IMG/VR virus record: IMGVR_UViG_3300008261_001827
Span: 44,894 to 108,893 of that record
Length of the DNA: 64,000 nt
Reading direction: 5' to 3' (one strand)
Source: a virus
Taxonomy: Duplodnaviria; Heunggongvirae; Uroviricota; Caudoviricetes
In this document: positions 1 to 64,000 of the stretch, one piece after another
How positions within the stretch are numbered: position 1 is the first letter of the stretch
Layout: each line of letters begins with the position of its first letter
The notes under the pieces: model-generated
Database searches by the model: none
Seen by the model: only the letters and a program-made list of their open reading frames with translations
Told to the model about the DNA's origin: nothing
Position numbers and translations under genes: made by a program

Positions 1-1
1 A

Positions 2-541
2 TATAGAGTTGGAACCGCATATAACGGTGCTCTATGTCTTACTGAGATTAATGACATTGGCGCTCAGGTATCTGACACTCTTGTCATGGATTTTGGTTAT
101 GAAAATATGTTATACACAGAGAATAATGGCCGTGAAGGAAAGAGAATTTCTAACGGCTTTGGAAAAGTAACCGACACCGGAATTAGAACTACAAAATCTG
201 TAAAATCGGTTGGGTGTTCTATGCTTAAACTTTTAATTGAGCAGGATCAGTTACTCATTAGCGATTTCGAGACAATACAAGAGTTGTCGCGTTTCTCTAA
301 GAAACGCAACTCATACGAAGCAGAACCTGGGGCTCACGACGACTTGGTTATGAACCTTGTTCTTTTTGCATGGTTAACGAGTCAGGGATACTTTAAAGAA
401 GTCACAGATATAAATACACTGAGTAAGCTGAGAGATAAGACAGAAGAACAACTCAACGACGATCTTCTTCCGTTCGGCTTTATTGACATCGGTGATGAAC
501 TGCAAACTTCTCAGTGGAACCCAGTGAAGAGTTGGATGTAA
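2..541 (+). CDS. gp17: Terminase large subunit (gp17-like), C-terminal part; gene continues upstream of the window
   Basis: Frame is open from base 2 with no stop. HDDLVMNLVLFAWL nuclease-domain C-terminal motif. Lies immediately upstream of gp18, as in T4. Confidence 0.6.
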   Translation, partial: YRVGTAYNGALCLTEINDIGAQVSDTLVMDFGYENMLYTENNGREGKRISNGFGKVTDTGIRTTKSVKSVGCSMLKLLIEQDQLLISDFETIQELSRFSKKRNSYEAEPGAHDDLVMNLVLFAWLTSQGYFKEVTDINTLSKLRDKTEEQLNDDLLPFGFIDIGDELQTSQWNPVKSWM

Positions 542-552
542 ATCATTGTTTT

Positions 553-560
553 TATAAATA
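553..560 (+). promoter_or_regulatory. T4-type late promoter TATAAATA upstream of gp18
   Basis: Exact TATAAATA about 45 nt before the gp18 ATG. Confidence 0.5.
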
Positions 561-606
561 GACTAAGAACCTGATTGAAACATCTAATCACACAAAGGAG
601 AAAAAT

Positions 607-2466
607 ATGGTTTTTTCTGTAAGTCCATCTGTCATAGTTAGAGAAGTGGACGCCACCGCAGTAATTCCAGCAGTTGCGACTCCTCCTGCCGCAATCGCTG
701 GTGTATTTCGCTGGGGTCCAACTAACGAACGCATCTTAGTTACATCAGAAGACGAGCTTGCTGCTCGTTTTGGAAAACCTTTCGCAAACACAACGTGGCA
801 GAACCACGAAACATTTTTTGCCGCAGCTGACTTCCTATCATATTCGAACGCGCTCTATGTGACTCGCGTATCTTCGGTGTCAGCGGCCACAGCAACTGAT
901 ACTTACTTCTCCGCGAAACACGCCGGCGAAATTGGTAACAGCATTGAAGTTGCTATTACTTCATCAGCTTCTTTTTCTGACGTGCTTGCAGAAGTTGGCG
1001 ACGCAACTGGTACATTTGCGTTTAATTCGAACTCATTAAATCTATCACTCAATCTTGCAATTACGACAGCTCCACAAATAAATGACATCATTCGTGTTGG
1101 TAATCCTACGATAGGTTATCAAGATCTCGTCGTGTCTAACTATGTGGACAACGCCGCGAATAGCGCTCCATTTACTTACGATATAAGTTTTGAAAACAGA
1201 TATACTCTAGCTGAAACTGATATGGAAGAACTTAGCTTTGAAAGAAGATGGGGATATTCTAATCAAGTAAGCGCGGCACCTGCAAACAACACTCTTGTTC
1301 ATATCGCAGTTGTTGATAGGCTAGGCGGGTTTAGCGGTACCGTAGGATCTATTCTTGAACTATACGAGAACGTATCAATTTCTCCATCCGCAAAACTTCC
1401 AGACGGAACTACAAACTACTACGTTGACATATTGGCAAACCGTTCCGCATATATCAAAGCAATTGGGACCGATGCTGCACTAGGTGATAACATCCCATCC
1501 GCTGCGCTCACAGGAACGTTTGCATCTCCAATATATGAAGAATTCGCTGGCGGTAATGACGGCGATGGAGAAGCAGCAATTTCTCTTGGAAGAATTAGCC
1601 AAGGTTATGATCTTTACAAGGATCCTAATGAAGTTGATATCTCCGCACTTATAACAGGTAAGTCAACAAGTTCTAACCTTGCAAACTATCTAACGCAGAA
1701 CATAGCAGAGTCACGTAAAGACTGTGTCGTGTATGCATCTCCAACCTATGCCAACGTCGTAACTCCTGCCAATCCAACGGATAAGATGAATAACGCTATT
1801 ACATTTAGAAATAGCTGCACATCGTCATCCTATCTTGTGATTGATACTGGATATAAGTATCGTTACGACAAGTATAACGATACATACCGCTGGGTTCCGC
1901 TTAACGGTGACATCGCAGGTCTTTCAGCACGTATAGAATCTTGGGAATCTCCAGCAGGATACAAACGTGGTGTTATCAAGAATGTTGTAAAGCTTGCGTT
2001 CAATCCAAATAAAGCACAGAGAGATCAGCTATACGGAAACGACATCAATCCAGTTATTTCTCAGGTTGGCCAAGGTGTTCTTCTATTCGGTGATAAGACT
2101 GCTCTTGGAACTGCAACAGGAAGCGCATTCACTCGCATCAACGTTCGTAGACTCTTTATCACCGTTGAGAAAGCAATCGCAACTGTGGCTGCTTCGTTCC
2201 TCTTTGACTTCAACGACGAATTCACTCAGACTCAGTTTAAAAACTTGGTCGAGCCATTCCTTCGTGACATTCAAGGAAGAAGAGGTATCATAGACTTTAG
2301 AGTCGTCTCTGATGCTACAGTAAATACACCAGACGTAATCGACCGTAACATCTTTAGAGGCAACATCTTCATTAAGCCAGCGCGTTCAATCAACGTTATC
2401 GAGCTTACATTTGTTGCAACTAGAACTGGTGTAGAATTCGATGAAATCGTTGGTCAGCCACTCTAA
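607..2466 (+). CDS. gp18: Tail sheath protein
   Basis: 619 aa. Shares T4 gp18 motifs (FRWGP, YNDxxRWVPL..DIAGL, RINVRRLF, PARSIN..FVAT). SD AAAGGAG. T4 gene order. Confidence 0.9.
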   Translation: MVFSVSPSVIVREVDATAVIPAVATPPAAIAGVFRWGPTNERILVTSEDELAARFGKPFANTTWQNHETFFAAADFLSYSNALYVTRVSSVSAATATDTYFSAKHAGEIGNSIEVAITSSASFSDVLAEVGDATGTFAFNSNSLNLSLNLAITTAPQINDIIRVGNPTIGYQDLVVSNYVDNAANSAPFTYDISFENRYTLAETDMEELSFERRWGYSNQVSAAPANNTLVHIAVVDRLGGFSGTVGSILELYENVSISPSAKLPDGTTNYYVDILANRSAYIKAIGTDAALGDNIPSAALTGTFASPIYEEFAGGNDGDGEAAISLGRISQGYDLYKDPNEVDISALITGKSTSSNLANYLTQNIAESRKDCVVYASPTYANVVTPANPTDKMNNAITFRNSCTSSSYLVIDTGYKYRYDKYNDTYRWVPLNGDIAGLSARIESWESPAGYKRGVIKNVVKLAFNPNKAQRDQLYGNDINPVISQVGQGVLLFGDKTALGTATGSAFTRINVRRLFITVEKAIATVAASFLFDFNDEFTQTQFKNLVEPFLRDIQGRRGIIDFRVVSDATVNTPDVIDRNIFRGNIFIKPARSINVIELTFVATRTGVEFDEIVGQPL

Positions 2467-2491
2467 TAAATAAAGAAAAAGGAGTATAAAC

Positions 2492-3025
2492 ATGGCCTTC
2501 AATATAAACGAATTCAAATCACAACTAGTAGGAGGAGGAGCGAGACCATCGCTCTTCCAAGTCCAAATTACAAACCCAATCAATGCTATCGCTGACTTTA
2601 AAGTTCCTTTCATGGTAAGAGCAGCTGCTCTTCCTGAATCTAACGTAGGATCGTATCAGATACCATACTTTGGCCGTTTCATAAAGTATGCAGGTGACAG
2701 AACATTCGCAGACTGGACAGTATCCATCATTAACGACGAAGACTTCCTTATTCGCAATGCAATGGAAGCTTGGTCGAACGCGATTAACTCTCACGACTCA
2801 AATTCGAGAGCTCTTCCGCAGACATATAAGTCAAACGCGATCATAACACAGTACAGCAAAGATGGTAGACCTCTTCGTACATACGTGTTCGAAGGAATAT
2901 ATCCTATTGCCATCGGAGCGATACCAATGGCGTGGGAATCAACCGACCAGATTGAAAACTTTGATGTTACTTTCCAGTACGACATGTGGAGAGTTGAGGG
3001 CGCTACTGGCATTTCAACTACTTAA
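2492..3025 (+). CDS. gp19: Tail tube protein
   Basis: 177 aa. ARPSLFQV and AGDRTFADWTV match T4 gp19 (ARPNLFQV, AGDRTFDDWTV). SD AAAAGGAG. Confidence 0.9.
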   Translation: MAFNINEFKSQLVGGGARPSLFQVQITNPINAIADFKVPFMVRAAALPESNVGSYQIPYFGRFIKYAGDRTFADWTVSIINDEDFLIRNAMEAWSNAINSHDSNSRALPQTYKSNAIITQYSKDGRPLRTYVFEGIYPIAIGAIPMAWESTDQIENFDVTFQYDMWRVEGATGISTT

Positions 3026-3041
3026 TTATAGGATGTAAAAT

Positions 3042-4706
3042 TTGCGTATCTTTGGCTTTGAGATAAAGAGAGACATCGGCGGTGCCGAAGAAGAAAAAGC
3101 TGTCTCCTTTGTAGAACCTAATAACGACGAAGGTGCGATCACCATAGGAAACTCTTTAGGAGGATCCTATGGTATCGCCATCAACATGGAAGGCGACGCC
3201 AAAACAGAAGGCGAACTCGTCACCAAGTATCGTGGAATGATGATGCAGCCAGAGATAGGTCAGGCAGTTGATGAGGTAGTTAACGAGGCGATCAATATTG
3301 ATACGCACGAAAACGCTGTAGAGGTAGTTCTAGACGACACTGAACTTCCTGATAAAGTAAAGGATCGAATCGTCGAAGAGTTTGAAGAAGTACTTCGTCT
3401 TCTTGACTTTTCGAACTATGGGTACGATATCTTTCAGAAGTTCTACGTAGACGGTCGTCTTAACTATCATATCATTATCGATAATGAAAACATTAAAGAC
3501 GGTATTAAAGAAATACGATACATCGATCCTCGCAAACTTCGTCTCGTAAAAGAAATGGACGAGAAGGCGAAAGATCCACATTCAGGTATTCCTCTTAAAA
3601 AGATTAAGAAAGAGTACTATCTCTATTCAGATGCTGGCTTTGGTTCGAAGTCAGTTTCAAACAACATTCATTCTGGGCAAACGGTACAAGGCTATCGCAT
3701 TGCGAAGGATTCCGTTGCTAGAGTAACGTCAGGACTAATGAATGAAACGAACTCATTGGTCCTATCGTATCTTCATCCTGCGATCAAACCGTTAAACCAA
3801 CTTCGTATGCTAGAAGATGCTACGGTTATCTATACGATCACCCGTGCTCCAGAAAGAAGAATATTCTATATCGACGTAGGACAACTTCCTAAAGCAAAGG
3901 CCGAGCAGTACCTACACGATATGATGACTCGTCATAAGAATAAACTTCAGTATGACTCTGATAGCGGCGACATTACAGACGGTCGCAAGTTTATGACTAT
4001 GACTGAAGACTTTTGGTTTCCTCGTAGAGGTGGCGAGAGATCAACTGAAGTTGATATTCTTGCGGGAGGAAGCGCACAGGCTCTTAGCCAAGATGAAAAC
4101 CTTCAGTACTTCCAAAGAAAACTGTATAAGTCTCTAAAGGTTCCGATATCTCGTCTAGAACCAGAAACTATGTATAGCTTTGGAAGAGTCTCAGAAACTA
4201 CACGTGACGAACTCAAGTTTGGCAAATTCATTCGCCGTCTAAGAGCTCGTTTCTCTGGTCTATTTGATCTTCTTCTAGAAAAGCAACTCATACTTAAAGG
4301 TATCCTAGATCCTGAAGAATGGGCTGAAGTTAAAGATAAGATCCGCTATGACTTTATGAAGGACAACTACTTTGAGGAACTCAAGCAGACTGAAATTCTT
4401 CGTGAAAAAGTCAATATGCTAAAGGATATAGAAGAGCAGATCGGTAAGTATTACTCTCGTGAGTGGGTCGTTAAGAATGTTCTGTTCATGACTGACGACG
4501 AAATGAGAGAGATGCAGAAACAGATGGATAAAGAGAAAGCAGCTGGTCTATACGATATAGAAATGCCTGGCGATCAACCACCTGACCAAGATCAACAGCC
4601 TCCTGCAGATCAACAGCAGCCTCCACAGGACGATCTAGAGGCAGAAGAATCATTAAAAGTTATAAATAACAGAATAAAACCATTCAAAAGAGGGCTCAAC
4701 AAATGA
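3042..4706 (+). CDS. gp20: Portal vertex protein (TTG start inferred; the true start may differ slightly)
   Basis: 554 aa, collinear with T4 gp20 (IKPLNQLRMLEDATVIYTITRAPERR, MTMTEDFW, TRDELKFGKFIRRL). Acidic Q/P-rich C-terminus. Confidence 0.88.
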   Translation: MRIFGFEIKRDIGGAEEEKAVSFVEPNNDEGAITIGNSLGGSYGIAINMEGDAKTEGELVTKYRGMMMQPEIGQAVDEVVNEAINIDTHENAVEVVLDDTELPDKVKDRIVEEFEEVLRLLDFSNYGYDIFQKFYVDGRLNYHIIIDNENIKDGIKEIRYIDPRKLRLVKEMDEKAKDPHSGIPLKKIKKEYYLYSDAGFGSKSVSNNIHSGQTVQGYRIAKDSVARVTSGLMNETNSLVLSYLHPAIKPLNQLRMLEDATVIYTITRAPERRIFYIDVGQLPKAKAEQYLHDMMTRHKNKLQYDSDSGDITDGRKFMTMTEDFWFPRRGGERSTEVDILAGGSAQALSQDENLQYFQRKLYKSLKVPISRLEPETMYSFGRVSETTRDELKFGKFIRRLRARFSGLFDLLLEKQLILKGILDPEEWAEVKDKIRYDFMKDNYFEELKQTEILREKVNMLKDIEEQIGKYYSREWVVKNVLFMTDDEMREMQKQMDKEKAAGLYDIEMPGDQPPDQDQQPPADQQQPPQDDLEAEESLKVINNRIKPFKRGLNK

Positions 4707-7018
4707 AGACTCTACGTCAGATAATATCAGAGGTCGCGCAGCCAAAGGCCGGTGACGAGAAAGATTTCAAAGATAAACATATCATTGATAAGGTAGATCA
4801 TCCTGTTGCCCCTGATCACGCGTTTACTGGAAATACAAAAAAGGCGCCTAAGCGCAGAGCAGACTACGATAAGGGCGAAGATGAGACTGTCTACGAAGGT
4901 AGCTTTGATGTTCCTACCGCTGAAGGTGGTGAGCACGATACCGAGGACAGCCATGTAAAGTATAAGAAGGGAAATAAGCCTTCTAAATCTGTTAACGAAG
5001 CAGTGTTTGTAATTCCTGAAGAAATCCTTGCAACTGAAAAGAATGCGTTCCACACCGCTGCTGCAAACGCTCACAAGTCAGGTGCAAAGCACTTTGCCTT
5101 TGGTGGCAAGAAGTATCCAGTCACGATGTCGAAGGATGCTGCTAGCACATTCGCTGGTAAGGGTTCCATGAAGAAGGAAGCAATGGATCCGGTCGGCAAA
5201 GAAGATGGTGACATTGATAACGACGGTGATAAGGATAAATCAGATAAGTATCTTCACAATCGTCGTAAAGCGATTGGCAAAGCTATTCGTAAAGAAGAAG
5301 TTGAACTCGACGAAGCAACCTTCTCTATGGATATCGATGGCAATTATAAGAAAAACGCCGCCTCAGGTGCGTTAAATGCAGGTCTTAAGATTAATTTTAA
5401 GCAGCACGGCGGTGCCACAGAAATGATTCTTATGGGTGATAAAGATAAGATTACAAAATTCTTAAAAGCTCGTAAGGTTCCATCTGCAGAAATAAACAAC
5501 GGTTTTGTAAAAGAAGAAGCCGAAGAACTCGATGAGATCTCTCGCGACCTTGCTCGTAGATATATTCGTAAAGTTGCTGACAAAACCAACACAGGCGAAT
5601 TAAGCACTAAGGAAGTCATGAAGCGTAGACCTGGTGTAAATCTTGCTGGCAAAAAAGCATACCCTGGGGTTGCTGGTGAACCAAAGGTTCGCGCTACCGA
5701 GAGTGTAGAGCTGGATGAAATTAGTAAGAAGACTCTTGGTTCATATATCAAGAAAGCTAATATAAGCGCTATGGATCAGGCTAGAAAGTCTGGAGAATAT
5801 AATAACCCAGATCAACCAAAGAATTTTAGCAAAGCTATGGACAGAATGCGCGGTATTAAAAAGGCAACTGATAAACTCGTTGCTAAAGAAGAAGTCGAAC
5901 AACTCGACGAGCTTTCTCCAAACACTCTACATAGCTACATCAAGAAAGCTGCTGGTAATATGGCAGGTAATGCTGCTGTTGCTGCTGCTCAGGCATCTTC
6001 ATCGATGAAGAAGTCAAGTCCAGATGTAAAGCGTAAGATCAAGAACCGTATGATGGGTATATCTGGCGCTTCTGGTCGTCTCGCTGATAAAGCAAACATG
6101 GCAGAAGACGCATACGAAGAAATTCCGATGATGATGAGCCAACTTGAGTTCATTTGCTACGCAGCGGAAGAGATCATGGACTACCTCGATATGGGGATAG
6201 ACCCAGAAGAGTGGTATCAAAACAAGCTATCAAATGCTTATCAGACAATGATGTCTCTATACTCTTATGCTCGTGGCGAGATGAGAATGACATCTAGATC
6301 TGGCGGAAGCGGATACTATGACGACATGTATGGAGAAGAAGTCGAGCAGATTGATGAGATTTCGCAAGACAAACTTCGCGACTATCACGCTGCGGCTGCT
6401 TTAGATCTTAAGAAGAAAAGAGAGAAGCTAGATAAAGGCACTCTAACTTCTAAAGACTATAAGCAAGGACAGAACCGTGTAACTGGCCTAAACAGATCCG
6501 CAAACAAGATGGAAGAAGTTGAACTCGAAGAAGATATAACAAAAATGTCTCACGGGCGTCTTAAGTGGCATATGAATAGTGGCGTACCACATGGTAGCTA
6601 CACTAAAGACGAAATGAAAAAAGAAAGAGATCGTCGTTTAAAGACAGATCCTATGGGCTATCGCTCAGCAAAGGCTGGTCTTAACGAAGTAACACATACT
6701 GCTCTTAAAAAGACTATTTCTTATACGGACTCACAAGGAAAGAGCAGAACGAGAAACGTTCCGATCTCAAACGTAGATCGCGATGCAGACGGTGAAGAAA
6801 AGATCCGAGAGTCTGTAGAACTTACAGAAGTATTCAACCAAGGTATCGTAAAACTTAAGGACGGATCATCTGTAATACTTAAGAAGGAAGACGCCGATCT
6901 TCTAAATCAAATGCTTAAGGATCTTTCTTCCGCAAATCGTAAAAAAATGGAAGAAGTCGCAATGAAAGATAAGACTGGATTTAACGAAATCCTTAGCTTT
7001 GCGAGGGAAGCACTATGA
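4703..7018 (+). CDS. Large repeat protein in the gp67/gp68 prohead-core slot; candidate polyprotein with about 8 gp21-type (L/I-x-E) repeat junctions
   Basis: 771 aa. Start overlaps the gp20 stop (ATGA). N-terminus MKTLRQIISE resembles a capsid-targeting leader. Repeated EEVELDE-[IL]S-xxx-L-xxY-IKKA modules about 70-100 aa apart. Confidence 0.6.
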   Translation: MKTLRQIISEVAQPKAGDEKDFKDKHIIDKVDHPVAPDHAFTGNTKKAPKRRADYDKGEDETVYEGSFDVPTAEGGEHDTEDSHVKYKKGNKPSKSVNEAVFVIPEEILATEKNAFHTAAANAHKSGAKHFAFGGKKYPVTMSKDAASTFAGKGSMKKEAMDPVGKEDGDIDNDGDKDKSDKYLHNRRKAIGKAIRKEEVELDEATFSMDIDGNYKKNAASGALNAGLKINFKQHGGATEMILMGDKDKITKFLKARKVPSAEINNGFVKEEAEELDEISRDLARRYIRKVADKTNTGELSTKEVMKRRPGVNLAGKKAYPGVAGEPKVRATESVELDEISKKTLGSYIKKANISAMDQARKSGEYNNPDQPKNFSKAMDRMRGIKKATDKLVAKEEVEQLDELSPNTLHSYIKKAAGNMAGNAAVAAAQASSSMKKSSPDVKRKIKNRMMGISGASGRLADKANMAEDAYEEIPMMMSQLEFICYAAEEIMDYLDMGIDPEEWYQNKLSNAYQTMMSLYSYARGEMRMTSRSGGSGYYDDMYGEEVEQIDEISQDKLRDYHAAAALDLKKKREKLDKGTLTSKDYKQGQNRVTGLNRSANKMEEVELEEDITKMSHGRLKWHMNSGVPHGSYTKDEMKKERDRRLKTDPMGYRSAKAGLNEVTHTALKKTISYTDSQGKSRTRNVPISNVDRDADGEEKIRESVELTEVFNQGIVKLKDGSSVILKKEDADLLNQMLKDLSSANRKKMEEVAMKDKTGFNEILSFAREAL

Positions 7019-7254
7019 TACTTAAAGCTTTAAACACTGAACTATCATTCACATCTGCAAACACCGTATACGACTCAAAACTAGTTCGTATCTATGCGGC
7101 TGCAAATTCAGTCATCACAGTTACTAGTGCGACGAATCCAACAGCAACGTTCACGATGCCGCAAGGGACGATAGAAATTCTAGAAAAACTTTCTACAGAT
7201 ACGATTGCAGGATCGACCACCATTAAATGCACTCCAGTTTCATATAAGAATTAA
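7015..7254 (+). CDS. Hypothetical 79-aa protein (gp67-sized, prohead-core position)
   Basis: ATGA coupling to the upstream gene. SD GAGGGAAG. Sits between the portal and protease genes. Confidence 0.45.
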   Translation: MILKALNTELSFTSANTVYDSKLVRIYAAANSVITVTSATNPTATFTMPQGTIEILEKLSTDTIAGSTTIKCTPVSYKN

Positions 7255-7257
7255 AAT

Positions 7258-7265
7258 TATAAATA
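7258..7265 (+). promoter_or_regulatory. T4-type late promoter TATAAATA upstream of gp21
   Basis: Exact TATAAATA 19 nt before the gp21 ATG. Confidence 0.55.
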
Positions 7266-7283
7266 AAATAAAGGAGATTAGAT

Positions 7284-7958
7284 ATGAAACTGATTACAGA
7301 AACAATCGAAGAAGTTCAAGTTGTCACTGAGGCAAACGAGAACGAGCCAAAGCAGTACTTCATCGAAGGTATCTTCATGCAGGGCGATATCAAGAATCGC
7401 AACGGACGCATATACCCTTCAACAATTCTTGAAAAAGAAATGATGAGATATGAGGATCAGTTCATCAAGACAAAGAGAGCTCTTGGCGAACTTGGACACC
7501 CAGACGGACCGCAGATAAACGGTGATCGTGTCTCTCACCTCATCACAGATATGAAGCGTGACGGATCGAACTTCGTTGGTAAAGCAAAGATACTTAGCAC
7601 ACCAATGGGTAACATCGTAAAAACTTTTATCGATGAAGGTGTAAAGGTTGGTGTATCTACTCGTGGTCTTGGTTCTGTTAAACCAACTAAAGAAGGTATC
7701 ATGGAAGTTCAGAACGACTTCCATCTTGCTACTGTAGATATCGTTACGGATCCTTCGGGTCCAAACTGTTTTGTTAACGGAATCATGGAAAATACAGAGT
7801 ATTTCTACGACATAGTTTCCGGAACTTGGAGAGCCCAGCAGATGATCGAAGAGGCCGTGAAGGAAGTGAAGAAAACGTATAAGAGAACTGAAAGAAAGAT
7901 TGACGAAGCGTTTGCTGCTCGTCTCTTTGAAAACTTCGTTCGTTCTCTGAAGAAATAA
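7284..7958 (+). CDS. gp21: Prohead core protease
   Basis: 224 aa. YFIEGIFMQ, RIYP..ILEKE, ALGELGHP and STRGLGS match T4 gp21. Confidence 0.9.
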   Translation: MKLITETIEEVQVVTEANENEPKQYFIEGIFMQGDIKNRNGRIYPSTILEKEMMRYEDQFIKTKRALGELGHPDGPQINGDRVSHLITDMKRDGSNFVGKAKILSTPMGNIVKTFIDEGVKVGVSTRGLGSVKPTKEGIMEVQNDFHLATVDIVTDPSGPNCFVNGIMENTEYFYDIVSGTWRAQQMIEEAVKEVKKTYKRTERKIDEAFAARLFENFVRSLKK

Positions 7959-7962
7959 GTTT

Positions 7963-7970
7963 TATAAATA
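7963..7970 (+). promoter_or_regulatory. T4-type late promoter TATAAATA upstream of gp22
   Basis: Exact TATAAATA. It overlaps the first in-frame ATG (7970), which argues for the ATG at 8009 as the real start. Confidence 0.55.
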
Positions 7971-8008
7971 TGGATATGAAACACGAATCCATTAAAAGGA
8001 GAGTAAAT

Positions 8009-8953
8009 ATGTCAAAGTTAGAAGAAAAATTTGTAAGCGATGACGGTGTCTCTACGGTTCCTGATGCTGTTACACCAGAAGGTGGAGAAGTTAAGGCACG
8101 TAGAGGAGACGTAAAGAAAGCTGTCGATCCAAAGGCAGGTTCTGTTGCAAAGCCTCCAGTTTCCGAGTCAGAAGAAACTGAAGAAGAAGTAATCGAAGAA
8201 GAAGTTGTTTCTATTGAAGAATCAATTTCTAGCATGTTCGAAGGTATCGATCTTTCAGAAGAATTCAGATCAAAGGTAACGCTCGTATTCGAAGCAGCTG
8301 TAAATGAAGCAGCTCAGATTCGTATAAACGAAGCAACCGCAGCTCTTGAAGAAGAATTCGAACAAAAGCTTACAGAATCCGTTAGCGAAGCTATGGATGA
8401 AATCGTAGAGAATCTAGACTCATACCTCGACTATGTAGTAGAAGAGTGGATGAAAGAGAACGAAGTTGCTATCGAAGCTGGTATCAAAGTTGAGATGGCT
8501 GAGTCCCTAATGAGTGGACTTAAAGAACTATTCACTGAGCACAACATCGATATCGACGATGAGACTCTAGATGTAGTTGCTGGCCTAGAAGAGCACAACG
8601 CTTCTCTAGCGGATCAGGCAAACGAAGTGATCAACGAAAACATCGAGCTTAAGAAGACTATTGTTGCTCTTAAGGCTGATAAAGTTTTTGAAGAAGTTTC
8701 AGAAGGACTCACCGTTTCTCAGAAAGAAAGACTAAGAGTTCTATCAGAAAAGCTTGACGCTGATAACGTCGATGGCTATAAGTCAGATCTTGAAACTCTT
8801 AAGGAATCTTTCTTTAAGACTAAGAAATCTCAAGTGATCAACGAAGAAGCAGAAGAAGTTCTTACTGAAGAAGTGGCAGTTAAAAAGCCAGCATCTTCGT
8901 ATTCAACCGTCAATGCCATCGTTGAAGCACTAAACAAGAAAACTGTTAAGTGA
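8009..8953 (+). CDS. gp22: Prohead core scaffold protein
   Basis: Highly acidic, coiled-coil-rich, about 315 aa. Lies between gp21 and gp23. SD AAGGAG 7 nt upstream of the ATG at 8009. Confidence 0.75.
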   Translation: MSKLEEKFVSDDGVSTVPDAVTPEGGEVKARRGDVKKAVDPKAGSVAKPPVSESEETEEEVIEEEVVSIEESISSMFEGIDLSEEFRSKVTLVFEAAVNEAAQIRINEATAALEEEFEQKLTESVSEAMDEIVENLDSYLDYVVEEWMKENEVAIEAGIKVEMAESLMSGLKELFTEHNIDIDDETLDVVAGLEEHNASLADQANEVINENIELKKTIVALKADKVFEEVSEGLTVSQKERLRVLSEKLDADNVDGYKSDLETLKESFFKTKKSQVINEEAEEVLTEEVAVKKPASSYSTVNAIVEALNKKTVK

Positions 8954-8965
8954 AAAAAACAAAAT

Positions 8966-8973
8966 TATAAATA
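8966..8973 (+). promoter_or_regulatory. T4-type late promoter TATAAATA upstream of gp23
   Basis: Exact TATAAATA about 40 nt before the gp23 ATG. Confidence 0.55.
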
Positions 8974-9011
8974 AAACCAGAAAATAACAACAGCCAAAGG
9001 AGAGACAGCAA

Positions 9012-10322
9012 ATGAGTCAATCTAATAGAACTTTAGTCGAAAAGTGGGGTCCTCTTCTTGAGCACTCTTCATTCTCGCCAATCAAAGACGAGCACAGAAA
9101 AGCAGTAACTGCTACTCTACTCGAAAACACAGAAAAGGCACTTCTTGAGTCCGGCGACCAGTCAATCAACATGACTTCGCTCCTTCAAGAAGCTCCAACC
9201 AACTTCGCCGGAACCGGCGGTTTTGGTTCAAGCGCAGCTACACCACAAGCTGGTTACGACCCAATCCTCATCAGCCTAGTTCGTCGTTCCATGCCAAACC
9301 TAATGGCATACGACATTGCTGGTGTTCAGCCAATGACCGGCCCAACTGGTCTTATCTTCGCAATGCGTTCTAACTACAACGCAATGTCAGGTAACACCGC
9401 AGTAGAAGCTTTCTACGGCGAAGCTGACTCCGACTTCTCCGGTACAGGCACAATGGCTGGTACAACCGGTGGCGCTGCTACCGCAAACACCGGTACTGGT
9501 ATGACCACTGCAGCTGCTGAAGCTCTTGGCGACGGAAACGGAACCAACTTCGCACAGATGGCTCTTGCTATCGAAAAAGTTACCGTATCTGCAAAGAGCC
9601 GCGCGCTAAAAGCAGAATACACCACTGAACTTGCACAAGACCTTCGTGCTGTTCATGGTCTTGACGCAGAGTCCGAACTTGCTAACATTCTTCAGTCTGA
9701 AATCCTCGCAGAAATCAACCGTGAAGTTGTTCGCACAATCTATACCTCTGCTGTAACCGGTGCTGCAAACACTGCTGCTGCTGGCGTATTCGACCTTGAC
9801 GTTGACTCAAACGGCCGTTGGTCAGTTGAGAAGTTCAAGGGACTTATGTTCCAGATCGAACTTGAAGCTAATGCAATTGCAAAAGCTACTCGTAGAGGCA
9901 AGGGTAACATCGTGGTCTGTTCTTCTGACGTAGCTTCCGCTCTTCAGATGGCAGGTGTCCTCGATTATACACCAGCTCTCAACAGCAACGCTCTTAACGT
10001 AGACGATACCGGAAACACCTTCGCCGGTGTTCTAAACGGTCGCTACAGAGTTTATGTAGATCCATACGCTGGTGCAAACTACATGGTCGTAGGTTACAAG
10101 GGTGCATCTGCTTTCGACGCAGGTATCTTCTACTGCCCATACGTTCCACTACAGATGTACCGCGCTGTTGGTGAAGACAGCTTCCAGCCAAAGATCGGCT
10201 TCAAAACCCGCTACGGCATGGTTGCTAACCCATTCGCTTTCGGCCCAACCCGTAGCGAAGGTGCTCTTACTGCAAACAGCAACGTCTACTACAGACGCGT
10301 TAGAGTATCTAACCTATTCTAA
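9012..10322 (+). CDS. gp23: Major capsid protein
   Basis: 436 aa. VRRSMPNLMAYDIAGVQPM, SAKSRALKAEYTTELAQDLRAVHGLDAESEL, YRVYVDPYA and FKTRYG match T4 gp23. The N-terminal region contains LLE/LQE protease-site motifs. Confidence 0.95.
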   Translation: MSQSNRTLVEKWGPLLEHSSFSPIKDEHRKAVTATLLENTEKALLESGDQSINMTSLLQEAPTNFAGTGGFGSSAATPQAGYDPILISLVRRSMPNLMAYDIAGVQPMTGPTGLIFAMRSNYNAMSGNTAVEAFYGEADSDFSGTGTMAGTTGGAATANTGTGMTTAAAEALGDGNGTNFAQMALAIEKVTVSAKSRALKAEYTTELAQDLRAVHGLDAESELANILQSEILAEINREVVRTIYTSAVTGAANTAAAGVFDLDVDSNGRWSVEKFKGLMFQIELEANAIAKATRRGKGNIVVCSSDVASALQMAGVLDYTPALNSNALNVDDTGNTFAGVLNGRYRVYVDPYAGANYMVVGYKGASAFDAGIFYCPYVPLQMYRAVGEDSFQPKIGFKTRYGMVANPFAFGPTRSEGALTANSNVYYRRVRVSNLF

Positions 10323-10331
10323 TATAAAAGA

Positions 10332-10390
10332 GGCCGGAAACAACCGGCCCCTTCTAAAGCTTGGGTGGATCTTCGGATCCACCCTTTTTA
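10332..10390. terminator. Tandem-hairpin bidirectional terminator between convergent gp23 and methyltransferase genes
   Basis: Hairpin ggccgg-aaacaa-ccggcc at 10332-10349. Hairpin gggtggatc-ttcg-gatccaccc plus TTTTT at 10363-10389. Confidence 0.7.
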
Positions 10391-11023
10391 TTTAATAGAA
10401 GTACGCTTAAAGATGATCGCGCCGTCGATCCAACGCTGCTCTTCAAAGCCAATAGCTTTTAGAGCATCAGGAACTAGAGAAACATCTCCCCAGTTAATAT
10501 CGTCAGCGATACAGTAACCACCGAGTTTAACTTGGCGCGCGTACTTTTCTACGTCACGAATTGCTTGTACCGTATGTTGACCATCGATGTACAGGAAGTC
10601 GATATCATAGATCACAGGCGCATCATCGCTAGCCTTTCGAATGATCTCTACATATTCAGAACAACCGTTTTCTTCGATCAAAGTAGTAAAGACTTCATAG
10701 ATCCAAGGCATGTTAACCTTAGTCCAGAACTCGTAATGCTCGCCATCATATCCCTTTGTAGCTTCTCCGTTATCCCAGGGATCGATCGCGTAGACCTTTC
10801 CAGAGTTCATTCGCTTAAGCTCTAGAGCTACTGGAATGACACTCTTTCCGCCATAGACGCCGATCTCTACGCAAATTGGATCATTAACTCGTGTAAAGAT
10901 ATCATCAATGCAGTCGATAATACATCCTGCTTTATCTAGCGAACACCATCCCCATACTCCGTATCGGCTATCGAAGTCGGGATAGATCTTTTCAATAGCT
11001 CGTTTGCTTTGTTCCTTGCTCAT
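10388..11023 (-). CDS. Class I SAM-dependent methyltransferase (TylF/Methyltransf_24-like)
   Basis: VEIGVYGGKS glycine-rich motif I. FLYIDGQHT motif. Confidence 0.65.
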   Translation of the reverse strand: MSKEQSKRAIEKIYPDFDSRYGVWGWCSLDKAGCIIDCIDDIFTRVNDPICVEIGVYGGKSVIPVALELKRMNSGKVYAIDPWDNGEATKGYDGEHYEFWTKVNMPWIYEVFTTLIEENGCSEYVEIIRKASDDAPVIYDIDFLYIDGQHTVQAIRDVEKYARQVKLGGYCIADDINWGDVSLVPDALKAIGFEEQRWIDGAIIFKRTSIK

Positions 11024-11268
11024 TAAGCCATGCCCAACGCGGACTTGTACATCTCAAGAACAGCTTCTTCTTCGGCGATTGCATCGGCCTTGCGCTTACG
11101 AATAGCAATAATCTTCTTCATTACCTTGGTGTCGTATCCACGACCCTTAGCTTCTGCCATGACTTCTTTCTGAGAACTAGTCACGTCTTTCTTTTCTTCT
11201 TCGAGGCGTTCGTAGCGCTCGATGAACTGACGAAGTTCTTCTGCGGTTACGTTATATGCGTCATTCAT
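11023..11268 (-). CDS. DUF2312 / GapR-like nucleoid-associated DNA-binding protein
   Basis: 81 aa. LRQFIERYERLEEEKKD...AEAKGRGYDTKV...IRKRK matches the GapR/UPF0335 pattern found in alphaproteobacteria. Confidence 0.7.
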   Translation of the reverse strand: MNDAYNVTAEELRQFIERYERLEEEKKDVTSSQKEVMAEAKGRGYDTKVMKKIIAIRKRKADAIAEEEAVLEMYKSALGMA

Positions 11269-11360
11269 AGTATATTCTCCTGTGTTATGTTAAAGTAAGT
11301 ATAGGCTCATACCAAGCGGTACACCTACAATCAAAATCATTACGATAAAAAGTGAAAGTC

Positions 11361-11516
11361 CTAGACCTTTAAACATTTTCGCAGCTCAGCTCCTTCAAAA
11401 TTGCTCATCTTCAAATATTTTTCCAAGACTGCGTTGCTAGGATCGAGTCGCAAGATTTCTTTTGCGAACTGCTCGATCATATCATAGTCCAACTGGGTTT
11501 TGATGTGTTTTCCCAT
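11361..11516 (-). CDS. Hypothetical small protein
   Basis: Internal ATG with SD GGTGG. The upstream extension in the ORF track overlaps the neighbouring gene. Confidence 0.4.
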   Translation of the reverse strand: MGKHIKTQLDYDMIEQFAKEILRLDPSNAVLEKYLKMSNFEGAELRKCLKV

Positions 11517-11556
11517 TACAGATCCACCTATTATATATTGTGTAAAGAGAGGCAGC

Positions 11557-12513
11557 TTACGCTGCCTCTGCCATCTCAACTGCGAGATTGAGAGCATCAA
11601 CCTTTCGCTTTGCGTTAACGCCGAACCAAGCCGACGAAAGGCGAGTGTCGTTGGAACGACCGAGTTCGTGGTCAGTCATGTAGGTAACTGCGTTGAACAT
11701 CTGCCAGAACGAACCCTTTTTGAACTCTGCACCGGGCTGGCTTTCGACAACTTCGAGAGCGCGTTCGGCGGTCGGCGACAGAAGTTTGCCTTCTTTGGTG
11801 GACTCACCGAAGATCTGACCGAAGTACTTCTCGAGGTCTTTCTGACCGTACTGCTTCGAACCAAGAAGTTCTGCAGCCGATTTAAAGGTTTCAACCTTAC
11901 GGTGAGACAGACCGAGCAGTTCTTTAACGCGGTTGGCGTCGAAGACGGAACGGTGGTTCACGCGAACAGCAGCCTGGCCGCTTTCAGCAAGCGCGACAGT
12001 AAGAGTGTTGTTGCAGACGACGCGCTCAAGAACGAAGCGAACGTCGATCGACTTGCCGTACTGATGAGGGTTGGAGAAGAGGAGGTAACCTTTAACCTCA
12101 TCACCACCGAACAGAGTGAAACCGTCGCGAACGTCTGCGAGAGCCCAGATGATACGACCGTCGCGAAGCGAACCAGCAGTATCCATTACCATATCGCCTT
12201 TGGAGACGAAGTCAGCAAAGAACTCAAAAGCTTCGGAGTTCTGCACAGGGTTCCAACCAGGACCGACTTGAGTCAAGATCTTGCCATCGGTTTCGCGGAT
12301 CAGCGACTGCTGCCCGGTCGGAATGCGATTGCCGTTGAACTCGATAAAGGAGTCAACCTTCTGAACGTTCCAGTTGAGACCGGCAGCATTCATCATTTCG
12401 GAGGGAGTCATATCGTCGCCAACCGGAGTACCGAGGCCATGCCACGGTTTACCTTTCGACGAGCGGTAAGCCATCTGAGCAACGCCGTCGATCATTTCAA
12501 TCATATGAGCCAT
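11557..12513 (-). CDS. DUF932 / phage-plasmid TIGR03299-like protein
   Basis: 318 aa. N-terminal MAH..E..GKPWHGLG pattern typical of DUF932. Confidence 0.6.
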   Translation of the reverse strand: MAHMIEMIDGVAQMAYRSSKGKPWHGLGTPVGDDMTPSEMMNAAGLNWNVQKVDSFIEFNGNRIPTGQQSLIRETDGKILTQVGPGWNPVQNSEAFEFFADFVSKGDMVMDTAGSLRDGRIIWALADVRDGFTLFGGDEVKGYLLFSNPHQYGKSIDVRFVLERVVCNNTLTVALAESGQAAVRVNHRSVFDANRVKELLGLSHRKVETFKSAAELLGSKQYGQKDLEKYFGQIFGESTKEGKLLSPTAERALEVVESQPGAEFKKGSFWQMFNAVTYMTDHELGRSNDTRLSSAWFGVNAKRKVDALNLAVEMAEAA

Positions 12514-12550
12514 TCTGTAGACCTTTTCAGTTTTCGTTTCCTATATTGTT

Positions 12551-12580
12551 AGAATACACTGATTCTAAACGAATGTCAAC
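12551..12580 (-). promoter_or_regulatory. Conserved early promoter (rc: GTTGACATTCGTTTAGAATCAGTGTATTCT)
   Basis: TTGACA, 17-nt spacer, TATTCT. 38 nt upstream of the 12513 start. Member of a 12-copy family. Confidence 0.7.
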
Positions 12581-12587
12581 CATTATC

Positions 12588-12887
12588 TTAGTGAATAAGT
12601 GTAGAAGTCATTGGGAGCGCGTCCATCATCTTATGTGTATACCGATGGTATCCATTCTTAATGAGATAGATAGCGTCTATATATTCGCCCTTCGTCTCTA
12701 CTGGAACTATATTCCAATCACCGCGATCTCTTCCTAAGTATTCGTCTATGTAGTCGTTTGCTTCCTCTTTCGTATCAAAAGCAATCGCTTTCGAAAGACC
12801 AAGAACATCATTCTTGGCAAAGATGCCAAACTTCTGAAAGGCACCAAGAAAGAAGCCAAGTTCTTCTTCAGCGATTGCGTACTTCAT
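12588..12887 (-). CDS. Hypothetical protein
   Basis: 99-aa ORF in a tight minus-strand array. Confidence 0.5.
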   Translation of the reverse strand: MKYAIAEEELGFFLGAFQKFGIFAKNDVLGLSKAIAFDTKEEANDYIDEYLGRDRGDWNIVPVETKGEYIDAIYLIKNGYHRYTHKMMDALPMTSTLIH

Positions 12888-13407
12888 GATCTTCGCTTTC
12901 TTCTATGAAGAGATTAAAGTGAACTTCTGCAATACTGCTAACTATCTCGTGAATACGATTCGCAGTCTTAGTAGGATACCCATTTACACGAATGATCGGT
13001 GCTGCTCGCTTCCACTGTTCCTTATCAAACATGTGACAGCCCATAGTGATATGTTCGTCGGTAATAATCACCTTATGATCGAAGCCTAGAACGACCTTTG
13101 GAGGAACCGAAACCTTCGCCTTTTCAAAGATGACGATTCCATACCTTACTTCAGCCTTTCCATATACTTCAACGTCATCCTCAAGAGTAACGCCATCAGA
13201 TATGTACGCATTTCCGTAAACTCTTACGCGATTGAGTATCTTAGAACCATTCATAACCATAGCATTTCCGCCAACTTCTGCTTGAGGATCTACTATACTA
13301 TCGTCTGACACCGTCGCGGTATTCGCAACTATGCCTCCGCCGTTCTTATGATGATGAGATGGAACAGGGCCGTTTCCATCTCTAAAGTCGTGTAAAAATG
13401 TTTCCAT
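12868..13407 (-). CDS. Hexapeptide-repeat / beta-helix protein
   Basis: Repetitive V/I-G-x-x-A hexapeptide-like pattern (VYGNAYISDGVTLEDDVEVYGKAEVRYG). Confidence 0.5.
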   Translation of the reverse strand: METFLHDFRDGNGPVPSHHHKNGGGIVANTATVSDDSIVDPQAEVGGNAMVMNGSKILNRVRVYGNAYISDGVTLEDDVEVYGKAEVRYGIVIFEKAKVSVPPKVVLGFDHKVIITDEHITMGCHMFDKEQWKRAAPIIRVNGYPTKTANRIHEIVSSIAEVHFNLFIEESEDHEVRNR

Positions 13408-13964
13408 TAAGTAGTTACCTCAAACCATTCTGGGATATCGCGTTTTGTCCACACCATCTTAAAACGATGTTGCTTTGTCTGATAAAACTTACGATAAGAT
13501 CCCACTACGTCGTTTGGATCCATACACTCTGGGTTAGCCTTCATAGCGAGTGGCTGCTGTGTTAGATAACCGATAGGAATGTTTTTTGGAAGACTGTAGA
13601 GCGCTTCTCTTAGGAGTTTATCGGTGCCGTGAACTTTACCATAACGATATTTATACTCGTCACAGAGAGCAGCGAAGTGTACCCAATGCCACGTATAGTT
13701 GTTGTTTGACTTCGTAGTCCATACGGTACAAGGATGGTTCATATGCACCGCTTTGTAGAAGATGTTTTCGCGCTCGTCTGGCATTGTCCAGTATTTAACG
13801 GTGGTCTTACCTGACTTTGAGGCTCTCCTCTCTAGAGTGCCATCGAGCATTCTATGGGCAGTGGAAAGCATCTGAGCAGATTCCACAATCATTTTAACCA
13901 CATGCTTATCGCATTGCAGTTGCGCAGCTTTTACTGGGTCTTTATTAAGAACGAATAGATTCAT
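13407..13964 (-). CDS. Hypothetical conserved phage protein (start at internal ATG MNLFVLNKDP)
   Basis: ATGA coupling with the upstream small ORF favours the internal start. Confidence 0.5.
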   Translation of the reverse strand: MNLFVLNKDPVKAAQLQCDKHVVKMIVESAQMLSTAHRMLDGTLERRASKSGKTTVKYWTMPDERENIFYKAVHMNHPCTVWTTKSNNNYTWHWVHFAALCDEYKYRYGKVHGTDKLLREALYSLPKNIPIGYLTQQPLAMKANPECMDPNDVVGSYRKFYQTKQHRFKMVWTKRDIPEWFEVTT

Positions 13965-14161
13965 TTGCGATATGTTTGTCCTACACCTAGAATACCTAAT
14001 TCTACAGATATAATATGGTTGCACTTATATGTCAACCTTTTCTTGCACGTGCATGAAAAACCTGCGTCGTGCATTTCTACTTGACAGCCGCGAAACTGCC
14101 AAGTAGATCCAACGAACTGATGATCAACCGTGTTGATAGATTTAGACTGAATATAGTTCAT
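13961..14161 (-). CDS. Small Cys-rich hypothetical protein
   Basis: 66-aa ORF. Its stop overlaps the downstream ATG (ATGA). Confidence 0.35.
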   Translation of the reverse strand: MNYIQSKSINTVDHQFVGSTWQFRGCQVEMHDAGFSCTCKKRLTYKCNHIISVELGILGVGQTYRK

Positions 14162-14164
14162 GTC

Positions 14165-14359
14165 TTACTCGAACTCGCAGACGAGTTCCTCGTAATAGTA
14201 GCAGTCATCTACATATTCAGGATCGTACTGCTTTTCGTGAGCTTGCTGAGTATGATACTGATGACGAGCAAAATCGGCTTCTGCTTCGAGATGAGCTTGA
14301 AGCTCGCTGTCAACAGTAGCACAAGCTGAAAGAGCTACAAGGATAACGAGATATTTCAT
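14165..14359 (-). CDS. Small lipoprotein
   Basis: Signal peptide plus lipobox LSAC. Acidic mature part. Confidence 0.5.
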   Translation of the reverse strand: MKYLVILVALSACATVDSELQAHLEAEADFARHQYHTQQAHEKQYDPEYVDDCYYYEELVCEFE

Positions 14360-14589
14360 AGAGGCTGTCCTTCTCCAATGCCATCTTCAATTTCTTTCGC
14401 CCAAGCAAGAATGCGAGCATCAGACTCTTTCTGCTTGAGTTCTTCTTCAATGCTCCAAGAGCGAACTACTGCCCACTCTCCAGAGTCAGTCAGATCGCTA
14501 TGAATCTTGCGAGACACTTTTTCAGAGACCGGCCCATAGCGAAAGAACTGGGCGTCTTCACCAAATGTTCGAGCTTCAACCATCCACAT
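14356..14589 (-). CDS. Hypothetical protein
   Basis: 77-aa ORF with overlapping stop/start. Confidence 0.5.
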   Translation of the reverse strand: MWMVEARTFGEDAQFFRYGPVSEKVSRKIHSDLTDSGEWAVVRSWSIEEELKQKESDARILAWAKEIEDGIGEGQPL

Positions 14590-14591
14590 TT

Positions 14592-14822
14592 TTAGATCTC
14601 CCAGATCGTGGCAGACATATGTTCTTGGTCAATGTCGCCAAGAACTTGAGAGACGAGTTCCTCGAGGGAATCTTTACTATCGGAAGAGAATTGATAGAGA
14701 GGATTTCCGCCGGCAGGGCCATTCTTGGTAATCAGTTTAGCAGTGCAACCATGTGATGATGCGAATTCACGTACTGATTTCTGAGAAGCTTCAGCGGAGA
14801 TGTCAAGTTCAGCGACGTACAT
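14592..14822 (-). CDS. Hypothetical protein
   Basis: 76-aa ORF directly downstream of a family promoter. Confidence 0.5.
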   Translation of the reverse strand: MYVAELDISAEASQKSVREFASSHGCTAKLITKNGPAGGNPLYQFSSDSKDSLEELVSQVLGDIDQEHMSATIWEI

Positions 14823-14850
14823 AGTGGATCCTTTCGTTGATATAAACAGT

Positions 14851-14877
14851 TTATACTGATTCTAAACGAATGTCAAC
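14851..14877 (-). promoter_or_regulatory. Conserved early promoter
   Basis: rc GTTGACATTCGTTTAGAATCAGTATAAAC. About 30 nt upstream of the 14822 start. Confidence 0.65.
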
Positions 14878-14883
14878 TAAAGA

Positions 14884-15243
14884 TTAAGCTGCGAAGCGCA
14901 TTTTTGCCATTTGCTCGGTGCACTTGTAACGCTTGCCGTCAGCGACGTTGAGGTAGATGAACGGCATCTTCGGAGCGCGAGTGTTGTAGTCAACAAGCTC
15001 GTCGCCATACTTGTTTTTCATCTTCAAGCCGAGAGCAGCAACACGGCTCTCAAGGATCACGTTCGTGAAAGTCTTAGCACCCTTAACTTTCGCTTTGACT
15101 TTGATCTCAACTTCAGCTTCTGAAAACTTCATGTCTCCGACTGTAATATCAAGGTTGGAGTCAACGCCGTACTTTGCGAGGAGAGCCTCCATTTCAGTGC
15201 GGAGGGCTTTCAGATTGCTGCGGTCAAACTTGGAGAATTTCAT
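14884..15243 (-). CDS. Hypothetical protein
   Basis: 119-aa ORF downstream of a family promoter. Confidence 0.5.
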   Translation of the reverse strand: MKFSKFDRSNLKALRTEMEALLAKYGVDSNLDITVGDMKFSEAEVEIKVKAKVKGAKTFTNVILESRVAALGLKMKNKYGDELVDYNTRAPKMPFIYLNVADGKRYKCTEQMAKMRFAA

Positions 15244-15273
15244 GGACGGTTCCTTTCGTTCCTTACATTATTA

Positions 15274-15303
15274 GAATACACTGATTCTAAACGAATGTCA
15301 ACC
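15274..15303 (-). promoter_or_regulatory. Conserved early promoter
   Basis: Identical to the 12551 copy. 31 nt upstream of the 15243 start. Confidence 0.7.
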
Positions 15304-15969
15304 GTTTTCGTGAATTTGTTTGTACTTTTTTCGAACTGAAAGGAAATGTGTTAGGTAGTCATACGTGTTAATCTTAAACACCTGAGGTTCGTCTCCGTCG
15401 ACCATGATGACGATGACGCCTTGCTTGATAGGAATACCAGTTCTCTCAAAGAATGCAGCAGCATAGAACGAAGCCTGAATGAAGTAGTTGGTGATCCACT
15501 CAGCGTTTTTTGGTTTTCTCGATGTCTTAAAGTCTATGATCGAGAGTTCGCCATCAAACTCGGCAATGCAGTCAACCTGCCCAGCACATTTTAGATGATC
15601 GCTATACAGAAAGGACTCTTGGAACCATACGTTGTTGACTCTCTCGTCCAGTATCTTTTTGATCTGAGCAAACGAGAAGAGGTTCGAAGGCATATGACCC
15701 TTCTGCCAATCCGGTTCGTTATTTAGATAGTCTTCGGCTAACTTGTGTACTGCAGTACCACGAGTCGCCGCTTGAACCGATATGCGATTTGCTTCTTCTT
15801 CGCCAACTCTTTTACGCCATTCGAGAAGACCGCCTTTGTCCATGACGGATAGAACTGTCGTGATGGATGGATAAGCATTGCCTTCAGGAGTATAGTACTT
15901 CCTTCCGGTCTCTGTAGTCTTTCTAGTAATAACTGGAAGAACCACGCCGTGGTCCACATGATGAAACAT
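15298..15969 (-). CDS. PD-(D/E)XK-family nuclease-like protein
   Basis: 223 aa. D...E.K-like core (IIDFKTSRK), Cas4/YqaJ-like arrangement. Confidence 0.5.
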   Translation of the reverse strand: MFHHVDHGVVLPVITRKTTETGRKYYTPEGNAYPSITTVLSVMDKGGLLEWRKRVGEEEANRISVQAATRGTAVHKLAEDYLNNEPDWQKGHMPSNLFSFAQIKKILDERVNNVWFQESFLYSDHLKCAGQVDCIAEFDGELSIIDFKTSRKPKNAEWITNYFIQASFYAAAFFERTGIPIKQGVIVIMVDGDEPQVFKINTYDYLTHFLSVRKKYKQIHENG

Positions 15970-15975
15970 AATATA

Positions 15976-16284
15976 TTATCCGCCTATCATAACCTTCGAT
16001 GAACCTGTAATAATACCGGCGCCGTCAGCTGGGTCACCGATCCTGCAGACTGCAAATCCGCCAATAAAAACTTTGGATGTTGTGGCTGACACTGTAACGC
16101 TGTGAGGAACGCACGCGTTTCCAGCTTTAACTGTGTGAACTTGTACAGTATCACCGTCCACGGCAACTAACTTACCGCCTATAGTAACTTTACTCTGCTT
16201 TGTTCCTTGTATAGGAGCAGTCCCAGTACACGGGTGTCCTGTTGCTATCTTATCAATTAATTCTGCTACTGCGCATGCTGGCAT
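15976..16284 (-). CDS. PAAR-repeat protein (spike-tip like)
   Basis: 102 aa, Gly/Cys/His-rich, with PAAR-like repeats (HPCTGTAP, DPADGAG). Confidence 0.55.
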   Translation of the reverse strand: MPACAVAELIDKIATGHPCTGTAPIQGTKQSKVTIGGKLVAVDGDTVQVHTVKAGNACVPHSVTVSATTSKVFIGGFAVCRIGDPADGAGIITGSSKVMIGG

Positions 16285-16286
16285 GT

Positions 16287-16826
16287 TTAACTGCTACTGT
16301 TTGATACTTGTTGCTGTAATTTTATCCACCCTGGCTCAAAATCCCAATAGAGATCTTGAGCAAGAGTGTATGTTTGTGTTTGACCTATTAAACCGGACAG
16401 AGGAATGTTATAAGTAATCGTGAATACGTATGTTGCTGTAATCTGTTCTTGCGTAGGAGTATCCCAGCCTACAACGCTCAGACCGCTTGGTAAGTTATTT
16501 AGATCTTCGTATGTGAAAGCTTCTTGTGTTTCAAACCGAATGAACCTATACTGCTCTCCAGTAAAGACTAATTCATTAGGTTTTTTTGAAAGTGTTACTG
16601 CCGATGACAAATACGAAGAGTTTACATATGACGGTGCAGAAGTAGAAACGTTCGTGATCGTTATAGGATTTCCAGTAATATTTTCCGCACCCGTGAAATT
16701 GAGTCTAAACGACCAATTTATATTTCCATATATAGGTTCCAAAGTTGTTAGTGGGTTTGGTGTTCCCAAACCCACTTCTTCAAAATTTACTTTATTTGAA
16801 ACAGTATATGAAAATGTAACTGCCAT
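16287..16826 (-). CDS. Hypothetical protein (possible structural protein)
   Basis: 179-aa Thr/Ser/Asn-rich ORF. Confidence 0.5.
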   Translation of the reverse strand: MAVTFSYTVSNKVNFEEVGLGTPNPLTTLEPIYGNINWSFRLNFTGAENITGNPITITNVSTSAPSYVNSSYLSSAVTLSKKPNELVFTGEQYRFIRFETQEAFTYEDLNNLPSGLSVVGWDTPTQEQITATYVFTITYNIPLSGLIGQTQTYTLAQDLYWDFEPGWIKLQQQVSNSSS

Positions 16827-17575
16827 TACACCAGTTCTAACTCTTGTTCTTTTGCTATTATATATTCTTTGACGAGACCGGAACGAACGATGTCCTGTAT
16901 GCCAAACTCAACTACGTTGAAAGAACGAATTTTTTCCAACACCTTGACGAAGTCTCTGAGACCAGAGATATCGTTACGATTCTTCGAACCCTTAAGATCG
17001 TCCTGCTTCATATCGCCACAGAATATGATCTTTGAAGACTCTCCGACACGCGTAATAATAGAGTCAAGCTCGTGGTACGTCATGCTTTGGCATTCGTCAA
17101 CAATAATCACTGCGTTATCAAACGTAAGACCACGAACGAAAGAAGAGCTCATGAACTCGATAGAGCCTCTCTGTTTAAGGATCTGATACGCATCTTTACG
17201 CTCAAATAGATCGTTCACAATGTCTATATATGGCGCTTCGTAGTAAGCAATCTTTTCTTTTAGGCTACCTGGCATAAATCCCTGATCGCGTGTCTGGACA
17301 GCAGATCGAATTACTATAACTCTTTCGTACTGCTCTAGTTGGATCACATCAGTAAGAGCTAGATACAACGCACACATGGTCTTACCTGTGCCTGCTGTTC
17401 CAATAGCTGCAATATTATAACCTTGACGATAACTCTCAAAGAGGTTCTCTTGTGTCTTAGTTATAGGTTTAACTGATTTCATAGAGAACTTTTGGCTAAG
17501 AATATTAGTCACGTAGTCGAAATCTCTTTCAACTCTTCTCTTCTCTTTACGCGATAGGCGACGCTGTACTGTCAT
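16826..17575 (-). CDS. phoH: PhoH-like ATPase
   Basis: Walker A GTAGTGKT. PhoH-family layout. Internal ATG with strong SD AAAGGAGG chosen as start. Confidence 0.85.
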   Translation of the reverse strand: MTVQRRLSRKEKRRVERDFDYVTNILSQKFSMKSVKPITKTQENLFESYRQGYNIAAIGTAGTGKTMCALYLALTDVIQLEQYERVIVIRSAVQTRDQGFMPGSLKEKIAYYEAPYIDIVNDLFERKDAYQILKQRGSIEFMSSSFVRGLTFDNAVIIVDECQSMTYHELDSIITRVGESSKIIFCGDMKQDDLKGSKNRNDISGLRDFVKVLEKIRSFNVVEFGIQDIVRSGLVKEYIIAKEQELELV

Positions 17576-17621
17576 GAAGCCTCCTTTAAAACGACTCTTT
17601 AGGAGATGACTAGCTTTTCTC

Positions 17622-17855
17622 CTAGAAGTCATTAATTGTGTTATGTTTATGAACTTTTGCTTTTTTCAACACATCGCGAAAATTATCATCTGGCTTGCGT
17701 ATGCCGATGCGAACCGAGTCAACTGTTCCCGGGAATCTAGTAAATATTTGTTTGATATGAGAGTTGGTTTTTAGATACTCTTCCAGCTCAGAGTATCGCA
17801 TGGTAGCTTCAAATTCTTCGTGCGTATCAGTGTCTCTAAAACTGTATACCGGCAT
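17622..17855 (-). CDS. Hypothetical protein
   Basis: 77-aa ORF. Confidence 0.45.
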   Translation of the reverse strand: MPVYSFRDTDTHEEFEATMRYSELEEYLKTNSHIKQIFTRFPGTVDSVRIGIRKPDDNFRDVLKKAKVHKHNTINDF

Positions 17856-17940
17856 CTATGCTCCTGTGAATAACAAAATTGGCGGCCTTTCGTGCAGACC
17901 GCCAAGTCATAATATGATCTGCTTACTGTTATTTATTAGA

Positions 17941-18531
17941 TCAAAGTGCTTGATCTACGACGATATCGTATATTTCTTTCCACTTATTTACTCGAATAAA
18001 ATCGCCTTCGTACTTAAGATTGTAGTCATGGTTAATCACGATCGGCTTAAGACCAAGTTCAGCTCCCATGATTGCGTTCGATACTTTGTCCTCGATCCAG
18101 AAAAGACCAGAGTCTTTGTACTCACGAAGGATCGGTTCTTTATCCTTGCTGGATGCTGTGCATACTAGACGTTCTACTACACTATCGCCGAAGACTCTGT
18201 TTAGGTTCTCTTGGCGAAGTTTATGAACGAGCGGATGAGTGCCAACTGCGGTAATGCAGTGGAATACAAAGCCGTGTTCTTCGTGGAGTTTACGAACATA
18301 CTTAATGGCGTCTCGTAGAGGAGGAAGCTGACCCATATGAATACTCTCGTTAAAGAAATCCACCATCTCGTCAGATCTTTCTTTGGAGATACCGTATAGA
18401 TCTTCTATCTCATAGATGTCAGAGTCGTCTTTATTCTTTCGTTCATATCCATGGCGAGACATCCAATTCATAAACGCGCTCTTCCACAAAAGCATGCAGC
18501 CGTCAACGTCTGCGAGGATCACTTTTTCCAT
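17941..18531 (-). CDS. HAD-superfamily hydrolase (5'-nucleotidase NT5C-like)
   Basis: ILADVDGCM DxDG motif I at the chosen start (MEKVIL). Start follows the stop of an upstream small ORF by 4 nt. Confidence 0.5.
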   Translation of the reverse strand: MEKVILADVDGCMLLWKSAFMNWMSRHGYERKNKDDSDIYEIEDLYGISKERSDEMVDFFNESIHMGQLPPLRDAIKYVRKLHEEHGFVFHCITAVGTHPLVHKLRQENLNRVFGDSVVERLVCTASSKDKEPILREYKDSGLFWIEDKVSNAIMGAELGLKPIVINHDYNLKYEGDFIRVNKWKEIYDIVVDQAL

Positions 18532-18535
18532 ATTA

Positions 18536-18691
18536 TTAATCGTCAACCTTTTCGTCGAATCTGGATAATTTTTCAGCTGATTTCTTGCGACGCTGGTCAC
18601 GTCTACTCTGAAGTTTTCGATCTTTGTCACTAACGTCATCTTCCCACTCATCATCCCATTCTTCACGAAATTTCTTAAACGACTTAGCCAT
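18536..18691 (-). CDS. Small acidic-then-basic protein MAKSFKKFREEWDDEWEDD... (not in ORF track; under 60 aa)
   Basis: SD AAGAGGA 7 nt upstream. N-terminus matches the MKSFKQF leader family. Conflicts with the N-terminal extension of the HAD gene. Confidence 0.45.
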   Translation of the reverse strand: MAKSFKKFREEWDDEWEDDVSDKDRKLQSRRDQRRKKSAEKLSRFDEKVDD

Positions 18692-19121
18692 TTTGTTCCT
18701 CTTTTACTCCTTCGATAAGACCTGGGAACGCTTGAACGATTACATTGCGAGTAAGACCCGCGAGTGGTTTTTGAGCGATCATCTTGCAGAGCAGCTCAGC
18801 ATCATTATTGTCGACATCCTCAAGTAGACTAATGAAGAGGTTCTCTCTCTTTACTTGGTTGAGGTTATCATAACCACCACCTTCTACGAAGATACGAAGA
18901 CGACGAGCTTCTTTTAGGAGCATACCCTCTACACCAATGTAGCTATTCTTTTTCCACGGTGGCGGAGTATCTGGAATAAGAAACTTTACGCTCTTATCGT
19001 AAGTGAACTTAAGAACTGTTCTGAGTGGCTGAGAGTCATTCTTTCGCAGCCAGTCAATCTTTTCTTGAACCGTTTTAAGCTCGGCTGCTTTGTTTACGAT
19101 TTCAGATAGTGAGAGTATCAT
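18684..19121 (-). CDS. Hypothetical protein
   Basis: 145-aa ORF. Its stop overlaps the rnh start. Confidence 0.5.
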   Translation of the reverse strand: MILSLSEIVNKAAELKTVQEKIDWLRKNDSQPLRTVLKFTYDKSVKFLIPDTPPPWKKNSYIGVEGMLLKEARRLRIFVEGGGYDNLNQVKRENLFISLLEDVDNNDAELLCKMIAQKPLAGLTRNVIVQAFPGLIEGVKEEQNG

Positions 19122-19981
19122 TAAAAATCCTGTAGGTCAGTGATGAGGTTTTTGAGTTTCTTTTCGACAAAATAGTTAAACAGTTGCGATCTGCCGATGT
19201 CTTTTTCTTTGTTGTATTCTTCTAGAATTTTAGTCTTGTAGTTCTCAGGGATTTCTCCTAGATCAATCATCATCTTATTGCGATGATAGTTTCTAAGAGT
19301 CGCTTCATCCATACTCTGCGGACCCTTTGAGAGATCAGCAAGGCGCTTTGCAGTCATCATCTTTTGGCGTTCACCAATAGCAAGACAGTTATCAGGAGAG
19401 AGAATGTTTGGCACACCGTCTCCGCCATCACCCTTTAGAATATGTTCCATGAGGTATTTATCGGGATCTGAGTTTTGAACCCACTTCTTGCGAACAGGAT
19501 CGTATTGCTTTACATTCGCATACTTATGAAGTTGGATGTAGTCCTTATCACCTGAAAGAATAAGGAATTGATCGTTACCGATATTTAGTTCCGTCCCAAA
19601 CTCATGTACGACGGCTCCGATGATATCATCGGCTTCACAATGGTCGATATGAATTACTTTGTAGGGAAAGTGATCTTTGATCTCGGTGCGGATCGTATTG
19701 ATGATACGAAACAGTTCGTTCCAGTCGAGTTCAGACTCTTCACGGGACTTGCGACGCGCAGCCTTGTAGTAAGGAAAGATTTCGCGGCGCCAAGAATTCT
19801 TACCGTCAGCGCAGATTACGATCTCACCAAACTCTTGGTGAAACTTTTTTCGGTTATAGCGCAATGAGTTTAGGAACATGTGACGAAGCAGATTCTCGTC
19901 TACGTCAATGTTGTGATGGTTGCCGATACCAGCAAATAGAGATGCTAGCATCACTTGGTTAAAGTCAATCAAAATTGGCAT
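19121..19981 (-). CDS. rnh: RNase H / 5'-3' flap exonuclease
   Basis: 286 aa, collinear with T4 RNase H (LIDFNQV, ICADGKNSWRREIFPYYKA, EADDIIGA, QLHKYANVKQ). Confidence 0.9.
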   Translation of the reverse strand: MPILIDFNQVMLASLFAGIGNHHNIDVDENLLRHMFLNSLRYNRKKFHQEFGEIVICADGKNSWRREIFPYYKAARRKSREESELDWNELFRIINTIRTEIKDHFPYKVIHIDHCEADDIIGAVVHEFGTELNIGNDQFLILSGDKDYIQLHKYANVKQYDPVRKKWVQNSDPDKYLMEHILKGDGGDGVPNILSPDNCLAIGERQKMMTAKRLADLSKGPQSMDEATLRNYHRNKMMIDLGEIPENYKTKILEEYNKEKDIGRSQLFNYFVEKKLKNLITDLQDF

Positions 19982-20022
19982 GTTATATGTTTCTCTTATA
20001 TTTGGATCTTACAGATTAGATA

Positions 20023-20364
20023 TTACTCTAGTAATTCACCAATGTCAATCATTTCTTTATCGATTTCTTCACTTTCTATAAATTCTTCTGCAAAGTCTTG
20101 CAGCGGGTGGTGAATACCACTTGCCATAAGATGAAGTGAACGAATCGATTCTAAAAGAAGAATGATTGATGGATAGAACTTTTCCGTGTCTTCTTCAAAT
20201 CTACAACCGGAACGAACCATCTCTACTAGAACAAGGTTCCAAAGACTCTCGGCGACGTCGTTAGAAAAGCTAGTCCTGTATTCAGTTAGCTTTTCTGAAA
20301 GCTCTTCCAGAGACTGCGGTGGTGCGTCGAGCTTCATTTTAGGAAACTTTATGATTTCAGCCAT
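20023..20364 (-). CDS. Hypothetical protein
   Basis: 113-aa acidic ORF. Confidence 0.5.
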   Translation of the reverse strand: MAEIIKFPKMKLDAPPQSLEELSEKLTEYRTSFSNDVAESLWNLVLVEMVRSGCRFEEDTEKFYPSIILLLESIRSLHLMASGIHHPLQDFAEEFIESEEIDKEMIDIGELLE

Positions 20365-21310
20365 TATCTAAACGCCTTAATAGATTAATCCAAGAACTCT
20401 TAAACTTATTTATACCATTCCTCGGCAACGCATGCCGATCTGAAGACGTGATTATGTTTAAAAAGTTCTCATTGTTTCTTTGAGCTTCCAGAAGGTTCTT
20501 TGTCACAATGAACGCGATGTTTGCGTGTTCATGAACATCCTCTGTATATTCGTACATGAGTGTAGCACTCGATGAAGTTTCTGGTAAGGCCGCATACGAA
20601 GGATGAATTACTAGGACGCCAGAACGAATGGCTTCTATCATTGCAATACAAGATGTCTCTTGCCAGATCGAAGGATAGAGAAAGATGTGCGACTCCTTTA
20701 GAGCAGCAAGAACTTCGTCATTGCTCTTGGATCCATGATATGTGATCTTTGGATGAGCCTTTAACTTCTCAAAGAGTTGTTCGTATGGCTTGTCTCTCTG
20801 TTCCCAACCATAGATCTTAAACGATGAGTATACATCTAGGTGAATGTTATCAAACTGTTTCGATAGCGCATCAAAGATTGGATACACAAGTTCCAATCCA
20901 CGGTGCGGAGTCGTATGATAGATGAAACGTATCTGATCCGTTCTCTTTTGGATCGGCGTATACTCGAGTTCGATGGCATTTGGAATTACGGTGCATCTCG
21001 AGTACGGAATACCATACGCCGACACATACTGATCTCTCTGCCAATATGAAACGAAGACGAAGTGATCAAACTTACGCCAACCACCATCCTTAAGAATCTT
21101 ATTCTCCGGGTCCATAACAAGATCGTGGCAGTAGAATATATTCTTTACATCGCGGTGCATCTCTCGAGGGCGCGAGAAGTGAATTGCAAAATTTTGTAGA
21201 AGTTCTTGAGGAACATTATTGAGCAGCCTCTCTCGCATCATCTCAGTGCCTCCACGAGCATTGCGAGAGAGGTTTGTATCTACAACATTTCCTTTGTAAA
21301 TGCAGCTCAT
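20357..21310 (-). CDS. Glycosyltransferase, GT-B fold (GT4-like)
   Basis: C-terminal E(T)SCIAMIEAIRSG motif typical of GT1/GT4-family enzymes. Confidence 0.65.
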   Translation of the reverse strand: MSCIYKGNVVDTNLSRNARGGTEMMRERLLNNVPQELLQNFAIHFSRPREMHRDVKNIFYCHDLVMDPENKILKDGGWRKFDHFVFVSYWQRDQYVSAYGIPYSRCTVIPNAIELEYTPIQKRTDQIRFIYHTTPHRGLELVYPIFDALSKQFDNIHLDVYSSFKIYGWEQRDKPYEQLFEKLKAHPKITYHGSKSNDEVLAALKESHIFLYPSIWQETSCIAMIEAIRSGVLVIHPSYAALPETSSSATLMYEYTEDVHEHANIAFIVTKNLLEAQRNNENFLNIITSSDRHALPRNGINKFKSSWINLLRRLDNG

Positions 21311-21576
21311 TATTTGTCTACTGTGCTGAACTCTTTAAGAGAGTCCCAACGGAAAGAACGCCATCCGTTTGCTTCGACGTCCCAGACTGCGAGCACGTCA
21401 TTGTTTGGGATTTTCTTTTGAATTGCTTCTTCAAGATCTACTTGAGCTGGTAGAAACTCTTCTGATAGTGTACAGTGCATCACTCGAGTATCACCGTTTG
21501 CTTTTGTAAAGATGATCTTACAGATCGTTTCGTTCAGCTTACGAATAATATCGTCTTTATCCCAATCCATGATCAA
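21310..21576 (-). CDS. Hypothetical protein
   Basis: 88-aa ORF. Confidence 0.5.
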   Translation of the reverse strand: MIMDWDKDDIIRKLNETICKIIFTKANGDTRVMHCTLSEEFLPAQVDLEEAIQKKIPNNDVLAVWDVEANGWRSFRWDSLKEFSTVDK

Positions 21577-21580
21577 ATCC

Positions 21581-21841
21581 TTACTGCATCACATAGAGTT
21601 TTTTGTAACGTTCCTTAGCAGGTCCGCCGTTCATATCGTTCATGCGAACACGAATGAACTTCTTGTTCGTCTGCTCTTTGTTTGGGTTCTCGATGGTCAG
21701 CCACGGATTTGATCCGCTGAGCCATGCCTTTTGCTTATTCAGCATATCGTCTGCGCCGGTTCTTTCTCTACGAATAGAGTTTAGAAGCTGACGGTTTACG
21801 TTAGGACGTTCACCGTTTGAAGTGTTGTTCGTCTTAGCCAT
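21581..21841 (-). CDS. Hypothetical basic protein
   Basis: 86-aa ORF. Confidence 0.5.
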   Translation of the reverse strand: MAKTNNTSNGERPNVNRQLLNSIRRERTGADDMLNKQKAWLSGSNPWLTIENPNKEQTNKKFIRVRMNDMNGGPAKERYKKLYVMQ

Positions 21842-21858
21842 AATATAATACTCCGTGT

Positions 21859-22083
21859 TTAGTATGTTTCAAGTTTTACGATGTTTAGATCTGACAGTAT
21901 TTTAAAACTTAGCGTTGTGAGATCTGCTTCTGGGTTTAATCTTAGTAGAGATACTAATCTATCTATGAATATAAGTTCTTTATCGTGTTTAGATGCAATA
22001 CTTAAAGATTCGAACATCGTCTCTAGGTCGAATGGATTCTCGTAGAATATCCTAGGCGACGTCTTTTGTTTCTGCGTGTTCAT
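21859..22083 (-). CDS. Hypothetical protein (start uncertain)
   Basis: Internal ATG with SD AAGGA. The long form overlaps the kinase gene by 230 nt. Confidence 0.3.
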   Translation of the reverse strand: MNTQKQKTSPRIFYENPFDLETMFESLSIASKHDKELIFIDRLVSLLRLNPEADLTTLSFKILSDLNIVKLETY

Positions 22084-22711
22084 TACATTCCTTTTCGTAA
22101 ATATCGCGAAGAATTTCATGGAACTCATTGAGAGAACCATTGTTATGTACACGATAGGTGCGAATAGAAAATTCTTTTGGTAGTACGTGTTCTCTATCGA
22201 TATCTGTAGATTTTTGAATAATGTACTCTTTTTCGAGTCTTCCGTTAAAGTATCGGCGTGAGTCTGAAGAGTAATCGCATCCATCTCGTGTCAGCTGAAC
22301 CAGAACAATATTCTGTGTTCCAACTCTATTTATAAGTGGAACCAATTCTTCTTCGAAGCCGCCGTCTGAGATGGCATAGTTCATTCCATCCTCGATCTCT
22401 CGAGCCACGCAGACTCCAAAGATGTCTTTTCCTAGAGCAGGCTTTGTGATTTCTTCTGAGACGTAGATCATTGCTTCTCGTCGAGACATGTCTTCAAGAA
22501 GTTCTTCCGGCTGCTCCTTAACAGTCCGATCGTTATATCCATTCATAAACCATTCCTCGTCAACATCGAAGAATGCGATTGTTTCTTTAAAGAGAACTTG
22601 TTTAAAACTCAGGTGTTTGAAGCCGCGGCGTTTAAAATACGACGCGGCCTCGTCCTTACCCGAACCCGGGGGACCGTTGAATATAATAATCAAGAGAACG
22701 CCTCGTCCCAT
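22052..22711 (-). CDS. P-loop nucleotide kinase (T4 gp1 dNMP-kinase-like)
   Basis: FNGPPGSGKD Walker A near the N-terminus. About 220 aa. Confidence 0.55.
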   Translation of the reverse strand: MGRGVLLIIIFNGPPGSGKDEAASYFKRRGFKHLSFKQVLFKETIAFFDVDEEWFMNGYNDRTVKEQPEELLEDMSRREAMIYVSEEITKPALGKDIFGVCVAREIEDGMNYAISDGGFEEELVPLINRVGTQNIVLVQLTRDGCDYSSDSRRYFNGRLEKEYIIQKSTDIDREHVLPKEFSIRTYRVHNNGSLNEFHEILRDIYEKECNEHAETKDVA

Positions 22712-22884
22712 TCCTTCGTAGTCATACCAGAGAGAATGAATTCGCGGTCGGTATCATTGAGGTAGGGCATGAGATCTTGAATGCTACCGTAACCGGCCTG
22801 CCATGCTTCCATATCCTCTGGGTTGACCGGAATGTTACGAGTACGCTCGATACCAGTCAGAATGCTCTTACGCTTGATCAACAT
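22690..22884 (-). CDS. Hypothetical protein
   Basis: 64-aa ORF. Confidence 0.4.
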   Translation of the reverse strand: MLIKRKSILTGIERTRNIPVNPEDMEAWQAGYGSIQDLMPYLNDTDREFILSGMTTKEWDEAFS

Positions 22885-23434
22885 TTTCTCTCTCCTTCAT
22901 GAAGCCTAGCTTTGCGATGTAGTAGGAATCAACAATATCCGAAACCGGATTCCACTGATTAATATTCAATATACCAACTTTTTCACGAATGTCAACTGCA
23001 TTTTCTTGTATAAATGCTTCATACATCTTTTCTTTGTTTGCGTTGCCTTTAGTCGTCGCAAACTTCTTAATTACTGTCGGTGGATATACCTCAAAGTTAA
23101 GTCCTTCCTTCCACGCCTTGTATTTAAGAACTCCTGCGTTCTCTGCGATCTGAAAGACACGACCAACTGCTCCGAACGCGTAACCTTCGATGAAGCATCG
23201 TTCGACTCGGTGTGCTTTTAAAATACCTAGAGACCATGAAGCTAGATTATCAAACCGATGTATATCACTCTTAAACTCGGGATACATTGTCGCATAGAAC
23301 TGCGGTTGCGACATTGCTAGCTTTTCTTTTTGAACTATGTAGTAGAACGAGCAGTTCTCGTAGCTCCATTCGTCACCTTCGTGAACGCATATCGCTGGGC
23401 TTGTCAAACTATAGTCAATTCCTGCAACTATCAT
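22868..23434 (-). CDS. RuvC-like Holliday junction resolvase
   Basis: AGIDYSLTSPAICV N-terminal catalytic Asp motif. Later EGYAFG and DIVDSYYIA acidic motifs. Confidence 0.6.
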   Translation of the reverse strand: MIVAGIDYSLTSPAICVHEGDEWSYENCSFYYIVQKEKLAMSQPQFYATMYPEFKSDIHRFDNLASWSLGILKAHRVERCFIEGYAFGAVGRVFQIAENAGVLKYKAWKEGLNFEVYPPTVIKKFATTKGNANKEKMYEAFIQENAVDIREKVGILNINQWNPVSDIVDSYYIAKLGFMKERENVDQA

Positions 23435-23462
23435 AAAATACCTCTACATGTTGTAGAGATAT

Positions 23463-23807
23463 TTATCTTCTCATTTGAGCAGCATCTACAGCAGCCTGCT
23501 TATTGTCCTTACGAATAGGAACCATGTTTGACTTATGAGTCGTGGCGATACCAAGGATCTCGTCGCCAGTGTACTGCATGCGGTCCTTCTTAGTACCGTT
23601 AGCAGCAACGCGATCGCTCGTTACACGAGGTCCTGTATTGTAGTTGGGGATTTCGTAACGATAGTCTTTTGCGTTACCTTTAAAGCCAACGCGAGCAAGA
23701 AACCGTTCGTGTTCGGCTTCTGCCTCTAACATACGCTTTGTCTTGTTCTTTGGCTTTTGTTTTCGCGTGTTGAGGGAAGTCATCCCTCGGATCAAATGCA
23801 TTGTCAT
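23463..23807 (-). CDS. Hypothetical basic protein
   Basis: 114-aa ORF. Confidence 0.45.
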   Translation of the reverse strand: MTMHLIRGMTSLNTRKQKPKNKTKRMLEAEAEHERFLARVGFKGNAKDYRYEIPNYNTGPRVTSDRVAANGTKKDRMQYTGDEILGIATTHKSNMVPIRKDNKQAAVDAAQMRR

Positions 23808-24043
23808 TGTATTTTTTTCAATTCGATATCAGGTTCCTGACCAGCCCAAACGAGCATATAGTACTTGACCTTTTCTAAGTCAACGAGTTTTTCTTCCAGA
23901 AAATCGCATGGCCCGAATACTGATGACGTATCGATACACTCCGCTTGAAAGTCGAAATCTAGAGCTTCCGATAGAGTTAAGTTGTAGTCCTTCATAAGTA
24001 TCACAAGATGCATTTCGTATTCGGTTGCTTCCGTGGTAGCCAT
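23804..24043 (-). CDS. Hypothetical protein
   Basis: 79-aa ORF downstream of a family promoter. Confidence 0.5.
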   Translation of the reverse strand: MATTEATEYEMHLVILMKDYNLTLSEALDFDFQAECIDTSSVFGPCDFLEEKLVDLEKVKYYMLVWAGQEPDIELKKIQ

Positions 24044-24070
24044 TGAGCTATCTCCCTACTGTCTAGACTA

Positions 24071-24100
24071 GAATATACTGATTCTATCGGAATGTCAACT
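24071..24100 (-). promoter_or_regulatory. Conserved early promoter (variant spacer)
   Basis: rc GTTGACATTCCGATAGAATCAGTATATTCT. 28 nt upstream of the 24043 start. Confidence 0.65.
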
Positions 24101-24351
24101 CAAAATGCCGACTGACCATAGTCTCCTAGTGTGTTTTCTATCTCTTTTGCGAATTCTGCGTATCCACCGATGTGGCGGTTGTTCCACCAGATCTGAGGAA
24201 CCGTCTTTACTTCTGGATATTTTTCAAACATCTCTGTTCGATAGTCTTCAAACAGTGTGTTCTTATATTGATACTTCAAACCATATTGTTCGGCTAGCTT
24301 CTTAGCTTCTTGACACCAATGGCAGTTATCCTTTCCATATATTACGATCAT
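24100..24351 (-). CDS. Glutaredoxin (NrdC-like)
   Basis: MIVIYGKDNCHWCQEAKKL with a CxxC active site. ATGA coupling to the upstream gene. Confidence 0.75.
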   Translation of the reverse strand: MIVIYGKDNCHWCQEAKKLAEQYGLKYQYKNTLFEDYRTEMFEKYPEVKTVPQIWWNNRHIGGYAEFAKEIENTLGDYGQSAF

Positions 24352-24644
24352 TCTCCATACTTCCATTTCTTAATGTATGCTAGTTTCTGTTCTTTTGTCC
24401 AGTTCTTAAGATAGTCGTTATCCTTATCAAAAAGAGTCAAAACGTCTTCTTCAGTGAATTCTTGAACGTCGAGAACTGTCTCGCCGAGATGTTCTTGCGA
24501 GAACTCATTCACTTCGTTCATAGTGACTGAGTCAGCAGCCCAAACCGGTTCAACATGTCCATCGAGTTTTAGATCTTCAACCGGAACAACGTATCTCATT
24601 CTATACTGCGAGATAGCAGTCACGACGTAGTATTTATCAGTCAT
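24348..24644 (-). CDS. Hypothetical protein
   Basis: 98-aa ORF. Confidence 0.5.
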   Translation of the reverse strand: MTDKYYVVTAISQYRMRYVVPVEDLKLDGHVEPVWAADSVTMNEVNEFSQEHLGETVLDVQEFTEEDVLTLFDKDNDYLKNWTKEQKLAYIKKWKYGE

Positions 24645-24647
24645 AGT

Positions 24648-24830
24648 TTAGTCTCCCCAATTAAATATGCCTTCAAAGAAGGACCATAGCATATGAAGTG
24701 GAAATAAGAATAGCAGCAGAAAGAAAGCTAACCAAAAGTTCTTTTCGAATGTTATTAGAAACCCTCGTATGTAGAGGATTGCAAGAAGAAGGATAATTCC
24801 TATGATCAATATTTCATTCATACTTTTCAC
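24648..24830 (-). CDS. Small membrane protein
   Basis: 60 aa with two hydrophobic segments. Confidence 0.4.
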   Translation of the reverse strand: MKSMNEILIIGIILLLAILYIRGFLITFEKNFWLAFFLLLFLFPLHMLWSFFEGIFNWGD

Positions 24831-24922
24831 GTATCTCTTTTAATCTATCTTGATCGACTCGATAGTCTGATACTTGACGAGCGACACTCAGTAACCAAAG
24901 AATGTCTGCCAACATTTCAGAC

Positions 24923-25072
24923 TTATTCGTCGTCTTCATCTTCAGAGACCCATTCCTGCCCTTCGTCAATGAATCCGTCGTCGTGCATTGCTTCGAAGAT
25001 GTCGTCTACCATGAAGTCTTCGCCCTCAATCAACATCATACACCACTTTGCGTATTCCTTCTTAGTAGCCAT
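24923..25072 (-). CDS. Small acidic protein (not in ORF track)
   Basis: ATG preceded by SD AAGAGGA. 49 aa, D/E-rich. Confidence 0.4.
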   Translation of the reverse strand: MATKKEYAKWCMMLIEGEDFMVDDIFEAMHDDGFIDEGQEWVSEDEDDE

Positions 25073-25193
25073 ATCTATCCTCTTAAGAAAAGTTGTAATA
25101 AACTGTTAGTATTAGTTAAGATTGCTAAGTCCGTACACATCATATTTATCTACTTCGATGACCGGAACTATAAATTCTTCCATGGCCCGAGAT

Positions 25194-26333
25194 TTACATC
25201 CCGAGCCACAGGGCAGTTTGATCCCAGCGAGTGTTGGTGCTGATGCTCTTACGGACGTGTTCCAACATCAAGTCACGGATGTTATGGCCATCCAACATAC
25301 GGAAGATGAACGGAGCGTCTGCCTTGTCTTCCAGCTTCGGAATGTACTCAAGAGCGACGCGCTTACGGTCGTTGTCGTACAATTGATTTACAACATCACG
25401 ATCCGCAAGAAGTTGGTCTTCTTTTACTTTGAACGCATTCCAGAAACGAATTTCAAAGTTACGAACACGGTTAGCCTGAACAACAGGCAACATCGGCATC
25501 ACGTCGTCAACTTCTTCGTTAACGATTAGATCCACAATGTTACGATCAAACGTGATACGTTCCATAGTCTTGTGGATACGGACGTACCAATCGTTCTTCA
25601 CCTTCAGCATATGGCCATCAGCGAAACGGATGATGTCACCTTCGCGGCCTTCAGACTCGCGCTGACGAGCAACGTAGTCTCCCATGGTACCTTCGATAGA
25701 ACCATAGGTACGAACACGATTAAACGGACACGAGGTATCCATCACATACGCGCCGGTAGCGTTGTCACGAGTACCTAGATACACGAGGTCTGCTTCGTCG
25801 TAAGCAAGAACGATCTGGTTGAACGGGCTTACCCACTCGAAGATCGGAGTTACAGAGTCATATACGCACTGACGCAGCCACTCCTTCATAGAAGGGTCAC
25901 AAGCAGCAAGCCAAGTTTCAGCCTGCATAGCCACGTCAGTCACACCCATCTTGGTAGCGAGACGAAGATAACCATCCACAAGGATAGGACGGATCATAGA
26001 ACCATCCATCTTTTCCATGATCACGTGCGGCTGAGACATATCAACCACATGAGTCTGAGTCTCTTCACGCTCGTTCACGTTGAAGAACTTGTGCAAAGGG
26101 CGGCTCATGAGGTTGCCATCACGATCAAAGATAAGACCGCGGCACTCGCGGCGGATCGCACCAGTCAAGTCATCAGAGCCGGACATGTTGAAAGTATCAG
26201 CCATCGCAACGACGTAGTTGATAACAGTATAGCCTTCGCGCTCTGCTACAACAAACTCGTCACGTCCTTCGATGTGAGGAAGAACGTCTGATATATGGCG
26301 GATCACAGGAAATTGATATCGCATCTTATTCAA
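25194..26333 (-). CDS. rnlA: RNA ligase (Rnl1-like)
   Basis: 379 aa. IMEKMDGS nucleotidyltransferase motif I (KxDG). Overall size and architecture like T4 RnlA. Confidence 0.75.
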   Translation of the reverse strand: MNKMRYQFPVIRHISDVLPHIEGRDEFVVAEREGYTVINYVVAMADTFNMSGSDDLTGAIRRECRGLIFDRDGNLMSRPLHKFFNVNEREETQTHVVDMSQPHVIMEKMDGSMIRPILVDGYLRLATKMGVTDVAMQAETWLAACDPSMKEWLRQCVYDSVTPIFEWVSPFNQIVLAYDEADLVYLGTRDNATGAYVMDTSCPFNRVRTYGSIEGTMGDYVARQRESEGREGDIIRFADGHMLKVKNDWYVRIHKTMERITFDRNIVDLIVNEEVDDVMPMLPVVQANRVRNFEIRFWNAFKVKEDQLLADRDVVNQLYDNDRKRVALEYIPKLEDKADAPFIFRMLDGHNIRDLMLEHVRKSISTNTRWDQTALWLGM

Positions 26334-26595
26334 ATTCTACATCTTCGAAGATTTCGTTGAAGGTGATCTCGTTGTACTCACCCCGGCCAGTCATGCCGAG
26401 TTCCCACATACGAGCCATCATCTTTGCGTCGTGTTCGGTCTTGATGTACATAGTAGTCTCAAGATCACCGTGCAGCATACCTACTTCACTGCGGAAGAAG
26501 TCAATCACGTACATGGTTTTGGTATACGAGCTGTCGAAGTCGCCGTAGCAGACATCAACTTCAACTTCTTCAGGGGTTACGATCGCGATAGCCAT
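26326..26595 (-). CDS. Hypothetical protein
   Basis: 89-aa ORF downstream of a family promoter. Confidence 0.5.
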   Translation of the reverse strand: MAIAIVTPEEVEVDVCYGDFDSSYTKTMYVIDFFRSEVGMLHGDLETTMYIKTEHDAKMMARMWELGMTGRGEYNEITFNEIFEDVEFE

Positions 26596-26620
26596 GTTGT
26601 TCTCCGTTCTTTACAGATAT

Positions 26621-26650
26621 AGAATATACTGATTCTAAACGAATGTAAAT
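26621..26650 (-). promoter_or_regulatory. Conserved early promoter (TTTACA -35 variant)
   Basis: rc ATTTACATTCGTTTAGAATCAGTATATTCT. 26 nt upstream of the 26595 start. Confidence 0.65.
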
Positions 26651-26833
26651 AGAAAACTTACCTTCTAACAACTTTTTTCTCTTCGTGGTATCCCCATGAA
26701 GACGATGGCTTTTGCTTTAGTTGTTCTAGGATTTTTGATAGAGTCTCTCTATCTCTATAGGAACCGGTTCTTCGTATGATATCTTCGAGTTCTTGGATCA
26801 ATGACACGGATACAACTCCTTCCTATAAAAGAG

Positions 26834-27067
26834 TTATTTATCGCTATCGTTCCAGAACGGATGATCTAGGATATAGTCAGCCGAAAGAATGAATAGCTCT
26901 TCTTCCCCGTCACCTTTTGTATACATACGAAACACGATGCTCCTGTCTTCTGGTTTTGGTTTCTCGATGCGAACCACCATCTTATTCTTAAGAGATGGCT
27001 TCACCGAGTGCACGAACAATGTTGAATTTACAAGATCTTCAATCGACGCGTCAACAAATTCTACCAA
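26834..27067 (-). CDS. Hypothetical protein
   Basis: 77-aa ORF. Confidence 0.45.
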   Translation of the reverse strand: MVEFVDASIEDLVNSTLFVHSVKPSLKNKMVVRIEKPKPEDRSIVFRMYTKGDGEEELFILSADYILDHPFWNDSDK

Positions 27068-27306
27068 TCTTTGATTCCATACTTCTCGTCGATTGGAAGG
27101 ACTACAGTCTCACAACTCACGGTGAACTCATTTGTAGGAAACAGAGACGCTACAGACTCATCGAGTTTTGAAGGATCCGAATACGTTTGTTCTAGATCCG
27201 TCAGCATCATCGTCTTAAGAACTTCACAATCGTTTTGATTCTGTCCTTCGTAACCGAGTTGTACGACAACGGCTCCTGCATACCAGAGTGTAGCCCAATA
27301 AGTCAT
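27061..27306 (-). CDS. Hypothetical protein
   Basis: 81-aa ORF. Confidence 0.45.
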   Translation of the reverse strand: MTYWATLWYAGAVVVQLGYEGQNQNDCEVLKTMMLTDLEQTYSDPSKLDESVASLFPTNEFTVSCETVVLPIDEKYGIKDW

Positions 27307-27317
27307 TTATGTTTCCT

Positions 27318-27515
27318 TTACTTCTTTGGAGAAAATGGTCTTGCTGCGAGACATGATTGGATCTCACTAGTCAGTTCACGAATCCTTGGCCAAACAGTCG
27401 TGTCGTTATTAAGAACGAGCTGCTTCATAAGAGCAGCTCGTTCGCGGCGTAGGTCTCCAAACTTAGTTCCGATCCAGAGACCATTCGCAACTTCGTAGTT
27501 CTTTTCGTCCATCAT
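27318..27515 (-). CDS. Hypothetical protein
   Basis: 65-aa ORF. Its stop overlaps the downstream start. Confidence 0.45.
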   Translation of the reverse strand: MMDEKNYEVANGLWIGTKFGDLRRERAALMKQLVLNNDTTVWPRIRELTSEIQSCLAARPFSPKK

Positions 27516-28030
27516 TATACATATGCCTTCAAAAGAGCGCCGTGCATGTTATAGAATTCGATTCTATCGAAACCTTCGTCTGCAGTCGGAAGAACAAAGC
27601 TTTCCATCATGTTTGCGACGACTTCGTTAGGAATGTTCTTGCCAGGGCGGTTCTGAAGACGATGCATCCAATCCTTTTGGTCGCTGATATGCCCAGCTTC
27701 AGGTGGAACGATGCATACGCAGTTCACTTCGTAACTCGCCTGACGCATACGATTAACGATCTTGCGACGCTTGCCAACGCCGAGGTTGGTCTGATCCCAG
27801 ATGATATCCTTACGTAGCTTAATCATCGAGTTCAACTTCTGCTCGTTGAACTCCGTCGCAGCCTTAATGTTTGAAGAAAACGCCTCGTTATAAGTGATGC
27901 CGTTGTCTTCAGCGACTGTATCGATATACATATCGGTGCTATAGATCCAGGTGTCTTCAGAGATCATTCTCTGAATGAGAGTGCTCTTACCGGTAGCAGG
28001 CAACCCAACCATCACAGTACAAGTAGGCAT
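27515..28030 (-). CDS. P-loop kinase (Pnk kinase-domain / AAA_33-like)
   Basis: GLPATGKST Walker A, WDQTN, RRKIV. ATG at 28030 with SD GGAGA chosen over the TTG at 28045. Confidence 0.6.
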   Translation of the reverse strand: MPTCTVMVGLPATGKSTLIQRMISEDTWIYSTDMYIDTVAEDNGITYNEAFSSNIKAATEFNEQKLNSMIKLRKDIIWDQTNLGVGKRRKIVNRMRQASYEVNCVCIVPPEAGHISDQKDWMHRLQNRPGKNIPNEVVANMMESFVLPTADEGFDRIEFYNMHGALLKAYV

Positions 28031-28041
28031 GTTTTCTCCAA

Positions 28042-28350
28042 TCAATACTTAAAGTTTCCACTCGCTTCGTTATCTTTGAAACCAGTCATATATGCTTCGA
28101 TTTCATTAGGAGTCATACGATCCTCAGGAATTAATTCGCTGGATCCGGTGCCACCAACGTAGTAGTGAGGAACACATGGACGACGGTAGTAACTATCAGC
28201 ACCACCGCGATCGTAGGGTCCACCATGACGTCTATCGTTAGATTGAGACATTAGGTTATTCTCTGCGAGTTTAATCAGCTGAGTAAGTTCTTCGTTCGTC
28301 ATACCGCAGATTGCAGCTTTGACTTCTTCGAGGCTATTAAAGGTAGTCAT
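28042..28350 (-). CDS. Hypothetical protein
   Basis: Start MTTFNS with SD AAAGGA, downstream of a family promoter. Confidence 0.5.
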   Translation of the reverse strand: MTTFNSLEEVKAAICGMTNEELTQLIKLAENNLMSQSNDRRHGGPYDRGGADSYYRRPCVPHYYVGGTGSSELIPEDRMTPNEIEAYMTGFKDNEASGNFKY

Positions 28351-28380
28351 TATCGTATTCCTTTCGTTTCCTACAGATAT

Positions 28381-28410
28381 AGAATACACTGATTCTAAAC
28401 GAATGTAAAT
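28381..28410 (-). promoter_or_regulatory. Conserved early promoter
   Basis: rc ATTTACATTCGTTTAGAATCAGTGTATTCT. 31 nt upstream of the 28350 start. Confidence 0.65.
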
Positions 28411-28421
28411 AGAAAAGTTGT

Positions 28422-28868
28422 TTAGAAGTCCTCATCACCTTGGTATACGTTGAACACAAAGATACCTTGCGAGCGCCAAGCTCTAACTACCCTGGGTCTG
28501 TCGTCAAACACCATGTCAGGCTTACGACCGTAGTCAGCGATGATCTCGTCTAGGATTTCCAGCTTGACAATGTCATCACTGCGGAGGTCGTCTGCCTTAC
28601 GCATGTACAGCTTTTCAAACGTATGCAGATGATTAGCAGTCAGCCAACTAATCGTGGCTTGACGACTGCGCTCGTTGCGACCGCTAGCGAGAATGATCTG
28701 GTTCCCAGCAGCACTCAGACAGTGAAATGCTTCTGCTACAGCTCGGTTCACTTTATCATTTGGAATGCCAGCATCGAAAGCAGCCCAGTTCTTAGGCTTG
28801 CTTCGAACGTAATCCAGACGGTGATCAATGTTAGCCAGTGTTCCGTCGATATCAAATACAATTAGCAT
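28422..28868 (-). CDS. HAD-family phosphatase (Pnk 3'-phosphatase-domain-like)
   Basis: MLIVFDIDGTL DxDGT motif I. 148 aa. Confidence 0.65.
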   Translation of the reverse strand: MLIVFDIDGTLANIDHRLDYVRSKPKNWAAFDAGIPNDKVNRAVAEAFHCLSAAGNQIILASGRNERSRQATISWLTANHLHTFEKLYMRKADDLRSDDIVKLEILDEIIADYGRKPDMVFDDRPRVVRAWRSQGIFVFNVYQGDEDF

Positions 28869-29224
28869 TATCTTACCTTCATATAGTTATTCAGCAGTCC
28901 TTCGATGTTTGCCTTACCTACTATGTTTTTTGAGTGGACATAGAAGTCAAAGTTTTCTGGAAACCGATATATATCTTCTGGAGTTTCCATGTCGATATTA
29001 ATGAGCATCTTTACGATGTCGTATCCGGTGCCGCTGTCTTCTCCAAGATCGTGGTCGAAACTAATGTAGGACGGCATGCCTTTCTCGAGGAATGCATCTA
29101 ACACTTCCTGACCGTTACGAGCAACTACCCACTCTTCGTTACGATACTTTTCCTGAACTTGCCAAGGAGCCCAAGTGACGTCCGAAAGATTGCGTTCATC
29201 GTCGATGAATAGATTCCAATCCAT
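28868..29224 (-). CDS. Hypothetical protein
   Basis: 118-aa ORF with overlapping stop/start. Confidence 0.5.
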   Translation of the reverse strand: MDWNLFIDDERNLSDVTWAPWQVQEKYRNEEWVVARNGQEVLDAFLEKGMPSYISFDHDLGEDSGTGYDIVKMLINIDMETPEDIYRFPENFDFYVHSKNIVGKANIEGLLNNYMKVR

Positions 29225-29225
29225 C

Positions 29226-29389
29226 TCAAATCACCTTCTTGATTTCGATATAATAGTAGTACGTTTTGTCAAGACCTTCAACGATCTTTTCCGCGGCATC
29301 TTTTGTATCTTCACGGAAAAGATCATAAGACTCGTAACGATCACCGGTTTTACGGTCGAACTCTTCGTAATGCGCGTAGATCTTGTACA
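29226..29389 (-). CDS. Small protein MYKIYAHYEEFDRKTGDRYESYDLF... (not in ORF track)
   Basis: SD GGAG 8 nt upstream. Directly downstream of a family promoter. Its stop overlaps the next ATG. Confidence 0.45.
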
Positions 29390-29416
29390 TCAGTTGCTCC
29401 GTTCCTTACAATACTA

Positions 29417-29446
29417 GAATACACTGATTCTAAACGAATGTAAATA
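29417..29446 (-). promoter_or_regulatory. Conserved early promoter
   Basis: Identical to the 28381 copy. About 28 nt upstream of the 29389 start. Confidence 0.65.
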
Positions 29447-29451
29447 GAAAA

Positions 29452-29476
29452 AGAGCGCCGAAGCGCTCTTTTTTTG
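29452..29476. terminator. Rho-independent terminator (bidirectional: A-tract, hairpin, T-tract)
   Basis: aaaaagagcgc-cgaa-gcgctcttttttt, immediately after the 29492 stop. Confidence 0.7.
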
Positions 29477-29491
29477 TTGAGTCTTACTGAT

Positions 29492-29701
29492 TTACCAAAT
29501 TCCTAAAGTTCTACCATTACTTGCGATAATAAAGACGCATGTTACAATATGTAATACGATCCAAAAAGTTCTGAATGCTAGCGCACGCTTTACATCTGTC
29601 TGTGTAATTGGCAAGAATTCTGGTTTATCGTCATCTGTAATGCCGATTGGCATGCCAACAGTTCTGGCCCACATTTTTAAGAAGCGTCTTTGGCCACTCA
29701 T
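29492..29701 (-). CDS. Small membrane protein
   Basis: 69 aa with a C-terminal TM helix. Start overlaps the AOX stop. Confidence 0.45.
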   Translation of the reverse strand: MSGQRRFLKMWARTVGMPIGITDDDKPEFLPITQTDVKRALAFRTFWIVLHIVTCVFIIASNGRTLGIW

Positions 29702-30339
29702 TATAGTTTATCAGCCATTCCGTGATTTACGTCTGCGTGACCCTGCTCATCAGATCTTACTGCAATAACAACATCTCTTAACGTAGCATCGTCTGCTAAG
29801 CTATAATAATCGATAGCAATCCGCGGCGCCGGTATGTTTTCTGCTCTTCCTGCATCGATTTCTTCTAGATAATGCGTATAACTAATCACCGCCTGATTCT
29901 CAAAGTAACCGACCATGCGATGAGCTGTTCTAGGAAAGAAAACATACAGTACAAAGTAAAAATGCCAGAACACGAACTGTGCAAATGCCACTATCAAACG
30001 TTCGAACCAATTTGGCCGAGCGATCTCTATGAAGATCATCAAGTGCATACGCTCGTTCTCTGCTTCGTCTAATAGAGTCTTAATCCAACCACGTTTGTCC
30101 GGTTCCATATTACGTAGACTACGAAGGTGTTGCCACATACCGGCTACCATGCCAGGAACACCGGCGACTGTTTCTAATACAACCGCGCGGTGCCCATATC
30201 TTCCAGCAAAAAATGTATCCGCAAACCAACGAAAGAACATAGTAAGCGCGTATGCGAACCTATCGCTAAAGTTTTTTGGATCCGGAATCATTTTTAACTT
30301 CCCCAGCCAGCGAAGTCTTGTTCCTCTACAGGAAACCAT
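29701..30339 (-). CDS. aox: Alternative oxidase (ubiquinol oxidase, AOX)
   Basis: LETVAGVPGMV, EAENERMHL, ISYTHYLEE and RSDEQGHADVNH di-iron ligand motifs, near-collinear with plant and bacterial AOX. Confidence 0.85.
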   Translation of the reverse strand: MVSCRGTRLRWLGKLKMIPDPKNFSDRFAYALTMFFRWFADTFFAGRYGHRAVVLETVAGVPGMVAGMWQHLRSLRNMEPDKRGWIKTLLDEAENERMHLMIFIEIARPNWFERLIVAFAQFVFWHFYFVLYVFFPRTAHRMVGYFENQAVISYTHYLEEIDAGRAENIPAPRIAIDYYSLADDATLRDVVIAVRSDEQGHADVNHGMADKL

Positions 30340-30349
30340 TTATTATCGG

Positions 30350-30727
30350 TCATTGTGAACCGAGAGTCTTAAGATACGCAATAAGATTTGCACGCTCTTC
30401 TTCTTTGGCTACTTTAACATTCATCTTTGTACCAGAAACTAGTTTCTTTGGATCTGCAAGCCAAGCATCCAGCAATTCATCAGTCCACAATGAGTTTGTA
30501 GCAGCAAATTCAGTTAGTGCTGCGCTGTACTTGTAGTCTGCGTTTGCGGCCACTCCGCGAGTAGAGATACCATAAAGATTTGGGCCATTTCCGTTCTTGC
30601 CGCCTTCATCAACAGAATGGCAGCTAGCACACTTTTTAAACGACTTTTCTCCAGCGGCCGCATCACCCTCAGCGTACGAAATTGATGGAAGAAGTGCGAC
30701 TAAGAGTGCAAGTGTAGTTTTAGTCAT
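30350..30727 (-). CDS. Class I c-type cytochrome (cytochrome c2/c550-like), secreted
   Basis: Signal peptide. CASCH heme-binding motif, GPNLYGI, and a distal Met in GTKMN. 125 aa. Confidence 0.8.
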   Translation of the reverse strand: MTKTTLALLVALLPSISYAEGDAAAGEKSFKKCASCHSVDEGGKNGNGPNLYGISTRGVAANADYKYSAALTEFAATNSLWTDELLDAWLADPKKLVSGTKMNVKVAKEEERANLIAYLKTLGSQ

Positions 30728-30750
30728 CTGATTTTTCCTTTTAATTTAAA

Positions 30751-31098
30751 TTATTCGTGTTCGCCGCCGTTCATGCGACCGTTGTAGTTAGACAAACGAG
30801 TTGCATCTCTACGACGATTTCCTTCTTTGTATACTAGCGCAGTAACGAACACGCCGGATACAAACAATACATGCAACGTTGCACTAACACCAAAAGCAAG
30901 GTAACTGCCCAACATTAGAGCAAAGATAGCAGACCATACAAATGCTAACACTTGAAACAGCATGTGGGCTACCATTGGATCAAAGTTTTTTAGTGGTGAA
31001 TGTTCGATGGTCATAATGGTTTGATATGCTTCTTTAGGCATTCTCAGCAAAAGCAAAAAGGTATTTGCCATGCCAGGGCTAGATTTGCGGTTGTTCAT
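30751..31098 (-). CDS. Membrane protein
   Basis: 115 aa with two or three predicted TM helices. Confidence 0.45.
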   Translation of the reverse strand: MNNRKSSPGMANTFLLLLRMPKEAYQTIMTIEHSPLKNFDPMVAHMLFQVLAFVWSAIFALMLGSYLAFGVSATLHVLFVSGVFVTALVYKEGNRRRDATRLSNYNGRMNGGEHE

Positions 31099-31499
31099 TA
31101 TTTCGTTTCCTTAGCAATCATTTTGTATCCAGTTCCTGTAGGATGCACACCATCCTTGCTCAGTGGATAAGCTCTGGTATCCACAACCCAGTCTTTAAAC
31201 TTTTCGGCAATTGTGAGCGCAGCATACCTGGATTCTTGGTTGTTCGAACTGAGAATCCAAATAACGTCACCTTGGATGAGTTCACGCAAGGCCAGCATAG
31301 GACCATACGATTCTACATAGCCATCATTTGAACCTAGACTGATAATGGTCTTTTTGGATTCTGTCAACACAAACTGTCTATACAAGCCGTTGGCATAGTC
31401 CTCGGAATTGATGCCGGACTTGGCTTGCACAACACATTCTGGCCGCATCTGGCCGATACCAACTGCAATACTATCGCCTAAAATCAAACATTCAATCAT
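31098..31499 (-). CDS. SGNH/GDSL-family hydrolase
   Basis: LGDSIA (block I), GSNDG (block III), DGVHP (block V). Confidence 0.55.
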   Translation of the reverse strand: MIECLILGDSIAVGIGQMRPECVVQAKSGINSEDYANGLYRQFVLTESKKTIISLGSNDGYVESYGPMLALRELIQGDVIWILSSNNQESRYAALTIAEKFKDWVVDTRAYPLSKDGVHPTGTGYKMIAKETK

Positions 31500-31511
31500 T
31501 ATTTATCTTCC

Positions 31512-32477
31512 TTACTGTGCAGGTTTAGTTGCGACGTCCATGAAAGGAACAGTAGACCCTGGAATCATAGTAGTAGGCAGTTGGCCATTCCACTTTTCAG
31601 CTTGAGTCAGAGCAATCAGACCAGCATTATCCTTAAGAGCTTCTGCCTTTGCCTTAATGGCCGATGCTTCTGCTTCACCACGGATACGAGTGGCTTCTGC
31701 TTCAGCAGTTGCTCGAGCAAGTTGTGCATCAGCTTCTGCTTGCGCCTGGATCACAGTAATCTCAGCAGTAACCTTTTCACGTTCTGCGTTCTGACGAACT
31801 TTCTGAACTTCGACTTCTGCGAGCATACGAGCTTCGATCGACTGTTCATACGCATCGGAGAAGTCAATGTTTTCGATCTGAACCGACTCAACAATGATCG
31901 GACCAATCACGGCTTTTTGAATAGCCATCTGCACTTCAGCAGCAAGACGTTCACGCTCTTGAATAGCAGTAGATGCGTTGAACTTACCGAAAATGTTCTT
32001 TACTTCTTCGAGAACCTGACGATCGAGAAGACGCGAGATAACACCGGCTTCACCACCGTACTCGCGGTAGATCGTCTCAACTTGATCTGCAGGGAAGCGA
32101 TAGTTAACAGACAGGTTCAGGCCCGCAGTTTGTTGGTCTCGTGAGTAAGCAAGGATGTTCTCGTACAACTGAGCTTGCGATTGAACGCTAATATCAATCA
32201 CTGAGTCGATAATCGGCATCTTAAAACCAAGACCAGGTTCTGACGTTCCAATCACCGCGCCATTTCGCAGGGCTACACCACGGTAACCTTCATCAACGGT
32301 ATACCACGATCCACCAATAACAGTAAGAGCAGTAATACCAATAAGAGTAGCAAAAGTACCACCAACGATAGCATTCATTTTCATTTTCCTCATGTGATTA
32401 TCATATTTTACCATAGCATCCCGATATTGCTCGGGTTTATCGAAGTCCCAACGATCAGGCTTTTGCATCAGGCTCAA
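31512..32477 (-). CDS. SPFH / band-7 (prohibitin/HflC-like) membrane protein
   Basis: N-terminal TM, SPFH core, and an Ala/Glu-rich coiled-coil C-terminus. Confidence 0.8.
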   Translation of the reverse strand: MSLMQKPDRWDFDKPEQYRDAMVKYDNHMRKMKMNAIVGGTFATLIGITALTVIGGSWYTVDEGYRGVALRNGAVIGTSEPGLGFKMPIIDSVIDISVQSQAQLYENILAYSRDQQTAGLNLSVNYRFPADQVETIYREYGGEAGVISRLLDRQVLEEVKNIFGKFNASTAIQERERLAAEVQMAIQKAVIGPIIVESVQIENIDFSDAYEQSIEARMLAEVEVQKVRQNAEREKVTAEITVIQAQAEADAQLARATAEAEATRIRGEAEASAIKAKAEALKDNAGLIALTQAEKWNGQLPTTMIPGSTVPFMDVATKPAQ

Positions 32478-32646
32478 CCTTAGATTTCAGTGAATCATCT
32501 TGCACGTATTCGTTACCAGCTTCGTCAGTCTTATATGTGTAGCGTTCTGGTTGACGTTTAAACGTCACGTTTGATAGTAACCAGTATACACCTGCACCCA
32601 AGATGAATGCGACAACCGTTAATCCAATCATAGTATAGAAAGCCAT
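32455..32646 (-). CDS. Small single-TM protein (SPFH partner-like)
   Basis: 63 aa with a TM helix. Overlaps the SPFH gene start. Confidence 0.45.
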   Translation of the reverse strand: MAFYTMIGLTVVAFILGAGVYWLLSNVTFKRQPERYTYKTDEAGNEYVQDDSLKSKVEPDAKA

Positions 32647-32658
32647 TATTTTGTTCCC

Positions 32659-32847
32659 TTATCCAAAAAAGTACCACATCCAGAAGGCAAGAACACCAAT
32701 CCACGGAATATAGATTTTACCACTGAGTTGAACTGTTCGCAACCCTGCTTTTACTTGTGGTGTATCAAAAAGCATGATGAGACCTACGATAGTAAGCGAA
32801 GCCCAGATGTGGGCCACAACACCGACGGTATACATAATCCAGTCCAT
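32659..32847 (-). CDS. Small two-TM membrane protein
   Basis: Start MDWIMYT with SD GGAGG. Directly downstream of a promoter-like motif. Confidence 0.4.
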   Translation of the reverse strand: MDWIMYTVGVVAHIWASLTIVGLIMLFDTPQVKAGLRTVQLSGKIYIPWIGVLAFWMWYFFG

Positions 32848-32880
32848 TTTATTCCTCCAATGGATCAACCTTACAGAATC

Positions 32881-32910
32881 AATATAATCACTGTTAGGCA
32901 GAATGTCAAC
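32881..32910 (-). promoter_or_regulatory. Early promoter, divergent family member
   Basis: rc GTTGACATTCTGCCTAACAGTGATTATATT (TTGACA, 17 nt, TATATT). Confidence 0.5.
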
Positions 32911-32923
32911 CACTGTTTTCAAT

Positions 32924-33232
32924 TTATTTGATTAAATTGCTCCAAGTTTTGAGTTTGTTGCGCTTTACATCTACTCTATCTCTCAACTCTTTGTCTGTCA
33001 AGATACCGTGCTCGACCATCAGTTCGATCATGCAAAGAACGTCGCCCGCTTCTTCGATCAACAAATCCCTATACTTGTCGTTCTGGATTTCTTCGAGTGT
33101 AGTATACTTACGCATGATCTTCATACATACTTGCGTCAGTTCGCCACATTCTTCTGATGTAATCGCCATGAGTTGTTGTATGGTATTCAGAGGTGATTCC
33201 AGTTCTTCATTGCTTACCATGATTAATCCCAC
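32924..33232 (-). CDS. mazG: MazG-like nucleotide pyrophosphohydrolase
   Basis: EECGEL and EEAGDVL metal-binding motifs. About 100 aa, all-alpha NTP-PPase. Confidence 0.75.
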   Translation of the reverse strand: MGLIMVSNEELESPLNTIQQLMAITSEECGELTQVCMKIMRKYTTLEEIQNDKYRDLLIEEAGDVLCMIELMVEHGILTDKELRDRVDVKRNKLKTWSNLIK

Positions 33233-33924
33233 AGTCCAAAGTAATACTTTGCGAAGAGACGAAGTCCATTACCGATGCGATCGTAGTGAGCCTTCTGACC
33301 TACGTGATCAACCTCGAATGTATGGTTAGGTCCGTGGTTCATACGATAGAGTTCACTATCTTCTTCCTTGTCAAACTTCCAGTCAACTTCACCAGAGTAG
33401 AATTGTTCGTCACCTTTATCATCCTTAGAGCACTGTTCAAACGCCCAGATCATTTCATCTATGACCCAGTCCCAACGAGCATGTGTATTGTCGTCAATAT
33501 CCCACTCGTCTTTTTTCGGTGGGGCAGCAGTGCTACGAAGATGTTCAGGAACGTCCTCATCATCAACGTGAGGCGAACCATGCTTCTTCTGTTTTAGTCG
33601 AATAAGCAGAGGATGAACGATCAGAGCAATCGTATGATCAGCACCCCAAACATCGTAGTCATCAATGCGGATCTTAATCTTGCGTTCGTTCTTGTCAAGA
33701 TACTTGTTGATGGTCTTATTGAGAACATCCATCATAGCATCAGTGACTTTCTCAACTACGCGATCGTACCAAGTGTAGTCTTTCTCGCTGTAGTCGTACC
33801 CAACCACACCAAAGCGCTTTGCAAAATACCAATCCTGGAGTTTCAAAGGTCCAGAGATTCGATCGCGGTAAGGTCCGATAGTTGCTTTCATTCGCTTTCT
33901 CCAATTAGTTTTTTTAGACTCCAC
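33223..33924 (-). CDS. Hypothetical protein
   Basis: 233-aa ORF. Confidence 0.5.
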   Translation of the reverse strand: MESKKTNWRKRMKATIGPYRDRISGPLKLQDWYFAKRFGVVGYDYSEKDYTWYDRVVEKVTDAMMDVLNKTINKYLDKNERKIKIRIDDYDVWGADHTIALIVHPLLIRLKQKKHGSPHVDDEDVPEHLRSTAAPPKKDEWDIDDNTHARWDWVIDEMIWAFEQCSKDDKGDEQFYSGEVDWKFDKEEDSELYRMNHGPNHTFEVDHVGQKAHYDRIGNGLRLFAKYYFGLWD

Positions 33925-34076
33925 ATAATAAAGTCGTAGTCACCATCTTCGTTAGAATACATGATATCATACGCTGTTTGAAGGCCAGCAATATATGCTT
34001 GTTTCATTAGGTCAATAGTATCATTCCCAAAGTCAACATCATATTGGTTCTTTTCTAGCCATTCTTGCCAAGTCAT
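33888..34076 (-). CDS. Hypothetical protein
   Basis: 62-aa ORF. Confidence 0.4.
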   Translation of the reverse strand: MTWQEWLEKNQYDVDFGNDTIDLMKQAYIAGLQTAYDIMYSNEDGDYDFIMWSLKKLIGESE

Positions 34077-34187
34077 TCTTTTACCTCAACGTATTCAATT
34101 TTAGGGTAACCGTCTGTGTACATATGACGATGAGCGTCTGAACATTGATACCGTCCCATGCGTGTTTGAACTTCCAAGGATACTGTT

Positions 34188-34475
34188 TCAAAAGTAACTC
34201 CTAGGCATTTTCAGATTTTCGACCAGCCGGATCAACTTCTGCTTTGTTTCTTCAAATTGTTCGAGAGCAATCTTCTTGGTAAGATTGCAATCATCCATAA
34301 CAGCGCTCATCTTATCAAGTATTTCTTTTACCTCAATACCGTCAGTACCAACTTCTCGAACCTTATCAATAGCTTCATTCTTGGTGCGCTGAATGTCAGC
34401 ATCAGCTTTGGTATAATCACGGACAGCGCGGTCGAGCGCGCAGTTCAGACGTTCAAAAGCAAGAGTATCAATCAT
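34188..34475 (-). CDS. Hypothetical coiled-coil protein
   Basis: 95-aa ORF. Confidence 0.45.
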   Translation of the reverse strand: MIDTLAFERLNCALDRAVRDYTKADADIQRTKNEAIDKVREVGTDGIEVKEILDKMSAVMDDCNLTKKIALEQFEETKQKLIRLVENLKMPRSYF

Positions 34476-34843
34476 TCGATTACCTCGTATACCGGAACAC
34501 CGGCTTCATTTCCAATGCGGACCATATGAGCAGTACCATTACCACCCTTAAATGCTATAATAACATGCGGTTGCGATTCTGTCAACATCTTTATGTTTCG
34601 GATTGGCCCTGCTCTTTTTCCATGAGTTTCCCAGTCCGCTTCATACACTCTAATATTGCTGACTTGCCTTGTCTTCGCCCACTCATGTGAATGTCTATCC
34701 GCCCCTCTTGCTCCTCCATGTGCCAAAGCAAAAGATTTTCCTGCCAAGGTTGCAGCCTCGAGCGCGCTGTCGAGGACTTTAAAGAGTCGTTCTCGGTTGT
34801 CATAATCTCTCCCTCCACAGACGAGTACTCGGAATTCATTCAT
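34472..34843 (-). CDS. SLOG-domain / DUF2493-like protein
   Basis: VLVCGGRDY...HGGARGADR...GPIRN Rossmann-like motifs. Confidence 0.5.
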   Translation of the reverse strand: MNEFRVLVCGGRDYDNRERLFKVLDSALEAATLAGKSFALAHGGARGADRHSHEWAKTRQVSNIRVYEADWETHGKRAGPIRNIKMLTESQPHVIIAFKGGNGTAHMVRIGNEAGVPVYEVIE

Positions 34844-35334
34844 TCCAATTCTTCATTTGGAAACTCTTCGGTAGGAACAAACACATATTCGCTCTGATCT
34901 GGTTGTGTCCAAGGAAAAGTAATATACACTCGGCTGTTACTACTCGTATAGTGGCTCTTGAACGGTTTACCATCATCGATCTCAGGATGCGTAGCCCACT
35001 CCCAGAACACTCGGCCCTCGATCCAGTATGCTTGACCATCCTCTCCTTTAAACACCACACTGTTGCGGCGGTTCTGCCAAGTGCTTTCACCCACCTCGTT
35101 CCACTCGTCGTCTTCGCCAGTCAACGGTGCGATAGGTTTCCATAATGCAAGTTTTTCAAAGAGAGCTACCGCATACGGTGCAGACATACCACTGTGCCCT
35201 TGTTCTGAGAACACTTTCAGTAGTTCGAGTGTCCCTTCTGCAAGCCAGCGATTTGGCCCGTCTTCCGGATCATTAATATCGTATCCTGCAAGTTTTAGCT
35301 CTTGCTCAGCCCATTCCATCCTAGCCATAATCAT
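34840..35334 (-). CDS. Hypothetical protein
   Basis: 164-aa ORF. Confidence 0.5.
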   Translation of the reverse strand: MIMARMEWAEQELKLAGYDINDPEDGPNRWLAEGTLELLKVFSEQGHSGMSAPYAVALFEKLALWKPIAPLTGEDDEWNEVGESTWQNRRNSVVFKGEDGQAYWIEGRVFWEWATHPEIDDGKPFKSHYTSSNSRVYITFPWTQPDQSEYVFVPTEEFPNEELE

Positions 35335-35717
35335 TTATCCTCATCATTCATTGTTTGCCACTGGTGTTTCTCCGAATATACAGCGCTAGTAACTCTCACA
35401 AATGTAGGGCACTGTGAATCGTTACAGACGTATCCCATTACCTGATCCAGTCGAAGACCACATCGGCTGCATTTGAAAGGTTGTTGCAGAACATCGGGCC
35501 CAGGATACGTTGGCGAATACGTTGGGACGTACGAGGGTTTCTCTTTTACCACCATTTCAATTTTGACTTCTGAACCCAACTCATAGATTTTATCAGCCTT
35601 AGAATCAAATTCAGGATTTCTGTAAAGCCATTCTAGATCGTTTACCATAACTAGAGCATGCCCTTGTTTGCTCCAGATATAATATTTTTCAGTTTTCATA
35701 CTCATTTTATAATCCAA
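35331..35717 (-). CDS. Hypothetical Cys-rich protein
   Basis: 128 aa. CSRCG..C..C putative zinc-binding cluster. Confidence 0.45.
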   Translation of the reverse strand: MDYKMSMKTEKYYIWSKQGHALVMVNDLEWLYRNPEFDSKADKIYELGSEVKIEMVVKEKPSYVPTYSPTYPGPDVLQQPFKCSRCGLRLDQVMGYVCNDSQCPTFVRVTSAVYSEKHQWQTMNDEDK

Positions 35718-36025
35718 TCCGTATTCATCCAGTCTGTATCTTCTGGCATCATCTCTACATTATCACCGTGCTGAGCTTTTAAACCCGACCAAATATGAGC
35801 ATTGTTCATACGAAGACAGTATCCAGTCTTTCGGCATTCATAGCAAGATCCACTCGAGCCATAAAACATAAACGCATGTTCAGTTTCTTCGACACGAGTA
35901 ATACCGCTATTCATTCGCCAAGAGTCGCCAGTCGTGTAGCCACCCGACCAGCCTGCAAGAATACGATAATGAGGATCGTCACCTTTAAATTTGATTACGA
36001 CCCAGTTATCAGGAGTGTATGTCAT
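35702..36025 (-). CDS. Hypothetical protein
   Basis: 107-aa ORF. Confidence 0.45.
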   Translation of the reverse strand: MTYTPDNWVVIKFKGDDPHYRILAGWSGGYTTGDSWRMNSGITRVEETEHAFMFYGSSGSCYECRKTGYCLRMNNAHIWSGLKAQHGDNVEMMPEDTDWMNTDWIIK

Positions 36026-36222
36026 AGTCCTAATGCCTTCTTCATTTCATCTTGCGCGTCTTCTCGGCCCGCTCTGTATGCCATTCGGATCAATTCGGCA
36101 ATTCTGTTTGCAACTGCTTCATTTTGAGCGGGTACATTCCAGTACCTAGATGCAACACTCCAGCCAGTTCCATGTGCTGAAACAAATGCTTCACAGTCTA
36201 AAAATGGGTTATGTTCGGTCAT
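36022..36222 (-). CDS. Hypothetical protein
   Basis: 66-aa ORF. Confidence 0.4.
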   Translation of the reverse strand: MTEHNPFLDCEAFVSAHGTGWSVASRYWNVPAQNEAVANRIAELIRMAYRAGREDAQDEMKKALGL

Positions 36223-36524
36223 TTATAGAACCTTTCATATAGTTTAACAATCTTATGGAGTTCAGGATGTTTGTATATCCACTGACCGGTTGACGGATCA
36301 AAATCTGTCTTAAAGAAATTATCCATTACATTATTACCAGTGTTTATGCTTGGATCCACTTCCAAACACATCTTATCAAATTCAGCATCCGAGATAATTG
36401 CTTCATCTCTAAATTCATACGCGTAGGCGGCGACAGACAGTTTGATCCGCCGCCGCACTTCTTTCTCTACTTTCGACCCCCAGCCAACTGGAGCGTCGTC
36501 AGTAAAGAATTCTTCAAGGTTCAT
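36219..36524 (-). CDS. Hypothetical protein
   Basis: 101-aa ORF. Confidence 0.45.
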   Translation of the reverse strand: MNLEEFFTDDAPVGWGSKVEKEVRRRIKLSVAAYAYEFRDEAIISDAEFDKMCLEVDPSINTGNNVMDNFFKTDFDPSTGQWIYKHPELHKIVKLYERFYK

Positions 36525-36979
36525 TCTTTTACTCCGAATCCAAGTCGCTCTTTTTCACGTTTGCGCCAAGAGCGTTTAATAGCACGAGCATCTTCCAAAG
36601 CATTGTGTAGGATAGCACTCGACTCAGTTGACAACTCACGGTCGATCTGCATAGTCAGTTTCAAAGGCGTATTGATTGCTACGCCTGGACCAGTGATAAG
36701 CGACATACAGAAGTATTTAATATCATCCGGCCAGTCGGCAATAATATGAACATCATCCCATTGGTTAATGAATGCCCAGAGTTTCGTGTGAAACCAAGTC
36801 TTTGCAATCGGATCTTTATTCAGCCAAGGCACGACATTGGCGAACACCCATGAGCCATACTTTTCATCATTCTCTAGTTCTAGAACCTCATAGAACTCTT
36901 GACCATCGTCAGCAACGAGAGCCATCGAGATAAGATCACCACCAAACTCGTTGAATTCGCAATCAATCCAAATATTCAT
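36521..36979 (-). CDS. DEDDh 3'-5' exonuclease (DnaQ/RNase T-like)
   Basis: IWIDCEF (Exo I), ADWPDD, HNALEDA (Exo III with His). Confidence 0.65.
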   Translation of the reverse strand: MNIWIDCEFNEFGGDLISMALVADDGQEFYEVLELENDEKYGSWVFANVVPWLNKDPIAKTWFHTKLWAFINQWDDVHIIADWPDDIKYFCMSLITGPGVAINTPLKLTMQIDRELSTESSAILHNALEDARAIKRSWRKREKERLGFGVKE

Positions 36980-37152
36980 TTATACAATTCTTTATCTTTG
37001 TCAGACCAGCTATGGAGGACACTAAACTGAATTGGCAGAACCTTTTCATATTTCCAATCAGCAGGTTGTTCAAACTTGATCACTGGTTCATTATCTTCTA
37101 GATCATCACCAAGCGATAGACGAGGGTAGCACAAGTATGCAATATAGCTCAT
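36976..37152 (-). CDS. Small hypothetical protein (not in ORF track)
   Basis: 58-aa ORF, ATGA-coupled at both ends. Confidence 0.3.
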   Translation of the reverse strand: MSYIAYLCYPRLSLGDDLEDNEPVIKFEQPADWKYEKVLPIQFSVLHSWSDKDKELYK

Positions 37153-37607
37153 TCTATAGCTCCCTGAACGAACTTTCCATCTTTTACTTTGAGACTGTTT
37201 CTCTTTGGCCGTTCGCCGTTGAACAGGATGCGATTGTATGCTCGGCCTCCGTCGATCGAGATATCACCGATAGTGCGAAAGTCATGGCGATGTTGGCTGT
37301 AATGTAGCTCTCCGTCTACCTCTACCATCGTGAATTCTAGATCCTCAATGCAATCTGCATTAGTGATCATAACTTGGTTTTCACCGTTCATGTATAGAGC
37401 AAAGTAGCGATTACCAAACTCAGGATGAGGAGTTTCACGATAGAAGACATCAGTAGCAAGTGTACCATGATTTAGTGCACTAGTACACACATATGTAATA
37501 GGAACACCGTCTTTTTTCTCGTAAGAAGCAATCACTGCATTAGTGTCGAAGATAGGGTTATGTTTAATGTTCATCACATTTCTTTCCAATAGTGTGTCAG
37601 TCATCAT
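37149..37607 (-). CDS. Hypothetical protein
   Basis: 152-aa ORF. Confidence 0.45.
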   Translation of the reverse strand: MMTDTLLERNVMNIKHNPIFDTNAVIASYEKKDGVPITYVCTSALNHGTLATDVFYRETPHPEFGNRYFALYMNGENQVMITNADCIEDLEFTMVEVDGELHYSQHRHDFRTIGDISIDGGRAYNRILFNGERPKRNSLKVKDGKFVQGAIE

Positions 37608-37885
37608 TCACCTCTATATGCTTTAAAAAACGAGTTGCGGAACGTCTCTGCCCAACTGCGTCCTTCTTTACTGAAAGCAAAGATTAGGCCAACCGGCGCA
37701 CTACACGCTAAAGAAAATCTCAACAAAAGCATAATTGCTTCTATTGTGAAGGGTGGAAGACGCCAGTTTATGAAAGACCCCAATAGGTATATCATTGTAA
37801 CTATACCGATAAAGACACCAGCAAGGCCGCCAGTCACTGTTGCAAATGCGACAAAGTACGATAGGATTCTGATAAACATATTCAT
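37604..37885 (-). CDS. Membrane protein
   Basis: 93 aa with two TM helices. Confidence 0.4.
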   Translation of the reverse strand: MNMFIRILSYFVAFATVTGGLAGVFIGIVTMIYLLGSFINWRLPPFTIEAIMLLLRFSLACSAPVGLIFAFSKEGRSWAETFRNSFFKAYRGE

Positions 37886-38076
37886 TCCTTTGGTGTCTCT
37901 ACTATTTCTACGTTACGCCATTCATGATAGGACTTGCGAGTGTAGTTGTGATCTATCACAGTCGTTTCCCACATCTGTTGCAAAACTGGCGGGTCGCCAG
38001 CAAGCATGCGAATATGCACGGTAGGCGATGATATTGTCCACCCACTAGCAGCATCTATGTCAAATAGGTTGGTCAA
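37882..38076 (-). CDS. Hypothetical protein
   Basis: 64-aa ORF. Confidence 0.4.
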   Translation of the reverse strand: MTNLFDIDAASGWTISSPTVHIRMLAGDPPVLQQMWETTVIDHNYTRKSYHEWRNVEIVETPKE

Positions 38077-38282
38077 CGCTTCCTCAGCTTCTCATAGATA
38101 TTGTACGCGATCGTACCTGGTTTAGAACGATAGACGAAATCCAATATGACGTCTTTTTCTTCTCGAGTCAACTGCTCTTCGGGTTCGTCTTCACTAACAT
38201 ACCAACCTCGTTCCTCTAGTTCGTCGATCAGCTCCTGATCGAGAAACTCTTCGAGACCAACTTCTACTTCAATATAAGCCAT
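38073..38282 (-). CDS. Hypothetical acidic protein
   Basis: 69-aa ORF downstream of a promoter-like motif. Confidence 0.45.
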   Translation of the reverse strand: MAYIEVEVGLEEFLDQELIDELEERGWYVSEDEPEEQLTREEKDVILDFVYRSKPGTIAYNIYEKLRKR

Positions 38283-38310
38283 TCTGTCCTCTTTCGTTCA
38301 TCTCAGATAC

Positions 38311-38340
38311 AATATAATATATGGTTTTCAAAATGTCAAT
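38311..38340 (-). promoter_or_regulatory. Early promoter, divergent family member
   Basis: rc ATTGACATTTTGAAAACCATATATTATATT (TTGACA, 17 nt, TATATT). 29 nt upstream of the 38282 start. Confidence 0.5.
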
Positions 38341-38470
38341 AGAAATCATTCAGTCTGAACGTCTCTTTCTTTTTACACAGTCTCTTCCTTGGTTGCAGTC
38401 AAAGTTGCAACACCCTCGATCCTTTGGAACAACATTAACGAACAGCATGGCAATTAGTGTATGGAATATC

Positions 38471-38689
38471 TTAATCATCTTTGTTTAGCTCCATGACTTT
38501 GTCAATCTTCTTTTCGATATCGTCCAAACGATCCAAGAGTTCATCAAAGAGCTCAGAGATTGTAGGTTCCTGCGGCTTCACTTCTTTGCAGCCGTACCCT
38601 TCTGGACAGATTGCTTTTTCCGGTTTAACCCAGTCTGCCCACATCCATTCACGATTGCATTCCGGGCAAGTGATATTCTTAAAACGCAT
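38471..38689 (-). CDS. Zinc-ribbon protein
   Basis: CPEC...CPEGYGC. 72 aa. Confidence 0.45.
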   Translation of the reverse strand: MRFKNITCPECNREWMWADWVKPEKAICPEGYGCKEVKPQEPTISELFDELLDRLDDIEKKIDKVMELNKDD

Positions 38690-38698
38690 GTCAATCTC

Positions 38699-39721
38699 CT
38701 ATGATTTGACCAGTGTGATTTTTTCTGAAGCACGAGTAATCGCGGTGTACAGCCATCGTTTCCAATCATCTCGAAAACACCACGACTCGTCGTATATCAG
38801 AACATTATTCCATTGCGAACCCTGTGACTTATGACAGGTGATCGCGTAACCAAAGTCGAACTCTTGACTTCCTTTCAGCATCTTCCAGTCAGGTACTGCT
38901 ACGTCGGCGCTGAAAAAGCTCTTATGAACCTTTACCATAACCGGAAGACCTTCGGTGTCGTCTTCTGGATACAGACTCATGTTTAGAAAACTAGTCTTGT
39001 ACTTAGAGTCAAAGACTCGATCGACTGTAAATATGCCGCCGTTAAAGATTGCACGATCACGGTCGTTACGAAGACAGATGAGCTTATCGTTCTTAATCGG
39101 ATACTCATCGTTTATCTTCAGAAGTTTGCGGACTTTGTAGTTCATAGTATCTCTCGTGGCATTTCGCCCTACGAGGATCTGATTCGCATCCAACGCATCG
39201 CTTGAAGATACCTTAGATACGATACGAGACTCTCCATAATCACCGAGGTCTAACTGTGAACCTTCTCTTACTAGAGTGGACAGATAGACGATAGGATTGT
39301 CTCTGGCCTGACGATGGATCTCAGTCAACATAATGTCAGGCTTTGCTTCTGTAAAGAAACCGGCTCCTGAGACTGGAGGAAGCTGTGCAGGATCGCCGAG
39401 GACTAGAACAGGAACACCAAAAGACAGAAGATCCTTTGCGAGTTCTTCGTCAACCATCGAGCACTCGTCAATGATTAACAGCGATGCTTCCTTAAGGGAA
39501 CTCTCTTTGTTGAGTCTCCATGTAATATCACCAGTCTTCTTATCTGGCTCGGCAATGTATATCATACTGTGGATCGTACACGCAAAATGTGTTGCTAGAG
39601 TGGTCTTGCCGGTTCCGGCGTAACCAAAGATGCGAAAGATCTGCTTCTTTTTGGATTCTGTATAGAACCACTTGTCAACCGCTTTCAGCGCGGCTTCTTG
39701 TTGTGGAGACCACATGCTCAC
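38699..39721 (-). CDS. dda: Dda-like SF1B DNA helicase
   Basis: GYAGTGKTT, IIDECSMV, GDPAQLPPV, AITCHKSQGSQW and YTAITRA motifs. 340 aa. Confidence 0.85.
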   Translation of the reverse strand: MSMWSPQQEAALKAVDKWFYTESKKKQIFRIFGYAGTGKTTLATHFACTIHSMIYIAEPDKKTGDITWRLNKESSLKEASLLIIDECSMVDEELAKDLLSFGVPVLVLGDPAQLPPVSGAGFFTEAKPDIMLTEIHRQARDNPIVYLSTLVREGSQLDLGDYGESRIVSKVSSSDALDANQILVGRNATRDTMNYKVRKLLKINDEYPIKNDKLICLRNDRDRAIFNGGIFTVDRVFDSKYKTSFLNMSLYPEDDTEGLPVMVKVHKSFFSADVAVPDWKMLKGSQEFDFGYAITCHKSQGSQWNNVLIYDESWCFRDDWKRWLYTAITRASEKITLVKS

Positions 39722-39804
39722 CTCTTATCAAATGCAATAGGCAAACTTTTGCCTATAGCCCCATTATACCATACATCTAAGAGACTGTAAATAGATAAAT
39801 ATTT

Positions 39805-40023
39805 TTAGGATTGCACGCTTTCATCAGTCCAATTATAGCATGCGTATTTTTTCGGCTCGTATCCTTCGTAGACGATTTGAAACTGCTCGTCTCCAACTAA
39901 ACTTGCGATGGCATCTTCGCATTCTCTTTCTGACTTGAATATTGTTTCGTTTTTAAGTATGAAACAGTTCGTCGAGTTCATAGGAGTGCCGCTCAAACAT
40001 ATCATGATCATTGCTGTAAACAC
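39805..40023 (-). CDS. Small hypothetical protein with hydrophobic N-terminus
   Basis: 72-aa ORF. Confidence 0.35.
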   Translation of the reverse strand: MFTAMIMICLSGTPMNSTNCFILKNETIFKSERECEDAIASLVGDEQFQIVYEGYEPKKYACYNWTDESVQS

Positions 40024-40040
40024 TAGAGGAATCCTTTCAT

Positions 40041-40595
40041 ATGGGAAGATTAATAATCTTATTTATAATGACGATCGTCGCTTCTTGCTCTCCAAGCGAG
40101 TTTGCCGCAAGAATGGAAGAAAAGAAAGCTAAAGAACAGAGCGAGACGGTTGTAACATATGCAAGCAACTATATAGGAATGCACGAGGTAGAGAATAGAA
40201 AGGAACTTAAATCACTAATGGGTGTCGATCCTTCTAGGATCGAGTGGTGCGCAGCCTTTGTGAATTCGGTACTATCTACAAACGGTATGCCAGGTTCCGA
40301 GTCCGTCAGTAGACATCCACTCGTCGCAAAGAGCTTTCTGAAGTGGGGAGAAGAAGTAGAAGACGAACCTAGAGTAGGAGATGTCGTCGTATTTCCTCGA
40401 GGAAGAAGAGCATGGCAGGGTCACGTAGGTTTCTTTGTTACGTCTTATCTAGACGAAGAGGGAAAGCTCTACTACGTAATCCTCGGCGGTAATCAGAACA
40501 ACACTGTTAGCTATAAGGTATATGAAGAAAGGAAGGCGATCTCTGTTCGAAGATGGCCTTCAGATATGAACACTACTGTAATGACAATGAATTAA
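40041..40595 (+). CDS. Lipoprotein with CHAP/NlpC-P60-like (TIGR02594-like) peptidase domain
   Basis: Lipobox VASC. Cys (EWCAAFV) and His (GHVGFFV) catalytic pair. Only plus-strand gene between 10388 and 64000. Confidence 0.55.
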   Translation: MGRLIILFIMTIVASCSPSEFAARMEEKKAKEQSETVVTYASNYIGMHEVENRKELKSLMGVDPSRIEWCAAFVNSVLSTNGMPGSESVSRHPLVAKSFLKWGEEVEDEPRVGDVVVFPRGRRAWQGHVGFFVTSYLDEEGKLYYVILGGNQNNTVSYKVYEERKAISVRRWPSDMNTTVMTMN

Positions 40596-40677
40596 CCTCT
40601 ATCGAGGATACGCTCGCCGATCACAGTGATTATGGTAAGAGCGACGAAGAAGATGAAGCAGCCAACGAAAGTTCCCA

Positions 40678-41034
40678 TTACACGTTCTCCAGTTGGGGAT
40701 AGGCACCTACAGCCACGAACCCGAAGTTATCTACGATATAGCAATCTCCATCCTTGACGAAGATGTCGCCGACGGAAGAACTAGAACCACGAGCGATACG
40801 ACGAACATTGTAACCTTCCCAGAGGTTAGTAGCCTCGAAGGCCACGTTAAGATCGTCGGTATCAACTTCATAAGTCGGACGGTAGAACTGAAGATAATCT
40901 TCAGAAAACTTCGAATGATTGAAGCCGCGCATCATGCGATTCTTGGCAAGGACGGCAGGAACCGCCTCGAAACCTTCGCGGTTAGCACGATTGATTTCTT
41001 CATTCGTCAGGTGGATCTGGTAGATTGTAATCAT
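40678..41034 (-). CDS. Hypothetical protein
   Basis: 118-aa ORF downstream of a family promoter. Confidence 0.5.
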   Translation of the reverse strand: MITIYQIHLTNEEINRANREGFEAVPAVLAKNRMMRGFNHSKFSEDYLQFYRPTYEVDTDDLNVAFEATNLWEGYNVRRIARGSSSSVGDIFVKDGDCYIVDNFGFVAVGAYPQLENV

Positions 41035-41060
41035 GGTGGCCTCCTTGCCTTCCTTACATT

Positions 41061-41093
41061 ATCAATCTACACTGATTCTAAACGAATGTAAAT
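41061..41093 (-). promoter_or_regulatory. Conserved early promoter
   Basis: rc ATTTACATTCGTTTAGAATCAGTGTAGATTGAT. 27 nt upstream of the 41034 start. Confidence 0.6.
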
Positions 41094-41102
41094 AGAAAAA
41101 TG

Positions 41103-41288
41103 TTATGAAAGTGATTTTTTTAGAGTCTCAACTACATTTTCCGGAAGATCACCGGCTTTCAGCGAGTCCTTCATGTAGTCTGTCTCCGGATCGTACCCAA
41201 CGTTATCTACGATCATCTGAGCTCTCTTCTGCTCATATTCTCTCCACTCTTCTGGAGTGATGGTCGGTACAAATTCTATTTCAGCCAT
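41103..41288 (-). CDS. Hypothetical protein
   Basis: 61-aa ORF. Confidence 0.45.
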   Translation of the reverse strand: MAEIEFVPTITPEEWREYEQKRAQMIVDNVGYDPETDYMKDSLKAGDLPENVVETLKKSLS

Positions 41289-41692
41289 GCGATTCTCTTT
41301 CCTTCCCTTAAGCGGCGTTCGTGTTCCTCTTCACTTCCTGGATATCTCCAACTCCATATCACAACCAGAATCATAGACAAAAGCATCCAACCAACTGCTT
41401 GCGCATTGGCTGTCGTAATCCAAAGAACAAGTAGAGAAGACGCCATCGTAACCAACATAAGATACTTAGCCTTTGTAGGAAAGATCTTTTTCTCTTGCCA
41501 GTTACGAAGGAATGGTCCGAACCTATGATGGTTATAGATCCACGCATGCATGCGATCGCTTGACTTTGCAAAGCAGATCGCAGCGAGAACGGTTGGTGTA
41601 CTCCAAGGAATACCAGGAACTATGACACCAATGTATGCCACTGCCAATAGATTGATACCTAATACTAACCAAACTAATTTTCTAAGTTCCAT
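41276..41692 (-). CDS. DUF454 (YbaN-like) inner-membrane protein
   Basis: LAAICFAKSSDRMHAWIYNHHRFGPFLRNW matches the DUF454 core. Start at internal ATG with SD TAGGAG. Confidence 0.55.
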   Translation of the reverse strand: MELRKLVWLVLGINLLAVAYIGVIVPGIPWSTPTVLAAICFAKSSDRMHAWIYNHHRFGPFLRNWQEKKIFPTKAKYLMLVTMASSLLVLWITTANAQAVGWMLLSMILVVIWSWRYPGSEEEHERRLREGKRIAWLK

Positions 41693-41705
41693 GGTACTCC
41701 TAAAA

Positions 41706-41897
41706 CTATTCTCGCTGCTTTTCCATAGCGTATCTAACTCTACAGTATGCACTGTTCCAAAAATCCCAGACTAGGCCGAGGAATAAACCTCCGCCTAGCT
41801 GGTGCCAAAATGTAGGACCGTTCGTTGCTAACAAAAAGCCGCCAATCAAAAGATCGGCTGTCACAACTGCAATAATATAATCATACCAACGAATCAT
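41706..41897 (-). CDS. Small two-TM membrane protein
   Basis: 63-aa ORF. Confidence 0.4.
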   Translation of the reverse strand: MIRWYDYIIAVVTADLLIGGFLLATNGPTFWHQLGGGLFLGLVWDFWNSAYCRVRYAMEKQRE

Positions 41898-42388
41898 AGA
41901 CGGTTCTTAACTTTATAAAATACATGACCGCCGTAGTAACCTACTTTGGTATAATGTTTAGACCAATTAGGTCTTACGTGTTTTGCGTGATAGTGAGTCG
42001 CGTTGGTACCTATAATATCTGCCGTACCGTTAACGAGGGCAGTTGCAATTATTACAGAATTAAACCACATGACTCTATCCCTCGGCATATCTGACTTTCC
42101 GTCACAATACCAAGAGAACTGACACTTTCCGCGAATAGGATTACCACTCTTGTCAACTTTTGATTGGTATACTACTTCGCACACGTTACTAGGAAAAAGT
42201 TTATTGTCTGCACGATTAAGTGTTACTTCTCCTACCATTTGCATCGCGTCTCTTCCCTCACCTCTTGCTTCGTGATACATATTAAGCGCAAGGGCGTGGA
42301 TCTGATCTTCTTTGTCACAAGTAGTTGCATATGCCAAAGAAGTACTTAGAAGTATAGCTAAAGTAAATGTTAGTGTTGATAAACGCAT
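41894..42388 (-). CDS. SleB-family cell wall hydrolase (Hydrolase_2), secreted
   Basis: Signal peptide. ALNMYHEARGE...VTLNRA...QFSWY motifs. Confidence 0.75.
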   Translation of the reverse strand: MRLSTLTFTLAILLSTSLAYATTCDKEDQIHALALNMYHEARGEGRDAMQMVGEVTLNRADNKLFPSNVCEVVYQSKVDKSGNPIRGKCQFSWYCDGKSDMPRDRVMWFNSVIIATALVNGTADIIGTNATHYHAKHVRPNWSKHYTKVGYYGGHVFYKVKNRL

Positions 42389-42417
42389 TGTTCTTTCCGA
42401 TGTTGTTTCCTTTTATT

Positions 42418-42612
42418 TCAAGCCGCCTCGATCGCATCACGTTGCATCTGAATGATCATCTGTAGTTCGATACGATCAGATACTTCTTCATAGTTCTCAG
42501 CAATCTCAATGATTGCTTCGAGAACCTTCTGACGATTATAACCAAAGGAATCTGCGCGGCGAGCCAAACTGCGCATTTTCCGAGCGATCTCTTGGGCGGC
42601 TTGAATGTCCAT
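42418..42612 (-). CDS. Hypothetical protein
   Basis: 64-aa ORF downstream of a family promoter. Confidence 0.45.
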   Translation of the reverse strand: MDIQAAQEIARKMRSLARRADSFGYNRQKVLEAIIEIAENYEEVSDRIELQMIIQMQRDAIEAA

Positions 42613-42638
42613 CTCGTTGTCTCCATCTCTGATACAAT

Positions 42639-42671
42639 ATCAATCTATACTGATTCTAATGAAATGTCAAC
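42639..42671 (-). promoter_or_regulatory. Conserved early promoter (variant spacer)
   Basis: rc GTTGACATTTCATTAGAATCAGTATAGATTGAT. 27 nt upstream of the 42612 start. Confidence 0.6.
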
Positions 42672-42683
42672 AACGAAATGATT

Positions 42684-44339
42684 TTATGCTTCGCAGGCCG
42701 CACACCCTGCTGCCATGACTCTCTTTCTAGTCAACGCCTGAGCAGCCGACATAGAATAGCTGTAATAAAGACTCTTTACTCCCATCTCGTGCGCGTACAG
42801 GTACAGCTGATTAATTTCGCGGACAGACATGTCCGGATCTAACATAAGATTGAGACTCTGTCCCTGATCTATATATTCTTGACGGACAGCAGCATGATCC
42901 ACGATTGTGTATGGATTGATCTCCGAGAATGTCTTGAAGACATCTTTTTCTTCCTGGGTCAAGAAGCTGAGATGCTGAACAGATCCATCGGCAACCTTAA
43001 TCGAGTCCCATACATCGTCGGTATCCTTACCTTTTTCTTGAAGAAGCTTAAGGAGGTACGGGTTCTTAATCGTTACCTTCATCTTTGCGAGATCTTTTAC
43101 GTAGCAGTTCGAGAACTCTGGTTCGATGGATTGGCTTACCTGACCAAGAATGAACGAGCTACTCTTTGTAGGAGCAATCGCCATCGTAGTTGTGTTTCGC
43201 ATTCCGTAACCAACTAGAAGAGGAGCCTCACCAAACTTTTCTGCAAGAACTTTTGACGCTCTGTGGCTTCTTTCACGAAGAGTCTTTGCGATCTCAAGGT
43301 TCTTTTGTGCAGCTTCTTTTGACTCGAACGAAATCATCTTTGACTGAAGATACGAATGCCAACCGAGGATTCCTGCTCCAAGAGCGCGATGGTTGATTGC
43401 GAACCGACGAGCACGCTTTAGGTATTCCTGACCTTCAGTCTTACGAATGAACTCTTCACATACGGTGTCAAGGAAGTAAGTCATTACCTCGATAGCATCC
43501 GTCTTAACAATCTCTTCCCAGTGAAGAACATTGATTGAAGAAAGAACGCAAGTAAATGTTTCGTCTACAGAAGAAGGAAGAGCGATCTCGATACACATGT
43601 TAGACGCATGGATCTTAAGGTTCTTATCCTTATATACTTGAGGTTTGTTCTTGTTTACGTTATCACCGTATAGAACGTAAGGGTAGCCGATCTCAGAACG
43701 ACGCTGAAGAACCTTTGCCCATAGTCTACGCTTTTCTGGATCGCCGCCCTTCATTTTCTGAATGAAATCGTCGGATACGACTACACCAGTTGTTAATCCC
43801 TGAATAGGATTACCTTCCGTTCCAATGTCGAGGAACTCATCTGCATCAGGGTGGTCGAGATCTTGATATGCAGCAAAGAAACCACGACGAACGGAACCTT
43901 GTGATACAACGGAAGCAAGCGAGTCGTAGAGTTGCATAAAGTGTACGGAACCCGAAGACTCACCGGAGTCGCGAATTGGCGCACCGCGATGGCGAACTGC
44001 GCCAAAGTAACCGGATGTTCCACCGCCATTCTTCATGAGCATACCGTTCTCTGCGACGCCAAAGAGTATTGACTCCATGTTATCGTCTATGAAAGAACCG
44101 AAGCAGGATACTGGAAGGCCACGTTCCTTTCCGTAGTTTGCCCAGACTGGTGACGATAGAGAATAGAAACCACGAGCCATGTAATCATAGAACTTGTCTG
44201 CATATCCAGGCATATCAAGATACTTCTCAGCAGTCTCTGCGATCTGTCTAATGCGATCCTCTGCAGTCTCTCCCTCGCTTAGATAACCTCGCGAAAGAAA
44301 TGTTCTAGAATCATCGTTTAGCCAGTAGAATTTTTCCAT
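42684..44339 (-). CDS. nrdA: Ribonucleotide reductase class I alpha subunit, lacking N-terminal ATP-cone
   Basis: 551 aa. Catalytic-core motifs (ASNMCIEIALP, C-terminal AAGCAACEA Cys pair). Begins directly in the core region. Confidence 0.8.
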   Translation of the reverse strand: MEKFYWLNDDSRTFLSRGYLSEGETAEDRIRQIAETAEKYLDMPGYADKFYDYMARGFYSLSSPVWANYGKERGLPVSCFGSFIDDNMESILFGVAENGMLMKNGGGTSGYFGAVRHRGAPIRDSGESSGSVHFMQLYDSLASVVSQGSVRRGFFAAYQDLDHPDADEFLDIGTEGNPIQGLTTGVVVSDDFIQKMKGGDPEKRRLWAKVLQRRSEIGYPYVLYGDNVNKNKPQVYKDKNLKIHASNMCIEIALPSSVDETFTCVLSSINVLHWEEIVKTDAIEVMTYFLDTVCEEFIRKTEGQEYLKRARRFAINHRALGAGILGWHSYLQSKMISFESKEAAQKNLEIAKTLRERSHRASKVLAEKFGEAPLLVGYGMRNTTTMAIAPTKSSSFILGQVSQSIEPEFSNCYVKDLAKMKVTIKNPYLLKLLQEKGKDTDDVWDSIKVADGSVQHLSFLTQEEKDVFKTFSEINPYTIVDHAAVRQEYIDQGQSLNLMLDPDMSVREINQLYLYAHEMGVKSLYYSYSMSAAQALTRKRVMAAGCAACEA

Positions 44340-44561
44340 TTATTGTTTCCTTGTGAAGTATGTTTCGATAATTTCTAGATGGTCGTGATATTTTGACATT
44401 TCCTCGAGCTCGTGCTCGATAGCATCCATGATATCAGAATGTTCACCGATACCGACTGGTTGTGTAAGGTATACCTCAACGTTAATACGATGCTTTTCGA
44501 TATGAGCCTTCGCGTGTTGACGCGTTGCTTCTAACATTAGTTCTCTGAATCTACTGTCCAT
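44340..44561 (-). CDS. Hypothetical protein between nrdB and nrdA
   Basis: 73-aa ORF. Confidence 0.45.
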   Translation of the reverse strand: MDSRFRELMLEATRQHAKAHIEKHRINVEVYLTQPVGIGEHSDIMDAIEHELEEMSKYHDHLEIIETYFTRKQ

Positions 44562-44575
44562 TATATGTTCTCCCT

Positions 44576-45856
44576 TTAGAATAGATCTTCTTCCGTGAAT
44601 GCTTTTGTCTTCTTAGAATACGCAGTGCTGCGCTTAACAAAGAAGTCAACGTTCTTAGTGCTAAGTATTTCTTCGACGAACCAGTCCGTGCTCTTTACAG
44701 CAGCAGTGTCTGTTTCAAAAATTCCTTTGAGGTCGATCGCGACTAGCGACTGATTAAAGCGGTGCTTAAGGAATTCTTTTACTGTTTCTTTTGGAAGGAA
44801 GTCAAGGTCGCTATCACCATAGATCCAGTCTACGATCATTGCTTCAGCTTTGTATGCTTCCTTGCACAGACGATTGATCTCTGCAATCGTATCTTTGTTC
44901 CACCAGTCTGGATTCTCTGATTTTATAATGTTCACCAACTCAAAACCAAAACGGGCGTGAATGTCTTCTTCCTTTGACGTAGCCTCGACTGCGTTCGAGA
45001 TACCCTTAAGAACGTTCTTATGCTTATTGAAAGCCATCATGATCAAGAACTGCGAGAATAGAGAAACGTTTTCAACAAACATAGAGAATAGAATAATATT
45101 GTGGAAGTAATCCTTATCGTCTACTGGGTTCTGTAGCGACTGTTCGAGATACGAGATACGCTTCTTCATTGCTGGTACGTCAACGATCTTTTCGAACTCT
45201 TCGTTCAGACCCATGATCTCAAGAAGGTTGGAGTATGCGTCTGCGTGGCGAACTTCAGACTCAGCAAAGGTGGCTCCGACACCCTGAACTTCAGGCTTCT
45301 TTAATCTGTCACCGACTCTACCCCAGAAGGTTTTGACTTGAACTTCGATCTGAGAGATAGCAAGCATTGCCTTCTTTACGATGTCTGCTTCTTCGGGTGT
45401 CATACGAACCTTCATATCTTGGATATCAGAAGAATAGTTGAATTCTGTATGAACCCAATACGAGTGGCGAATTGCTTCGAGGTATTCAATAAGCTGAGGG
45501 TATTCGTATGGCTTTAGATTTGTTCTCTTACGAAAGATATTAGGCATGTTATTATAACGATATAGAATATACTCACGAGCAAGATCGTGAAGACCCATAT
45601 CCATGATCACATTCTCTACAGTTCTATGAATGGTATCTACACTTACAACCACGTCATTTAGCGTGTCGCTGTTTAACTTATCAGCAACCTCTAAAGAAAC
45701 TTCTTCAGGAATAGTCTTACTTCGTATTCCAACCGATTTCATAGCCTTTGAAACTGCGGTGGCGATCTTGTTCCTATCAAAGTTTTCGGTTGAACCGTCT
45801 CTCTTTGAAACGTAGCTCACCATCTTTTTTGATTCACTGTTTGAAACGTCAAGCAT
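44576..45856 (-). CDS. nrdB: Ribonucleotide reductase beta subunit with N-terminal ATP-cone fusion
   Basis: 426 aa. N-terminal VSKRDGSTENFDRNKIATAVSKA is an ATP-cone signature. Downstream ferritin-like NrdB motifs (FVENVSLFSQFL, EEDIHARFG). Confidence 0.8.
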   Translation of the reverse strand: MLDVSNSESKKMVSYVSKRDGSTENFDRNKIATAVSKAMKSVGIRSKTIPEEVSLEVADKLNSDTLNDVVVSVDTIHRTVENVIMDMGLHDLAREYILYRYNNMPNIFRKRTNLKPYEYPQLIEYLEAIRHSYWVHTEFNYSSDIQDMKVRMTPEEADIVKKAMLAISQIEVQVKTFWGRVGDRLKKPEVQGVGATFAESEVRHADAYSNLLEIMGLNEEFEKIVDVPAMKKRISYLEQSLQNPVDDKDYFHNIILFSMFVENVSLFSQFLIMMAFNKHKNVLKGISNAVEATSKEEDIHARFGFELVNIIKSENPDWWNKDTIAEINRLCKEAYKAEAMIVDWIYGDSDLDFLPKETVKEFLKHRFNQSLVAIDLKGIFETDTAAVKSTDWFVEEILSTKNVDFFVKRSTAYSKKTKAFTEEDLF

Positions 45857-46012
45857 GCGTAGATACCTCTTATATTATTGGTGAAAATGGTTCAAGACCC
45901 CACGAATGGAGTTTTTCATATACATATATTGTGGATTTTAATCTGTCTTAGTCAACATGTAATATTTATTTGAGTTCGAAGATCTTTTTGAAGTTATATA
46001 CAAAAGTTTACC

Positions 46013-46900
46013 TCAAACAGCCATATTGGCTTTGATTGTTTCATGGTGTTTATAGTCAATGAGTTTGAACATTGAAGCATCGTCAATATTAAAGAATCCG
46101 CTAAGACCATTCTCCAGATTGAAGCTTTCGTCGATTTCTAGTGTCGGTAGCGAATACTCTTCTCTGCTCAGTTGTTCTCTCACTTGTTCGAAATGATTGC
46201 TATAGATATGAGCATCACCGATAGTATGGACATAGTTGCCAGCTTCAAGACCTGTCTCGCGTGCGAGAATATGAGTAAGAAGCGCATAAGAGGCAATATT
46301 AAACGGAACGCCGAGGAACGCATCTGCAGATCTCTGATACATTTGGCAACTCAGACGTCCGTTGAGTACACGAAACTGGGCGAATGTATGACAGGGAGGG
46401 AGAGCCATTGCGGCTGTCTGTAGAGGGTTCCATGCCGAAAGGATAATTCTTCTTGAGTCGGGATTATTTCGTATCTGTTTGATAACTTCGACGATTTGGT
46501 CGCAGTGTTGGTTGTTGAAGTTGCGCCATTGCGAACCGTAGACTGGGCCAAGGTCTTTGGTGAACTCATTGTTGATGTATCCAAGAGCCTTGCCTTGAGC
46601 GTCGGCGTTTGCCGTCCAAATTGTTGATTTTCCGACCAGATCGACTCTGTGTTTGCCATAAGTAATCTCTGCAAGACGTCGTTCATCGGTACCTCCTTCT
46701 AAGAACCAAAGCAGTTCACCGACGACTGCTTTCCATGCAAGTTTTTTAGTAGTGACAGCAGGGAAACCTTTCGAAAGATCGAAACGCATTTGGTAACCAA
46801 AGATGGATCGAGTTCCAACACCAGTACGATCACTTACGTCTTCACCGTGTTCTAGGATATCTTCAAGTAGTTTATGATACTGTTTCATTTTCTCATCCAC
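46013..46900 (-). CDS. td: Thymidylate synthase
   Basis: PPCHTFAQFRV...QRSADAFLGVPFNIASYALL active-site region. 295 aa. Confidence 0.9.
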   Translation of the reverse strand: MDEKMKQYHKLLEDILEHGEDVSDRTGVGTRSIFGYQMRFDLSKGFPAVTTKKLAWKAVVGELLWFLEGGTDERRLAEITYGKHRVDLVGKSTIWTANADAQGKALGYINNEFTKDLGPVYGSQWRNFNNQHCDQIVEVIKQIRNNPDSRRIILSAWNPLQTAAMALPPCHTFAQFRVLNGRLSCQMYQRSADAFLGVPFNIASYALLTHILARETGLEAGNYVHTIGDAHIYSNHFEQVREQLSREEYSLPTLEIDESFNLENGLSGFFNIDDASMFKLIDYKHHETIKANMAV

Positions 46901-47376
46901 TTTGTTACGATACCAAAACTTAAAACTTCTACAGTTCCCATATGAAATTGTTCTGTGATCTTTTGTTTAGGAAGAAAAGTGTCACAGTTATAAACTCCTC
47001 CAACGTCATTAAGCCAGAGTTCATCTATAATAGGTAAGCAACTTTCTAATAATGTTGCTCCACCGATGATCCACTTATCTCCACCCGATATGTATGGCAA
47101 TACTTGTACAATTCCATTTATATTCATTACAGAATCTGCACCTGGAAAATGAGATAGATCTTTGGTAGAACATACAATGTTTTTTCTATTAGGAAGAGGT
47201 TTCACAGGTAAACTTTCCCAAGTCTTACGACCCATAACTACAGTGCCACCTTCGGTGCATTCTTTAAACCATTTTAGATCTTCTTTATTCTTTGGCCAAG
47301 GTAAGTCTCCATCCTTACCTATTCCCCAAAAAGAATCGTGCGCGAGTATCGCTCTTACTGTCATACTTTTCTCCAT
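46885..47376 (-). CDS. frd: Dihydrofolate reductase
   Basis: N-terminal RAILAHDSFWGIGKDGDLPW motif. 163 aa. Adjacent to td as in T4. Confidence 0.8.
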   Translation of the reverse strand: MEKSMTVRAILAHDSFWGIGKDGDLPWPKNKEDLKWFKECTEGGTVVMGRKTWESLPVKPLPNRKNIVCSTKDLSHFPGADSVMNINGIVQVLPYISGGDKWIIGGATLLESCLPIIDELWLNDVGGVYNCDTFLPKQKITEQFHMGTVEVLSFGIVTKWMRK

Positions 47377-48380
47377 GAAGCAAGCTTTAGATCCGCTTGC
47401 AATCCCTTATACGTGTTCTCTCGAATGACTTCTTCTACGTTATGCATGCCACTGAGTACCATCTCATTAATGTCCTTGCCAGGCACGTTAGAGGGCCATA
47501 TACACACTCGATAACCGGTTTTAATCAGCCGCTCAATTCTTTTATGGATCTCTTTATTACGAGGCTCGGCGTCAAATACGAATATCGCGTTGTCAGTTCT
47601 ACTAAGACCATTCGCGTTTCCTTCAGCACCTGCCATCGCAACCGCATTAGAAAGAAACAGACTATCAATCGCGCCCTCAACAACAAAGTACGTCTTTTCA
47701 AAATTAACGGTGTCTAGACCAAAGATCTTTTGACGATCCTCGAACATAATAGTGATGTATCGAATACCATTTGGTTCAAAGCCACGAGCAGAGACGCCAA
47801 ACATCTTTCCCTTTTCGTCAAGGAATGGTATCACAAGACGGGGCTCGTCGTTTCCGATCTTTTCAAATTTGTTTGGAATAATGCTATTGATCCAAGTCTT
47901 AAACTTAGGAGCAAAGTACATGCGATAGTGGTGCTGCGGTGGTATTCCTCTCTTCATTACATATCGCTTGAGAGGATGATCTACAGAGAGTTGGCTGATC
48001 TTTTTGAGTTGCTTGAGAGGATCTACATTGAATACAGGTTTCTCAAACTTAGTCTTTTCTAAAGTACTCTTTTCATCTTTCGTAACGTTCTTTACGAACT
48101 TTTCCGCGATGTAGTCATTATAAGCCATTCCATCCATACTCTTCAGGAAGAATGAGAAGGACTGACTCGCTCCGCAGTTGTGGCAATAGAAGTGAAAGGT
48201 GTTGTCTTTCTCAAGAAGCCAACCACGTGCTTTTGAACGTGACTTCTGAGAATCACCACAGACAGGACATCTGAAATTGATCTTATATGGATTTGTTGAT
48301 CGAACTTTAAAGTGATCTAACCGACTTGCAAGCATAGTCGCATACTGAAGATCTACGAAATCTACCACTTCGCCTCGCAA
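47361..48380 (-). CDS. gp61: DNA primase (gp61-like; zinc ribbon plus TOPRIM)
   Basis: CPVCGDS..CHNCG zinc ribbon. TOPRIM-like EGAIDSLFL and DAEPRN motifs. 339 aa. Confidence 0.8.
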   Translation of the reverse strand: MRGEVVDFVDLQYATMLASRLDHFKVRSTNPYKINFRCPVCGDSQKSRSKARGWLLEKDNTFHFYCHNCGASQSFSFFLKSMDGMAYNDYIAEKFVKNVTKDEKSTLEKTKFEKPVFNVDPLKQLKKISQLSVDHPLKRYVMKRGIPPQHHYRMYFAPKFKTWINSIIPNKFEKIGNDEPRLVIPFLDEKGKMFGVSARGFEPNGIRYITIMFEDRQKIFGLDTVNFEKTYFVVEGAIDSLFLSNAVAMAGAEGNANGLSRTDNAIFVFDAEPRNKEIHKRIERLIKTGYRVCIWPSNVPGKDINEMVLSGMHNVEEVIRENTYKGLQADLKLASWRKV

Positions 48381-48400
48381 TTGTTACATGATATTGATCT

Positions 48401-48430
48401 AGTATATTACTGACTATATGAAATGTCAAC
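48401..48430 (-). promoter_or_regulatory. Early promoter, divergent family member
   Basis: rc GTTGACATTTCATATAGTCAGTAATATACT. About 20 nt upstream of the primase start. Confidence 0.5.
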
Positions 48431-48893
48431 TGAAAAGTGACATCAGTACATCATATCTGTCCAAAACGAAAACGAGTACTGCTGCAGCACCGAGGATCCA
48501 CCATCTCCAGTTCTCAAGAGCTTGTATTCTTAGATCCTGACTGTCAAGTTTTGCAGTGATCGTATCGTGCATAGTCTTGATAGACTCTAGAACTTCTTTA
48601 TGACGACGTTCTCTCTGTATCTGAGCGTCTTCTCTCATATCTGTTATAGTCTCACGAAGTTCTTTACGATGAATAGCTTCTTCATCTGCGTGTTTAATGA
48701 AAGAGTCTTCGAGGTTCTCTATTCTTCTTTCGGCATTTTCGAGTATCTTTTCCTGAACCGCAGCTATCTTATGTAACTCGGCCATGTCATCAACAGCGTC
48801 GTCAACCTTATTGAATACGCGCTCTATCTGCTTTATGTCTTTCTTAATAAGAGCGACATCGGTCTTTAAGACGTTTACTTCGTTGTCCGTCAT
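48426..48893 (-). CDS. Coiled-coil protein with C-terminal TM anchor (lysis-region membrane protein)
   Basis: 155 aa, long heptad-repeat region, C-terminal WWILGAAAVLVFVL helix. Confidence 0.5.
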   Translation of the reverse strand: MTDNEVNVLKTDVALIKKDIKQIERVFNKVDDAVDDMAELHKIAAVQEKILENAERRIENLEDSFIKHADEEAIHRKELRETITDMREDAQIQRERRHKEVLESIKTMHDTITAKLDSQDLRIQALENWRWWILGAAAVLVFVLDRYDVLMSLFS

Positions 48894-48896
48894 TTG

Positions 48897-49253
48897 TTAG
48901 TCCCATTGCTTTTGGTATATCACAATGATTTCTTTTTGCTGTTGAATATATGCGTTGATGTCACTTAAGTTCAGAGATATGTTTTCGTAATCTTTAACTG
49001 TAAGAGCAAATATAGCCTTATCGCCTTTTAGTTCATTAAAAGTCTCTACTACATTTTCTGGAGTAACTACAATAAACTTAACTTCTCTTAGGTTTAGTTC
49101 ATCCGGGGTTGGAACCGTCGGTTTCGGAGGTTTCACTATTTGTGTCTCCGTTATTATCTTCGGTGGTGGTTCCACTGGTGCTGGGCGTGAGCACGCCGCT
49201 AGCGATAAGACGATCGTAAATCCAAGGACACTCGCTATTAAACGCTCTTGCAT
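48897..49253 (-). CDS. o-spanin-like outer-membrane lipoprotein
   Basis: Lipobox LAAC, Pro-rich mature region. Start lies inside the 3' end of the i-spanin gene (overlapped architecture). Confidence 0.55.
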   Translation of the reverse strand: MQERLIASVLGFTIVLSLAACSRPAPVEPPPKIITETQIVKPPKPTVPTPDELNLREVKFIVVTPENVVETFNELKGDKAIFALTVKDYENISLNLSDINAYIQQQKEIIVIYQKQWD

Positions 49254-49677
49254 TCTTTGCTTCCTTTTCTTTGTCTGTTAAAGCAGCACCAGACTCAAGT
49301 TCAAAGCATCTCATTGTCTTTTCAGCTGCGCTATTTAGTATCTTTTCAACTAGAGCTGGCTTTGCGGCCGCCAAAGCATCGAGCTCGTGTTTACCGAGTC
49401 TATCTCTCAACTCATTATTCTGACGACGGATCGCAGTGAAGCTATTCTGAAGCTCTGCGTAATTTTCTTGGGCTTGTTGATAACTCGACTGAAGATTATT
49501 AATCGTAGCGATGTTTTGCTTATTCACCTGCTCCATCTGCTCAACGTTGGCAGTGAGTATAGCATTATACTGAGTGAGTTGTTCGATCTTGGCCTGAGTG
49601 GAGGTGTAGTAATAATATACACCTCCACTTATCATTGAGGCGGCCATGAACATCGCTATAATAATATAGAGTTTCAT
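49099..49677 (-). CDS. i-spanin-like protein (N-terminal TM plus coiled coil)
   Basis: N-terminal TM helix and a long Q/N-rich coiled coil. 192 aa. Confidence 0.6.
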   Translation of the reverse strand: MKLYIIIAMFMAASMISGGVYYYYTSTQAKIEQLTQYNAILTANVEQMEQVNKQNIATINNLQSSYQQAQENYAELQNSFTAIRRQNNELRDRLGKHELDALAAAKPALVEKILNSAAEKTMRCFELESGAALTDKEKEAKNARAFNSECPWIYDRLIASGVLTPSTSGTTTEDNNGDTNSETSETDGSNPG

Positions 49678-49683
49678 AGAAGA

Positions 49684-49884
49684 TTACTTAGACATCTCTT
49701 CTTCGTCTTCATCCTCGTCTTCGTCCTCATCTTCATCTTCATCATCTTCTTCCTCGTCTTCGTCGTCCATCATTTTTGCTTCGATGGCAAGGGCGATGCG
49801 TGAACGTAGCTCTTCTTCTAGAGCTTCTTTCATTGCGAGAGGATTCTTCTCGACTGAGTGCTTTATAATATCTTGAATAGACAT
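49684..49884 (-). CDS. Small poly-acidic protein
   Basis: 66 aa, C-terminal MDDEDEEEDDEDEDEDEDEDEDEEE run. Confidence 0.45.
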   Translation of the reverse strand: MSIQDIIKHSVEKNPLAMKEALEEELRSRIALAIEAKMMDDEDEEEDDEDEDEDEDEDEDEEEMSK

Positions 49885-49924
49885 GTTTGTCTCCTTGTTT
49901 ATTAGGTTTCTAACCTACTATTTA

Positions 49925-50809
49925 TTACTTGAATAGTTTTGCAAGAGTAGCTGGACCCGCTACACCGTCTGCTTCTAGGCCGTTTTCTCTCTGCCACTTC
50001 TTAAGAGCACCGGCGGTACCAAAGCCAAAGTCTCCATCAGCTGTTAGACCTAGAGCCTGTTGCATTCTCTTAATGTCATCACCTTTCATTCCGCGTGTAA
50101 GTGTTCTCTGCGCAGCCTTTGCCGGTGCAGCTGCCGCTGCTGGTTTTGCTTGTTCCTTAACGACCGCCGGTGCTGCAACACCACCACTTAGTAGGGCCTT
50201 TGCTCTGTTATAGCGAGACTGACGATCATCAAGGCCGATAGTTCCGCCGTTGATTCTTTTAGTCATACCAACAATGTCATCCTTATCAGCAAAAGATGCG
50301 ATGTTATTTGTTTTCCAGAACCAGCACGCAGACTCAAACGCACCCTTTTTGGTTTCTAGATATGCAGCTGCTTCTTCCGCAGACATATCAACCGTCTTTG
50401 CGAAGGCAGTATAGTTATTACGTCCAGTAAGCTGCTTGATACCACGACCGCGGAATCTCCAACCGTCTCCAGCTTGAGTATTACCCATAGCACCCTGCTT
50501 TGAACGGAACTCATCCATGTATACGTAGTTCGCAATCTTCTCTGGGTTCTTTGCGTATTCAGCAGCATTGCGCTTGCCGGCACCGAAGTAACGAGGGAAG
50601 ATCTTGTTTAGAGTCTCTTCACGGTAGTTTAGATTTTCCTCGAGCGCAGTAAAGTCTGCAGACTCGTGAGCGCACTGTGCCATGAAACCAGCAATGCGTA
50701 GTGGTGTAGTTATATCATACTTCTTAAACATGTCAACCGCAATATCGTACCATTCTTTAGACTCTTTGTTCTTAGGTATCATTGCGCTGAATTGCTCTAA
50801 TGTAATCAT
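49925..50809 (-). CDS. Endolysin: GH19-like catalytic domain plus C-terminal peptidoglycan-binding domain
   Basis: RIAGFMAQCAHESADF GH19/COG3179-type motif. C-terminal PG_binding_1-like repeat (LGLTADGDFGFGT...GLEADGVAGPAT). Confidence 0.8.
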   Translation of the reverse strand: MITLEQFSAMIPKNKESKEWYDIAVDMFKKYDITTPLRIAGFMAQCAHESADFTALEENLNYREETLNKIFPRYFGAGKRNAAEYAKNPEKIANYVYMDEFRSKQGAMGNTQAGDGWRFRGRGIKQLTGRNNYTAFAKTVDMSAEEAAAYLETKKGAFESACWFWKTNNIASFADKDDIVGMTKRINGGTIGLDDRQSRYNRAKALLSGGVAAPAVVKEQAKPAAAAAPAKAAQRTLTRGMKGDDIKRMQQALGLTADGDFGFGTAGALKKWQRENGLEADGVAGPATLAKLFK

Positions 50810-51360
50810 ATCTTTGCTCCTATTATATCTCTGAGTCTCTTTGGACCGGTATTCTTCTTTTTATACTTTTTCATTTGAGCAGGTGTTACACCTGGCTCTC
50901 CTTGGGGACCAACACCTAGGCCGGCGATGGCTCCAGACCCAACATTTACTGTTGGTGTTTCTTGCATTTTTCGGTTGACATCTTCTTCTAGACCGGTATA
51001 ATAGCAATAGGTGCTAAAAAATAAATCTAGCGATTCATCAATATGTTGTTCAGAAACAGACTCGTTGAGTAGAGAATCTTCTGAGAAGTGGTTCCATTCA
51101 CGTATGAGCCACAGCGCAGCACTGTATGTTGCTAGCTGTGTAGATCCACCAGGAATTTTTGCAAGAAGCTTCTTGAGCTTCAACACCATGAGATCAAAGA
51201 TTCCAAAAGATTCTTTGTCAGCTCTTGTGTTTCTGTTCTTCTTAGTCTTTAAGATATTACCATCTTTATCAATAACACCTTGCTTGTATGCATCCCATTT
51301 TTCAAATGGAGTAGTAAGTCTACGAATAAAGCTATATACTAGAAAGAGATCGACGATCAT
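50806..51360 (-). CDS. Hypothetical protein
   Basis: 184-aa ORF with overlapping stop/start. Confidence 0.45.
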   Translation of the reverse strand: MIVDLFLVYSFIRRLTTPFEKWDAYKQGVIDKDGNILKTKKNRNTRADKESFGIFDLMVLKLKKLLAKIPGGSTQLATYSAALWLIREWNHFSEDSLLNESVSEQHIDESLDLFFSTYCYYTGLEEDVNRKMQETPTVNVGSGAIAGLGVGPQGEPGVTPAQMKKYKKKNTGPKRLRDIIGAKI

Positions 51361-51362
51361 TG

Positions 51363-51737
51363 TTAGATGCCTTTGAGTGTTTCTTCAATTACTTGATCAG
51401 ACTTAATATGTCTACTATGTATTCTTTCATTTTCGTATTCTATATATGCAGGCATAAAGTTTAAGTATTCTACGAATGGTTTTAAGTATTCGTGATACTC
51501 ATCCAACTTCATGAACAACATATTTGTTGCATCAACTCCGAAACAATTGTATAGAATGATCAAGTGGTTGAGAATCAACCTTTCCTTGAGATCTCCTGTC
51601 TGCTTATATCGACTAAAGAGCTTTCTTAAGTATTGAAATCTTTTTAGGTCTTCTTCAAATTCTACTATGTCTGAACAATGCGGATTGTCATAATGTTTTG
51701 CAGCGTAGAGAAGAAAGGTTGATTCTCCTAACTTCAT
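51363..51737 (-). CDS. Hypothetical protein
   Basis: 124-aa ORF. Confidence 0.45.
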   Translation of the reverse strand: MKLGESTFLLYAAKHYDNPHCSDIVEFEEDLKRFQYLRKLFSRYKQTGDLKERLILNHLIILYNCFGVDATNMLFMKLDEYHEYLKPFVEYLNFMPAYIEYENERIHSRHIKSDQVIEETLKGI

Positions 51738-51740
51738 TTA

Positions 51741-52046
51741 TTAGCTGTCTGCCACCGTAGAGTCATCGCCAGCTCCAGTAACACCCGCGTCACCTGCCGC
51801 GCCAGCAGTCACTTTCATAACAACCAACGGCTCTGCCTTGTGACGAGTAACACCGTTTTGATTTACATATGTGTGATATAGGTTCCAGCCCGGAGTTCCT
51901 AACCCTTTAGCTTTGTTTGCAGTGACCTGAGCTTCCGTTACGTCTACGAAAAACGCATTATCACGGTCGTTTGATTTATTTGGATCGCTAGCATTGAGCC
52001 ATTTAGGTACAGATGCTAGGGCGTCGGTTTTTCCCCAAAGTGCCAT
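51741..52046 (-). CDS. Hypothetical protein
   Basis: 101 aa. SD AAGGAG. Confidence 0.45.
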   Translation of the reverse strand: MALWGKTDALASVPKWLNASDPNKSNDRDNAFFVDVTEAQVTANKAKGLGTPGWNLYHTYVNQNGVTRHKAEPLVVMKVTAGAAGDAGVTGAGDDSTVADS

Positions 52047-52047
52047 T

Positions 52048-52197
52048 TTATTTCTCCTTGTGATTGAGTTTTAGTTCTTCATTATATTTCTTATTTAACT
52101 CAATATTCGTATTCATTTGTATTTCGTATGGATCGAAGTTATTTATGATATCTTGAACAAGTCTTTCGTTAAAGATCCTCATAAACAGCTTTATCAT
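52048..52197 (-). CDS. Small hypothetical protein (not in ORF track)
   Basis: 49-aa ORF, ATGA-coupled to the upstream gene. Confidence 0.35.
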   Translation of the reverse strand: MIKLFMRIFNERLVQDIINNFDPYEIQMNTNIELNKKYNEELKLNHKEK

Positions 52198-53045
52198 TTC
52201 TTTGTTTCTAGATGCTTCTTTGCGTCCGCTTCTGTATCGAATTCCTTGTAGTACTTACGATCCAGTGTATGAACTGCGTACTTTGCTTTCTTTGGAAACT
52301 TGTTGTAGACTTTAGTTACACGAAGATCTGAAGCTTCATCTAGTTCAGCTTCTTCTTTTGTAGCAAGAACTTTTGCTCTACCGGTCTGCTTAGCGAATGC
52401 TAGGTCACGACCAAACTTACGCTTACGATACTTATCGGAGCCATCGTCACCAGATGGTTGATCTGCGAATGCTTTCTGGCGATATGCGTCCAACTTCTTA
52501 TCAGAGACTTCGTCTAGCTCTACTGATTCTTTACGATTGTATACATATACATCGTGATGAGCCGCGTCTGCTTTTTGGATACGCTGATGCGAATGTCCGC
52601 CTGATTTTCCCGAAACGTCGCTATTTACACGTTTGCCATCTTTATATTGTGCGCTAGGTGCATCCTTAGAATACTTATGTGCATTAGGATTGTCTTTACC
52701 TAAACGACCCTGCAGCACAACCCGCTTACCGGTACCTTTTACAGACTGTTTAAGATCCGCCAATTTCTTTTCGGATGCAGCATCACCAGGTTTGTGAGTA
52801 AATTGATATGAGGAACTCTTGCGTTCTTCATCAAGTTCTGCTTCTTCTTTTCTCATTCCAGCTTCACGTTCAGCGCCAAGCTTAGCAGCAATAGCCATCT
52901 GCTGACGCTTCTTCTGAGACTTACCTTTAAATTGTGGAGCGTCCGAGTCTTGGAAGTCTTTTACCCAATCACCCATATCATCGGATGCTTTGAGTTTTTC
53001 TTCGAGCTCGATCGATTCTTGAATAAATTTAGAAAAGCGCTTCAT
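52194..53045 (-). CDS. Putative capsid-targeted internal protein with ELDE repeat junctions
   Basis: N-terminus MKRFSKFIQESIE. Three [AV]ELDE-[EVA]S repeats homologous to the modules of the 771-aa protein. Late promoter 29 nt upstream. Confidence 0.6.
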   Translation of the reverse strand: MKRFSKFIQESIELEEKLKASDDMGDWVKDFQDSDAPQFKGKSQKKRQQMAIAAKLGAEREAGMRKEEAELDEERKSSSYQFTHKPGDAASEKKLADLKQSVKGTGKRVVLQGRLGKDNPNAHKYSKDAPSAQYKDGKRVNSDVSGKSGGHSHQRIQKADAAHHDVYVYNRKESVELDEVSDKKLDAYRQKAFADQPSGDDGSDKYRKRKFGRDLAFAKQTGRAKVLATKEEAELDEASDLRVTKVYNKFPKKAKYAVHTLDRKYYKEFDTEADAKKHLETKK

Positions 53046-53073
53046 GGTTTCCTCTTGGTGAAAATCTGTTTAA

Positions 53074-53081
53074 TCTATTTA
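53074..53081 (-). promoter_or_regulatory. T4-type late promoter (TATAAATA on minus strand)
   Basis: Forward tatttata, 29 nt upstream of the 53045 ATG, with SD AAGAGGA in between. Confidence 0.5.
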
Positions 53082-53090
53082 TAAAAGTGT

Positions 53091-53615
53091 TTACCACTTT
53101 ACCTTGTCAGCCCAGTATGCAGCAGACATCTTACCCTTTGCAATGTTCTTTCCGTGGCGAGCTTTGAACGACTTTCTCTTCATCTTCATTCTCTCAGACT
53201 CGCCTTCTTTAGGATCGCCTGCCGTCTCTGCGCCCTGTTGACCGAAACGAATCGTCTTTACCTGATTGCCGTCCTTGGCGACCACGATATGACTCTTTTC
53301 TGGATGACTAGGAGTTGCTTTTGGTTTATTAAAACCTTGGACGCCAGCTCTCTCGATACGTGGATCTTTTTCTTCATCGAGATCAGCTTCTTCTTTAAGA
53401 CGCCCTGATTTGGTTCCATGATCGAAGTGTCCACGATTGTTACCTTGCTTGTCTTTAGCAATCTGGTATTTTGTCATTTCGCCGGATGGGTGTGTCATTG
53501 ATTTAACAACTAGTCCACGAGCCTTTGCTGAACTTTCCCATTCGGAAGCATTTTTAAATAGACCACCAACGTTTTCATCTATCTTAGCTTCTACGAACTG
53601 CTTGAAACTCTTCAT
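53091..53615 (-). CDS. Putative capsid-targeted internal protein (basic)
   Basis: N-terminus MKSFKQFVEAKIDE. 174 aa, Lys/Gly-rich. Contains an EADLDEE junction. Confidence 0.55.
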   Translation of the reverse strand: MKSFKQFVEAKIDENVGGLFKNASEWESSAKARGLVVKSMTHPSGEMTKYQIAKDKQGNNRGHFDHGTKSGRLKEEADLDEEKDPRIERAGVQGFNKPKATPSHPEKSHIVVAKDGNQVKTIRFGQQGAETAGDPKEGESERMKMKRKSFKARHGKNIAKGKMSAAYWADKVKW

Positions 53616-53905
53616 TTCATTAACCTTTCTACGGTTTCTATTGCTTTTTTACCATGAGGATGATGTGGATTAATACTAACAACGTCACCGTTCATTAGGT
53701 CTGATATGCTTGCGGCTTTACCTAATCCATCGATAGCTTTATGTAGTGGATCATTTTTATCATAAGTAACTTCGTAGTTCTTTTTTCCTCTAACTTCAAC
53801 CCAACTAGCCTGCTTTGAATCCTTTAGTTTCAACACATCAACATTCTTATCACGAATGTATTGAACAAAGTATGATTCTGATATGTATTCGCTAAACTTT
53901 AGCAT
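53612..53905 (-). CDS. Putative capsid-targeted internal protein (start uncertain: ATG at 53905, ATG at 53923 or TTG at 53932)
   Basis: Chosen start gives MLKFSEYISE, matching the leader family. Confidence 0.45.
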   Translation of the reverse strand: MLKFSEYISESYFVQYIRDKNVDVLKLKDSKQASWVEVRGKKNYEVTYDKNDPLHKAIDGLGKAASISDLMNGDVVSINPHHPHGKKAIETVERLMK

Positions 53906-53906
53906 C

Positions 53907-54284
53907 TTATCCGCCGAACTCATGGCCAGCAACGCGACGCATCTGCTTATTGAACTCAGCCTGTGATGGCTTTTCTTTATAGAGTTTGATCGAGATCTCA
54001 GGGCGTTCCTTGCCCTTGATGCGCCAGTTCATACCCTTTTCCTTGTGTTCAGGATCCGTTGTCTTTACAACACGGCGCTTGTAACCGGCTTCCCAAGTTT
54101 CCGAAGCTTCGGAAACGGCTGTGTCGCACTGACGACAACAATCAGGCGTTCCGCAGTTTACATGCTCGTTTACTGGAACGCAGTTAGGAACTTCTCTACC
54201 ATCTTTCATTTTCATACCTACTTGACGATATCCAACCCAGCAGGGTCCTTTGTTTTCTTCTAGAAATTTCTTAAACGATTTCAT
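53907..54284 (-). CDS. Putative capsid-targeted internal protein, Cys-rich
   Basis: N-terminus MKSFKKFLEENK. CVPVNEHVNCGTPDCCRQC cysteine cluster. Confidence 0.55.
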   Translation of the reverse strand: MKSFKKFLEENKGPCWVGYRQVGMKMKDGREVPNCVPVNEHVNCGTPDCCRQCDTAVSEASETWEAGYKRRVVKTTDPEHKEKGMNWRIKGKERPEISIKLYKEKPSQAEFNKQMRRVAGHEFGG

Positions 54285-54292
54285 TTTATTAC

Positions 54293-54826
54293 CTATTCTT
54301 CGTAATATGGGTTATTAGGATCTGCATCTTTAGTAACATCTGGCCACCAATCCAATTCAAATCTTTTTCCATCAGCAAACATTTTCTTCATTGATTTAAT
54401 ACGCTTTTCATATTCAGCTTTAGATGGTTTAACATTTCCTTCCACAACATCCATTACATACTGAAGAGTTACTGCGTTTGCACTAAGACTCGCGCATCTT
54501 CCTCCGACTTCGCCTTTAAGATGATCTATCAGTATGCTCTCGCTGCTCATTGCGAGAGCATTAGAGAGTTCGTGCGGTACCTTTAGATCTATATATGAAT
54601 AAACATAGTCATAGTGTGGTACAGGAGAAGCATGCAGAATGTATTCGTCTAACACTTCTACTCTCTTAAATCCATCTTTGTTATACCAAACGGCTCTCAT
54701 TTTTGTAAGTTCGTCAGGAAGGCCAAAGAAATTGGTAAGATGCATTACATACTCTGCGGGCTCGTCATTATTCCAGCGAGATAGGATATTACTAATATCG
54801 TTTGAAAACTGCTTAAACGACTTCAT
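54293..54826 (-). CDS. Putative capsid-targeted internal protein
   Basis: N-terminus MKSFKQFSNDIS. 177 aa. Confidence 0.55.
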   Translation of the reverse strand: MKSFKQFSNDISNILSRWNNDEPAEYVMHLTNFFGLPDELTKMRAVWYNKDGFKRVEVLDEYILHASPVPHYDYVYSYIDLKVPHELSNALAMSSESILIDHLKGEVGGRCASLSANAVTLQYVMDVVEGNVKPSKAEYEKRIKSMKKMFADGKRFELDWWPDVTKDADPNNPYYEE

Positions 54827-56154
54827 ACCTTTATCTCCGGGTTAGGTGTACGAAAATTCTTTTTTCTCATAATAGTCTTTGATATAACAACAAGTTCGTC
54901 ATTCTTACGATCGTATTCCACCGCTATCGGCATGTTAAGATCCGTCTGCATATCCTTAATGACAGCTTCGGCATCTACAAACTTACTTAATGATTTATCA
55001 CCGCCCTGATACTTCTTATAGATCTTCTGTATCATACCAGCAAGTTCTTTCATATCGATACATGGATCGTTACGAGAATCGGTCATACGTTCGCGGAAAT
55101 GCTTTGTGAATTCAAAGTTTACATTGAACCTTTTAAACATACGATCTACAAACTGTTCAAAAGCTTGCATGTGAGCGACTGTAAAGATAGGACATTGATC
55201 TGCTTCTAGTACTAACTCTTCTTTTAATCTATTAGTAATTTTTTTAAATCTACGAAATGCTTTTTCTTCAATTTGACTAACTCTAGAGATGCTAAGGTTT
55301 AACTCTTTTGCTATCTGTCCCAAGGTCATATTATCAACGAATCGCATTTTATATACTTCAAGTTCTCTATCTCTTGCGGCGGCGCTTTTAGCATCGCCTG
55401 GTTTTGTTTTCTTGTACATAGCTATTATCTTTTGCAAATCAATTTTAGAATCAATGCTAATAGCTTCATTAACTTTACGTTGAGCCTTTATCCACTCAGA
55501 AGCAGCAGAAGAAGCGGGTTTTGTCTTTGCCCAGCCTGCTATCTTTTTATATGTGGAAAGGACAGCACCTTCGTAGTTTGATCCTGTAGAATTATCTACG
55601 ATAAACATCTTCTGACGAAAGAAGTTCTGAAACTTTCCGAGGTTCTTTTGAACATCTTTCCACATTCTATTCACTTCAGAATCTGATAATGATCTTTCTC
55701 TCTTTCTATTACGATCGAGCGCAGTGTCAAGATCTGTGTTCACAAATATCATAGCAACTTCGTATCCAATACCACGAAGCATATCAGCTTGCTTTTGTAT
55801 CTTTTCGTAGTCCTTACCGGTTCCATCAATCACTAGACCAAGGCGACCGTCAATCGCAAGTTGCATCATTTTCGTGGTAAGAGCCTTCGCCTGTCCACGT
55901 ACTTCTTGACCCTTTGGAGAATAGATATCTTCAGGAGTCGGTTTTAGACCAACTTTCTTTAGAGCATTTTCGAACGCGATGTCTGAGTTAATCACTTTAA
56001 AACCAAGAGATGTAAGAGCAGTTCTGCCAACTATAAAAGACTTGCCGGATCCTGGACCACCAGCAAGAAAGATTGCTTTGAAGATGGAAGGGTCGTTAAC
56101 TCCTTCGTTAATGAACTGCTTAAAACTTAGCACTTTATTCACCACCGTTTCCAT
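54823..56154 (-). CDS. P-loop kinase (zeta/Pnk/AAA_33-like) fused to a sigma70 region-4-like HTH, with leader motif (alternative GTG start at 56133)
   Basis: FLAGGPGSGKSF Walker A. MTLGQIAKELNLSISRVSQIEEKAFRRFKK resembles sigma70 region 4.2. Residues 9-18 read LSFKQFINEG. Confidence 0.6.
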   Translation of the reverse strand: METVVNKVLSFKQFINEGVNDPSIFKAIFLAGGPGSGKSFIVGRTALTSLGFKVINSDIAFENALKKVGLKPTPEDIYSPKGQEVRGQAKALTTKMMQLAIDGRLGLVIDGTGKDYEKIQKQADMLRGIGYEVAMIFVNTDLDTALDRNRKRERSLSDSEVNRMWKDVQKNLGKFQNFFRQKMFIVDNSTGSNYEGAVLSTYKKIAGWAKTKPASSAASEWIKAQRKVNEAISIDSKIDLQKIIAMYKKTKPGDAKSAAARDRELEVYKMRFVDNMTLGQIAKELNLSISRVSQIEEKAFRRFKKITNRLKEELVLEADQCPIFTVAHMQAFEQFVDRMFKRFNVNFEFTKHFRERMTDSRNDPCIDMKELAGMIQKIYKKYQGGDKSLSKFVDAEAVIKDMQTDLNMPIAVEYDRKNDELVVISKTIMRKKNFRTPNPEIKV

Positions 56155-58738
56155 CGCCCCCGTCTGAACTACTGCTCTTGCCAGGAGGCATCTTTCTCAT
56201 AGTTCCGTCAGCCATACGAATAGCCACATTTTTAATCTTTATCTTCTTTCCTTCAAAGCCCATAGCAGTTGCTTCTAGTACGTCCTGTATTACGTCGCCA
56301 TCAGAAAGAGCTGCATCGTAGTGTCTAACTTTGAATAACTTTCCATCTTCGTCACGAACTCTTAGCCAAGCAACGTCTCCACCGATTACAGTACCCATGC
56401 GCGCTGCGCCGTCAAACATATCCATAGAATGACGATTAAAACGAACAGTGTCACCTCTTTTGAAAGGACCGTATGTATCAGTTAACATAAACTCCTTTAG
56501 GGATTTCTGACCAGGAGTATCTTTCTTATAGGTCTTTACGACACTATCCGTTCCCTGTTCTCTTTTACTTGGGTCGGGGTTGCCTTCGCTAATAGATTTA
56601 GTTAGACTCTTTTTTGCTGCTGCGTCTCTTGACTTTGCAGCATCAAGCATACGATCGTGCTTTCTTGCGTCGGCTTCTTTTTCCTGTGCAATCTTCATCT
56701 TCATCTTTGAAGTTTCTACATTCTCAAATGCATGGCCAATACGAGTATGTTTTACTTCGCCAGATAGCTTCTTTTGCATAACGCGAGTCATATTCTTCTT
56801 TTCGGTTCCAGTGATTTCATCTGGTGTTCCTTTTTCAAATCTATCAATGTCGCCATCAACATCTAAGTCAATAGACTTCATTGCGTGCTGACCCATCTGA
56901 GCAGCAGATAATCCAATGCCAAGTTTGTGCTTAAGACCCTTTGAAACCTTTACTGATTTGTCTGGAGTTTTTGTATGAACAAACGGATGAACCGCTGTTG
57001 GTGAAACGGCTTCACTTCTTACTTTTGCTGCAAGATCTGAGTCTGCCTTACCCCAAGTACCCTTACCCTTTGTTGCGAATGAATTCACTCGTGCAAATCC
57101 CCACTGAGTAGGAGTGGTTCCTGGTCTATGACCGGTTCTCCAAGCAGCAACACCACGATCAAACACCTTCTTAAGAATACCATAAGAGATGCCTGATTTC
57201 TCAGCCTTCTTCTTTAGTCCTTCCGATGGATCTGATTCCATTAGAGCATCAAACTCTTCAGAGAACACGAAATCTTCCATCGCATTCATGAGTTCGTATA
57301 CTTCTTCTGCAATATACTCTTGGCTTTCGTTTATATCTTTCTTCGTCTTATACATCTTAAAGCGTTTGTCAAACTTAACGGATCCGTTCTTTTCGAGAGC
57401 CATGTGTGGACGACTACGTACTTTAGTGTCTGCGAGTGAAGCCTCCTGTAGAGACTCTCCAAACATCTGCTTAAACTTCTTCGTATGAACAGAAGTTTTT
57501 GTCTTTGCTTCGGCGTCACCAGGTGCTGGTTTATATGAAGACTGTTCATCATCACTCTTTTTCGAATATGTAGCAAAATGACGAGCACGAGCAGCTTTCG
57601 TATCTTTATCTAACCCGGCATAATAACCCTTTGGTTGAGAACCCGGAAGATGCTTTACATCTTTATCCTGTGGCTTTATCGTTCTTTCATCTAGAAATGC
57701 TTCAAACATTTCGTTCTTATCTTGATTAGGAGAAAGAACGCTCTGTAGTCTTTCTCTCTCAGCAGATCTTATCTGTGGTAGTAATTTAGTAGCGATACGA
57801 GAGATAACCGCCTTTGGTATCTTCATAACTCTCTTATCCAATGCAATCTTTTCGGCAGGCGTCATCTCTGAATACTTCTTATTCTTCATAAGACGATCAC
57901 GAATAAACTCAAGAGCTCTCTTCCTCGATCTCTTGAGTAGCTTTTCCTTCGGAGCCATCTTTCTTTTTGCTCTCTCACGAGCAGCCATTATCTTTGTTCT
58001 GTAGCGCTTCATAACCAGACCACGCTTGCGTCTCTGAGCAAGAGTAAGTGGTTCCGCTTCCGATAATGTTTCTTCGTTGATGTTCTCTGACATATTCATT
58101 CCGCCTCTAACAAGGTTATATACTTTCTCAGCTGAAGATTTTAGTTTACTAGGTAGTCCATTCTTAAATGCTTCCATATTACCCTGAGCTGCAAGTGATC
58201 TCATCTTTGAAGCAGACATCCCAGTAACGTCATCTGCGTCAGGATCTCTTTCACCTGCTGATATAACTGATATGCTTTCGAAATTAAACTCTTTTCCGTT
58301 ATAGCGGTTTAGTAGAGTTTCAAACTCGCCGACTCTATCGGATCCTACGACTATGACTAGATCCGAATACTTTCCGGATAGTTCCTTAGAAACCTCAATG
58401 ATCGTTTTTGCTGTAGACTTTTTGACCGGCTTGCCAAAAGCTTTCTGTGCAAGTGATAGCTTTTCTTCATACGATAGTGGATTCTTTTTAGCATCCTGAG
58501 AGTGCGACATGTAGATGGCCGGATCGGCCTTTCTCTTTATCGCTTCCGATACTACTTTATTTACTAGCTTTTCGTGTCCGACGGTGATAGGATTGAACCT
58601 TCCAAAACTAATCACTGCCGTTCTCTTTACGGCTTCGGTCATAGTTGGTTCTGTTTCTATGTATTTAGTAGGATCGAATTCTTTAAAGCTCTTACGATCC
58701 TTCTTCTTTGGATCAATCTTTTTCTTATCGTCGTCCAT
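56135..58738 (-). CDS. 867-aa multidomain protein with N-terminal HxGH nucleotidyltransferase (NMNAT/PPAT-like) domain
   Basis: GRFNPITVGHEKLV (HxGH) and GMSASKMR (ISSTxxR-like) motifs. KSFKEF near the N-terminus. Late promoter 29 nt upstream. Internal HRPG motif (AAWRTGHRPGTTPTQWGFARVNSF). Confidence 0.65.
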   Translation of the reverse strand: MDDDKKKIDPKKKDRKSFKEFDPTKYIETEPTMTEAVKRTAVISFGRFNPITVGHEKLVNKVVSEAIKRKADPAIYMSHSQDAKKNPLSYEEKLSLAQKAFGKPVKKSTAKTIIEVSKELSGKYSDLVIVVGSDRVGEFETLLNRYNGKEFNFESISVISAGERDPDADDVTGMSASKMRSLAAQGNMEAFKNGLPSKLKSSAEKVYNLVRGGMNMSENINEETLSEAEPLTLAQRRKRGLVMKRYRTKIMAARERAKRKMAPKEKLLKRSRKRALEFIRDRLMKNKKYSEMTPAEKIALDKRVMKIPKAVISRIATKLLPQIRSAERERLQSVLSPNQDKNEMFEAFLDERTIKPQDKDVKHLPGSQPKGYYAGLDKDTKAARARHFATYSKKSDDEQSSYKPAPGDAEAKTKTSVHTKKFKQMFGESLQEASLADTKVRSRPHMALEKNGSVKFDKRFKMYKTKKDINESQEYIAEEVYELMNAMEDFVFSEEFDALMESDPSEGLKKKAEKSGISYGILKKVFDRGVAAWRTGHRPGTTPTQWGFARVNSFATKGKGTWGKADSDLAAKVRSEAVSPTAVHPFVHTKTPDKSVKVSKGLKHKLGIGLSAAQMGQHAMKSIDLDVDGDIDRFEKGTPDEITGTEKKNMTRVMQKKLSGEVKHTRIGHAFENVETSKMKMKIAQEKEADARKHDRMLDAAKSRDAAAKKSLTKSISEGNPDPSKREQGTDSVVKTYKKDTPGQKSLKEFMLTDTYGPFKRGDTVRFNRHSMDMFDGAARMGTVIGGDVAWLRVRDEDGKLFKVRHYDAALSDGDVIQDVLEATAMGFEGKKIKIKNVAIRMADGTMRKMPPGKSSSSDGGDGNGGE

Positions 58739-58766
58739 ATTGCCCTCTAAGGAACTGTGTTCTTTC

Positions 58767-58774
58767 TATTTATA
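58767..58774 (-). promoter_or_regulatory. T4-type late promoter (TATAAATA on minus strand)
   Basis: Forward tatttata, 29 nt upstream of the 58738 ATG, with SD AGAGGG in between. Same spacing as the 53074 copy. Confidence 0.5.
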
Positions 58775-58777
58775 ATG

Positions 58778-59338
58778 TCAAGCTTTTAAAGTAAAATTGT
58801 CTTTAGAAAAGAACTTGGTAGCACAATACTCTTTTTCTACTGGATAGTCGTGAGGACAACCTTTTTCCCTCTTCATATCTGGATCTGTAAATGTCGCCGT
58901 TTCTTTCCAGTCAAAACCGTAGACGTCTACGTGCTTTGGTTTACAAGATGCTATATAATCTAAAGCGATAAGACCCGTTGTTGGGTTGTTGTGATTGCCA
59001 GAGTGCTTTTTCAGTTCTTTATACATATGTTCCGGATAGACACAATCAACCAAATGAATATTATTCGGACTGCGGCCTTGATGACCTGCATGCATCTTCT
59101 TTATATGTTTGGGTATCTTATGAAAGAATGACTTATACTCTGCGGCATTCCAAAATACCCAGACGTTAGTCTTTGTTCCATGACTCTTATTTACTTCATG
59201 TCTTGTATACAATACAGCTGCTTTATTAATACGTACTACTACATCGTGCTCGTCGATTTCGGCACCGTAGTTCTTATTGAAAAGAGCCATAGAGTTGCCA
59301 ATGACGGCAACAGTTTTTCCTTCAAACCATTCTTTCAT
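58778..59338 (-). CDS. GT42/CstII-like (sialyltransferase-family) glycosyltransferase, paralog 1
   Basis: KTVAVIGNSMAL...DVVVRIN and TGLIALDYIASC...VDVYGFD parallel the CstII motifs. Confidence 0.55.
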   Translation of the reverse strand: MKEWFEGKTVAVIGNSMALFNKNYGAEIDEHDVVVRINKAAVLYTRHEVNKSHGTKTNVWVFWNAAEYKSFFHKIPKHIKKMHAGHQGRSPNNIHLVDCVYPEHMYKELKKHSGNHNNPTTGLIALDYIASCKPKHVDVYGFDWKETATFTDPDMKREKGCPHDYPVEKEYCATKFFSKDNFTLKA

Positions 59339-59841
59339 TTTCTTAACACAAAGGTTTCGTTGTTACTAAAGAATCTATTTATGCAATACTGCTTTTCTAA
59401 TTTAAAATTGTGCCTATCGTCTTCTAGTTTTTTATCGTGAAAAGACGGAGTTTCTTTCCAATCGTATCCATAGACGTATACCTTTGCCGGATTATAAAGA
59501 GAGATAAGGTGAAGAATTCTTAGACCAGTTGATGGTCTATGATGCCCAAGGTCTTTCTTTAACCACTCTATGTCTATTTCGGGGTTGTTTAAGATCTCGA
59601 CTATATGATCGCAAGTCTTATTCGTAACTCTGTTCGGTTTCATAGTCTTAAACCAGTTTAAAAACCAGACATCTGTTCTCTTACCATGAGATTTAGTATC
59701 TTCAGGGTTTAACATAAAGAAGCCCCGTTTGATCCTGCAGACAACCTGCGCAGAATCGATTTCTGGCCCATACTTACTATGAAACAGACTCTTAGCGTTT
59801 CCGACTATAGAAACAGTCTTTCCATCAAATATCTCTCTCAT
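59335..59841 (-). CDS. GT42/CstII-like glycosyltransferase, paralog 2
   Basis: KTVSIVGNAKSLF...AQVVCRIKRG, STGLRILHLISL...VYVYGYDW. Paralog of the gene at 58778. Confidence 0.55.
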   Translation of the reverse strand: MREIFDGKTVSIVGNAKSLFHSKYGPEIDSAQVVCRIKRGFFMLNPEDTKSHGKRTDVWFLNWFKTMKPNRVTNKTCDHIVEILNNPEIDIEWLKKDLGHHRPSTGLRILHLISLYNPAKVYVYGYDWKETPSFHDKKLEDDRHNFKLEKQYCINRFFSNNETFVLRK

Positions 59842-60515
59842 AGTCCTCTCTGAAGACTATAATCCATATACATTCTTTCTCTATGCCACTCATCGGCCAT
59901 AGGTGTAGTCGCAAAATCGTGGAAACATGGCGTTCCTAGAGTATAGTGAAGAAGCTTAGCGTGCTTATTCTCTCCGAACTCGTCAGGTAGCCAGTTCCAT
60001 ACGATAGGAAGCTCGCCAATAAGGCTGTCATCCAACCAAGTAAAGCGATGTACCTGGGCCCCAGTTGAGTTCTGAACAAACTCTGGAGTTACACCACGAT
60101 TCGCCTCGTGACCACAGTTCCATAGTATCACACTTGACCAGTTTTTGCGAGGATAATTTTCGTTCTTTGCACCAAGATATTTTTCAGTCATACGAGTCTT
60201 ATAATCGTGCTTGACGACCATGACTGCTTTTGACTCGTCTCTCATGTTCCATAGTTCGGTGATGTCGTCTCTTAGGATCATATCTCCGTCAAGGAACAAT
60301 GCCCAACCTTTATAGTTCATAAGGTGCGGAATAAGGAACCTACTGTAGATGAAGTGATTGCTTCCATCCGTATGTTTCTCTTCGTATCCGCTCAAGAGAT
60401 TAAGAGCGAGTGGATTAAAACTAACCGGAGAGGTTGACAGCCTCATGATTGAGTTTGCGCATACGTGATATGCAGCTGCTTCTCTTTTGTCAAAACCGAT
60501 AAAAACGGGTATCAT
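59838..60515 (-). CDS. GT-A fold glycosyltransferase (DxD)
   Basis: ALFLDGDMIL DxD motif. 225 aa. Confidence 0.5.
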   Translation of the reverse strand: MIPVFIGFDKREAAAYHVCANSIMRLSTSPVSFNPLALNLLSGYEEKHTDGSNHFIYSRFLIPHLMNYKGWALFLDGDMILRDDITELWNMRDESKAVMVVKHDYKTRMTEKYLGAKNENYPRKNWSSVILWNCGHEANRGVTPEFVQNSTGAQVHRFTWLDDSLIGELPIVWNWLPDEFGENKHAKLLHYTLGTPCFHDFATTPMADEWHRERMYMDYSLQRGL

Positions 60516-61054
60516 GACAGTTCCTTTCTTCTACTATGCATTATATCTATCGTTAAGTTCTTAAAGAACATTTTTTCTGGTTGGCATAACATCCACTCTA
60601 CTACGTTTGCGATATATCCTGTATCTATACGAGGATATTCTTTTCTTGAGTCCGTCATAGGAGTGTTCATTCTTCCGAGTTTTAAATGTACAACTTTACA
60701 GTCGGAGTCTATTAGTTGCAGCTGAGAACATGCTTTTTCTAGCGCAGACTTATGAACCGCATACTCGTTGATGGTGTCTTTATTTCCATCAGCACTCACG
60801 CTTCCAATGTTAATGATTGTGCAGTTTCTATATTTATTTTGTTCGAACAACTGATATAACAGATCAACTTGAGCATACGCATGATACGCGTTATTGATAT
60901 AGACATCAAAGTTTTCTACTTGAAAAGGTGTGATATCTTTTGAAAGATCGTGTCCGTTTGATCTACTAAGACCTATCGTATGGTGTTTCTCCGATAGTCT
61001 ATCGTATAGAGTCTTTCCAAGACCACTAGTATGACCAGTTACTACTACCTTCAT
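60512..61054 (-). CDS. Short-chain dehydrogenase/reductase (SDR)
   Basis: VVVTGHTSGLGK N-terminal dinucleotide motif. YAVHK catalytic YxxxK. Confidence 0.6.
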   Translation of the reverse strand: MKVVVTGHTSGLGKTLYDRLSEKHHTIGLSRSNGHDLSKDITPFQVENFDVYINNAYHAYAQVDLLYQLFEQNKYRNCTIINIGSVSADGNKDTINEYAVHKSALEKACSQLQLIDSDCKVVHLKLGRMNTPMTDSRKEYPRIDTGYIANVVEWMLCQPEKMFFKNLTIDIMHSRRKELS

Positions 61055-62028
61055 GTTATACTATGTCTTTCAATATCACACGCAACCATCTCGCATATCA
61101 TAGACTCAAATGAATACTTAGGTTCCCAACCGAGTAGTCTCTTTGCTTTATCTGAGTCTGCGTGTAGGCTGTGAAGCTCGTTTGGTCTTTGGAATTCGTT
61201 ATCGGATATAACATAGTCTTCCCAGTTTGTTATTCCAGCAGACAGGAATGCGATCCTACACAGATCCCTTACGCTGTGCTTTACTCCTGTCGCTATGATG
61301 AAGTCTTCAGGGTTGTCCTGCTGCAACATCAACCACTGAGCACGGACGTAATCCTTCGCGTGACCCCAATCGCGTTCTGCATCTAGGTTACCAAGAACGA
61401 TCTTATCACCCTTTCCAGTTACAATTCTTGCGACGCCGTCGGTTATCTTTCTTGAAACAAACTCAATACCACGAATAGGAGACTCGTGGTTAAATAGAAT
61501 ACCTGTGCAGGCAAAGGCATCGTAGCTCTCTCTATAGTTTCGTGTAATGTGGTATCCATAGAGTTTAGCAATACCGTATGGACTTACCGGTTCGAAAGGA
61601 GTCTTCTCTGTCTGTCTTCCGTCTATATTACTGTTTCCAAACATCTCGCTCGTACCCGCTTGATAGAATTTAGTGTCGGGTTTGATACGACGAATTGCTT
61701 CTAGACAGTTAAGAGGACCGAGAGCATCAACGTGAGTAGTTACATACGCAAGTCTCCAAGAACCGCCTACGAAACTCTGGGCTGCGAGGTTATAGAACTC
61801 ATCCGGCCGAACTATCTCCATCACATCCATTAGACTGCATGGATCCGTAACATCTCCTACGATTGTCTTAAGACCCTTACTAAATAGATCTAGAAACTCT
61901 ATGTTGCTCCAATTCGGACTCGTGTATCTCTTAACGACTCCGTATACGACGTAACCTTTTTCTAGCAAAAAATCGGCGAGGTAGCACGCGTCCTGGCCAG
62001 GGAATCCTGTAATCAGCGCAGTCTTCAT
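61051..62028 (-). CDS. gmd: GDP-mannose 4,6-dehydratase
   Basis: ALITGFPGQDACYLADFLLEKGY N-terminus. YGIAKLYG catalytic YxxxK. 325 aa, typical Gmd length. Confidence 0.85.
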   Translation of the reverse strand: MKTALITGFPGQDACYLADFLLEKGYVVYGVVKRYTSPNWSNIEFLDLFSKGLKTIVGDVTDPCSLMDVMEIVRPDEFYNLAAQSFVGGSWRLAYVTTHVDALGPLNCLEAIRRIKPDTKFYQAGTSEMFGNSNIDGRQTEKTPFEPVSPYGIAKLYGYHITRNYRESYDAFACTGILFNHESPIRGIEFVSRKITDGVARIVTGKGDKIVLGNLDAERDWGHAKDYVRAQWLMLQQDNPEDFIIATGVKHSVRDLCRIAFLSAGITNWEDYVISDNEFQRPNELHSLHADSDKAKRLLGWEPKYSFESMICEMVACDIERHSIT

Positions 62029-63203
62029 TTTATATTCCTTATTATATCTGCGACCATGTTTATATTATCGTCTAAGTTGACACAGTCGTTTCCTATAAAG
62101 AATCCATTTTCATGAAGATCGTCCGCGCCTTCAAATGTTCCAACACTATCCCAGTTCAAAAGATTGATCACTGGGTTCTTCATAAAGTTTCCTGCCACGA
62201 TCGGTCTCGTTTCTACCTCACGTTGTGTAAGAACTTGAATGACTTCTTTTCTTCTTCCCTTTAGGTGTCCTTCTAGGACCAATCCAAAACCAAACCAACT
62301 ACTGGTACCATGCTCGGATTGTAATCTAATACCAGGGACGTTGCGAAACGCTGCTTTGGCTGTAGTTGCGTTCTGTCTGCGTTTCGTCATCATATCCGGC
62401 CACTTTCTGAGTTGTTCTTGCCCAACAGCACCACTCATCTCAAGCGGACGAACGCAATAGCCAGGAAGAACGAACTTAAAGCTATCCTCGAACGGATCGC
62501 CAGTTTTCTGATGTAGAGCACTACCTTCAGACATATCACGTATCCAGCCATGTGCTCTTAGACTCTTTAGGTACTCGTATGTTAGGTTGTCGTTCGTAAG
62601 AACCATTCCGCCTTCCATAGTCTGCATGTGATGGCTAAAGAAGAAACTGAACGTACCCATCTCGCCAACGGATCCACAGAATGATGAACCTTCCCAAGCT
62701 CCTAGACTCTCACAGTTATCCTCAAGAAGAGCAATGCCGCGCTCGTCGCATATCGTCTTAAGTTCTTCAAGTTCTGCTGGGTTGCCTAATAGGTTAACAA
62801 CAAACACCGCAGCTGTCTCGTCATCTATCGCGTCAATCACCTTCTTTGTATCTATATTGAATGTGTTAGGATCCACATCAACGAAGCGAAGCTTATAACC
62901 CCACTGATGTACTGGGAAATACGTTGTGCTCCAACTCACCGCAGGAACAATGATGTTTCCTTTATTCTTGTACTTAGGATTGAGAGCAAGCGCAGCAAGT
63001 GCTATTAGGTTAGCGCTACTCCCACTATTCGTCATGACTGCGTATTTACTACCGAAGAACTTGGCAAATTGTTTTTCAAATTTCTTAACCTCTTCACCCA
63101 TAGTATACCGCCCGCTTGCGATTACACGATGAATTGCGTCTATCTCTTCCCGGCCCCAGGTGTCACTCGCAAGTTTGTACTTCATTTCATACTGCCCTTC
63201 CAT
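62025..63203 (-). CDS. DegT/DnrJ/EryC1-family PLP enzyme, ColD-like (GDP-4-keto-6-deoxy-D-mannose 3-dehydratase-like)
   Basis: FSFFFSHHMQTMEGG: a His-His pair replaces the usual PLP-binding Lys, as in ColD/E1 dehydratases. Adjacent to gmd. Confidence 0.7.
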   Translation of the reverse strand: MEGQYEMKYKLASDTWGREEIDAIHRVIASGRYTMGEEVKKFEKQFAKFFGSKYAVMTNSGSSANLIALAALALNPKYKNKGNIIVPAVSWSTTYFPVHQWGYKLRFVDVDPNTFNIDTKKVIDAIDDETAAVFVVNLLGNPAELEELKTICDERGIALLEDNCESLGAWEGSSFCGSVGEMGTFSFFFSHHMQTMEGGMVLTNDNLTYEYLKSLRAHGWIRDMSEGSALHQKTGDPFEDSFKFVLPGYCVRPLEMSGAVGQEQLRKWPDMMTKRRQNATTAKAAFRNVPGIRLQSEHGTSSWFGFGLVLEGHLKGRRKEVIQVLTQREVETRPIVAGNFMKNPVINLLNWDSVGTFEGADDLHENGFFIGNDCVNLDDNINMVADIIRNIK

Positions 63204-63925
63204 TGTGTTATACTATTTATGAATTTAAATGTTTTCTTGTTCGTAATTTCTTCCATTGTAAACTGCCCCCACGAAAGACTTGCAAATAGTTGTGTTCTTT
63301 CTTTTTCTTTCAATTTTTCCAACTCAGAAAAAGAATGCGTTAATGGATATGCTGCGCAGTATCTTTCACATATGACCGGTATACCTCTTTCCAAAGCAGT
63401 AAGCGCAACCGCACTGTTAAACGCGACGACACAATACGCATTATTAAGAACGTTATCAAGAGATTCATCATAATGATATTTTTCTGTATTTTTAGCAGTA
63501 ATCATTAGATTGTCCATAACTGGACCAGACTTTCTTCTAACTACTATTGGCCTATCGGTGTACTCTTTTATTTTTTTAATCGTTTCGGCTTCCCAATTTG
63601 TTTTATTAAATACTCTAGCGACAGTATCACTAGGCGGAAAAACAACAATATTCTGTTTCTTATTGAAATTGTATTCTTTAAATTTAATATCAAATAGTTT
63701 CAAACGTTCGGCGTCAACATTCGGTAATATAGTGTTTTGAACAAATCCATTCTTTGTCACTCGCATCCAATTTGGATATTTGTAACCTGGATTAAAGTAT
63801 GCATGATCTATATAATAAAAATTAAGATTATCACGCAAGGCCATGTTTAGGATATGCGCGTTTCCTCTTAATAAGCCTGCAAAAGCTACTGAGTTATAGC
63901 CAGGTAATAGATTTTTAACTTTCAC
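63182..63925 (-). CDS. Hypothetical protein, possible GT-B-like glycosyltransferase
   Basis: NAYCVVAFNSAVALTALERGIPVI resembles a GT-B C-terminal donor-binding motif. Confidence 0.4.
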   Translation of the reverse strand: MKVKNLLPGYNSVAFAGLLRGNAHILNMALRDNLNFYYIDHAYFNPGYKYPNWMRVTKNGFVQNTILPNVDAERLKLFDIKFKEYNFNKKQNIVVFPPSDTVARVFNKTNWEAETIKKIKEYTDRPIVVRRKSGPVMDNLMITAKNTEKYHYDESLDNVLNNAYCVVAFNSAVALTALERGIPVICERYCAAYPLTHSFSELEKLKEKERTQLFASLSWGQFTMEEITNKKTFKFINSITQWKGSMK

Positions 63926-64000
63926 TTGTGAACTTTGGCTCTGAAATACTTGATGCCGCGTGTAAATTATTTTCGCATCACTAGAATGACCGAATGACTT

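Follow-up and report, generated by a model that had tools for sequence, protein, structure and literature searches.

A candidate modular head-core polyprotein encoded next to the prohead protease gene of a T4-like phage

Introduction

In T4, the genes for the small head proteins gp67 and gp68 lie between the portal gene (g20) and the prohead protease gene (g21). A T4-like phage known only from metagenomes has a gene for a 771-aa protein in this position instead. What does this protein do in the head? We analyzed a stretch of 64,000 nucleotides from this phage ("the window"), together with homologous loci. We tentatively propose that the protein is a late-expressed polyprotein of the prohead core that is targeted to the prohead and cut at its junctions, and that its basic modules are kept as internal proteins. 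This seems to us quite possible, if somewhat short of probable. We found no description of such a modular head-core polyprotein design in the literature.

The gene lies in the head-morphogenesis operon

The gene sits in the head-morphogenesis operon, next to the gene for the S77 protease, in the T4-type gene slot named in the first-pass annotation:

607-2466: tail sheath
2492-3025: tail tube
3042..4706, + strand: portal protein, gp20 type (PF07230); its stop codon overlaps the polyprotein start
4661..4668, + strand: TATAAATA, T4-type late-promoter consensus, 35 nt upstream of the polyprotein ATG
4703..7018, + strand: gene for the 771-aa modular, candidate head-core polyprotein (ATG start, stop codon 7016-7018)
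4703..4732, + strand: leader MKTLRQIISE (aa 1-10), similar to the capsid-targeting sequence of T4; its last residues, I-S-E, are a predicted protease site
7015..7254, + strand: 79-aa ORF (phrog_19805), no assigned function
7284..7958, + strand: prohead serine protease (Peptidase_S77, gp21 family), which presumably does the processing
7970-8953: T4-type scaffold
9012..10322, + strand: gp23-type major capsid protein

The polyprotein's ATG overlaps the portal stop codon (ATGA), with AAAGAGGG 8 nt upstream. TATAAATA is present 12 times in the window, versus 3.07 copies expected, and also precedes the protease, scaffold, and capsid genes as well as the gene for a 283-aa protein (described below). 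The homologous loci that we examined have an ORF of 85-90 aa in the position of the 79-aa ORF. In the capsid protein, SLLQE60/A (slashes mark cleavage positions) aligns with the T4 maturation site FLTE65/A (PMC9958956), so an L-x-E/A site is kept in a known substrate.

The leader's sequence supports its assignment to the T4 capsid-targeting type. In T4, the targeting sequence MKTYQEFIAE suffices for packaging, and cleavage follows its final Glu (PMC8442874). The leader and all seven of the junction strings quoted in the first-pass annotation are indeed present in the 771-aa ORF.

The protein is a string of dissimilar modules

The precursor has a mass of 85 kDa and a pI of 8.5. Our analysis supports a beads-on-a-string architecture within a single ORF. 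After the leader, the modules (all on the + strand) are:

4733..5314: M1, aa 11-204; ends in junction EEVELDE (5294-5314)
5315..5536: M2, aa 205-278; small alpha/beta unit; junction EEAEELDE (5513-5536)
5537..5719: M3, aa 279-339, ISRDLARRYIRKVA…; helical hairpin, pI 9.9; junction ESVELDE (5699-5719)
5720..5911: M4, aa 340-403, ISKKTLGSYIKKA…; canonical ~63-aa helical hairpin, pI 9.5; junction EEVEQLDE (5888-5911)
5912..6358: M5, aa 404-552; whole-module pI 4.8; junction EEVEQIDE (6335-6358)
6359..6532: M6, aa 553-610, ISQDKLRDYHAAAA…; helical hairpin, pI 9.0; junction EEVELEE (6512-6532)
6533..6829: M7, aa 611-709, DITKMSHGRLKWH…; pI 9.4; junction ESVELTE (6809-6829)
6830..7015: M8, aa 710-771, …GFNEILSFAREAL; C-terminal module, no junction after it

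M1 begins with a conserved N-domain (aa 11-66, common to phiM12 gp058), followed by a beta/alpha region; it also holds an EF-hand/dockerin-like loop, DIDNDGDKDKSD, and then a YLHNRRKAIGKAI helix. M5 has an N-terminal half that is homologous to M4 and a C-terminal half that is an acidic, hydrophobic helical domain. M8 is the last module throughout the family and has the highest pLDDT (80-85).

The segments had been described as mutually homologous. This holds for M4 (340-403) and the N-terminal half of M5 (404-466), which are clearly related (z = 8.8). M3 and M6 have little in common past a helix start of about 14 aa (z = 3.6), and M1, M2, the C-terminal half of M5, M7, and M8 have unrelated folds. 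We reject the idea of a single repeat: the modules belong to 25 or more families that are unrelated or only distantly related. Similarly, the description of the products as basic, Lys-rich peptides fits four of the eight predicted fragments (pI of 9 or above) but not the rest, once the acidic junction tail is counted. With their tails kept, the fragments have net charges of only +2 to +5, and three of them are close to neutral or acidic; this counts against our proposal.

The full-length AlphaFold model places each of the junctions where pLDDT, over a segment or a 10-residue block, falls below 50, flanked by better-predicted helical units; the junctions are predicted to be flexible troughs between modules. 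M4 modelled alone is a helical hairpin (pLDDT 78.7). In this single-module model, helix 2 runs on through the junction, which may thus be something other than an exposed linker.

A conserved acidic junction with the residues of a gp21 site

The P1 glutamates of the 771-aa protein are at aa 10, 204, 278, 339, 403, 552, 610 (plus 605), and 709. The successive gaps are 194, 74, 61, 64, 149, 58, 99, and 62 aa, so the even spacing of 70-100 aa claimed earlier was overstated.

The extended pattern E-E-[VA]-E-(Q)-[LI]-D-E gave nine overlapping matches at seven junctions, while 20,000 shuffles of the sequence gave a mean of 0.009 and a maximum of 2. The bare pattern [LI]xE was not significantly enriched over shuffles (11 versus 6.9 +/- 2.4, p about 0.07). 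The extended motif is therefore the real signal. To build a junction profile, we located junctions solely by the downstream helix, without selecting on the junction itself. The 194 non-redundant instances had Glu at P8 (0.76), Glu at P7 (0.81), Val at P6 (0.54), Glu at P5 (0.73), Gln at P4 (0.63), Leu or Ile at P3 (0.98), Asp at P2 (0.91), and Glu at P1 (0.98, and never Asp). Since gp21 cuts by the rule L/I-X-E (PMC9026906), the two near-invariant positions, P3 and P1, are the ones that define gp21 specificity, as the first-pass annotation had suggested. We also noticed that P1' is Leu or Ile in 95% of canonical junctions, versus Ala at the T4 sites that we checked (PMC8442874, PMC9958956); this counts against our proposal. 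And with seven to eight residues, the motif exceeds what gp21 needs, so the acidic stretch may serve another or an additional purpose.

Modules of 25 or more different families have the motif behind them, and EEVE, ELDE, VELDE, and EQIDE are the top 4- and 5-mers among 242 family proteins. The motif is missing after C-terminal modules (…FAREAL, or …KVRATD in P0053 and P0059), whereas internal copies of the …KVRATD type in P0053 and P0059 continue as …ATESVELDE. The DNA of the junctions is only 72-76% identical, with synonymous differences, which implies that selection acts on the peptide.

Within the window, the motif is found only in three leader-bearing proteins, besides weaker acidic I-x-E sites in the scaffold. 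Two of the three are encoded 47 kb away from the polyprotein gene:

52194..53045, - strand: 283-aa paralogous leader-plus-junction protein (MKRFSKFIQE/SIELEE/…), three junctions
53076-53083, - strand: TATAAATA of the 283-aa gene, its own late-promoter motif
53091..53615, - strand: 174-aa leader-bearing protein (MKSFKQFVEA…), one junction, KEEADLDE/EKD

The recurrence of module and junction at this distance had been noticed before and is borne out: the 283-aa protein has KEEAELDE/ERK, KESVELDE/VSDKKLDAYRQKAF, and KEEAELDE/ASD behind its leader. P0059 is an expanded positional orthologue of this protein. In second-locus proteins, the motif comes directly after the leader, with no module between (MKRF…E/SVELDE/).

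The protein might enter the prohead, lose only its leader, and otherwise persist intact, as a large protein that is internal or ejected. Its acidic stretches would then be structural linkers rather than cleavage sites, for instance by offsetting the charge of the basic hairpins within the molecule or by touching the scaffold or shell. Loss of only a leader has precedents in T4 Alt and in the internal proteins of T4, and the latter are cut once (PMC8442874). An intact protein would also fit with a strongly acidic motif, far longer than L/I-x-E, beside basic modules, with the lack of enrichment of plain [LI]xE, and with the helical junction in the single-module model. However, a pure charge linker needs neither an invariant Leu or Ile at P3 nor a P1 that is Glu and never Asp while P2 is 91% Asp. 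It also does not explain why terminal modules drop the motif, why the motif directly follows the leader at the second locus, where there is no module to neutralise, or why the junctions lie in low-confidence troughs of the full-length model. We consider an intact protein to be improbable.

The family is widespread, syntenic, and mosaic

The design is widespread in metagenomes: the family comprises 4,654 representative clusters at 50% identity. Among IMG/VR loci, the portal gene was immediately upstream at all 57 whose flank was long enough, and the gene for the S77 protease was at most 400 nt downstream at 49 of 53. Two metagenome loci had the same gene order. The junctions are likewise conserved across thousands of homologues.

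Family members always start with M-K-[TS]-F-x-x-[LIM]-[ILVM]-[SA]-E/V-A, a pattern similar to MKTYQEFIAE of T4, and end with a conserved "…FAREAL" module. Among the leaders of 42 distinct proteins, M1, K2, and E10 are invariant and position 8 is hydrophobic. The 142 complete proteins range from 245 to 1017 aa and have 0-12 junctions; length and junction count are correlated (r = 0.81), and the modal module length is 60-69 aa. Module order is variable, and the same modules recur at differing positions and in both types of locus. At about the junction at aa 403, identity to P0002 rises abruptly from 56% to 87%. The repertoire of modules includes DUF3008 and EF-hand units.

The 771-aa protein has no match to annotated families and no relatives among solved structures, as might be expected if its repeats were those of any generic repeat protein, or the scar of a recombination event, placed in the head operon by chance, and it had no role in the head. 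But this would leave unexplained the strict synteny, the start codon that overlaps the portal stop, the late-promoter motif upstream, the leader of the T4 capsid-targeting type, and the conservation of the junction as peptide rather than as DNA. On present data a non-head protein is unlikely, and we give it only a very slim chance.

Comparison with known head proteins

The only relatives that we found in cultured phages are gp058 of the Sinorhizobium phage phiM12 (YP_009142978, 135 aa) and its orthologues in phiM7, phiM19, and phiN3. In gp058, the portal-protease slot and the leader type (MKSFKQLVET) are the same, the N-domain is homologous (41.5% identity over aa 1-65), and the C-terminal module is alignable and preceded by L-L-E. 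But gp058 is a minimal version, without the inserted modules and without E-E-V-E-L-D-E junctions. Also, phiM12 has a separate gp67-like ORF (gp059), while the window has none. We found no multi-module member in cultured phages, where the N-domain was confined to the phiM12 group and the C-module had no tblastn match.

T4 gp68 (PF26830), gp67, and gp22 resemble the polyprotein in position (g20 - g67 - g68 - g21), in late expression, and in their multiple L/I-x-E sites, through which gp21 fragments the T4 proteins (PMC9026906, PMC9958956). The first-pass annotation placed our gene in the gp67/gp68 slot. This stands for genomic position but not for homology: there was no Pfam or PHROG match, and hhalign gave a probability of 0.4% against the gp68 profile. 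We therefore reject a gp67/gp68 homologue, and the resemblance is positional only. Furthermore, gp68 has 141 aa, is not modular, and lacks a targeting-type leader, and its family is narrow (234 matches, versus the thousands of clusters for the polyprotein).

Nevertheless, the polyprotein could be targeted and cut as we propose and yet be a sacrificial core or scaffold protein, equivalent to gp68, gp67, or gp22, with nothing retained or injected. It would help to build or size the prohead core and be chopped at the junctions so that pieces of ~7 kDa could exit before DNA packaging. The gene does fill the g67/g68 slot of the head operon; T4 gp22, gp67, and gp68 are cut to small peptides that are thought to exit (PMC9958956, PMC9026906); many closely spaced sites would guarantee small fragments; and the conserved N- and C-modules suggest a structural role that is independent of the variable middle. 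That gp67 and gp68 are degraded, with their peptides thought to leave the head (PMC9958956), counts against retention. However, filler has no need for at least 25 diverse and rapidly shuffled families of folded modules (DUF3008, EF-hand), nor for paralogous leader-bearing genes elsewhere with their own late promoters. A scaffold that determines size would hardly be expected to vary four-fold in length (245-1017 aa) among related phages, modules that are basic would tend to adhere to DNA, and there is no homology to gp68. A sacrificial role seems rather doubtful to us, though less so than an intact protein.

The internal proteins of T4 offer another precedent. Like the polyprotein, they begin with the decapeptide M-K-T-[Y/F/L]-x-x-[F/I/L]-I-[A/S]-E, which in T4 is cut by gp21 after the Glu (PMC8442874). 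Both include small basic units and combine a hypervariable gene content with a conserved leader (PMC8442874, PMC3012670). But the T4 proteins are encoded by separate small genes and are cut once each, whereas the polyprotein has many units, with internal sites between them, behind one leader in one ORF, and there is no sequence homology past the leader.

In the giant phages phiKZ, 201phi2-1, and SPN3US, a gp21-related prohead protease processes internal head proteins (inner-body or ejection proteins) by cleavage behind Glu at several sites (PMC9026906, PMC10052503). These giant-phage proteases have extended subsite preferences (in SPN3US, Val at P4 and Ser at P1'), and redundant sites are known (PMC9026906, PMC10052503). 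But their motif is S/A/G-x-E, the cuts mostly strip N-terminal propeptides off large mature proteins, and nothing in them corresponds to units of ~60 aa strung together by a fixed 8-residue junction. We found no structural match between these proteins and the polyprotein.

Polyvalent proteins (Iyer, Burroughs, Anand, de Souza and Aravind 2017, PMC5512222) similarly fuse unrelated modules in variable architectures in a virion-gene setting, and have been suggested to be packaged, to be delivered together with the DNA, and to be freed by proteolysis (PMC5512222). In these proteins, enzymatic or anti-restriction domains can be recognised, and a peptidase (MPTase) is embedded. In contrast, the modules here are tiny and uncharacterised, the 771-aa protein has no peptidase domain, and release would need the prohead protease to act in trans at a dedicated junction.

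Proposed role

The sequences themselves show the architecture, the conserved motif, the synteny, the late-promoter motif, and the mosaicism. We infer that the polyprotein is targeted and cleaved and, with most caution, what becomes of its fragments. The N-terminal decapeptide would act like the T4 capsid-targeting sequence, so that the protein enters the scaffolding core as this assembles on the portal. Once activated, the S77 (gp21-type) protease would cut behind the leader and behind the Glu of every junction, turning the precursor into about eight fragments of 6.7-21 kDa. The small and mostly basic helical-hairpin modules, with their acidic C-terminal tails, would stay on the DNA, much like T4 IPI-III, and would probably be ejected into the host. 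The conserved N- and C-terminal modules may be the ancestral part, a core protein, which alone remains in phiM12 gp058. The junction would serve as a universal adaptor between modules, so that modules could be added, lost, duplicated, or swapped, including with the locus 47 kb away.

Position of the polyprotein gene

The 771-aa protein, which we will call the polyprotein, is encoded among head and tail genes.

Genes around the polyprotein gene
607–2466, tail sheath
2492–3025, tail tube
3042–4706, T4-type portal (PF07230, E = 5e-155)
4703–7018 (+), polyprotein, 771 aa
7015–7254 (+), 79-aa ORF between polyprotein and protease; its only match is phrog_19805 (unknown function)
7284–7958, Peptidase_S77 prohead protease (E = 9.5e-36)
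After the protease, T4-type scaffold (PF25623)
After the scaffold, gp23-type major capsid protein (PF07068)

The ATG of the polyprotein gene shares bases with the portal stop codon (ATGA), and AAAGAGGG lies 8 nt 5' of this ATG. (Just 5' of the polyprotein start, at about 4580–4650, the C-terminus of the portal protein is a Pro/Gln/Asp-rich low-complexity tail, PGDQPPDQDQQPPADQQQPPQDD.) Megablast of the gene found no close DNA relative of this phage among 50,697 phage genomes. Its capsid protein is 60–66% identical to those of the Sinorhizobium phiM12 group, methylophage Melnitz, Stenotrophomonas phage DLP6, and T4-like cyanophages.

In T4, genes 67 and 68 sit between genes 20 and 21, so the first-pass annotation was correct to place the polyprotein gene, which is between the portal and the S77 protease, in the gp67/gp68 slot. 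Genomic position is what the polyprotein gene has in common with gp67 and gp68; the polyprotein has no Pfam or PHROG match to either family. We considered homology to T4 gp68 (PF26830) and rejected it: there was no Pfam match at E ≤ 10, and hhalign of the polyprotein's family against the gp68 alignment gave a probability of 0.4%. Nor does the polyprotein resemble T4 gp67 (~80 aa, helical at its N-terminus and poly-acidic in its C-terminal tail) in these features or in sequence. No ORF between the window's portal and protease genes is comparable to gp67, and the 79-aa ORF (7015–7254) is unlike it. (An ORF of 85–90 aa is in the position of the 79-aa ORF at both loci whose gene calls we examined, L003 and L004.) In phage phiM12, gp059 (L001:5831–6001, 56 aa, MSKALEMVKMAREGN…VKEEVQTEEGKSE) is, by eye, similar to the N-terminal part of T4 gp67 (MEGLIEAIKSNDLVAARKLF…); it has no counterpart between the window's portal and polyprotein genes.

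The sequence TATAAATA is the late-promoter consensus of T4; the window has 12 copies, versus 3.07 expected. Copies precede the genes for the sheath, polyprotein, protease, scaffold, capsid, 283-aa, and 867-aa proteins; the copy upstream of the polyprotein gene is at 4661–4668.

Sites of TATAAATA
4661, 7258, 7963, 8966 (+)
53076, 58767 (-)
Six further sites

The copy at 7963–7970 overlaps the first ATG of the scaffold ORF as listed (7970), so the true start is probably the Met of MSKLEE… at 8009. The scaffold homologue from locus L003 begins with MSGLEEKFVSD, which matches the MSKLEE… of the window's scaffold.

A conserved junction peptide between modules

The first-pass annotation quoted a series of acidic junctions between modules of the polyprotein, and all of those strings are present in it. 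The extended form of the junction, E-E-[VA]-E-(Q)-[LI]-D-E, matched 9 times (with overlaps), versus a mean of 0.009 across 20,000 shuffles. The bare motif [LI]xE is not significantly enriched (11 versus 6.9 ± 2.4, p about 0.07). It is the extended motif, not bare LxE, that carries the signal. Apart from weaker acidic matches, six-frame translation of the whole 64 kb yielded the extended motif in only three proteins: the polyprotein and two others.

Other carriers of the extended motif
52194–53045 (-), 283-aa protein, three copies
53091–53615 (-), 174-aa protein, one copy

The three copies in the 283-aa protein bear out the reported recurrence of the junction 47 kb away. All three proteins begin with an MK[TRS][LF]… leader. 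The weaker matches (acidic I/V-x-E) are in the scaffold, portal, and sheath proteins, with one more in an ORF near 14944.

At the DNA level, copies of the junction are just 72–76% identical and differ at synonymous positions, which rules out recent DNA duplications or recombination scars. The conserved entity is the peptide, not the DNA. Unbiased k-mer counting across 242 family proteins found EEVE, ELDE, VELDE, and EQIDE as the top k-mers; they exceed expectation about 100- to 2,000-fold, and a protein has several copies of them. String searches of the literature with these motifs found nothing relevant, as far as we searched.

To avoid circularity, we located junctions solely by the helix motif downstream and then read the upstream residues, which gave 194 non-redundant instances.

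Residue frequencies at 194 junctions (P1 is the Glu before the presumed cut)
P8: E 0.76
P7: E 0.81
P6: V 0.54, A 0.18
P5: E 0.73
P4: Q 0.63, E 0.25
P3: L 0.77, I 0.21 (L+I 0.98)
P2: D 0.91
P1: E 0.98, never Asp
P1': L/I 0.95

The T4 prohead protease gp21 cleaves after L/I-X-E (PMC9026906). The best-conserved junction positions that follow a physicochemical rule are the hydrophobic P3 and the Glu at P1, and these are the same two positions that define gp21 specificity. Nearly all of the 194 junctions have the P3 Leu/Ile and P1 Glu of a substrate of an S77 (gp21-type) protease, as do positions 8 and 10 of the leader.

The junction appears to be an element between modules and not part of any single fold, because a terminal copy of the …ATESVELDE-type module stops at …ATD, and because in proteins of the second locus (the region of the 283-aa gene) a junction comes straight after the leader (MKRF…E↓SVELDE↓, where arrows mark presumed cuts). 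These observations bear on one of the two main alternatives to junction cleavage and retention, which is that only the leader is removed and that the acidic stretches are structural. The junction motif exceeds the length that gp21 needs, it has a bulky Leu or Ile at P1', and a model of an isolated module (M4, aa 340–403) keeps the junction helical, all of which count against certainty of cleavage. Three features argue against a linker that is only structural: the residues at P3 and P1 are invariant, the junction is lost after terminal modules, and leader and junction occur in tandem in the second-locus proteins.

Extended subsite preferences are known from gp21-related proteases (P4 Val and P1' Ser in phage SPN3US; PMC10052503). 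The T4 major capsid protein gp23 matures by removal of 65 residues at …FLTE65↓A (PMC9958956), and the window's capsid protein has …SLLQE60↓A in alignment with this site. Near the N-terminus, scaffold proteins of this lineage have a junction-like acidic …EEVIE↓E…SIEE↓S.

A T4-like leader

The polyprotein begins with MKTLRQIISE, which has the length (~10 residues) and the L/I-x-E ending of the leaders of T4 internal proteins. In T4, the capsid-targeting sequence is MKTYQEFIAE; gp21 removes it, and it suffices for packaging foreign proteins (PMC8442874; PMC3012670). The two decapeptides are identical at 5/10 positions; the other changes include Y/L, F/I, and A/S. Across 42 distinct family proteins from IMG/VR, the leader reads M1.0 K1.0 [T.62/S.38] F.93 [K/R/S] x [L/I/M] [I/L/V/M] [S.64/A.26] E1.0, followed by V.93 A.86 [Q/E] P.98. 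Variants such as MKTFKQLIAE are very near the T4 sequence.

A large family of module strings

A word-indexed search found at least 1,961 related proteins at E ≤ 0.001 among 8,000 candidates scored, and when 50%-identity representatives were searched exhaustively, 4,654 clusters matched at E ≤ 1e-3, of which 1,139 matched at E ≤ 1e-10. The matched segments sit at differing positions in different proteins. No source gave a functional name for the family. The polyprotein has no Pfam domain even at E ≤ 10; its PHROGs matches are to families of unknown function only and cover aa 1–252; and in phage genomes, tblastn matches were confined to the first 65 aa and to the phiM12 group, with no match to the C-terminal module.

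Splitting the family proteins at junctions gave 1,614 modules, whose lengths peak sharply at 60–69 aa and have a median of 68. The first-pass annotation described evenly spaced junctions flanking mutually homologous modules. Both parts of this description are overstated: spacing in the polyprotein is not even, its modules are not all mutually homologous, and Louvain clustering with strict coverage gave at least 25 module families, which rules out a single repeat family. (Single-linkage clustering had lumped all of the modules together, as missed junctions created composite modules.) Most module families have a net charge of +5 to +13, with the junction excluded. In the polyprotein, modules M3 (aa 279–339), M4, M6 (aa 553–610), and M7 (aa 611–709) are individually small and basic (pI 9.0–9.9), while the whole protein has a pI of 8.5.

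The position of a module family within proteins is variable. The N-module with the leader is always first, and the "…GFNEILGFAREAL" module is always last, with no junction after it. Complete proteins (n = 142) have 245–1017 aa and 0–12 junctions, and the two are correlated (r = 0.81). Four homologues (P0053, P0059, P0098, and P0105) are near-perfect strings of 55–110-aa units, each ending with …EEVE(x)LDE. DUF3008 (E = 3e-20) and EF-hand loops are recognizable as units in some homologues. Identity between the homologue P0002 and the polyprotein rises from 56% (aa 1–403) to 87% (aa 396–771), with the break at about the aa-403 junction, which is consistent with mosaicism at the level of modules. 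At the small end, phiM12 gp058 (135 aa) has the leader, N-domain, and C-module only, and so represents the minimal state.

We also noticed a putative EF-hand or dockerin-like calcium-binding loop, DGDIDNDGDKDKSD, followed by a YLHNRRKAIGKA helix, at aa 168–193 of the polyprotein (window 5204–5281). The same element is in many family members (DNDGD in 124/242). Hypothetical proteins from cultured phages have it too, namely gp21 of Melnitz and gp125 of Synechococcus phage Sf-CH8, and in both a motif like the junction comes after it (KEEVELDE↓G and EELELGE↓A, respectively).

Two locus types

In two long metagenome contigs, the gene order is portal, family gene, 85–90-aa ORF, S77 protease, scaffold, and capsid. 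From IMG/VR, we confirmed 169 relatives and fetched 80 loci, of which 59 had a complete ORF from the leader to FAREAL (the end of the C-terminal family module). These 59 encode 42 distinct proteins of 233–864 aa with 1–8 junctions. The portal gene is directly upstream in 57/57 loci with enough flanking sequence, and in 49/53 the protease gene follows within 400 nt.

The homologue P0059 (711 aa, leader MKRFKSYINESVELDE) is encoded at a different locus, flanked by genes for DUF5824, DUF7207, and PG_binding_1 proteins, and the window's 283-aa gene has the same neighbors. We therefore distinguish two locus types, with modules common to both.

The 283-aa gene is in a run of seven genes on the minus strand (52194–58738), most of whose products start with a decapeptide like the T4 capsid-targeting sequence.

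Leader-like starts in the 52194–58738 run
283 aa, MKRFSKFIQE
174 aa, MKSFKQFVEA
106 aa, MLKFSEYISE from an internal Met
125 aa (Cys-rich), MKSFKKFLEE
177 aa, MKSFKQFSND
443 aa, …VLSFKQFINE near the N-terminus; Pfam AAA_33/zeta-toxin-like kinase and Sigma70_r4
867 aa, only KSFKEFDP at aa 16 and no N-terminal decapeptide; Pfam cytidylyltransferase-like and DUF5824

This run has the look of a locus for capsid-targeted cargo, akin to the internal-protein loci of T4. In the cultured cyanophage Sf-CH8, the cytidylyltransferase-like gp124 (L089:1802–2986) starts with a T4-targeting-like leader, MKSLFQFLSE↓A, and shares the motif FGRFNP…GH with the window's 867-aa protein (a likeness at the level of the motif). 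This is a hint that T4-like cyanophages, too, may package enzymes tagged with a leader. Melnitz gp20 (L007:2534–3922), a 462-aa hypothetical protein, starts with MTRYNKTMSE↓ALSE↓ and contains KKEEIEIDE↓M; it is a candidate leader-plus-junction protein from a cultured marine phage. Its gene does not adjoin the portal gene.

Structural models

The AlphaFold model of the full-length polyprotein is poor (mean pLDDT 56.8, pTM 0.21), as expected if the modules are independent beads on a string. Every junction is in a trough with a segment or 10-residue block at pLDDT below 50 (201–218, 259–276, 323–346, 388–404, 519–553, 601–633, and 699–708). The troughs part better-predicted units, mostly two-helix hairpins, along with small beta-containing units at 130–139, 229–244, 669–687, and 714–726. 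The C-terminal module reaches a pLDDT of 80–85. With 22 aligned family modules as input, M4 is predicted to be a helical hairpin (helices at residues 3–23 and 33–63, pLDDT 78.7), with the junction as the less confident end of helix 2.

A Foldseek search of BFVD with the low-confidence full-length model gave TM-scores of about 0.08. Three BFVD matches had E ≤ 0.001, all from uncultured Caudovirales phages; two are uncharacterized and one is named as EF-hand-domain-containing. The M4 hairpin matched only generic helical hairpins in PDB (E ≥ 3), so no DNA-binding fold can be claimed, and sequence and profile searches of PDB found no match.

Proposed processing and relation to known systems

The most economical reading is that the polyprotein is expressed late; that its leader carries it into the prohead core; that the adjacent S77 protease cuts after the leader and at each junction; that this yields about eight fragments (21.3, 8.1, 6.8, 7.2, 16.6, 6.7, 11.3, and 7.0 kDa, plus the 1.2-kDa leader); and that the basic hairpins, at minimum, would be kept as internal proteins. 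The sequences themselves show how the family is built, that it is conserved and syntenic, and that it is mosaic. The first-pass proposal of a processed polyprotein is supported in part. Sequence features argue strongly for capsid targeting and junction cleavage. Retention of the fragments, their ejection, and DNA binding are each suggested only weakly, and the other main alternative is that the fragments are expelled, in the manner of T4 core-protein fragments.

The polyprotein shares its leader and the basic character of some units with the internal proteins of T4, which are encoded by separate genes and cut once (PMC8442874). Whereas T4 IPI, IPII, and IPIII are small, basic, and cut at a single site, the polyprotein has 771 aa, a pI of 8.5, and seven further candidate sites. 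Polyvalent proteins (Iyer et al. 2017) are also proposed to be packaged and released by proteolysis as multiple modules, and have embedded peptidases and large enzymatic domains (PMC5512222). Like them, the polyprotein is a multi-module polypeptide with variable architecture in the context of virion genes, but it lacks an embedded peptidase (MPTase or similar) and recognizable effector domains, as no Pfam domain was found in it. The inner-body proteins of giant phages are cut at multiple sites by a gp21-like protease, as we propose here, but the motif and layout differ. We found no sequence matches to the inner-body or ejection proteins of phiKZ or SPN3US; the structural part of this comparison is weak, as it used a low-confidence model.

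Internal or core proteins that are processed by the prohead protease are a known kind; the polyprotein variant is abundant in nature and, as far as we searched, undescribed. A broader reading, which we consider rather unlikely, is that the junction is a universal "cut here" adaptor that turns both the head-core protein and the second locus into a delivery platform. The product of any small protein gene inserted between two junctions would be co-packaged by one capsid-targeting leader; the prohead protease would free it, and it would be injected along with the DNA. A combinatorial, quickly shuffled set of effectors of ~7 kDa (for anti-defense or DNA protection) would thus be widespread in uncultured aquatic T4-like phages. 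If true, this would be a polyprotein version of the internal-protein arms race of T4.

The internal proteins of T4 and their capsid-targeting sequence are a classic system and a biotechnological tool, known mainly from T-even phages. The family shows that a T4-type leader is kept even in distant parts of the T4 superfamily. In one lineage, many small cargo units have come to share one leader, and they are joined by a dedicated, extremely conserved junction at which processing is predicted. There are thousands of sequence clusters with this design, yet it is entirely absent from cultured phages and, as far as we searched, from the literature. If cleavage is confirmed, the junction would define an extended sequence that a gp21-family protease recognizes, the polyprotein would be a natural way to package several proteins at fixed stoichiometry, and the family would provide a large catalogue of candidate injected mini-proteins.

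What the first reader, a model, noticed from the sequence alone, without database searches (positions are those of the whole stretch)
29701..30727. Phage-encoded respiratory pair: alternative oxidase plus a secreted class I cytochrome c
The 212-aa ORF carries all four di-iron ligand motifs of alternative ubiquinol oxidase (LETVAGVPGMV, EAENERMHL, E..H in ISYTHYLEE, and RSDEQGHADVNH). It is nearly collinear with plant and bacterial AOX.

The gene directly upstream encodes a 125-aa protein with a signal peptide, a CASCH heme-binding site, GPNLYGI and a distal Met. This is a cytochrome c2/c550-type periplasmic carrier.

Cyanophages are known to carry the AOX relative PTOX. A bona fide AOX co-located with a c-type cytochrome in a T4-like phage is, to my knowledge, unusual.

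The pair could let the phage re-route host electron flow during infection, for example as a non-proton-pumping overflow or by changing the periplasmic c-type carrier.
Basis: partly seen in the sequence, partly recalled or inferred. Interest (0 to 1): 0.75.

Follow-up and report, generated by a model that had tools for sequence, protein, structure and literature searches.

The report
Phage respiratory genes: AOX, cytochrome c
An uncultivated T4-like phage really does carry an alternative (non-proton-pumping) quinol oxidase next to an exported cytochrome c, plus an overlooked phage-specific membrane protein, which suggests that phages of non-photosynthetic bacteria tune host respiration much as cyanophages tune photosynthetic electron flow.

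Summary
Window 29701-30727 (minus strand) encodes a true alternative oxidase: Pfam AOX 267 bits, all six di-iron ligands plus the catalytic Tyr, and a model with TM 0.81 to trypanosomal AOX. Directly upstream lies a Sec-exported monoheme class I cytochrome c of the c2/c550/mitochondrial type.

There are two corrections. The third ligand Glu lies in GYFENQAV, not ISYTHYLEE. The AOX probably starts at Met17 (196 aa).

The window is a T4-like myovirus. The same arrangement recurs in at least seven independent samples, has phage-like GC, and is under purifying selection, so it is not an artefact.

At least 105 IMG/VR contigs and several 330-520 kb jumbo-phage contigs carry it, and the window's copy sits in a clade made only of viral sequences. 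Only 1 of 50,697 GenBank phages has it, unannotated, and none has the cytochrome. The two genes co-occur in only two lineages.

A 115-aa two-helix membrane protein (30751-31098) with no known family lies next to AOX in 25 phage loci and next to cytochrome c in 16. It is absent from 30 cellular AOX loci.

AOX and cytochrome c are not redox partners. They serve parallel branches downstream of the quinol pool. This is the respiratory counterpart of cyanophage PTOX plus plastocyanin. Function and host are untested.

The parts
29701..30291 (-). Alternative (ubi)quinol oxidase, AOX. It is 196 aa from Met17; the open frame extends to an ATG at 30339, giving 212 aa.
   Evidence: Pfam PF01786 266.9 bits. 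E~5e-46 to TAO with all ligands aligned. Ligands and Tyr conserved in every one of 123 homologues that covers those positions. AF2 model pLDDT 79; the top 14 Foldseek PDB hits are all TAO, TM 0.81, 44-46% identity. SD GGGGAAG lies before Met17 and there is none before Met1. dN is 0.08-0.12 with saturated dS against other phage copies.
30350..30727 (-). Sec-exported monoheme class I cytochrome c (c2/c550/mitochondrial type). Signal peptide residues 1-19, CASCH at 33-37, distal Met102.
   Evidence: Pfam PF00034 45.7 bits. Best PDB matches are Crithidia cytochrome c 2YK3 (2e-23), R. rubrum c2 2C2C (2e-22) and R. capsulatus cy. NCBIfam Cyt550 CycA E=2.6e-20, below its cutoff. Heme ligands invariant in 47 relatives. 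SD AAGGA upstream. dN/dS 0.10-0.22.
30751..31098 (-). orf115: a phage-specific small inner-membrane protein (N-terminal helix plus a 2-TM hairpin) of unknown family. It is the conserved neighbour of phage AOX and of phage cytochrome c.
   Evidence: No Pfam, PHROG or NCBIfam hit. 73 close homologues, all metagenomic and unnamed. 292 cluster representatives by profile search. Invariant H45, H76, S34-P35-L36, W55 and C-terminal G112-E113-H114; the full GGEHE tail is present in 29 of 31 aligned members, two reading DGEHY. AF2 pLDDT 69, helices 10-29/41-63/66-101. No fold match. Same strand as AOX in 25 loci and cytochrome c in 16, usually directly adjacent; absent from 30 cellular AOX loci.
29492..29701 (-). 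orf69: a small single-TM protein whose ATG overlaps the AOX stop codon (TAATG), so the two are translationally coupled.
   Evidence: Sequence at 29699-29703. Hydrophobic segment centred on residues 48-57. Homologues at 88-89% identity lie near AOX in L003 and L040. No family hit.
31098..31499 (-). 133-aa SGNH/GDSL-like protein (sub-threshold). Its stop overlaps the orf115 start, and it belongs to the same co-directional gene string.
   Evidence: Pfam Lipase_GDSL 20.2 bits, below the 23.6 cutoff. A 60% homologue lies about 5 kb from AOX on the 518 kb phage contig.
31512..32477 (-). SPFH/Band-7 (HflK/C-like) membrane protein, upstream in the same gene string.
   Evidence: Pfam PF01145 E=5e-30. 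phrog_200. Weak HflC/HflK NCBIfam hits.
32881..33001 (-). Two sigma-70-like promoters (TTGACA-17-TATATT, 11/12; TTGACA-17-TAGAGT, 10/12) upstream of the gene string. They are candidate early promoters for the cluster.
   Evidence: Consensus scan. No terminator-like site between 28.3 and 33.5 kb. No T4-late TATAAATA motif between 22.3 and 40.1 kb, although the motif is enriched in the window at 12 against 3.1 expected. This is consensus-level evidence only.

Best explanation
A T4-like myophage of a Gram-negative, quinone-respiring host carries a small respiratory auxiliary-gene cluster on one strand: orf115, then cytochrome c, then AOX, then orf69.

Shown:
- The AOX has the complete di-iron carboxylate active site and the AOX fold.
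- The cytochrome has a Sec signal, CXXCH and a distal Met, and is of the bc1-to-oxidase carrier type.
- Both genes are phage-resident, compositionally ameliorated and under purifying selection.
- Both repeatedly sit next to the same phage-specific membrane protein.

Inferred:
- After infection, probably early and from sigma-70-like promoters, AOX docks on the cytoplasmic face of the inner membrane. There it oxidises quinol directly with O2, without proton pumping. This is an overflow valve that keeps the quinone pool oxidised and NADH turning over, and limits ROS, whatever the state of the pmf or the host oxidases.
- The cytochrome is exported, receives heme from the host maturation system, and enlarges the periplasmic carrier pool between the bc1 complex and the heme-copper oxidases. 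That sustains the energy-conserving branch.
- The two proteins are not redox partners. They raise capacity on the two parallel exits from the quinol pool.
- orf115 (N-in/C-in, with invariant His residues and a conserved cytoplasmic C-terminal tail, GGEHE in 29 of 31 members) is likely an accessory or adaptor for these proteins, or a modulator of a host respiratory complex.

Functionally this is the respiratory analogue of cyanophage PTOX plus plastocyanin.
For: Identity of AOX. It is not a PTOX.

Identity of the cytochrome.

Phage residence: sheath, portal, scaffold, MCP, primase, Dda, NrdAB, ThyA, PhoH and Rnl1 in the window; enriched T4-late promoters; MCP 60-66% identical to phiM12, Melnitz and cyanomyophages.

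Reproducibility: the identical trio occurs in six samples, and in L117 with a different upstream context. In L168 the trio is conserved at 90/83/91% identity.

Composition: GC and GC3 fall within the range of core phage genes.

Selection: AOX dN 0.08-0.12 with saturated dS; cytochrome dN/dS 0.10-0.22.

Spread among phages: at least 105 IMG/VR AOX loci; AOX at 85-91% identity on 330-520 kb jumbo-phage contigs; 33 IMG/VR cytochrome loci; cytochrome relatives at 57-72% identity on phage-like contigs. In an NJ tree the window AOX sits in a clade of only viral sequences.

Linkage: a second, independent AOX-then-cytochrome arrangement in L039/L139. orf115 lies next to AOX in 25 loci and next to cytochrome c in 16, always on the same strand and often with overlapping stop and start codons.

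Expression context.
Against: No expression, activity or host data exist. Everything about physiology is inferred from family biochemistry.

AOX and cytochrome c co-occur in only 2 lineages among 123 AOX and 47 cytochrome loci, so most phages manage with one of the two, and a joint function is not required.

The promoter assignment is consensus-level only: 13 sites found against 10.2 expected.

The host is unidentified. The nearest cellular AOX sequences are spread over Limnobacter, Pelagibacterales, SAR116 and Litoricola. The nearest named cellular cytochromes are alphaproteobacterial, at only about 50% identity.

The tree is a distance tree on a sample biased by pattern-based retrieval.

Some IMG/VR contigs may not be viral. 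32 of the 80 kept IMG/VR AOX loci shared no other window gene; the largest ORFs of 25 of them were censused, and the census shows phage-like but mixed content.
Confidence: 0.6

Rival explanations
1. The two genes are coincidental neighbours. AOX and cytochrome c are independent morons that happen to lie side by side in a hypervariable, AMG-rich early region of a T4-like genome, and each acts alone or is nearly neutral, with no joint function.
For: Only 2 lineages carry both genes, among 123 AOX and 47 cytochrome loci. The two are not redox partners, by established AOX biochemistry. AOX is found in many different neighbourhoods, including jumbo phages. The surrounding region is a mosaic of small accessory genes: Tad3, SLOG, an RNA-repair set and SPFH.
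Against: Two independent gene orders bring the genes together: cytochrome-then-AOX here and AOX-then-cytochrome in L039. The trio persists as sequences diverge to 83-91% identity. Both genes independently associate with the same phage-specific orf115. Both are under purifying selection.
Confidence: 0.22
2. The cluster is a stress or inhibitor-bypass module, not an energy or flux module. AOX serves as a cyanide-, NO- or sulfide-insensitive terminal oxidase and ROS limiter when heme-copper oxidases are poisoned or decay. The cytochrome mainly feeds a periplasmic cytochrome c peroxidase, or another c-dependent detoxifying enzyme.
For: Bacterial AOX is linked to NO and oxidative-stress relief in the literature cited in PMC12801897, which files a cyanophage AOX under oxidative-stress genes. 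AOX pumps no protons, so on its own it adds little ATP (family knowledge). Other phage AOX loci carry HSP20, ClpS and heme oxygenase nearby.
Against: The cytochrome is closest to bc1-to-oxidase carriers: c2, c550 CycA, cy, c552 and mitochondrial c. No peroxidase or NO-related gene was seen near any locus. This rival overlaps the best explanation rather than excluding it.
Confidence: 0.15
3. The phage is a cyanophage and the genes play a photosynthetic role. The oxidase acts on plastoquinol like PTOX, and the cytochrome replaces c6 or plastocyanin in a cyanobacterial host.
For: The only GenBank phage with this AOX type (C48C1) is classified in Kyanoviridae. The MCP is about 60% identical to cyanomyophages. 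Cyanophages are known to carry PTOX, PetE and PetF.
Against: Cyanophage PTOX is only 29% identical at E=0.03, and the PHROG PTOX hit is 20 bits. The cytochrome matches c2/c550/mitochondrial types. The nearest cellular AOX sequences are all from heterotrophic Proteobacteria or Marinimicrobia. The MCP is closer to phages of Sinorhizobium, Methylophilales and Stenotrophomonas. No photosystem gene was seen among the window ORFs annotated.
Confidence: 0.03
4. The pair is an artefact: host DNA mis-joined to a phage contig, or a cellular contig mislabelled as viral.
For: The proteins have close cellular homologues, with AOX up to 80% identical to Limnobacter.
Against: The same junctions on both sides appear in independent assemblies from six samples across JGI and ENA. 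Phage genes lie on both flanks within one co-directional, overlapping gene string. GC and GC3 are phage-like. The nearest relatives of all three genes are on other viral contigs, not in cells.
Confidence: 0.01

Closest known systems
Trypanosoma brucei alternative oxidase (TAO; PDB 3VV9, 9KUN) and bacterial AOX (e.g. Novosphingobium aromaticivorans, Vibrio fischeri)
   Same: Same Pfam family. 44-46% identity to TAO. Same helical bundle (TM 0.81). The Glu/His di-iron ligands and the catalytic Tyr are identical. The short N-terminus matches other bacterial AOX sequences of 196-203 aa.
   Different: It is encoded by a phage. It lacks the long N-terminal arm of the eukaryotic enzymes. The third motif reads YFENQA instead of YLEEEA. 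It belongs to a clade currently populated only by viral contigs. It is accompanied by orf115, which is absent from 30 cellular AOX loci.
Cyanophage PTOX together with plastocyanin (PetE) and ferredoxin (PetF) auxiliary metabolic genes
   Same: Same logic: a phage-borne di-iron quinol oxidase acts as a safety valve, alongside a small soluble electron carrier working between the cytochrome bc/b6f complex and a terminal acceptor. PTOX and AOX share Pfam PF01786.
   Different: The enzymes are different: 29% identity, E=0.03. The carrier is a heme protein, not a copper protein. The chain is respiratory, and the host is most likely a heterotroph. The orf115 partner has not been described.
Rhodospirillum rubrum cytochrome c2 (2C2C), Bradyrhizobium cytochrome c550 CycA (NF043008) and mitochondrial cytochrome c
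   Same: Class I fold signature: an N-terminal CXXCH, GPNL[YF]G, and a distal Met in GTKM. The mature N-terminus EGDAAAGEK is nearly identical to that of R. rubrum c2. E values are 2e-22 to 2e-23.
   Different: It is phage-encoded. It scores below the CycA equivalog cutoff (72.9 against 240 bits). It lacks the c2 insertion before the distal Met. It forms its own clade of eight metagenomic proteins (57-100% identity); those on contigs long enough to judge lie in phage-like contexts. Identity then drops to 54% or less for the next hits, where the first cellular names appear.
AOX annotated in cyanomyovirus S-SCSM2R (PMC12801897), AOX mentioned in prasinovirus papers, and the unannotated homologue in Phage C48C1 (OQ984149, WJE87901.1)
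   Same: These are virus-borne AOX-family genes, interpreted as redox or oxidative-stress AMGs.
   Different: C48C1 is only 58% identical, sits between the clamp and clamp-loader genes, and has no cytochrome or orf115 nearby. None of these reports describes an adjacent c-type cytochrome. The prasinovirus papers were seen only in a search listing and were not read.

Membership tests
Alternative oxidase (AOX, PF01786; membrane-bound di-iron carboxylate quinol oxidase) | Significant match to the family profile over its full length | tested here: met
   266.9 bits against a cutoff of 22.7; profile positions 15-216 of 216.
Alternative oxidase (AOX, PF01786; membrane-bound di-iron carboxylate quinol oxidase) | Four Glu and two His di-iron ligands (LET, NERMH, LEEEA-equivalent, DEaxH) | tested here: met
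   E56, E96, H99, E147, E198 and H201 align with the TAO ligand motifs. E56, E96, H99 and E147 are invariant in all 123 homologues; E198 and H201 are conserved in 122, with one copy gapped there. The third ligand lies in YFENQA.
Alternative oxidase (AOX, PF01786; membrane-bound di-iron carboxylate quinol oxidase) | Conserved catalytic tyrosine (TAO Y220) | tested here: met
   Y154 in ISYT aligns with ITYT of TAO and is invariant.
Alternative oxidase (AOX, PF01786; membrane-bound di-iron carboxylate quinol oxidase) | AOX helical-bundle fold | tested here: met
   AF2 model pLDDT 79, pTM 0.78. The top 14 Foldseek PDB hits are all TAO, TM 0.80-0.82.
Alternative oxidase (AOX, PF01786; membrane-bound di-iron carboxylate quinol oxidase) | AOX clade rather than PTOX clade | tested here: met
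   E~5e-46 to TAO, against 29% identity and E=0.03 to cyanophage PTOX and 20 bits to the PHROG PTOX family.
Alternative oxidase (AOX, PF01786; membrane-bound di-iron carboxylate quinol oxidase) | Cyanide-insensitive, SHAM-sensitive quinol:O2 oxidoreductase activity | not testable with these tools
   This requires heterologous expression and respirometry.
Class I c-type cytochrome, c2/c550/mitochondrial subgroup | Single N-terminal CXXCH heme-attachment motif | tested here: met
   C33-A-S-C36-H37, invariant in 47 relatives.
Class I c-type cytochrome, c2/c550/mitochondrial subgroup | Distal Met sixth ligand near the C-terminus | tested here: met
   M102 in GTKM aligns with the distal Met of mitochondrial c and c2 and is invariant.
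Class I c-type cytochrome, c2/c550/mitochondrial subgroup | Export signal for periplasmic location | tested here: met
   Residues 1-19 show K3, a hydrophobic core (KD peak 2.63 at residues 7-14) and S-Y-A before the cleavage site. Homology to mature c2 starts at residue 20. The same architecture occurs across the phage clade. No dedicated signal-peptide predictor was available.
Class I c-type cytochrome, c2/c550/mitochondrial subgroup | Equivalog-level identity with a named carrier (e.g. CycA c550) | tested here: not met
   NF043008 scores 72.9 bits against a cutoff of 240. It belongs to the subgroup but is not an orthologue of CycA.
Class I c-type cytochrome, c2/c550/mitochondrial subgroup | Covalent heme and electron transfer between bc1 and an oxidase | not testable with these tools
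   This requires expression with ccm genes, heme staining, redox titration and kinetics.
Phage auxiliary metabolic gene (AMG) | Lies inside a bona fide phage genome with phage genes on both sides | tested here: met
   T4-like hallmark genes span the window. Immediate neighbours are phage gene families. The gene string is co-directional and overlapping.
Phage auxiliary metabolic gene (AMG) | Reproducible in independent assemblies, not chimeric | tested here: met
   Six samples carry an identical arrangement, and a seventh carries a diverged copy.
Phage auxiliary metabolic gene (AMG) | Maintained by purifying selection in phages | tested here: met
   AOX dN 0.08-0.12 with saturated dS; cytochrome dN/dS 0.10-0.22. 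The catalytic residues are invariant.
Phage auxiliary metabolic gene (AMG) | Expressed during infection and alters host metabolism | not testable with these tools
   Only consensus promoter and RBS evidence is available.

The most novel reading that the evidence does not exclude
orf115 defines a new, phage-specific respiratory-rewiring module. In this reading a small two-helix inner-membrane protein, with invariant His45 and His76 and a conserved cytoplasmic C-terminal tail (GGEHE in most members), has no described family. It acts as the common adaptor that plugs phage-supplied electron-transport parts into the host respiratory chain, or that modulates a host complex such as the bc1 complex or a terminal oxidase. 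The parts include AOX, class I cytochrome c and possibly blue-copper proteins or DoxX. The module circulates among T4-like and jumbo phages of freshwater and marine heterotrophs, with a phage-only AOX lineage. That would make control of aerobic respiration a widespread phage strategy, parallel to the cyanophage photosynthesis genes.
Probability: 0.3. Interest if true: 0.78.

Novelty: new variant of a known kind. Interest (0 to 1): 0.62.

Why it matters
Phage manipulation of electron transport is well documented for photosynthesis in cyanophages (psbA, PTOX, PetE, PetF). It is barely documented for aerobic respiration in phages of heterotrophic bacteria, which dominate lakes and oceans.

This locus gives a concrete, experimentally tractable case:
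- a complete AOX and an exported cytochrome c in one early gene string of a T4-like phage;
- evidence that AOX is a widely circulating and largely unannotated phage gene, annotated in none of 50,697 GenBank phage records yet present in more than 100 IMG/VR contigs and in 330-520 kb jumbo phages;
- a previously unrecognised membrane protein that links the two.

If the genes are functional, infected cells would respire differently, with more uncoupled O2 consumption and a changed ATP yield per carbon. That bears on carbon-use efficiency and oxygen budgets in aquatic systems, and on how AOX spread so patchily among bacterial lineages, since phages could be the vectors.

Tried and rejected
- DNA-level search of the 6 kb region against 50,697 GenBank phages: no match, so no named close relative exists.
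- tblastn of the cytochrome against GenBank phages: none.
- PHROGs for the cytochrome, orf115, orf69 and GDSL133: none. NCBIfam for AOX, orf115, orf69 and GDSL133: none.
- A single-sequence IMG/VR scan with the cytochrome found only the same phage. An alignment-based scan was needed to find more.
- orf115: the AF2 model has only moderate confidence and Foldseek against the PDB gave nothing below E=4. Pfam scans of ten distant relatives found no family for the core, only rare fusions to REC or LMW-phosphatase fragments. One JGI name, 'regulation of membrane protease activity' (NfeD-like), on an 84-aa fragment was considered because an SPFH gene lies nearby. I rejected it as unsupported: the topology is opposite to NfeD, and there is no profile hit.
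- Host identification: there are no tRNAs. The cellular neighbours of AOX span several classes, and cytochrome neighbours are only about 50% identical. I therefore make no host call. Freshwater SAR11 seems unlikely, given 42.6% GC in the window (my knowledge of LD12 GC), and Methylophilales and alphaproteobacteria remain open.
- I considered that the 330-520 kb contigs carrying 85-91% identical AOX were bacterial hosts. I rejected this: their content is jumbo-phage-like.
- Literature: six searches found no report of a proteobacterial-type AOX in phages of heterotrophs or of a phage soluble class I cytochrome c. The Dunn 2023 review was not held.
- dS could not be estimated for most AOX pairs because of saturation, so only an upper-bound argument is given.
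Full report
**1. What is at the coordinates**

The minus strand of the window carries a tight, co-directional gene string:
- SPFH/Band-7 protein, 31512-32477
- a 133-aa SGNH-like ORF, 31098-31499
- a 115-aa ORF ("orf115"), 30751-31098
- the 125-aa cytochrome ORF, 30350-30727
- the 212-aa AOX ORF, 29701-30339
- a 69-aa ORF, 29492-29701

Stop and start codons overlap at 31098 and at 29701.

**2. The oxidase**

Pfam AOX (PF01786) matches at 266.9 bits, E=1.7e-79, over profile positions 15-216 of 216. phmmer finds only trypanosomal AOX in the PDB, at E~5e-46.

In that alignment LETVAGVPGMV, EAENERMHL and R(S/A)DE..H..VNH line up with the TAO motifs. The catalytic Tyr (ISYT against ITYT) is present.

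In an alignment of 123 phage and cellular homologues, E56, E96, H99, E147 and Y154 are invariant. E198 and H201 are conserved in 122, with one copy gapped there.

An AlphaFold model (pLDDT 79, pTM 0.78) retrieves only TAO structures as its top 14 PDB matches, at TM 0.80-0.82 and 44-46% identity.

It is not a PTOX. The best cyanophage PTOX (S-CAM9) is 29% identical at E=0.03, and the PHROG PTOX family scores 20 bits.

The ATG at 30339 has no ribosome-binding site. The ATG at 30291 (Met17) is preceded by GGGGAAG. Homologues are 196-203 aa and public gene calls are split between 196 and 212 aa. I take 196 aa as the likely product.

**3. The cytochrome**

Pfam Cytochrom_C matches at 45.7 bits. The best solved relatives are Crithidia cytochrome c, R. 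rubrum c2, R. capsulatus cy, mitochondrial cytochromes c and Paracoccus c552, at E=2e-23 to 1e-17. NCBIfam's closest model is Bradyrhizobium c550 CycA, at E=2.6e-20 but below the equivalog cutoff.

C33-x-x-C36-H37, GPNLYG and the distal M102 are all present. C33, C36, H37, P49 and M102 are invariant in 47 relatives.

Residues 1-19 are a classical signal peptide: Lys3, a hydrophobic core and S-Y-A. Homology to mature c2 begins exactly at residue 20, with EGDAAAGEK. There is no lipobox Cys, so the protein should be soluble in the periplasm. AAGGA lies 9 nt upstream of the start.

**4. The replicon**

The window encodes tail sheath, portal, scaffold, major capsid protein, gp61-type primase, Dda helicase, NrdA/B, thymidylate synthase, PhoH, Rnl1, an exonuclease and an endolysin.

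The T4 late-promoter motif TATAAATA occurs 12 times against 3.1 expected, upstream of the structural genes.

The capsid protein is 60-66% identical to those of Sinorhizobium phiM12/phiN3, Methylophilales phage Melnitz, Stenotrophomonas DLP_6 and the cyanomyophages. No GenBank phage matches at the DNA level.

This is therefore an uncultivated T4-like myovirus of the non-enteric branch.

**5. Not an artefact**

The exact cytochrome sequence is indexed in 43 blocks of the public assembly collection. Six places from six samples (five JGI, one ENA) show the same orf115-cytochrome-AOX arrangement inside the same phage genes. One of them (L117) has a different upstream context.

A 1.3 kb contig from a further run keeps the trio at 90/83/91% protein identity.

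GC (0.42-0.44) and GC3 (0.33-0.41) of the three genes lie within the range of the core phage genes.

Against other phage copies, AOX shows dN 0.08-0.12 with saturated synonymous sites. The cytochrome shows dN/dS 0.10-0.22.

**6. How unusual**

Among 50,697 GenBank phage records, only Phage C48C1 (Kyanoviridae) has this AOX type. It is 58% identical and annotated as hypothetical. None has the cytochrome.

Uncultivated phages look different:
- At least 105 IMG/VR stretches encode AOX at 72-100% identity.
- 48 of the 80 fetched loci share other genes with this window. A census of the neighbours of 25 of the other 32 loci shows T4 RegA, gp15, ligases, NUMOD3, PstS, CsgG, Clp and PRPP synthetase.
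- AOX copies at 85-91% identity lie on contigs of 330-520 kb. Their content (NrdAB, homing endonuclease, PAAR, ribosomal protein S21, HSP20, ClpS, heme oxygenase, and mostly unannotated small ORFs) is that of jumbo phages, not bacteria.
- The closest cellular AOX sequences reach at most 80% identity: Limnobacter, a Neomarinimicrobiota MAG, Pelagibacterales, SAR116 and Litoricola.
- In a neighbour-joining tree the window's AOX sits in a large clade made only of viral sequences. This is a distance tree on a retrieval-biased sample.

For the cytochrome, the eight closest proteins (57-100% identity) are all metagenomic. Those on contigs long enough to judge lie in phage-like contexts. A further 33 IMG/VR loci carry relatives at 43-62% identity.

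Both genes occur together only in this lineage and in L039/L139. There the order is reversed (AOX then cytochrome) and the neighbours differ: PRPP synthetase, a Pho4-like transporter and a lipase.

In the literature library I found AOX annotated in one cyanomyovirus (PMC12801897) and AOX mentions in prasinovirus papers, which I did not read. A 2012 virome report describes cbb3 oxidase reads in viral fractions (PMC3474794). Nothing covers a phage AOX-cytochrome pair or a phage soluble class I cytochrome.

**7. The overlooked third gene**

orf115 has no Pfam, PHROG or NCBIfam match. It has 73 close homologues, all metagenomic and effectively unnamed. A profile search finds 292 cluster representatives. 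The only cultured-phage relative is a weak one in Melnitz.

The alignment shows an MTIEHSPLKNFDP motif and two hydrophobic helices, each with an invariant His (H45, H76). The C-terminal tail is GGEHE in 29 of 31 members, with G112, E113 and H114 invariant. The model is an N-terminal helix plus a TM hairpin, at pLDDT 69. Lys/Arg-rich flanks suggest both ends are cytoplasmic. No fold match was found.

Across all fetched loci it is always on the same strand as AOX (25 loci) or cytochrome c (16 loci):
- Gaps to cytochrome c are 12-27 nt.
- Gaps to AOX are −6 to 19 nt in most loci and 190-306 nt in three.
- The gap to AOX is 415 nt where the cytochrome lies between the two genes, as it does here.

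In T4-like contigs that carry cytochrome c but no AOX, the two genes overlap stop to start.

orf115 is absent from all 30 cellular AOX loci examined. It also occurs in a 274 kb marine phage contig, close to a blue-copper protein and a DoxX gene.

In this window the cytochrome gene sits between orf115 and AOX. In many relatives those two genes are directly adjacent.

**8. Mechanism**

From established biochemistry, AOX is a monotopic di-iron protein on the cytoplasmic (matrix) face of the membrane. It oxidises quinol and reduces O2 to water without proton translocation, and it is insensitive to cyanide and NO. Class I c2/c550 cytochromes shuttle electrons in the periplasm from the bc1 complex to aa3 or cbb3 oxidases. 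The two are therefore not a donor-acceptor pair. They sit on the two alternative exits from the quinol pool.

The most economical reading is that the phage raises quinol-oxidising capacity on both routes. One route is an uncoupled overflow that keeps NADH, TCA and nucleotide-precursor flux running and limits ROS. The other is a coupled route that sustains the pmf once host gene expression has ceased.

Several observations suggest early, host-polymerase-driven expression, though the evidence is weak:
- no late promoter lies between 22.3 and 40.1 kb;
- two near-consensus sigma-70-like promoters lie at 32.9-33.0 kb on the coding strand;
- no terminator-like site lies between 28.3 and 33.5 kb.

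The cytochrome depends on host Sec and heme-maturation machinery, which points to a Gram-negative host. The role of orf115 is unknown. The main alternatives are coincidental adjacency and a primarily stress or inhibitor-bypass role. A cyanophage or photosynthetic role and an artefact are both poorly supported.

**9. Comparison and novelty**

The closest analogue at the system level is the cyanophage set of PTOX plus plastocyanin and ferredoxin. The closest molecular relatives are TAO and bacterial AOX, and c2/c550 cytochromes.

The finding is a new variant of a known kind, namely electron-transport AMGs. Three things are new:
- respiratory rather than photosynthetic parts;
- an apparently phage-only AOX lineage that spans T4-like and jumbo phages;
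- an undescribed conserved partner protein.

The host, the habitat, expression and activity were not determined. The JGI sample numbers look to me like Laurentian Great Lakes or freshwater sets, but I could not verify that with the tools.

Noticed in passing
window 30751-31098 (-); also L003, L005, L008, L013-L023, L031, L121, L122 (next to AOX) and L131-L134, L137, L154, L156, L157 (next to cytochrome c): A 115-aa phage-specific two-helix membrane protein. H45 and H76 are invariant, and the C-terminal tail is GGEHE in 29 of 31 aligned members. It has no known family. It is the recurrent same-strand neighbour of phage AOX and of phage cytochrome c, and it is absent from 30 cellular AOX loci.
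   Followed up: yes
L120, L121, L123 (contigs of 329,544, 351,339 and 518,643 bp): AOX at 85-91% identity is carried by jumbo or mega-phage contigs. These also encode ribosomal protein S21, HSP20, ClpS, heme oxygenase, PAAR and NUMOD3 endonucleases. I first mistook them for possible host genomes.
   Followed up: partly
L161 6995-7880 (274 kb marine contig, ENA ERZ27251039): A blue-copper (plastocyanin/azurin-like, PF00127) gene and a DoxX-like gene lie within 1.5 kb of an orf115 homologue. The phage contig also carries IF3, S21 and curli CsgF/CsgG genes. A DoxX-like ORF also precedes cytochrome c and orf115 in L157 (3467-3868).
   Followed up: no
window 34472-35334 (-): A Tad3 (type I Thoeris inhibitor, PF25185, E=2e-37) gene lies next to a YAcAr/SLOG-family gene (PF10686). 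This looks like an anti-defence pair, and it is conserved in the related contigs L112-L114.
   Followed up: no
window 25194-29224 (-): An RNA-repair-like set: T4 Rnl1-type RNA ligase (25194-26333), an AAA_33/KTI12-like kinase (27515-28045), a HAD phosphatase of the PNKP type (28422-28868), and a cyclic-phosphate-processing receiver domain protein cREC_REC (28868-29224). It appears to be a split Pnkp/Rnl system directly downstream of the respiratory cluster.
   Followed up: no
window 41276-41752 (-): A DUF454/YbaN-family inner-membrane protein. Homologues at 50-58% identity recur within 6 kb of AOX in ten other IMG/VR loci (L025, L026, L029, L032, L041, L044, L051, L052, L055 and others), although here it lies 11 kb away.
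   Followed up: no
window 29492-29701 (-): A 69-aa single-TM ORF is translationally coupled to AOX through a TAATG overlap. In L003 its homologue sits between orf115 and AOX instead of after AOX, which indicates shuffling of small membrane ORFs around AOX.
   Followed up: partly
window 54823-63203 (-): A large sugar or nucleotide-sugar cluster inside the phage. It includes a cytidylyltransferase-like 867-aa protein, an ATPase/kinase-like 443-aa protein, a nucleotide-sugar epimerase and an aminotransferase. These may serve DNA or surface glycan modification.
   Followed up: no
L001 (Phage C48C1, OQ984149, 26279-26830): The only GenBank phage with this AOX type has it annotated as 'hypothetical protein'. 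The gene lies between the sliding-clamp and clamp-loader genes, next to a tRNA-Thr.
   Followed up: partly
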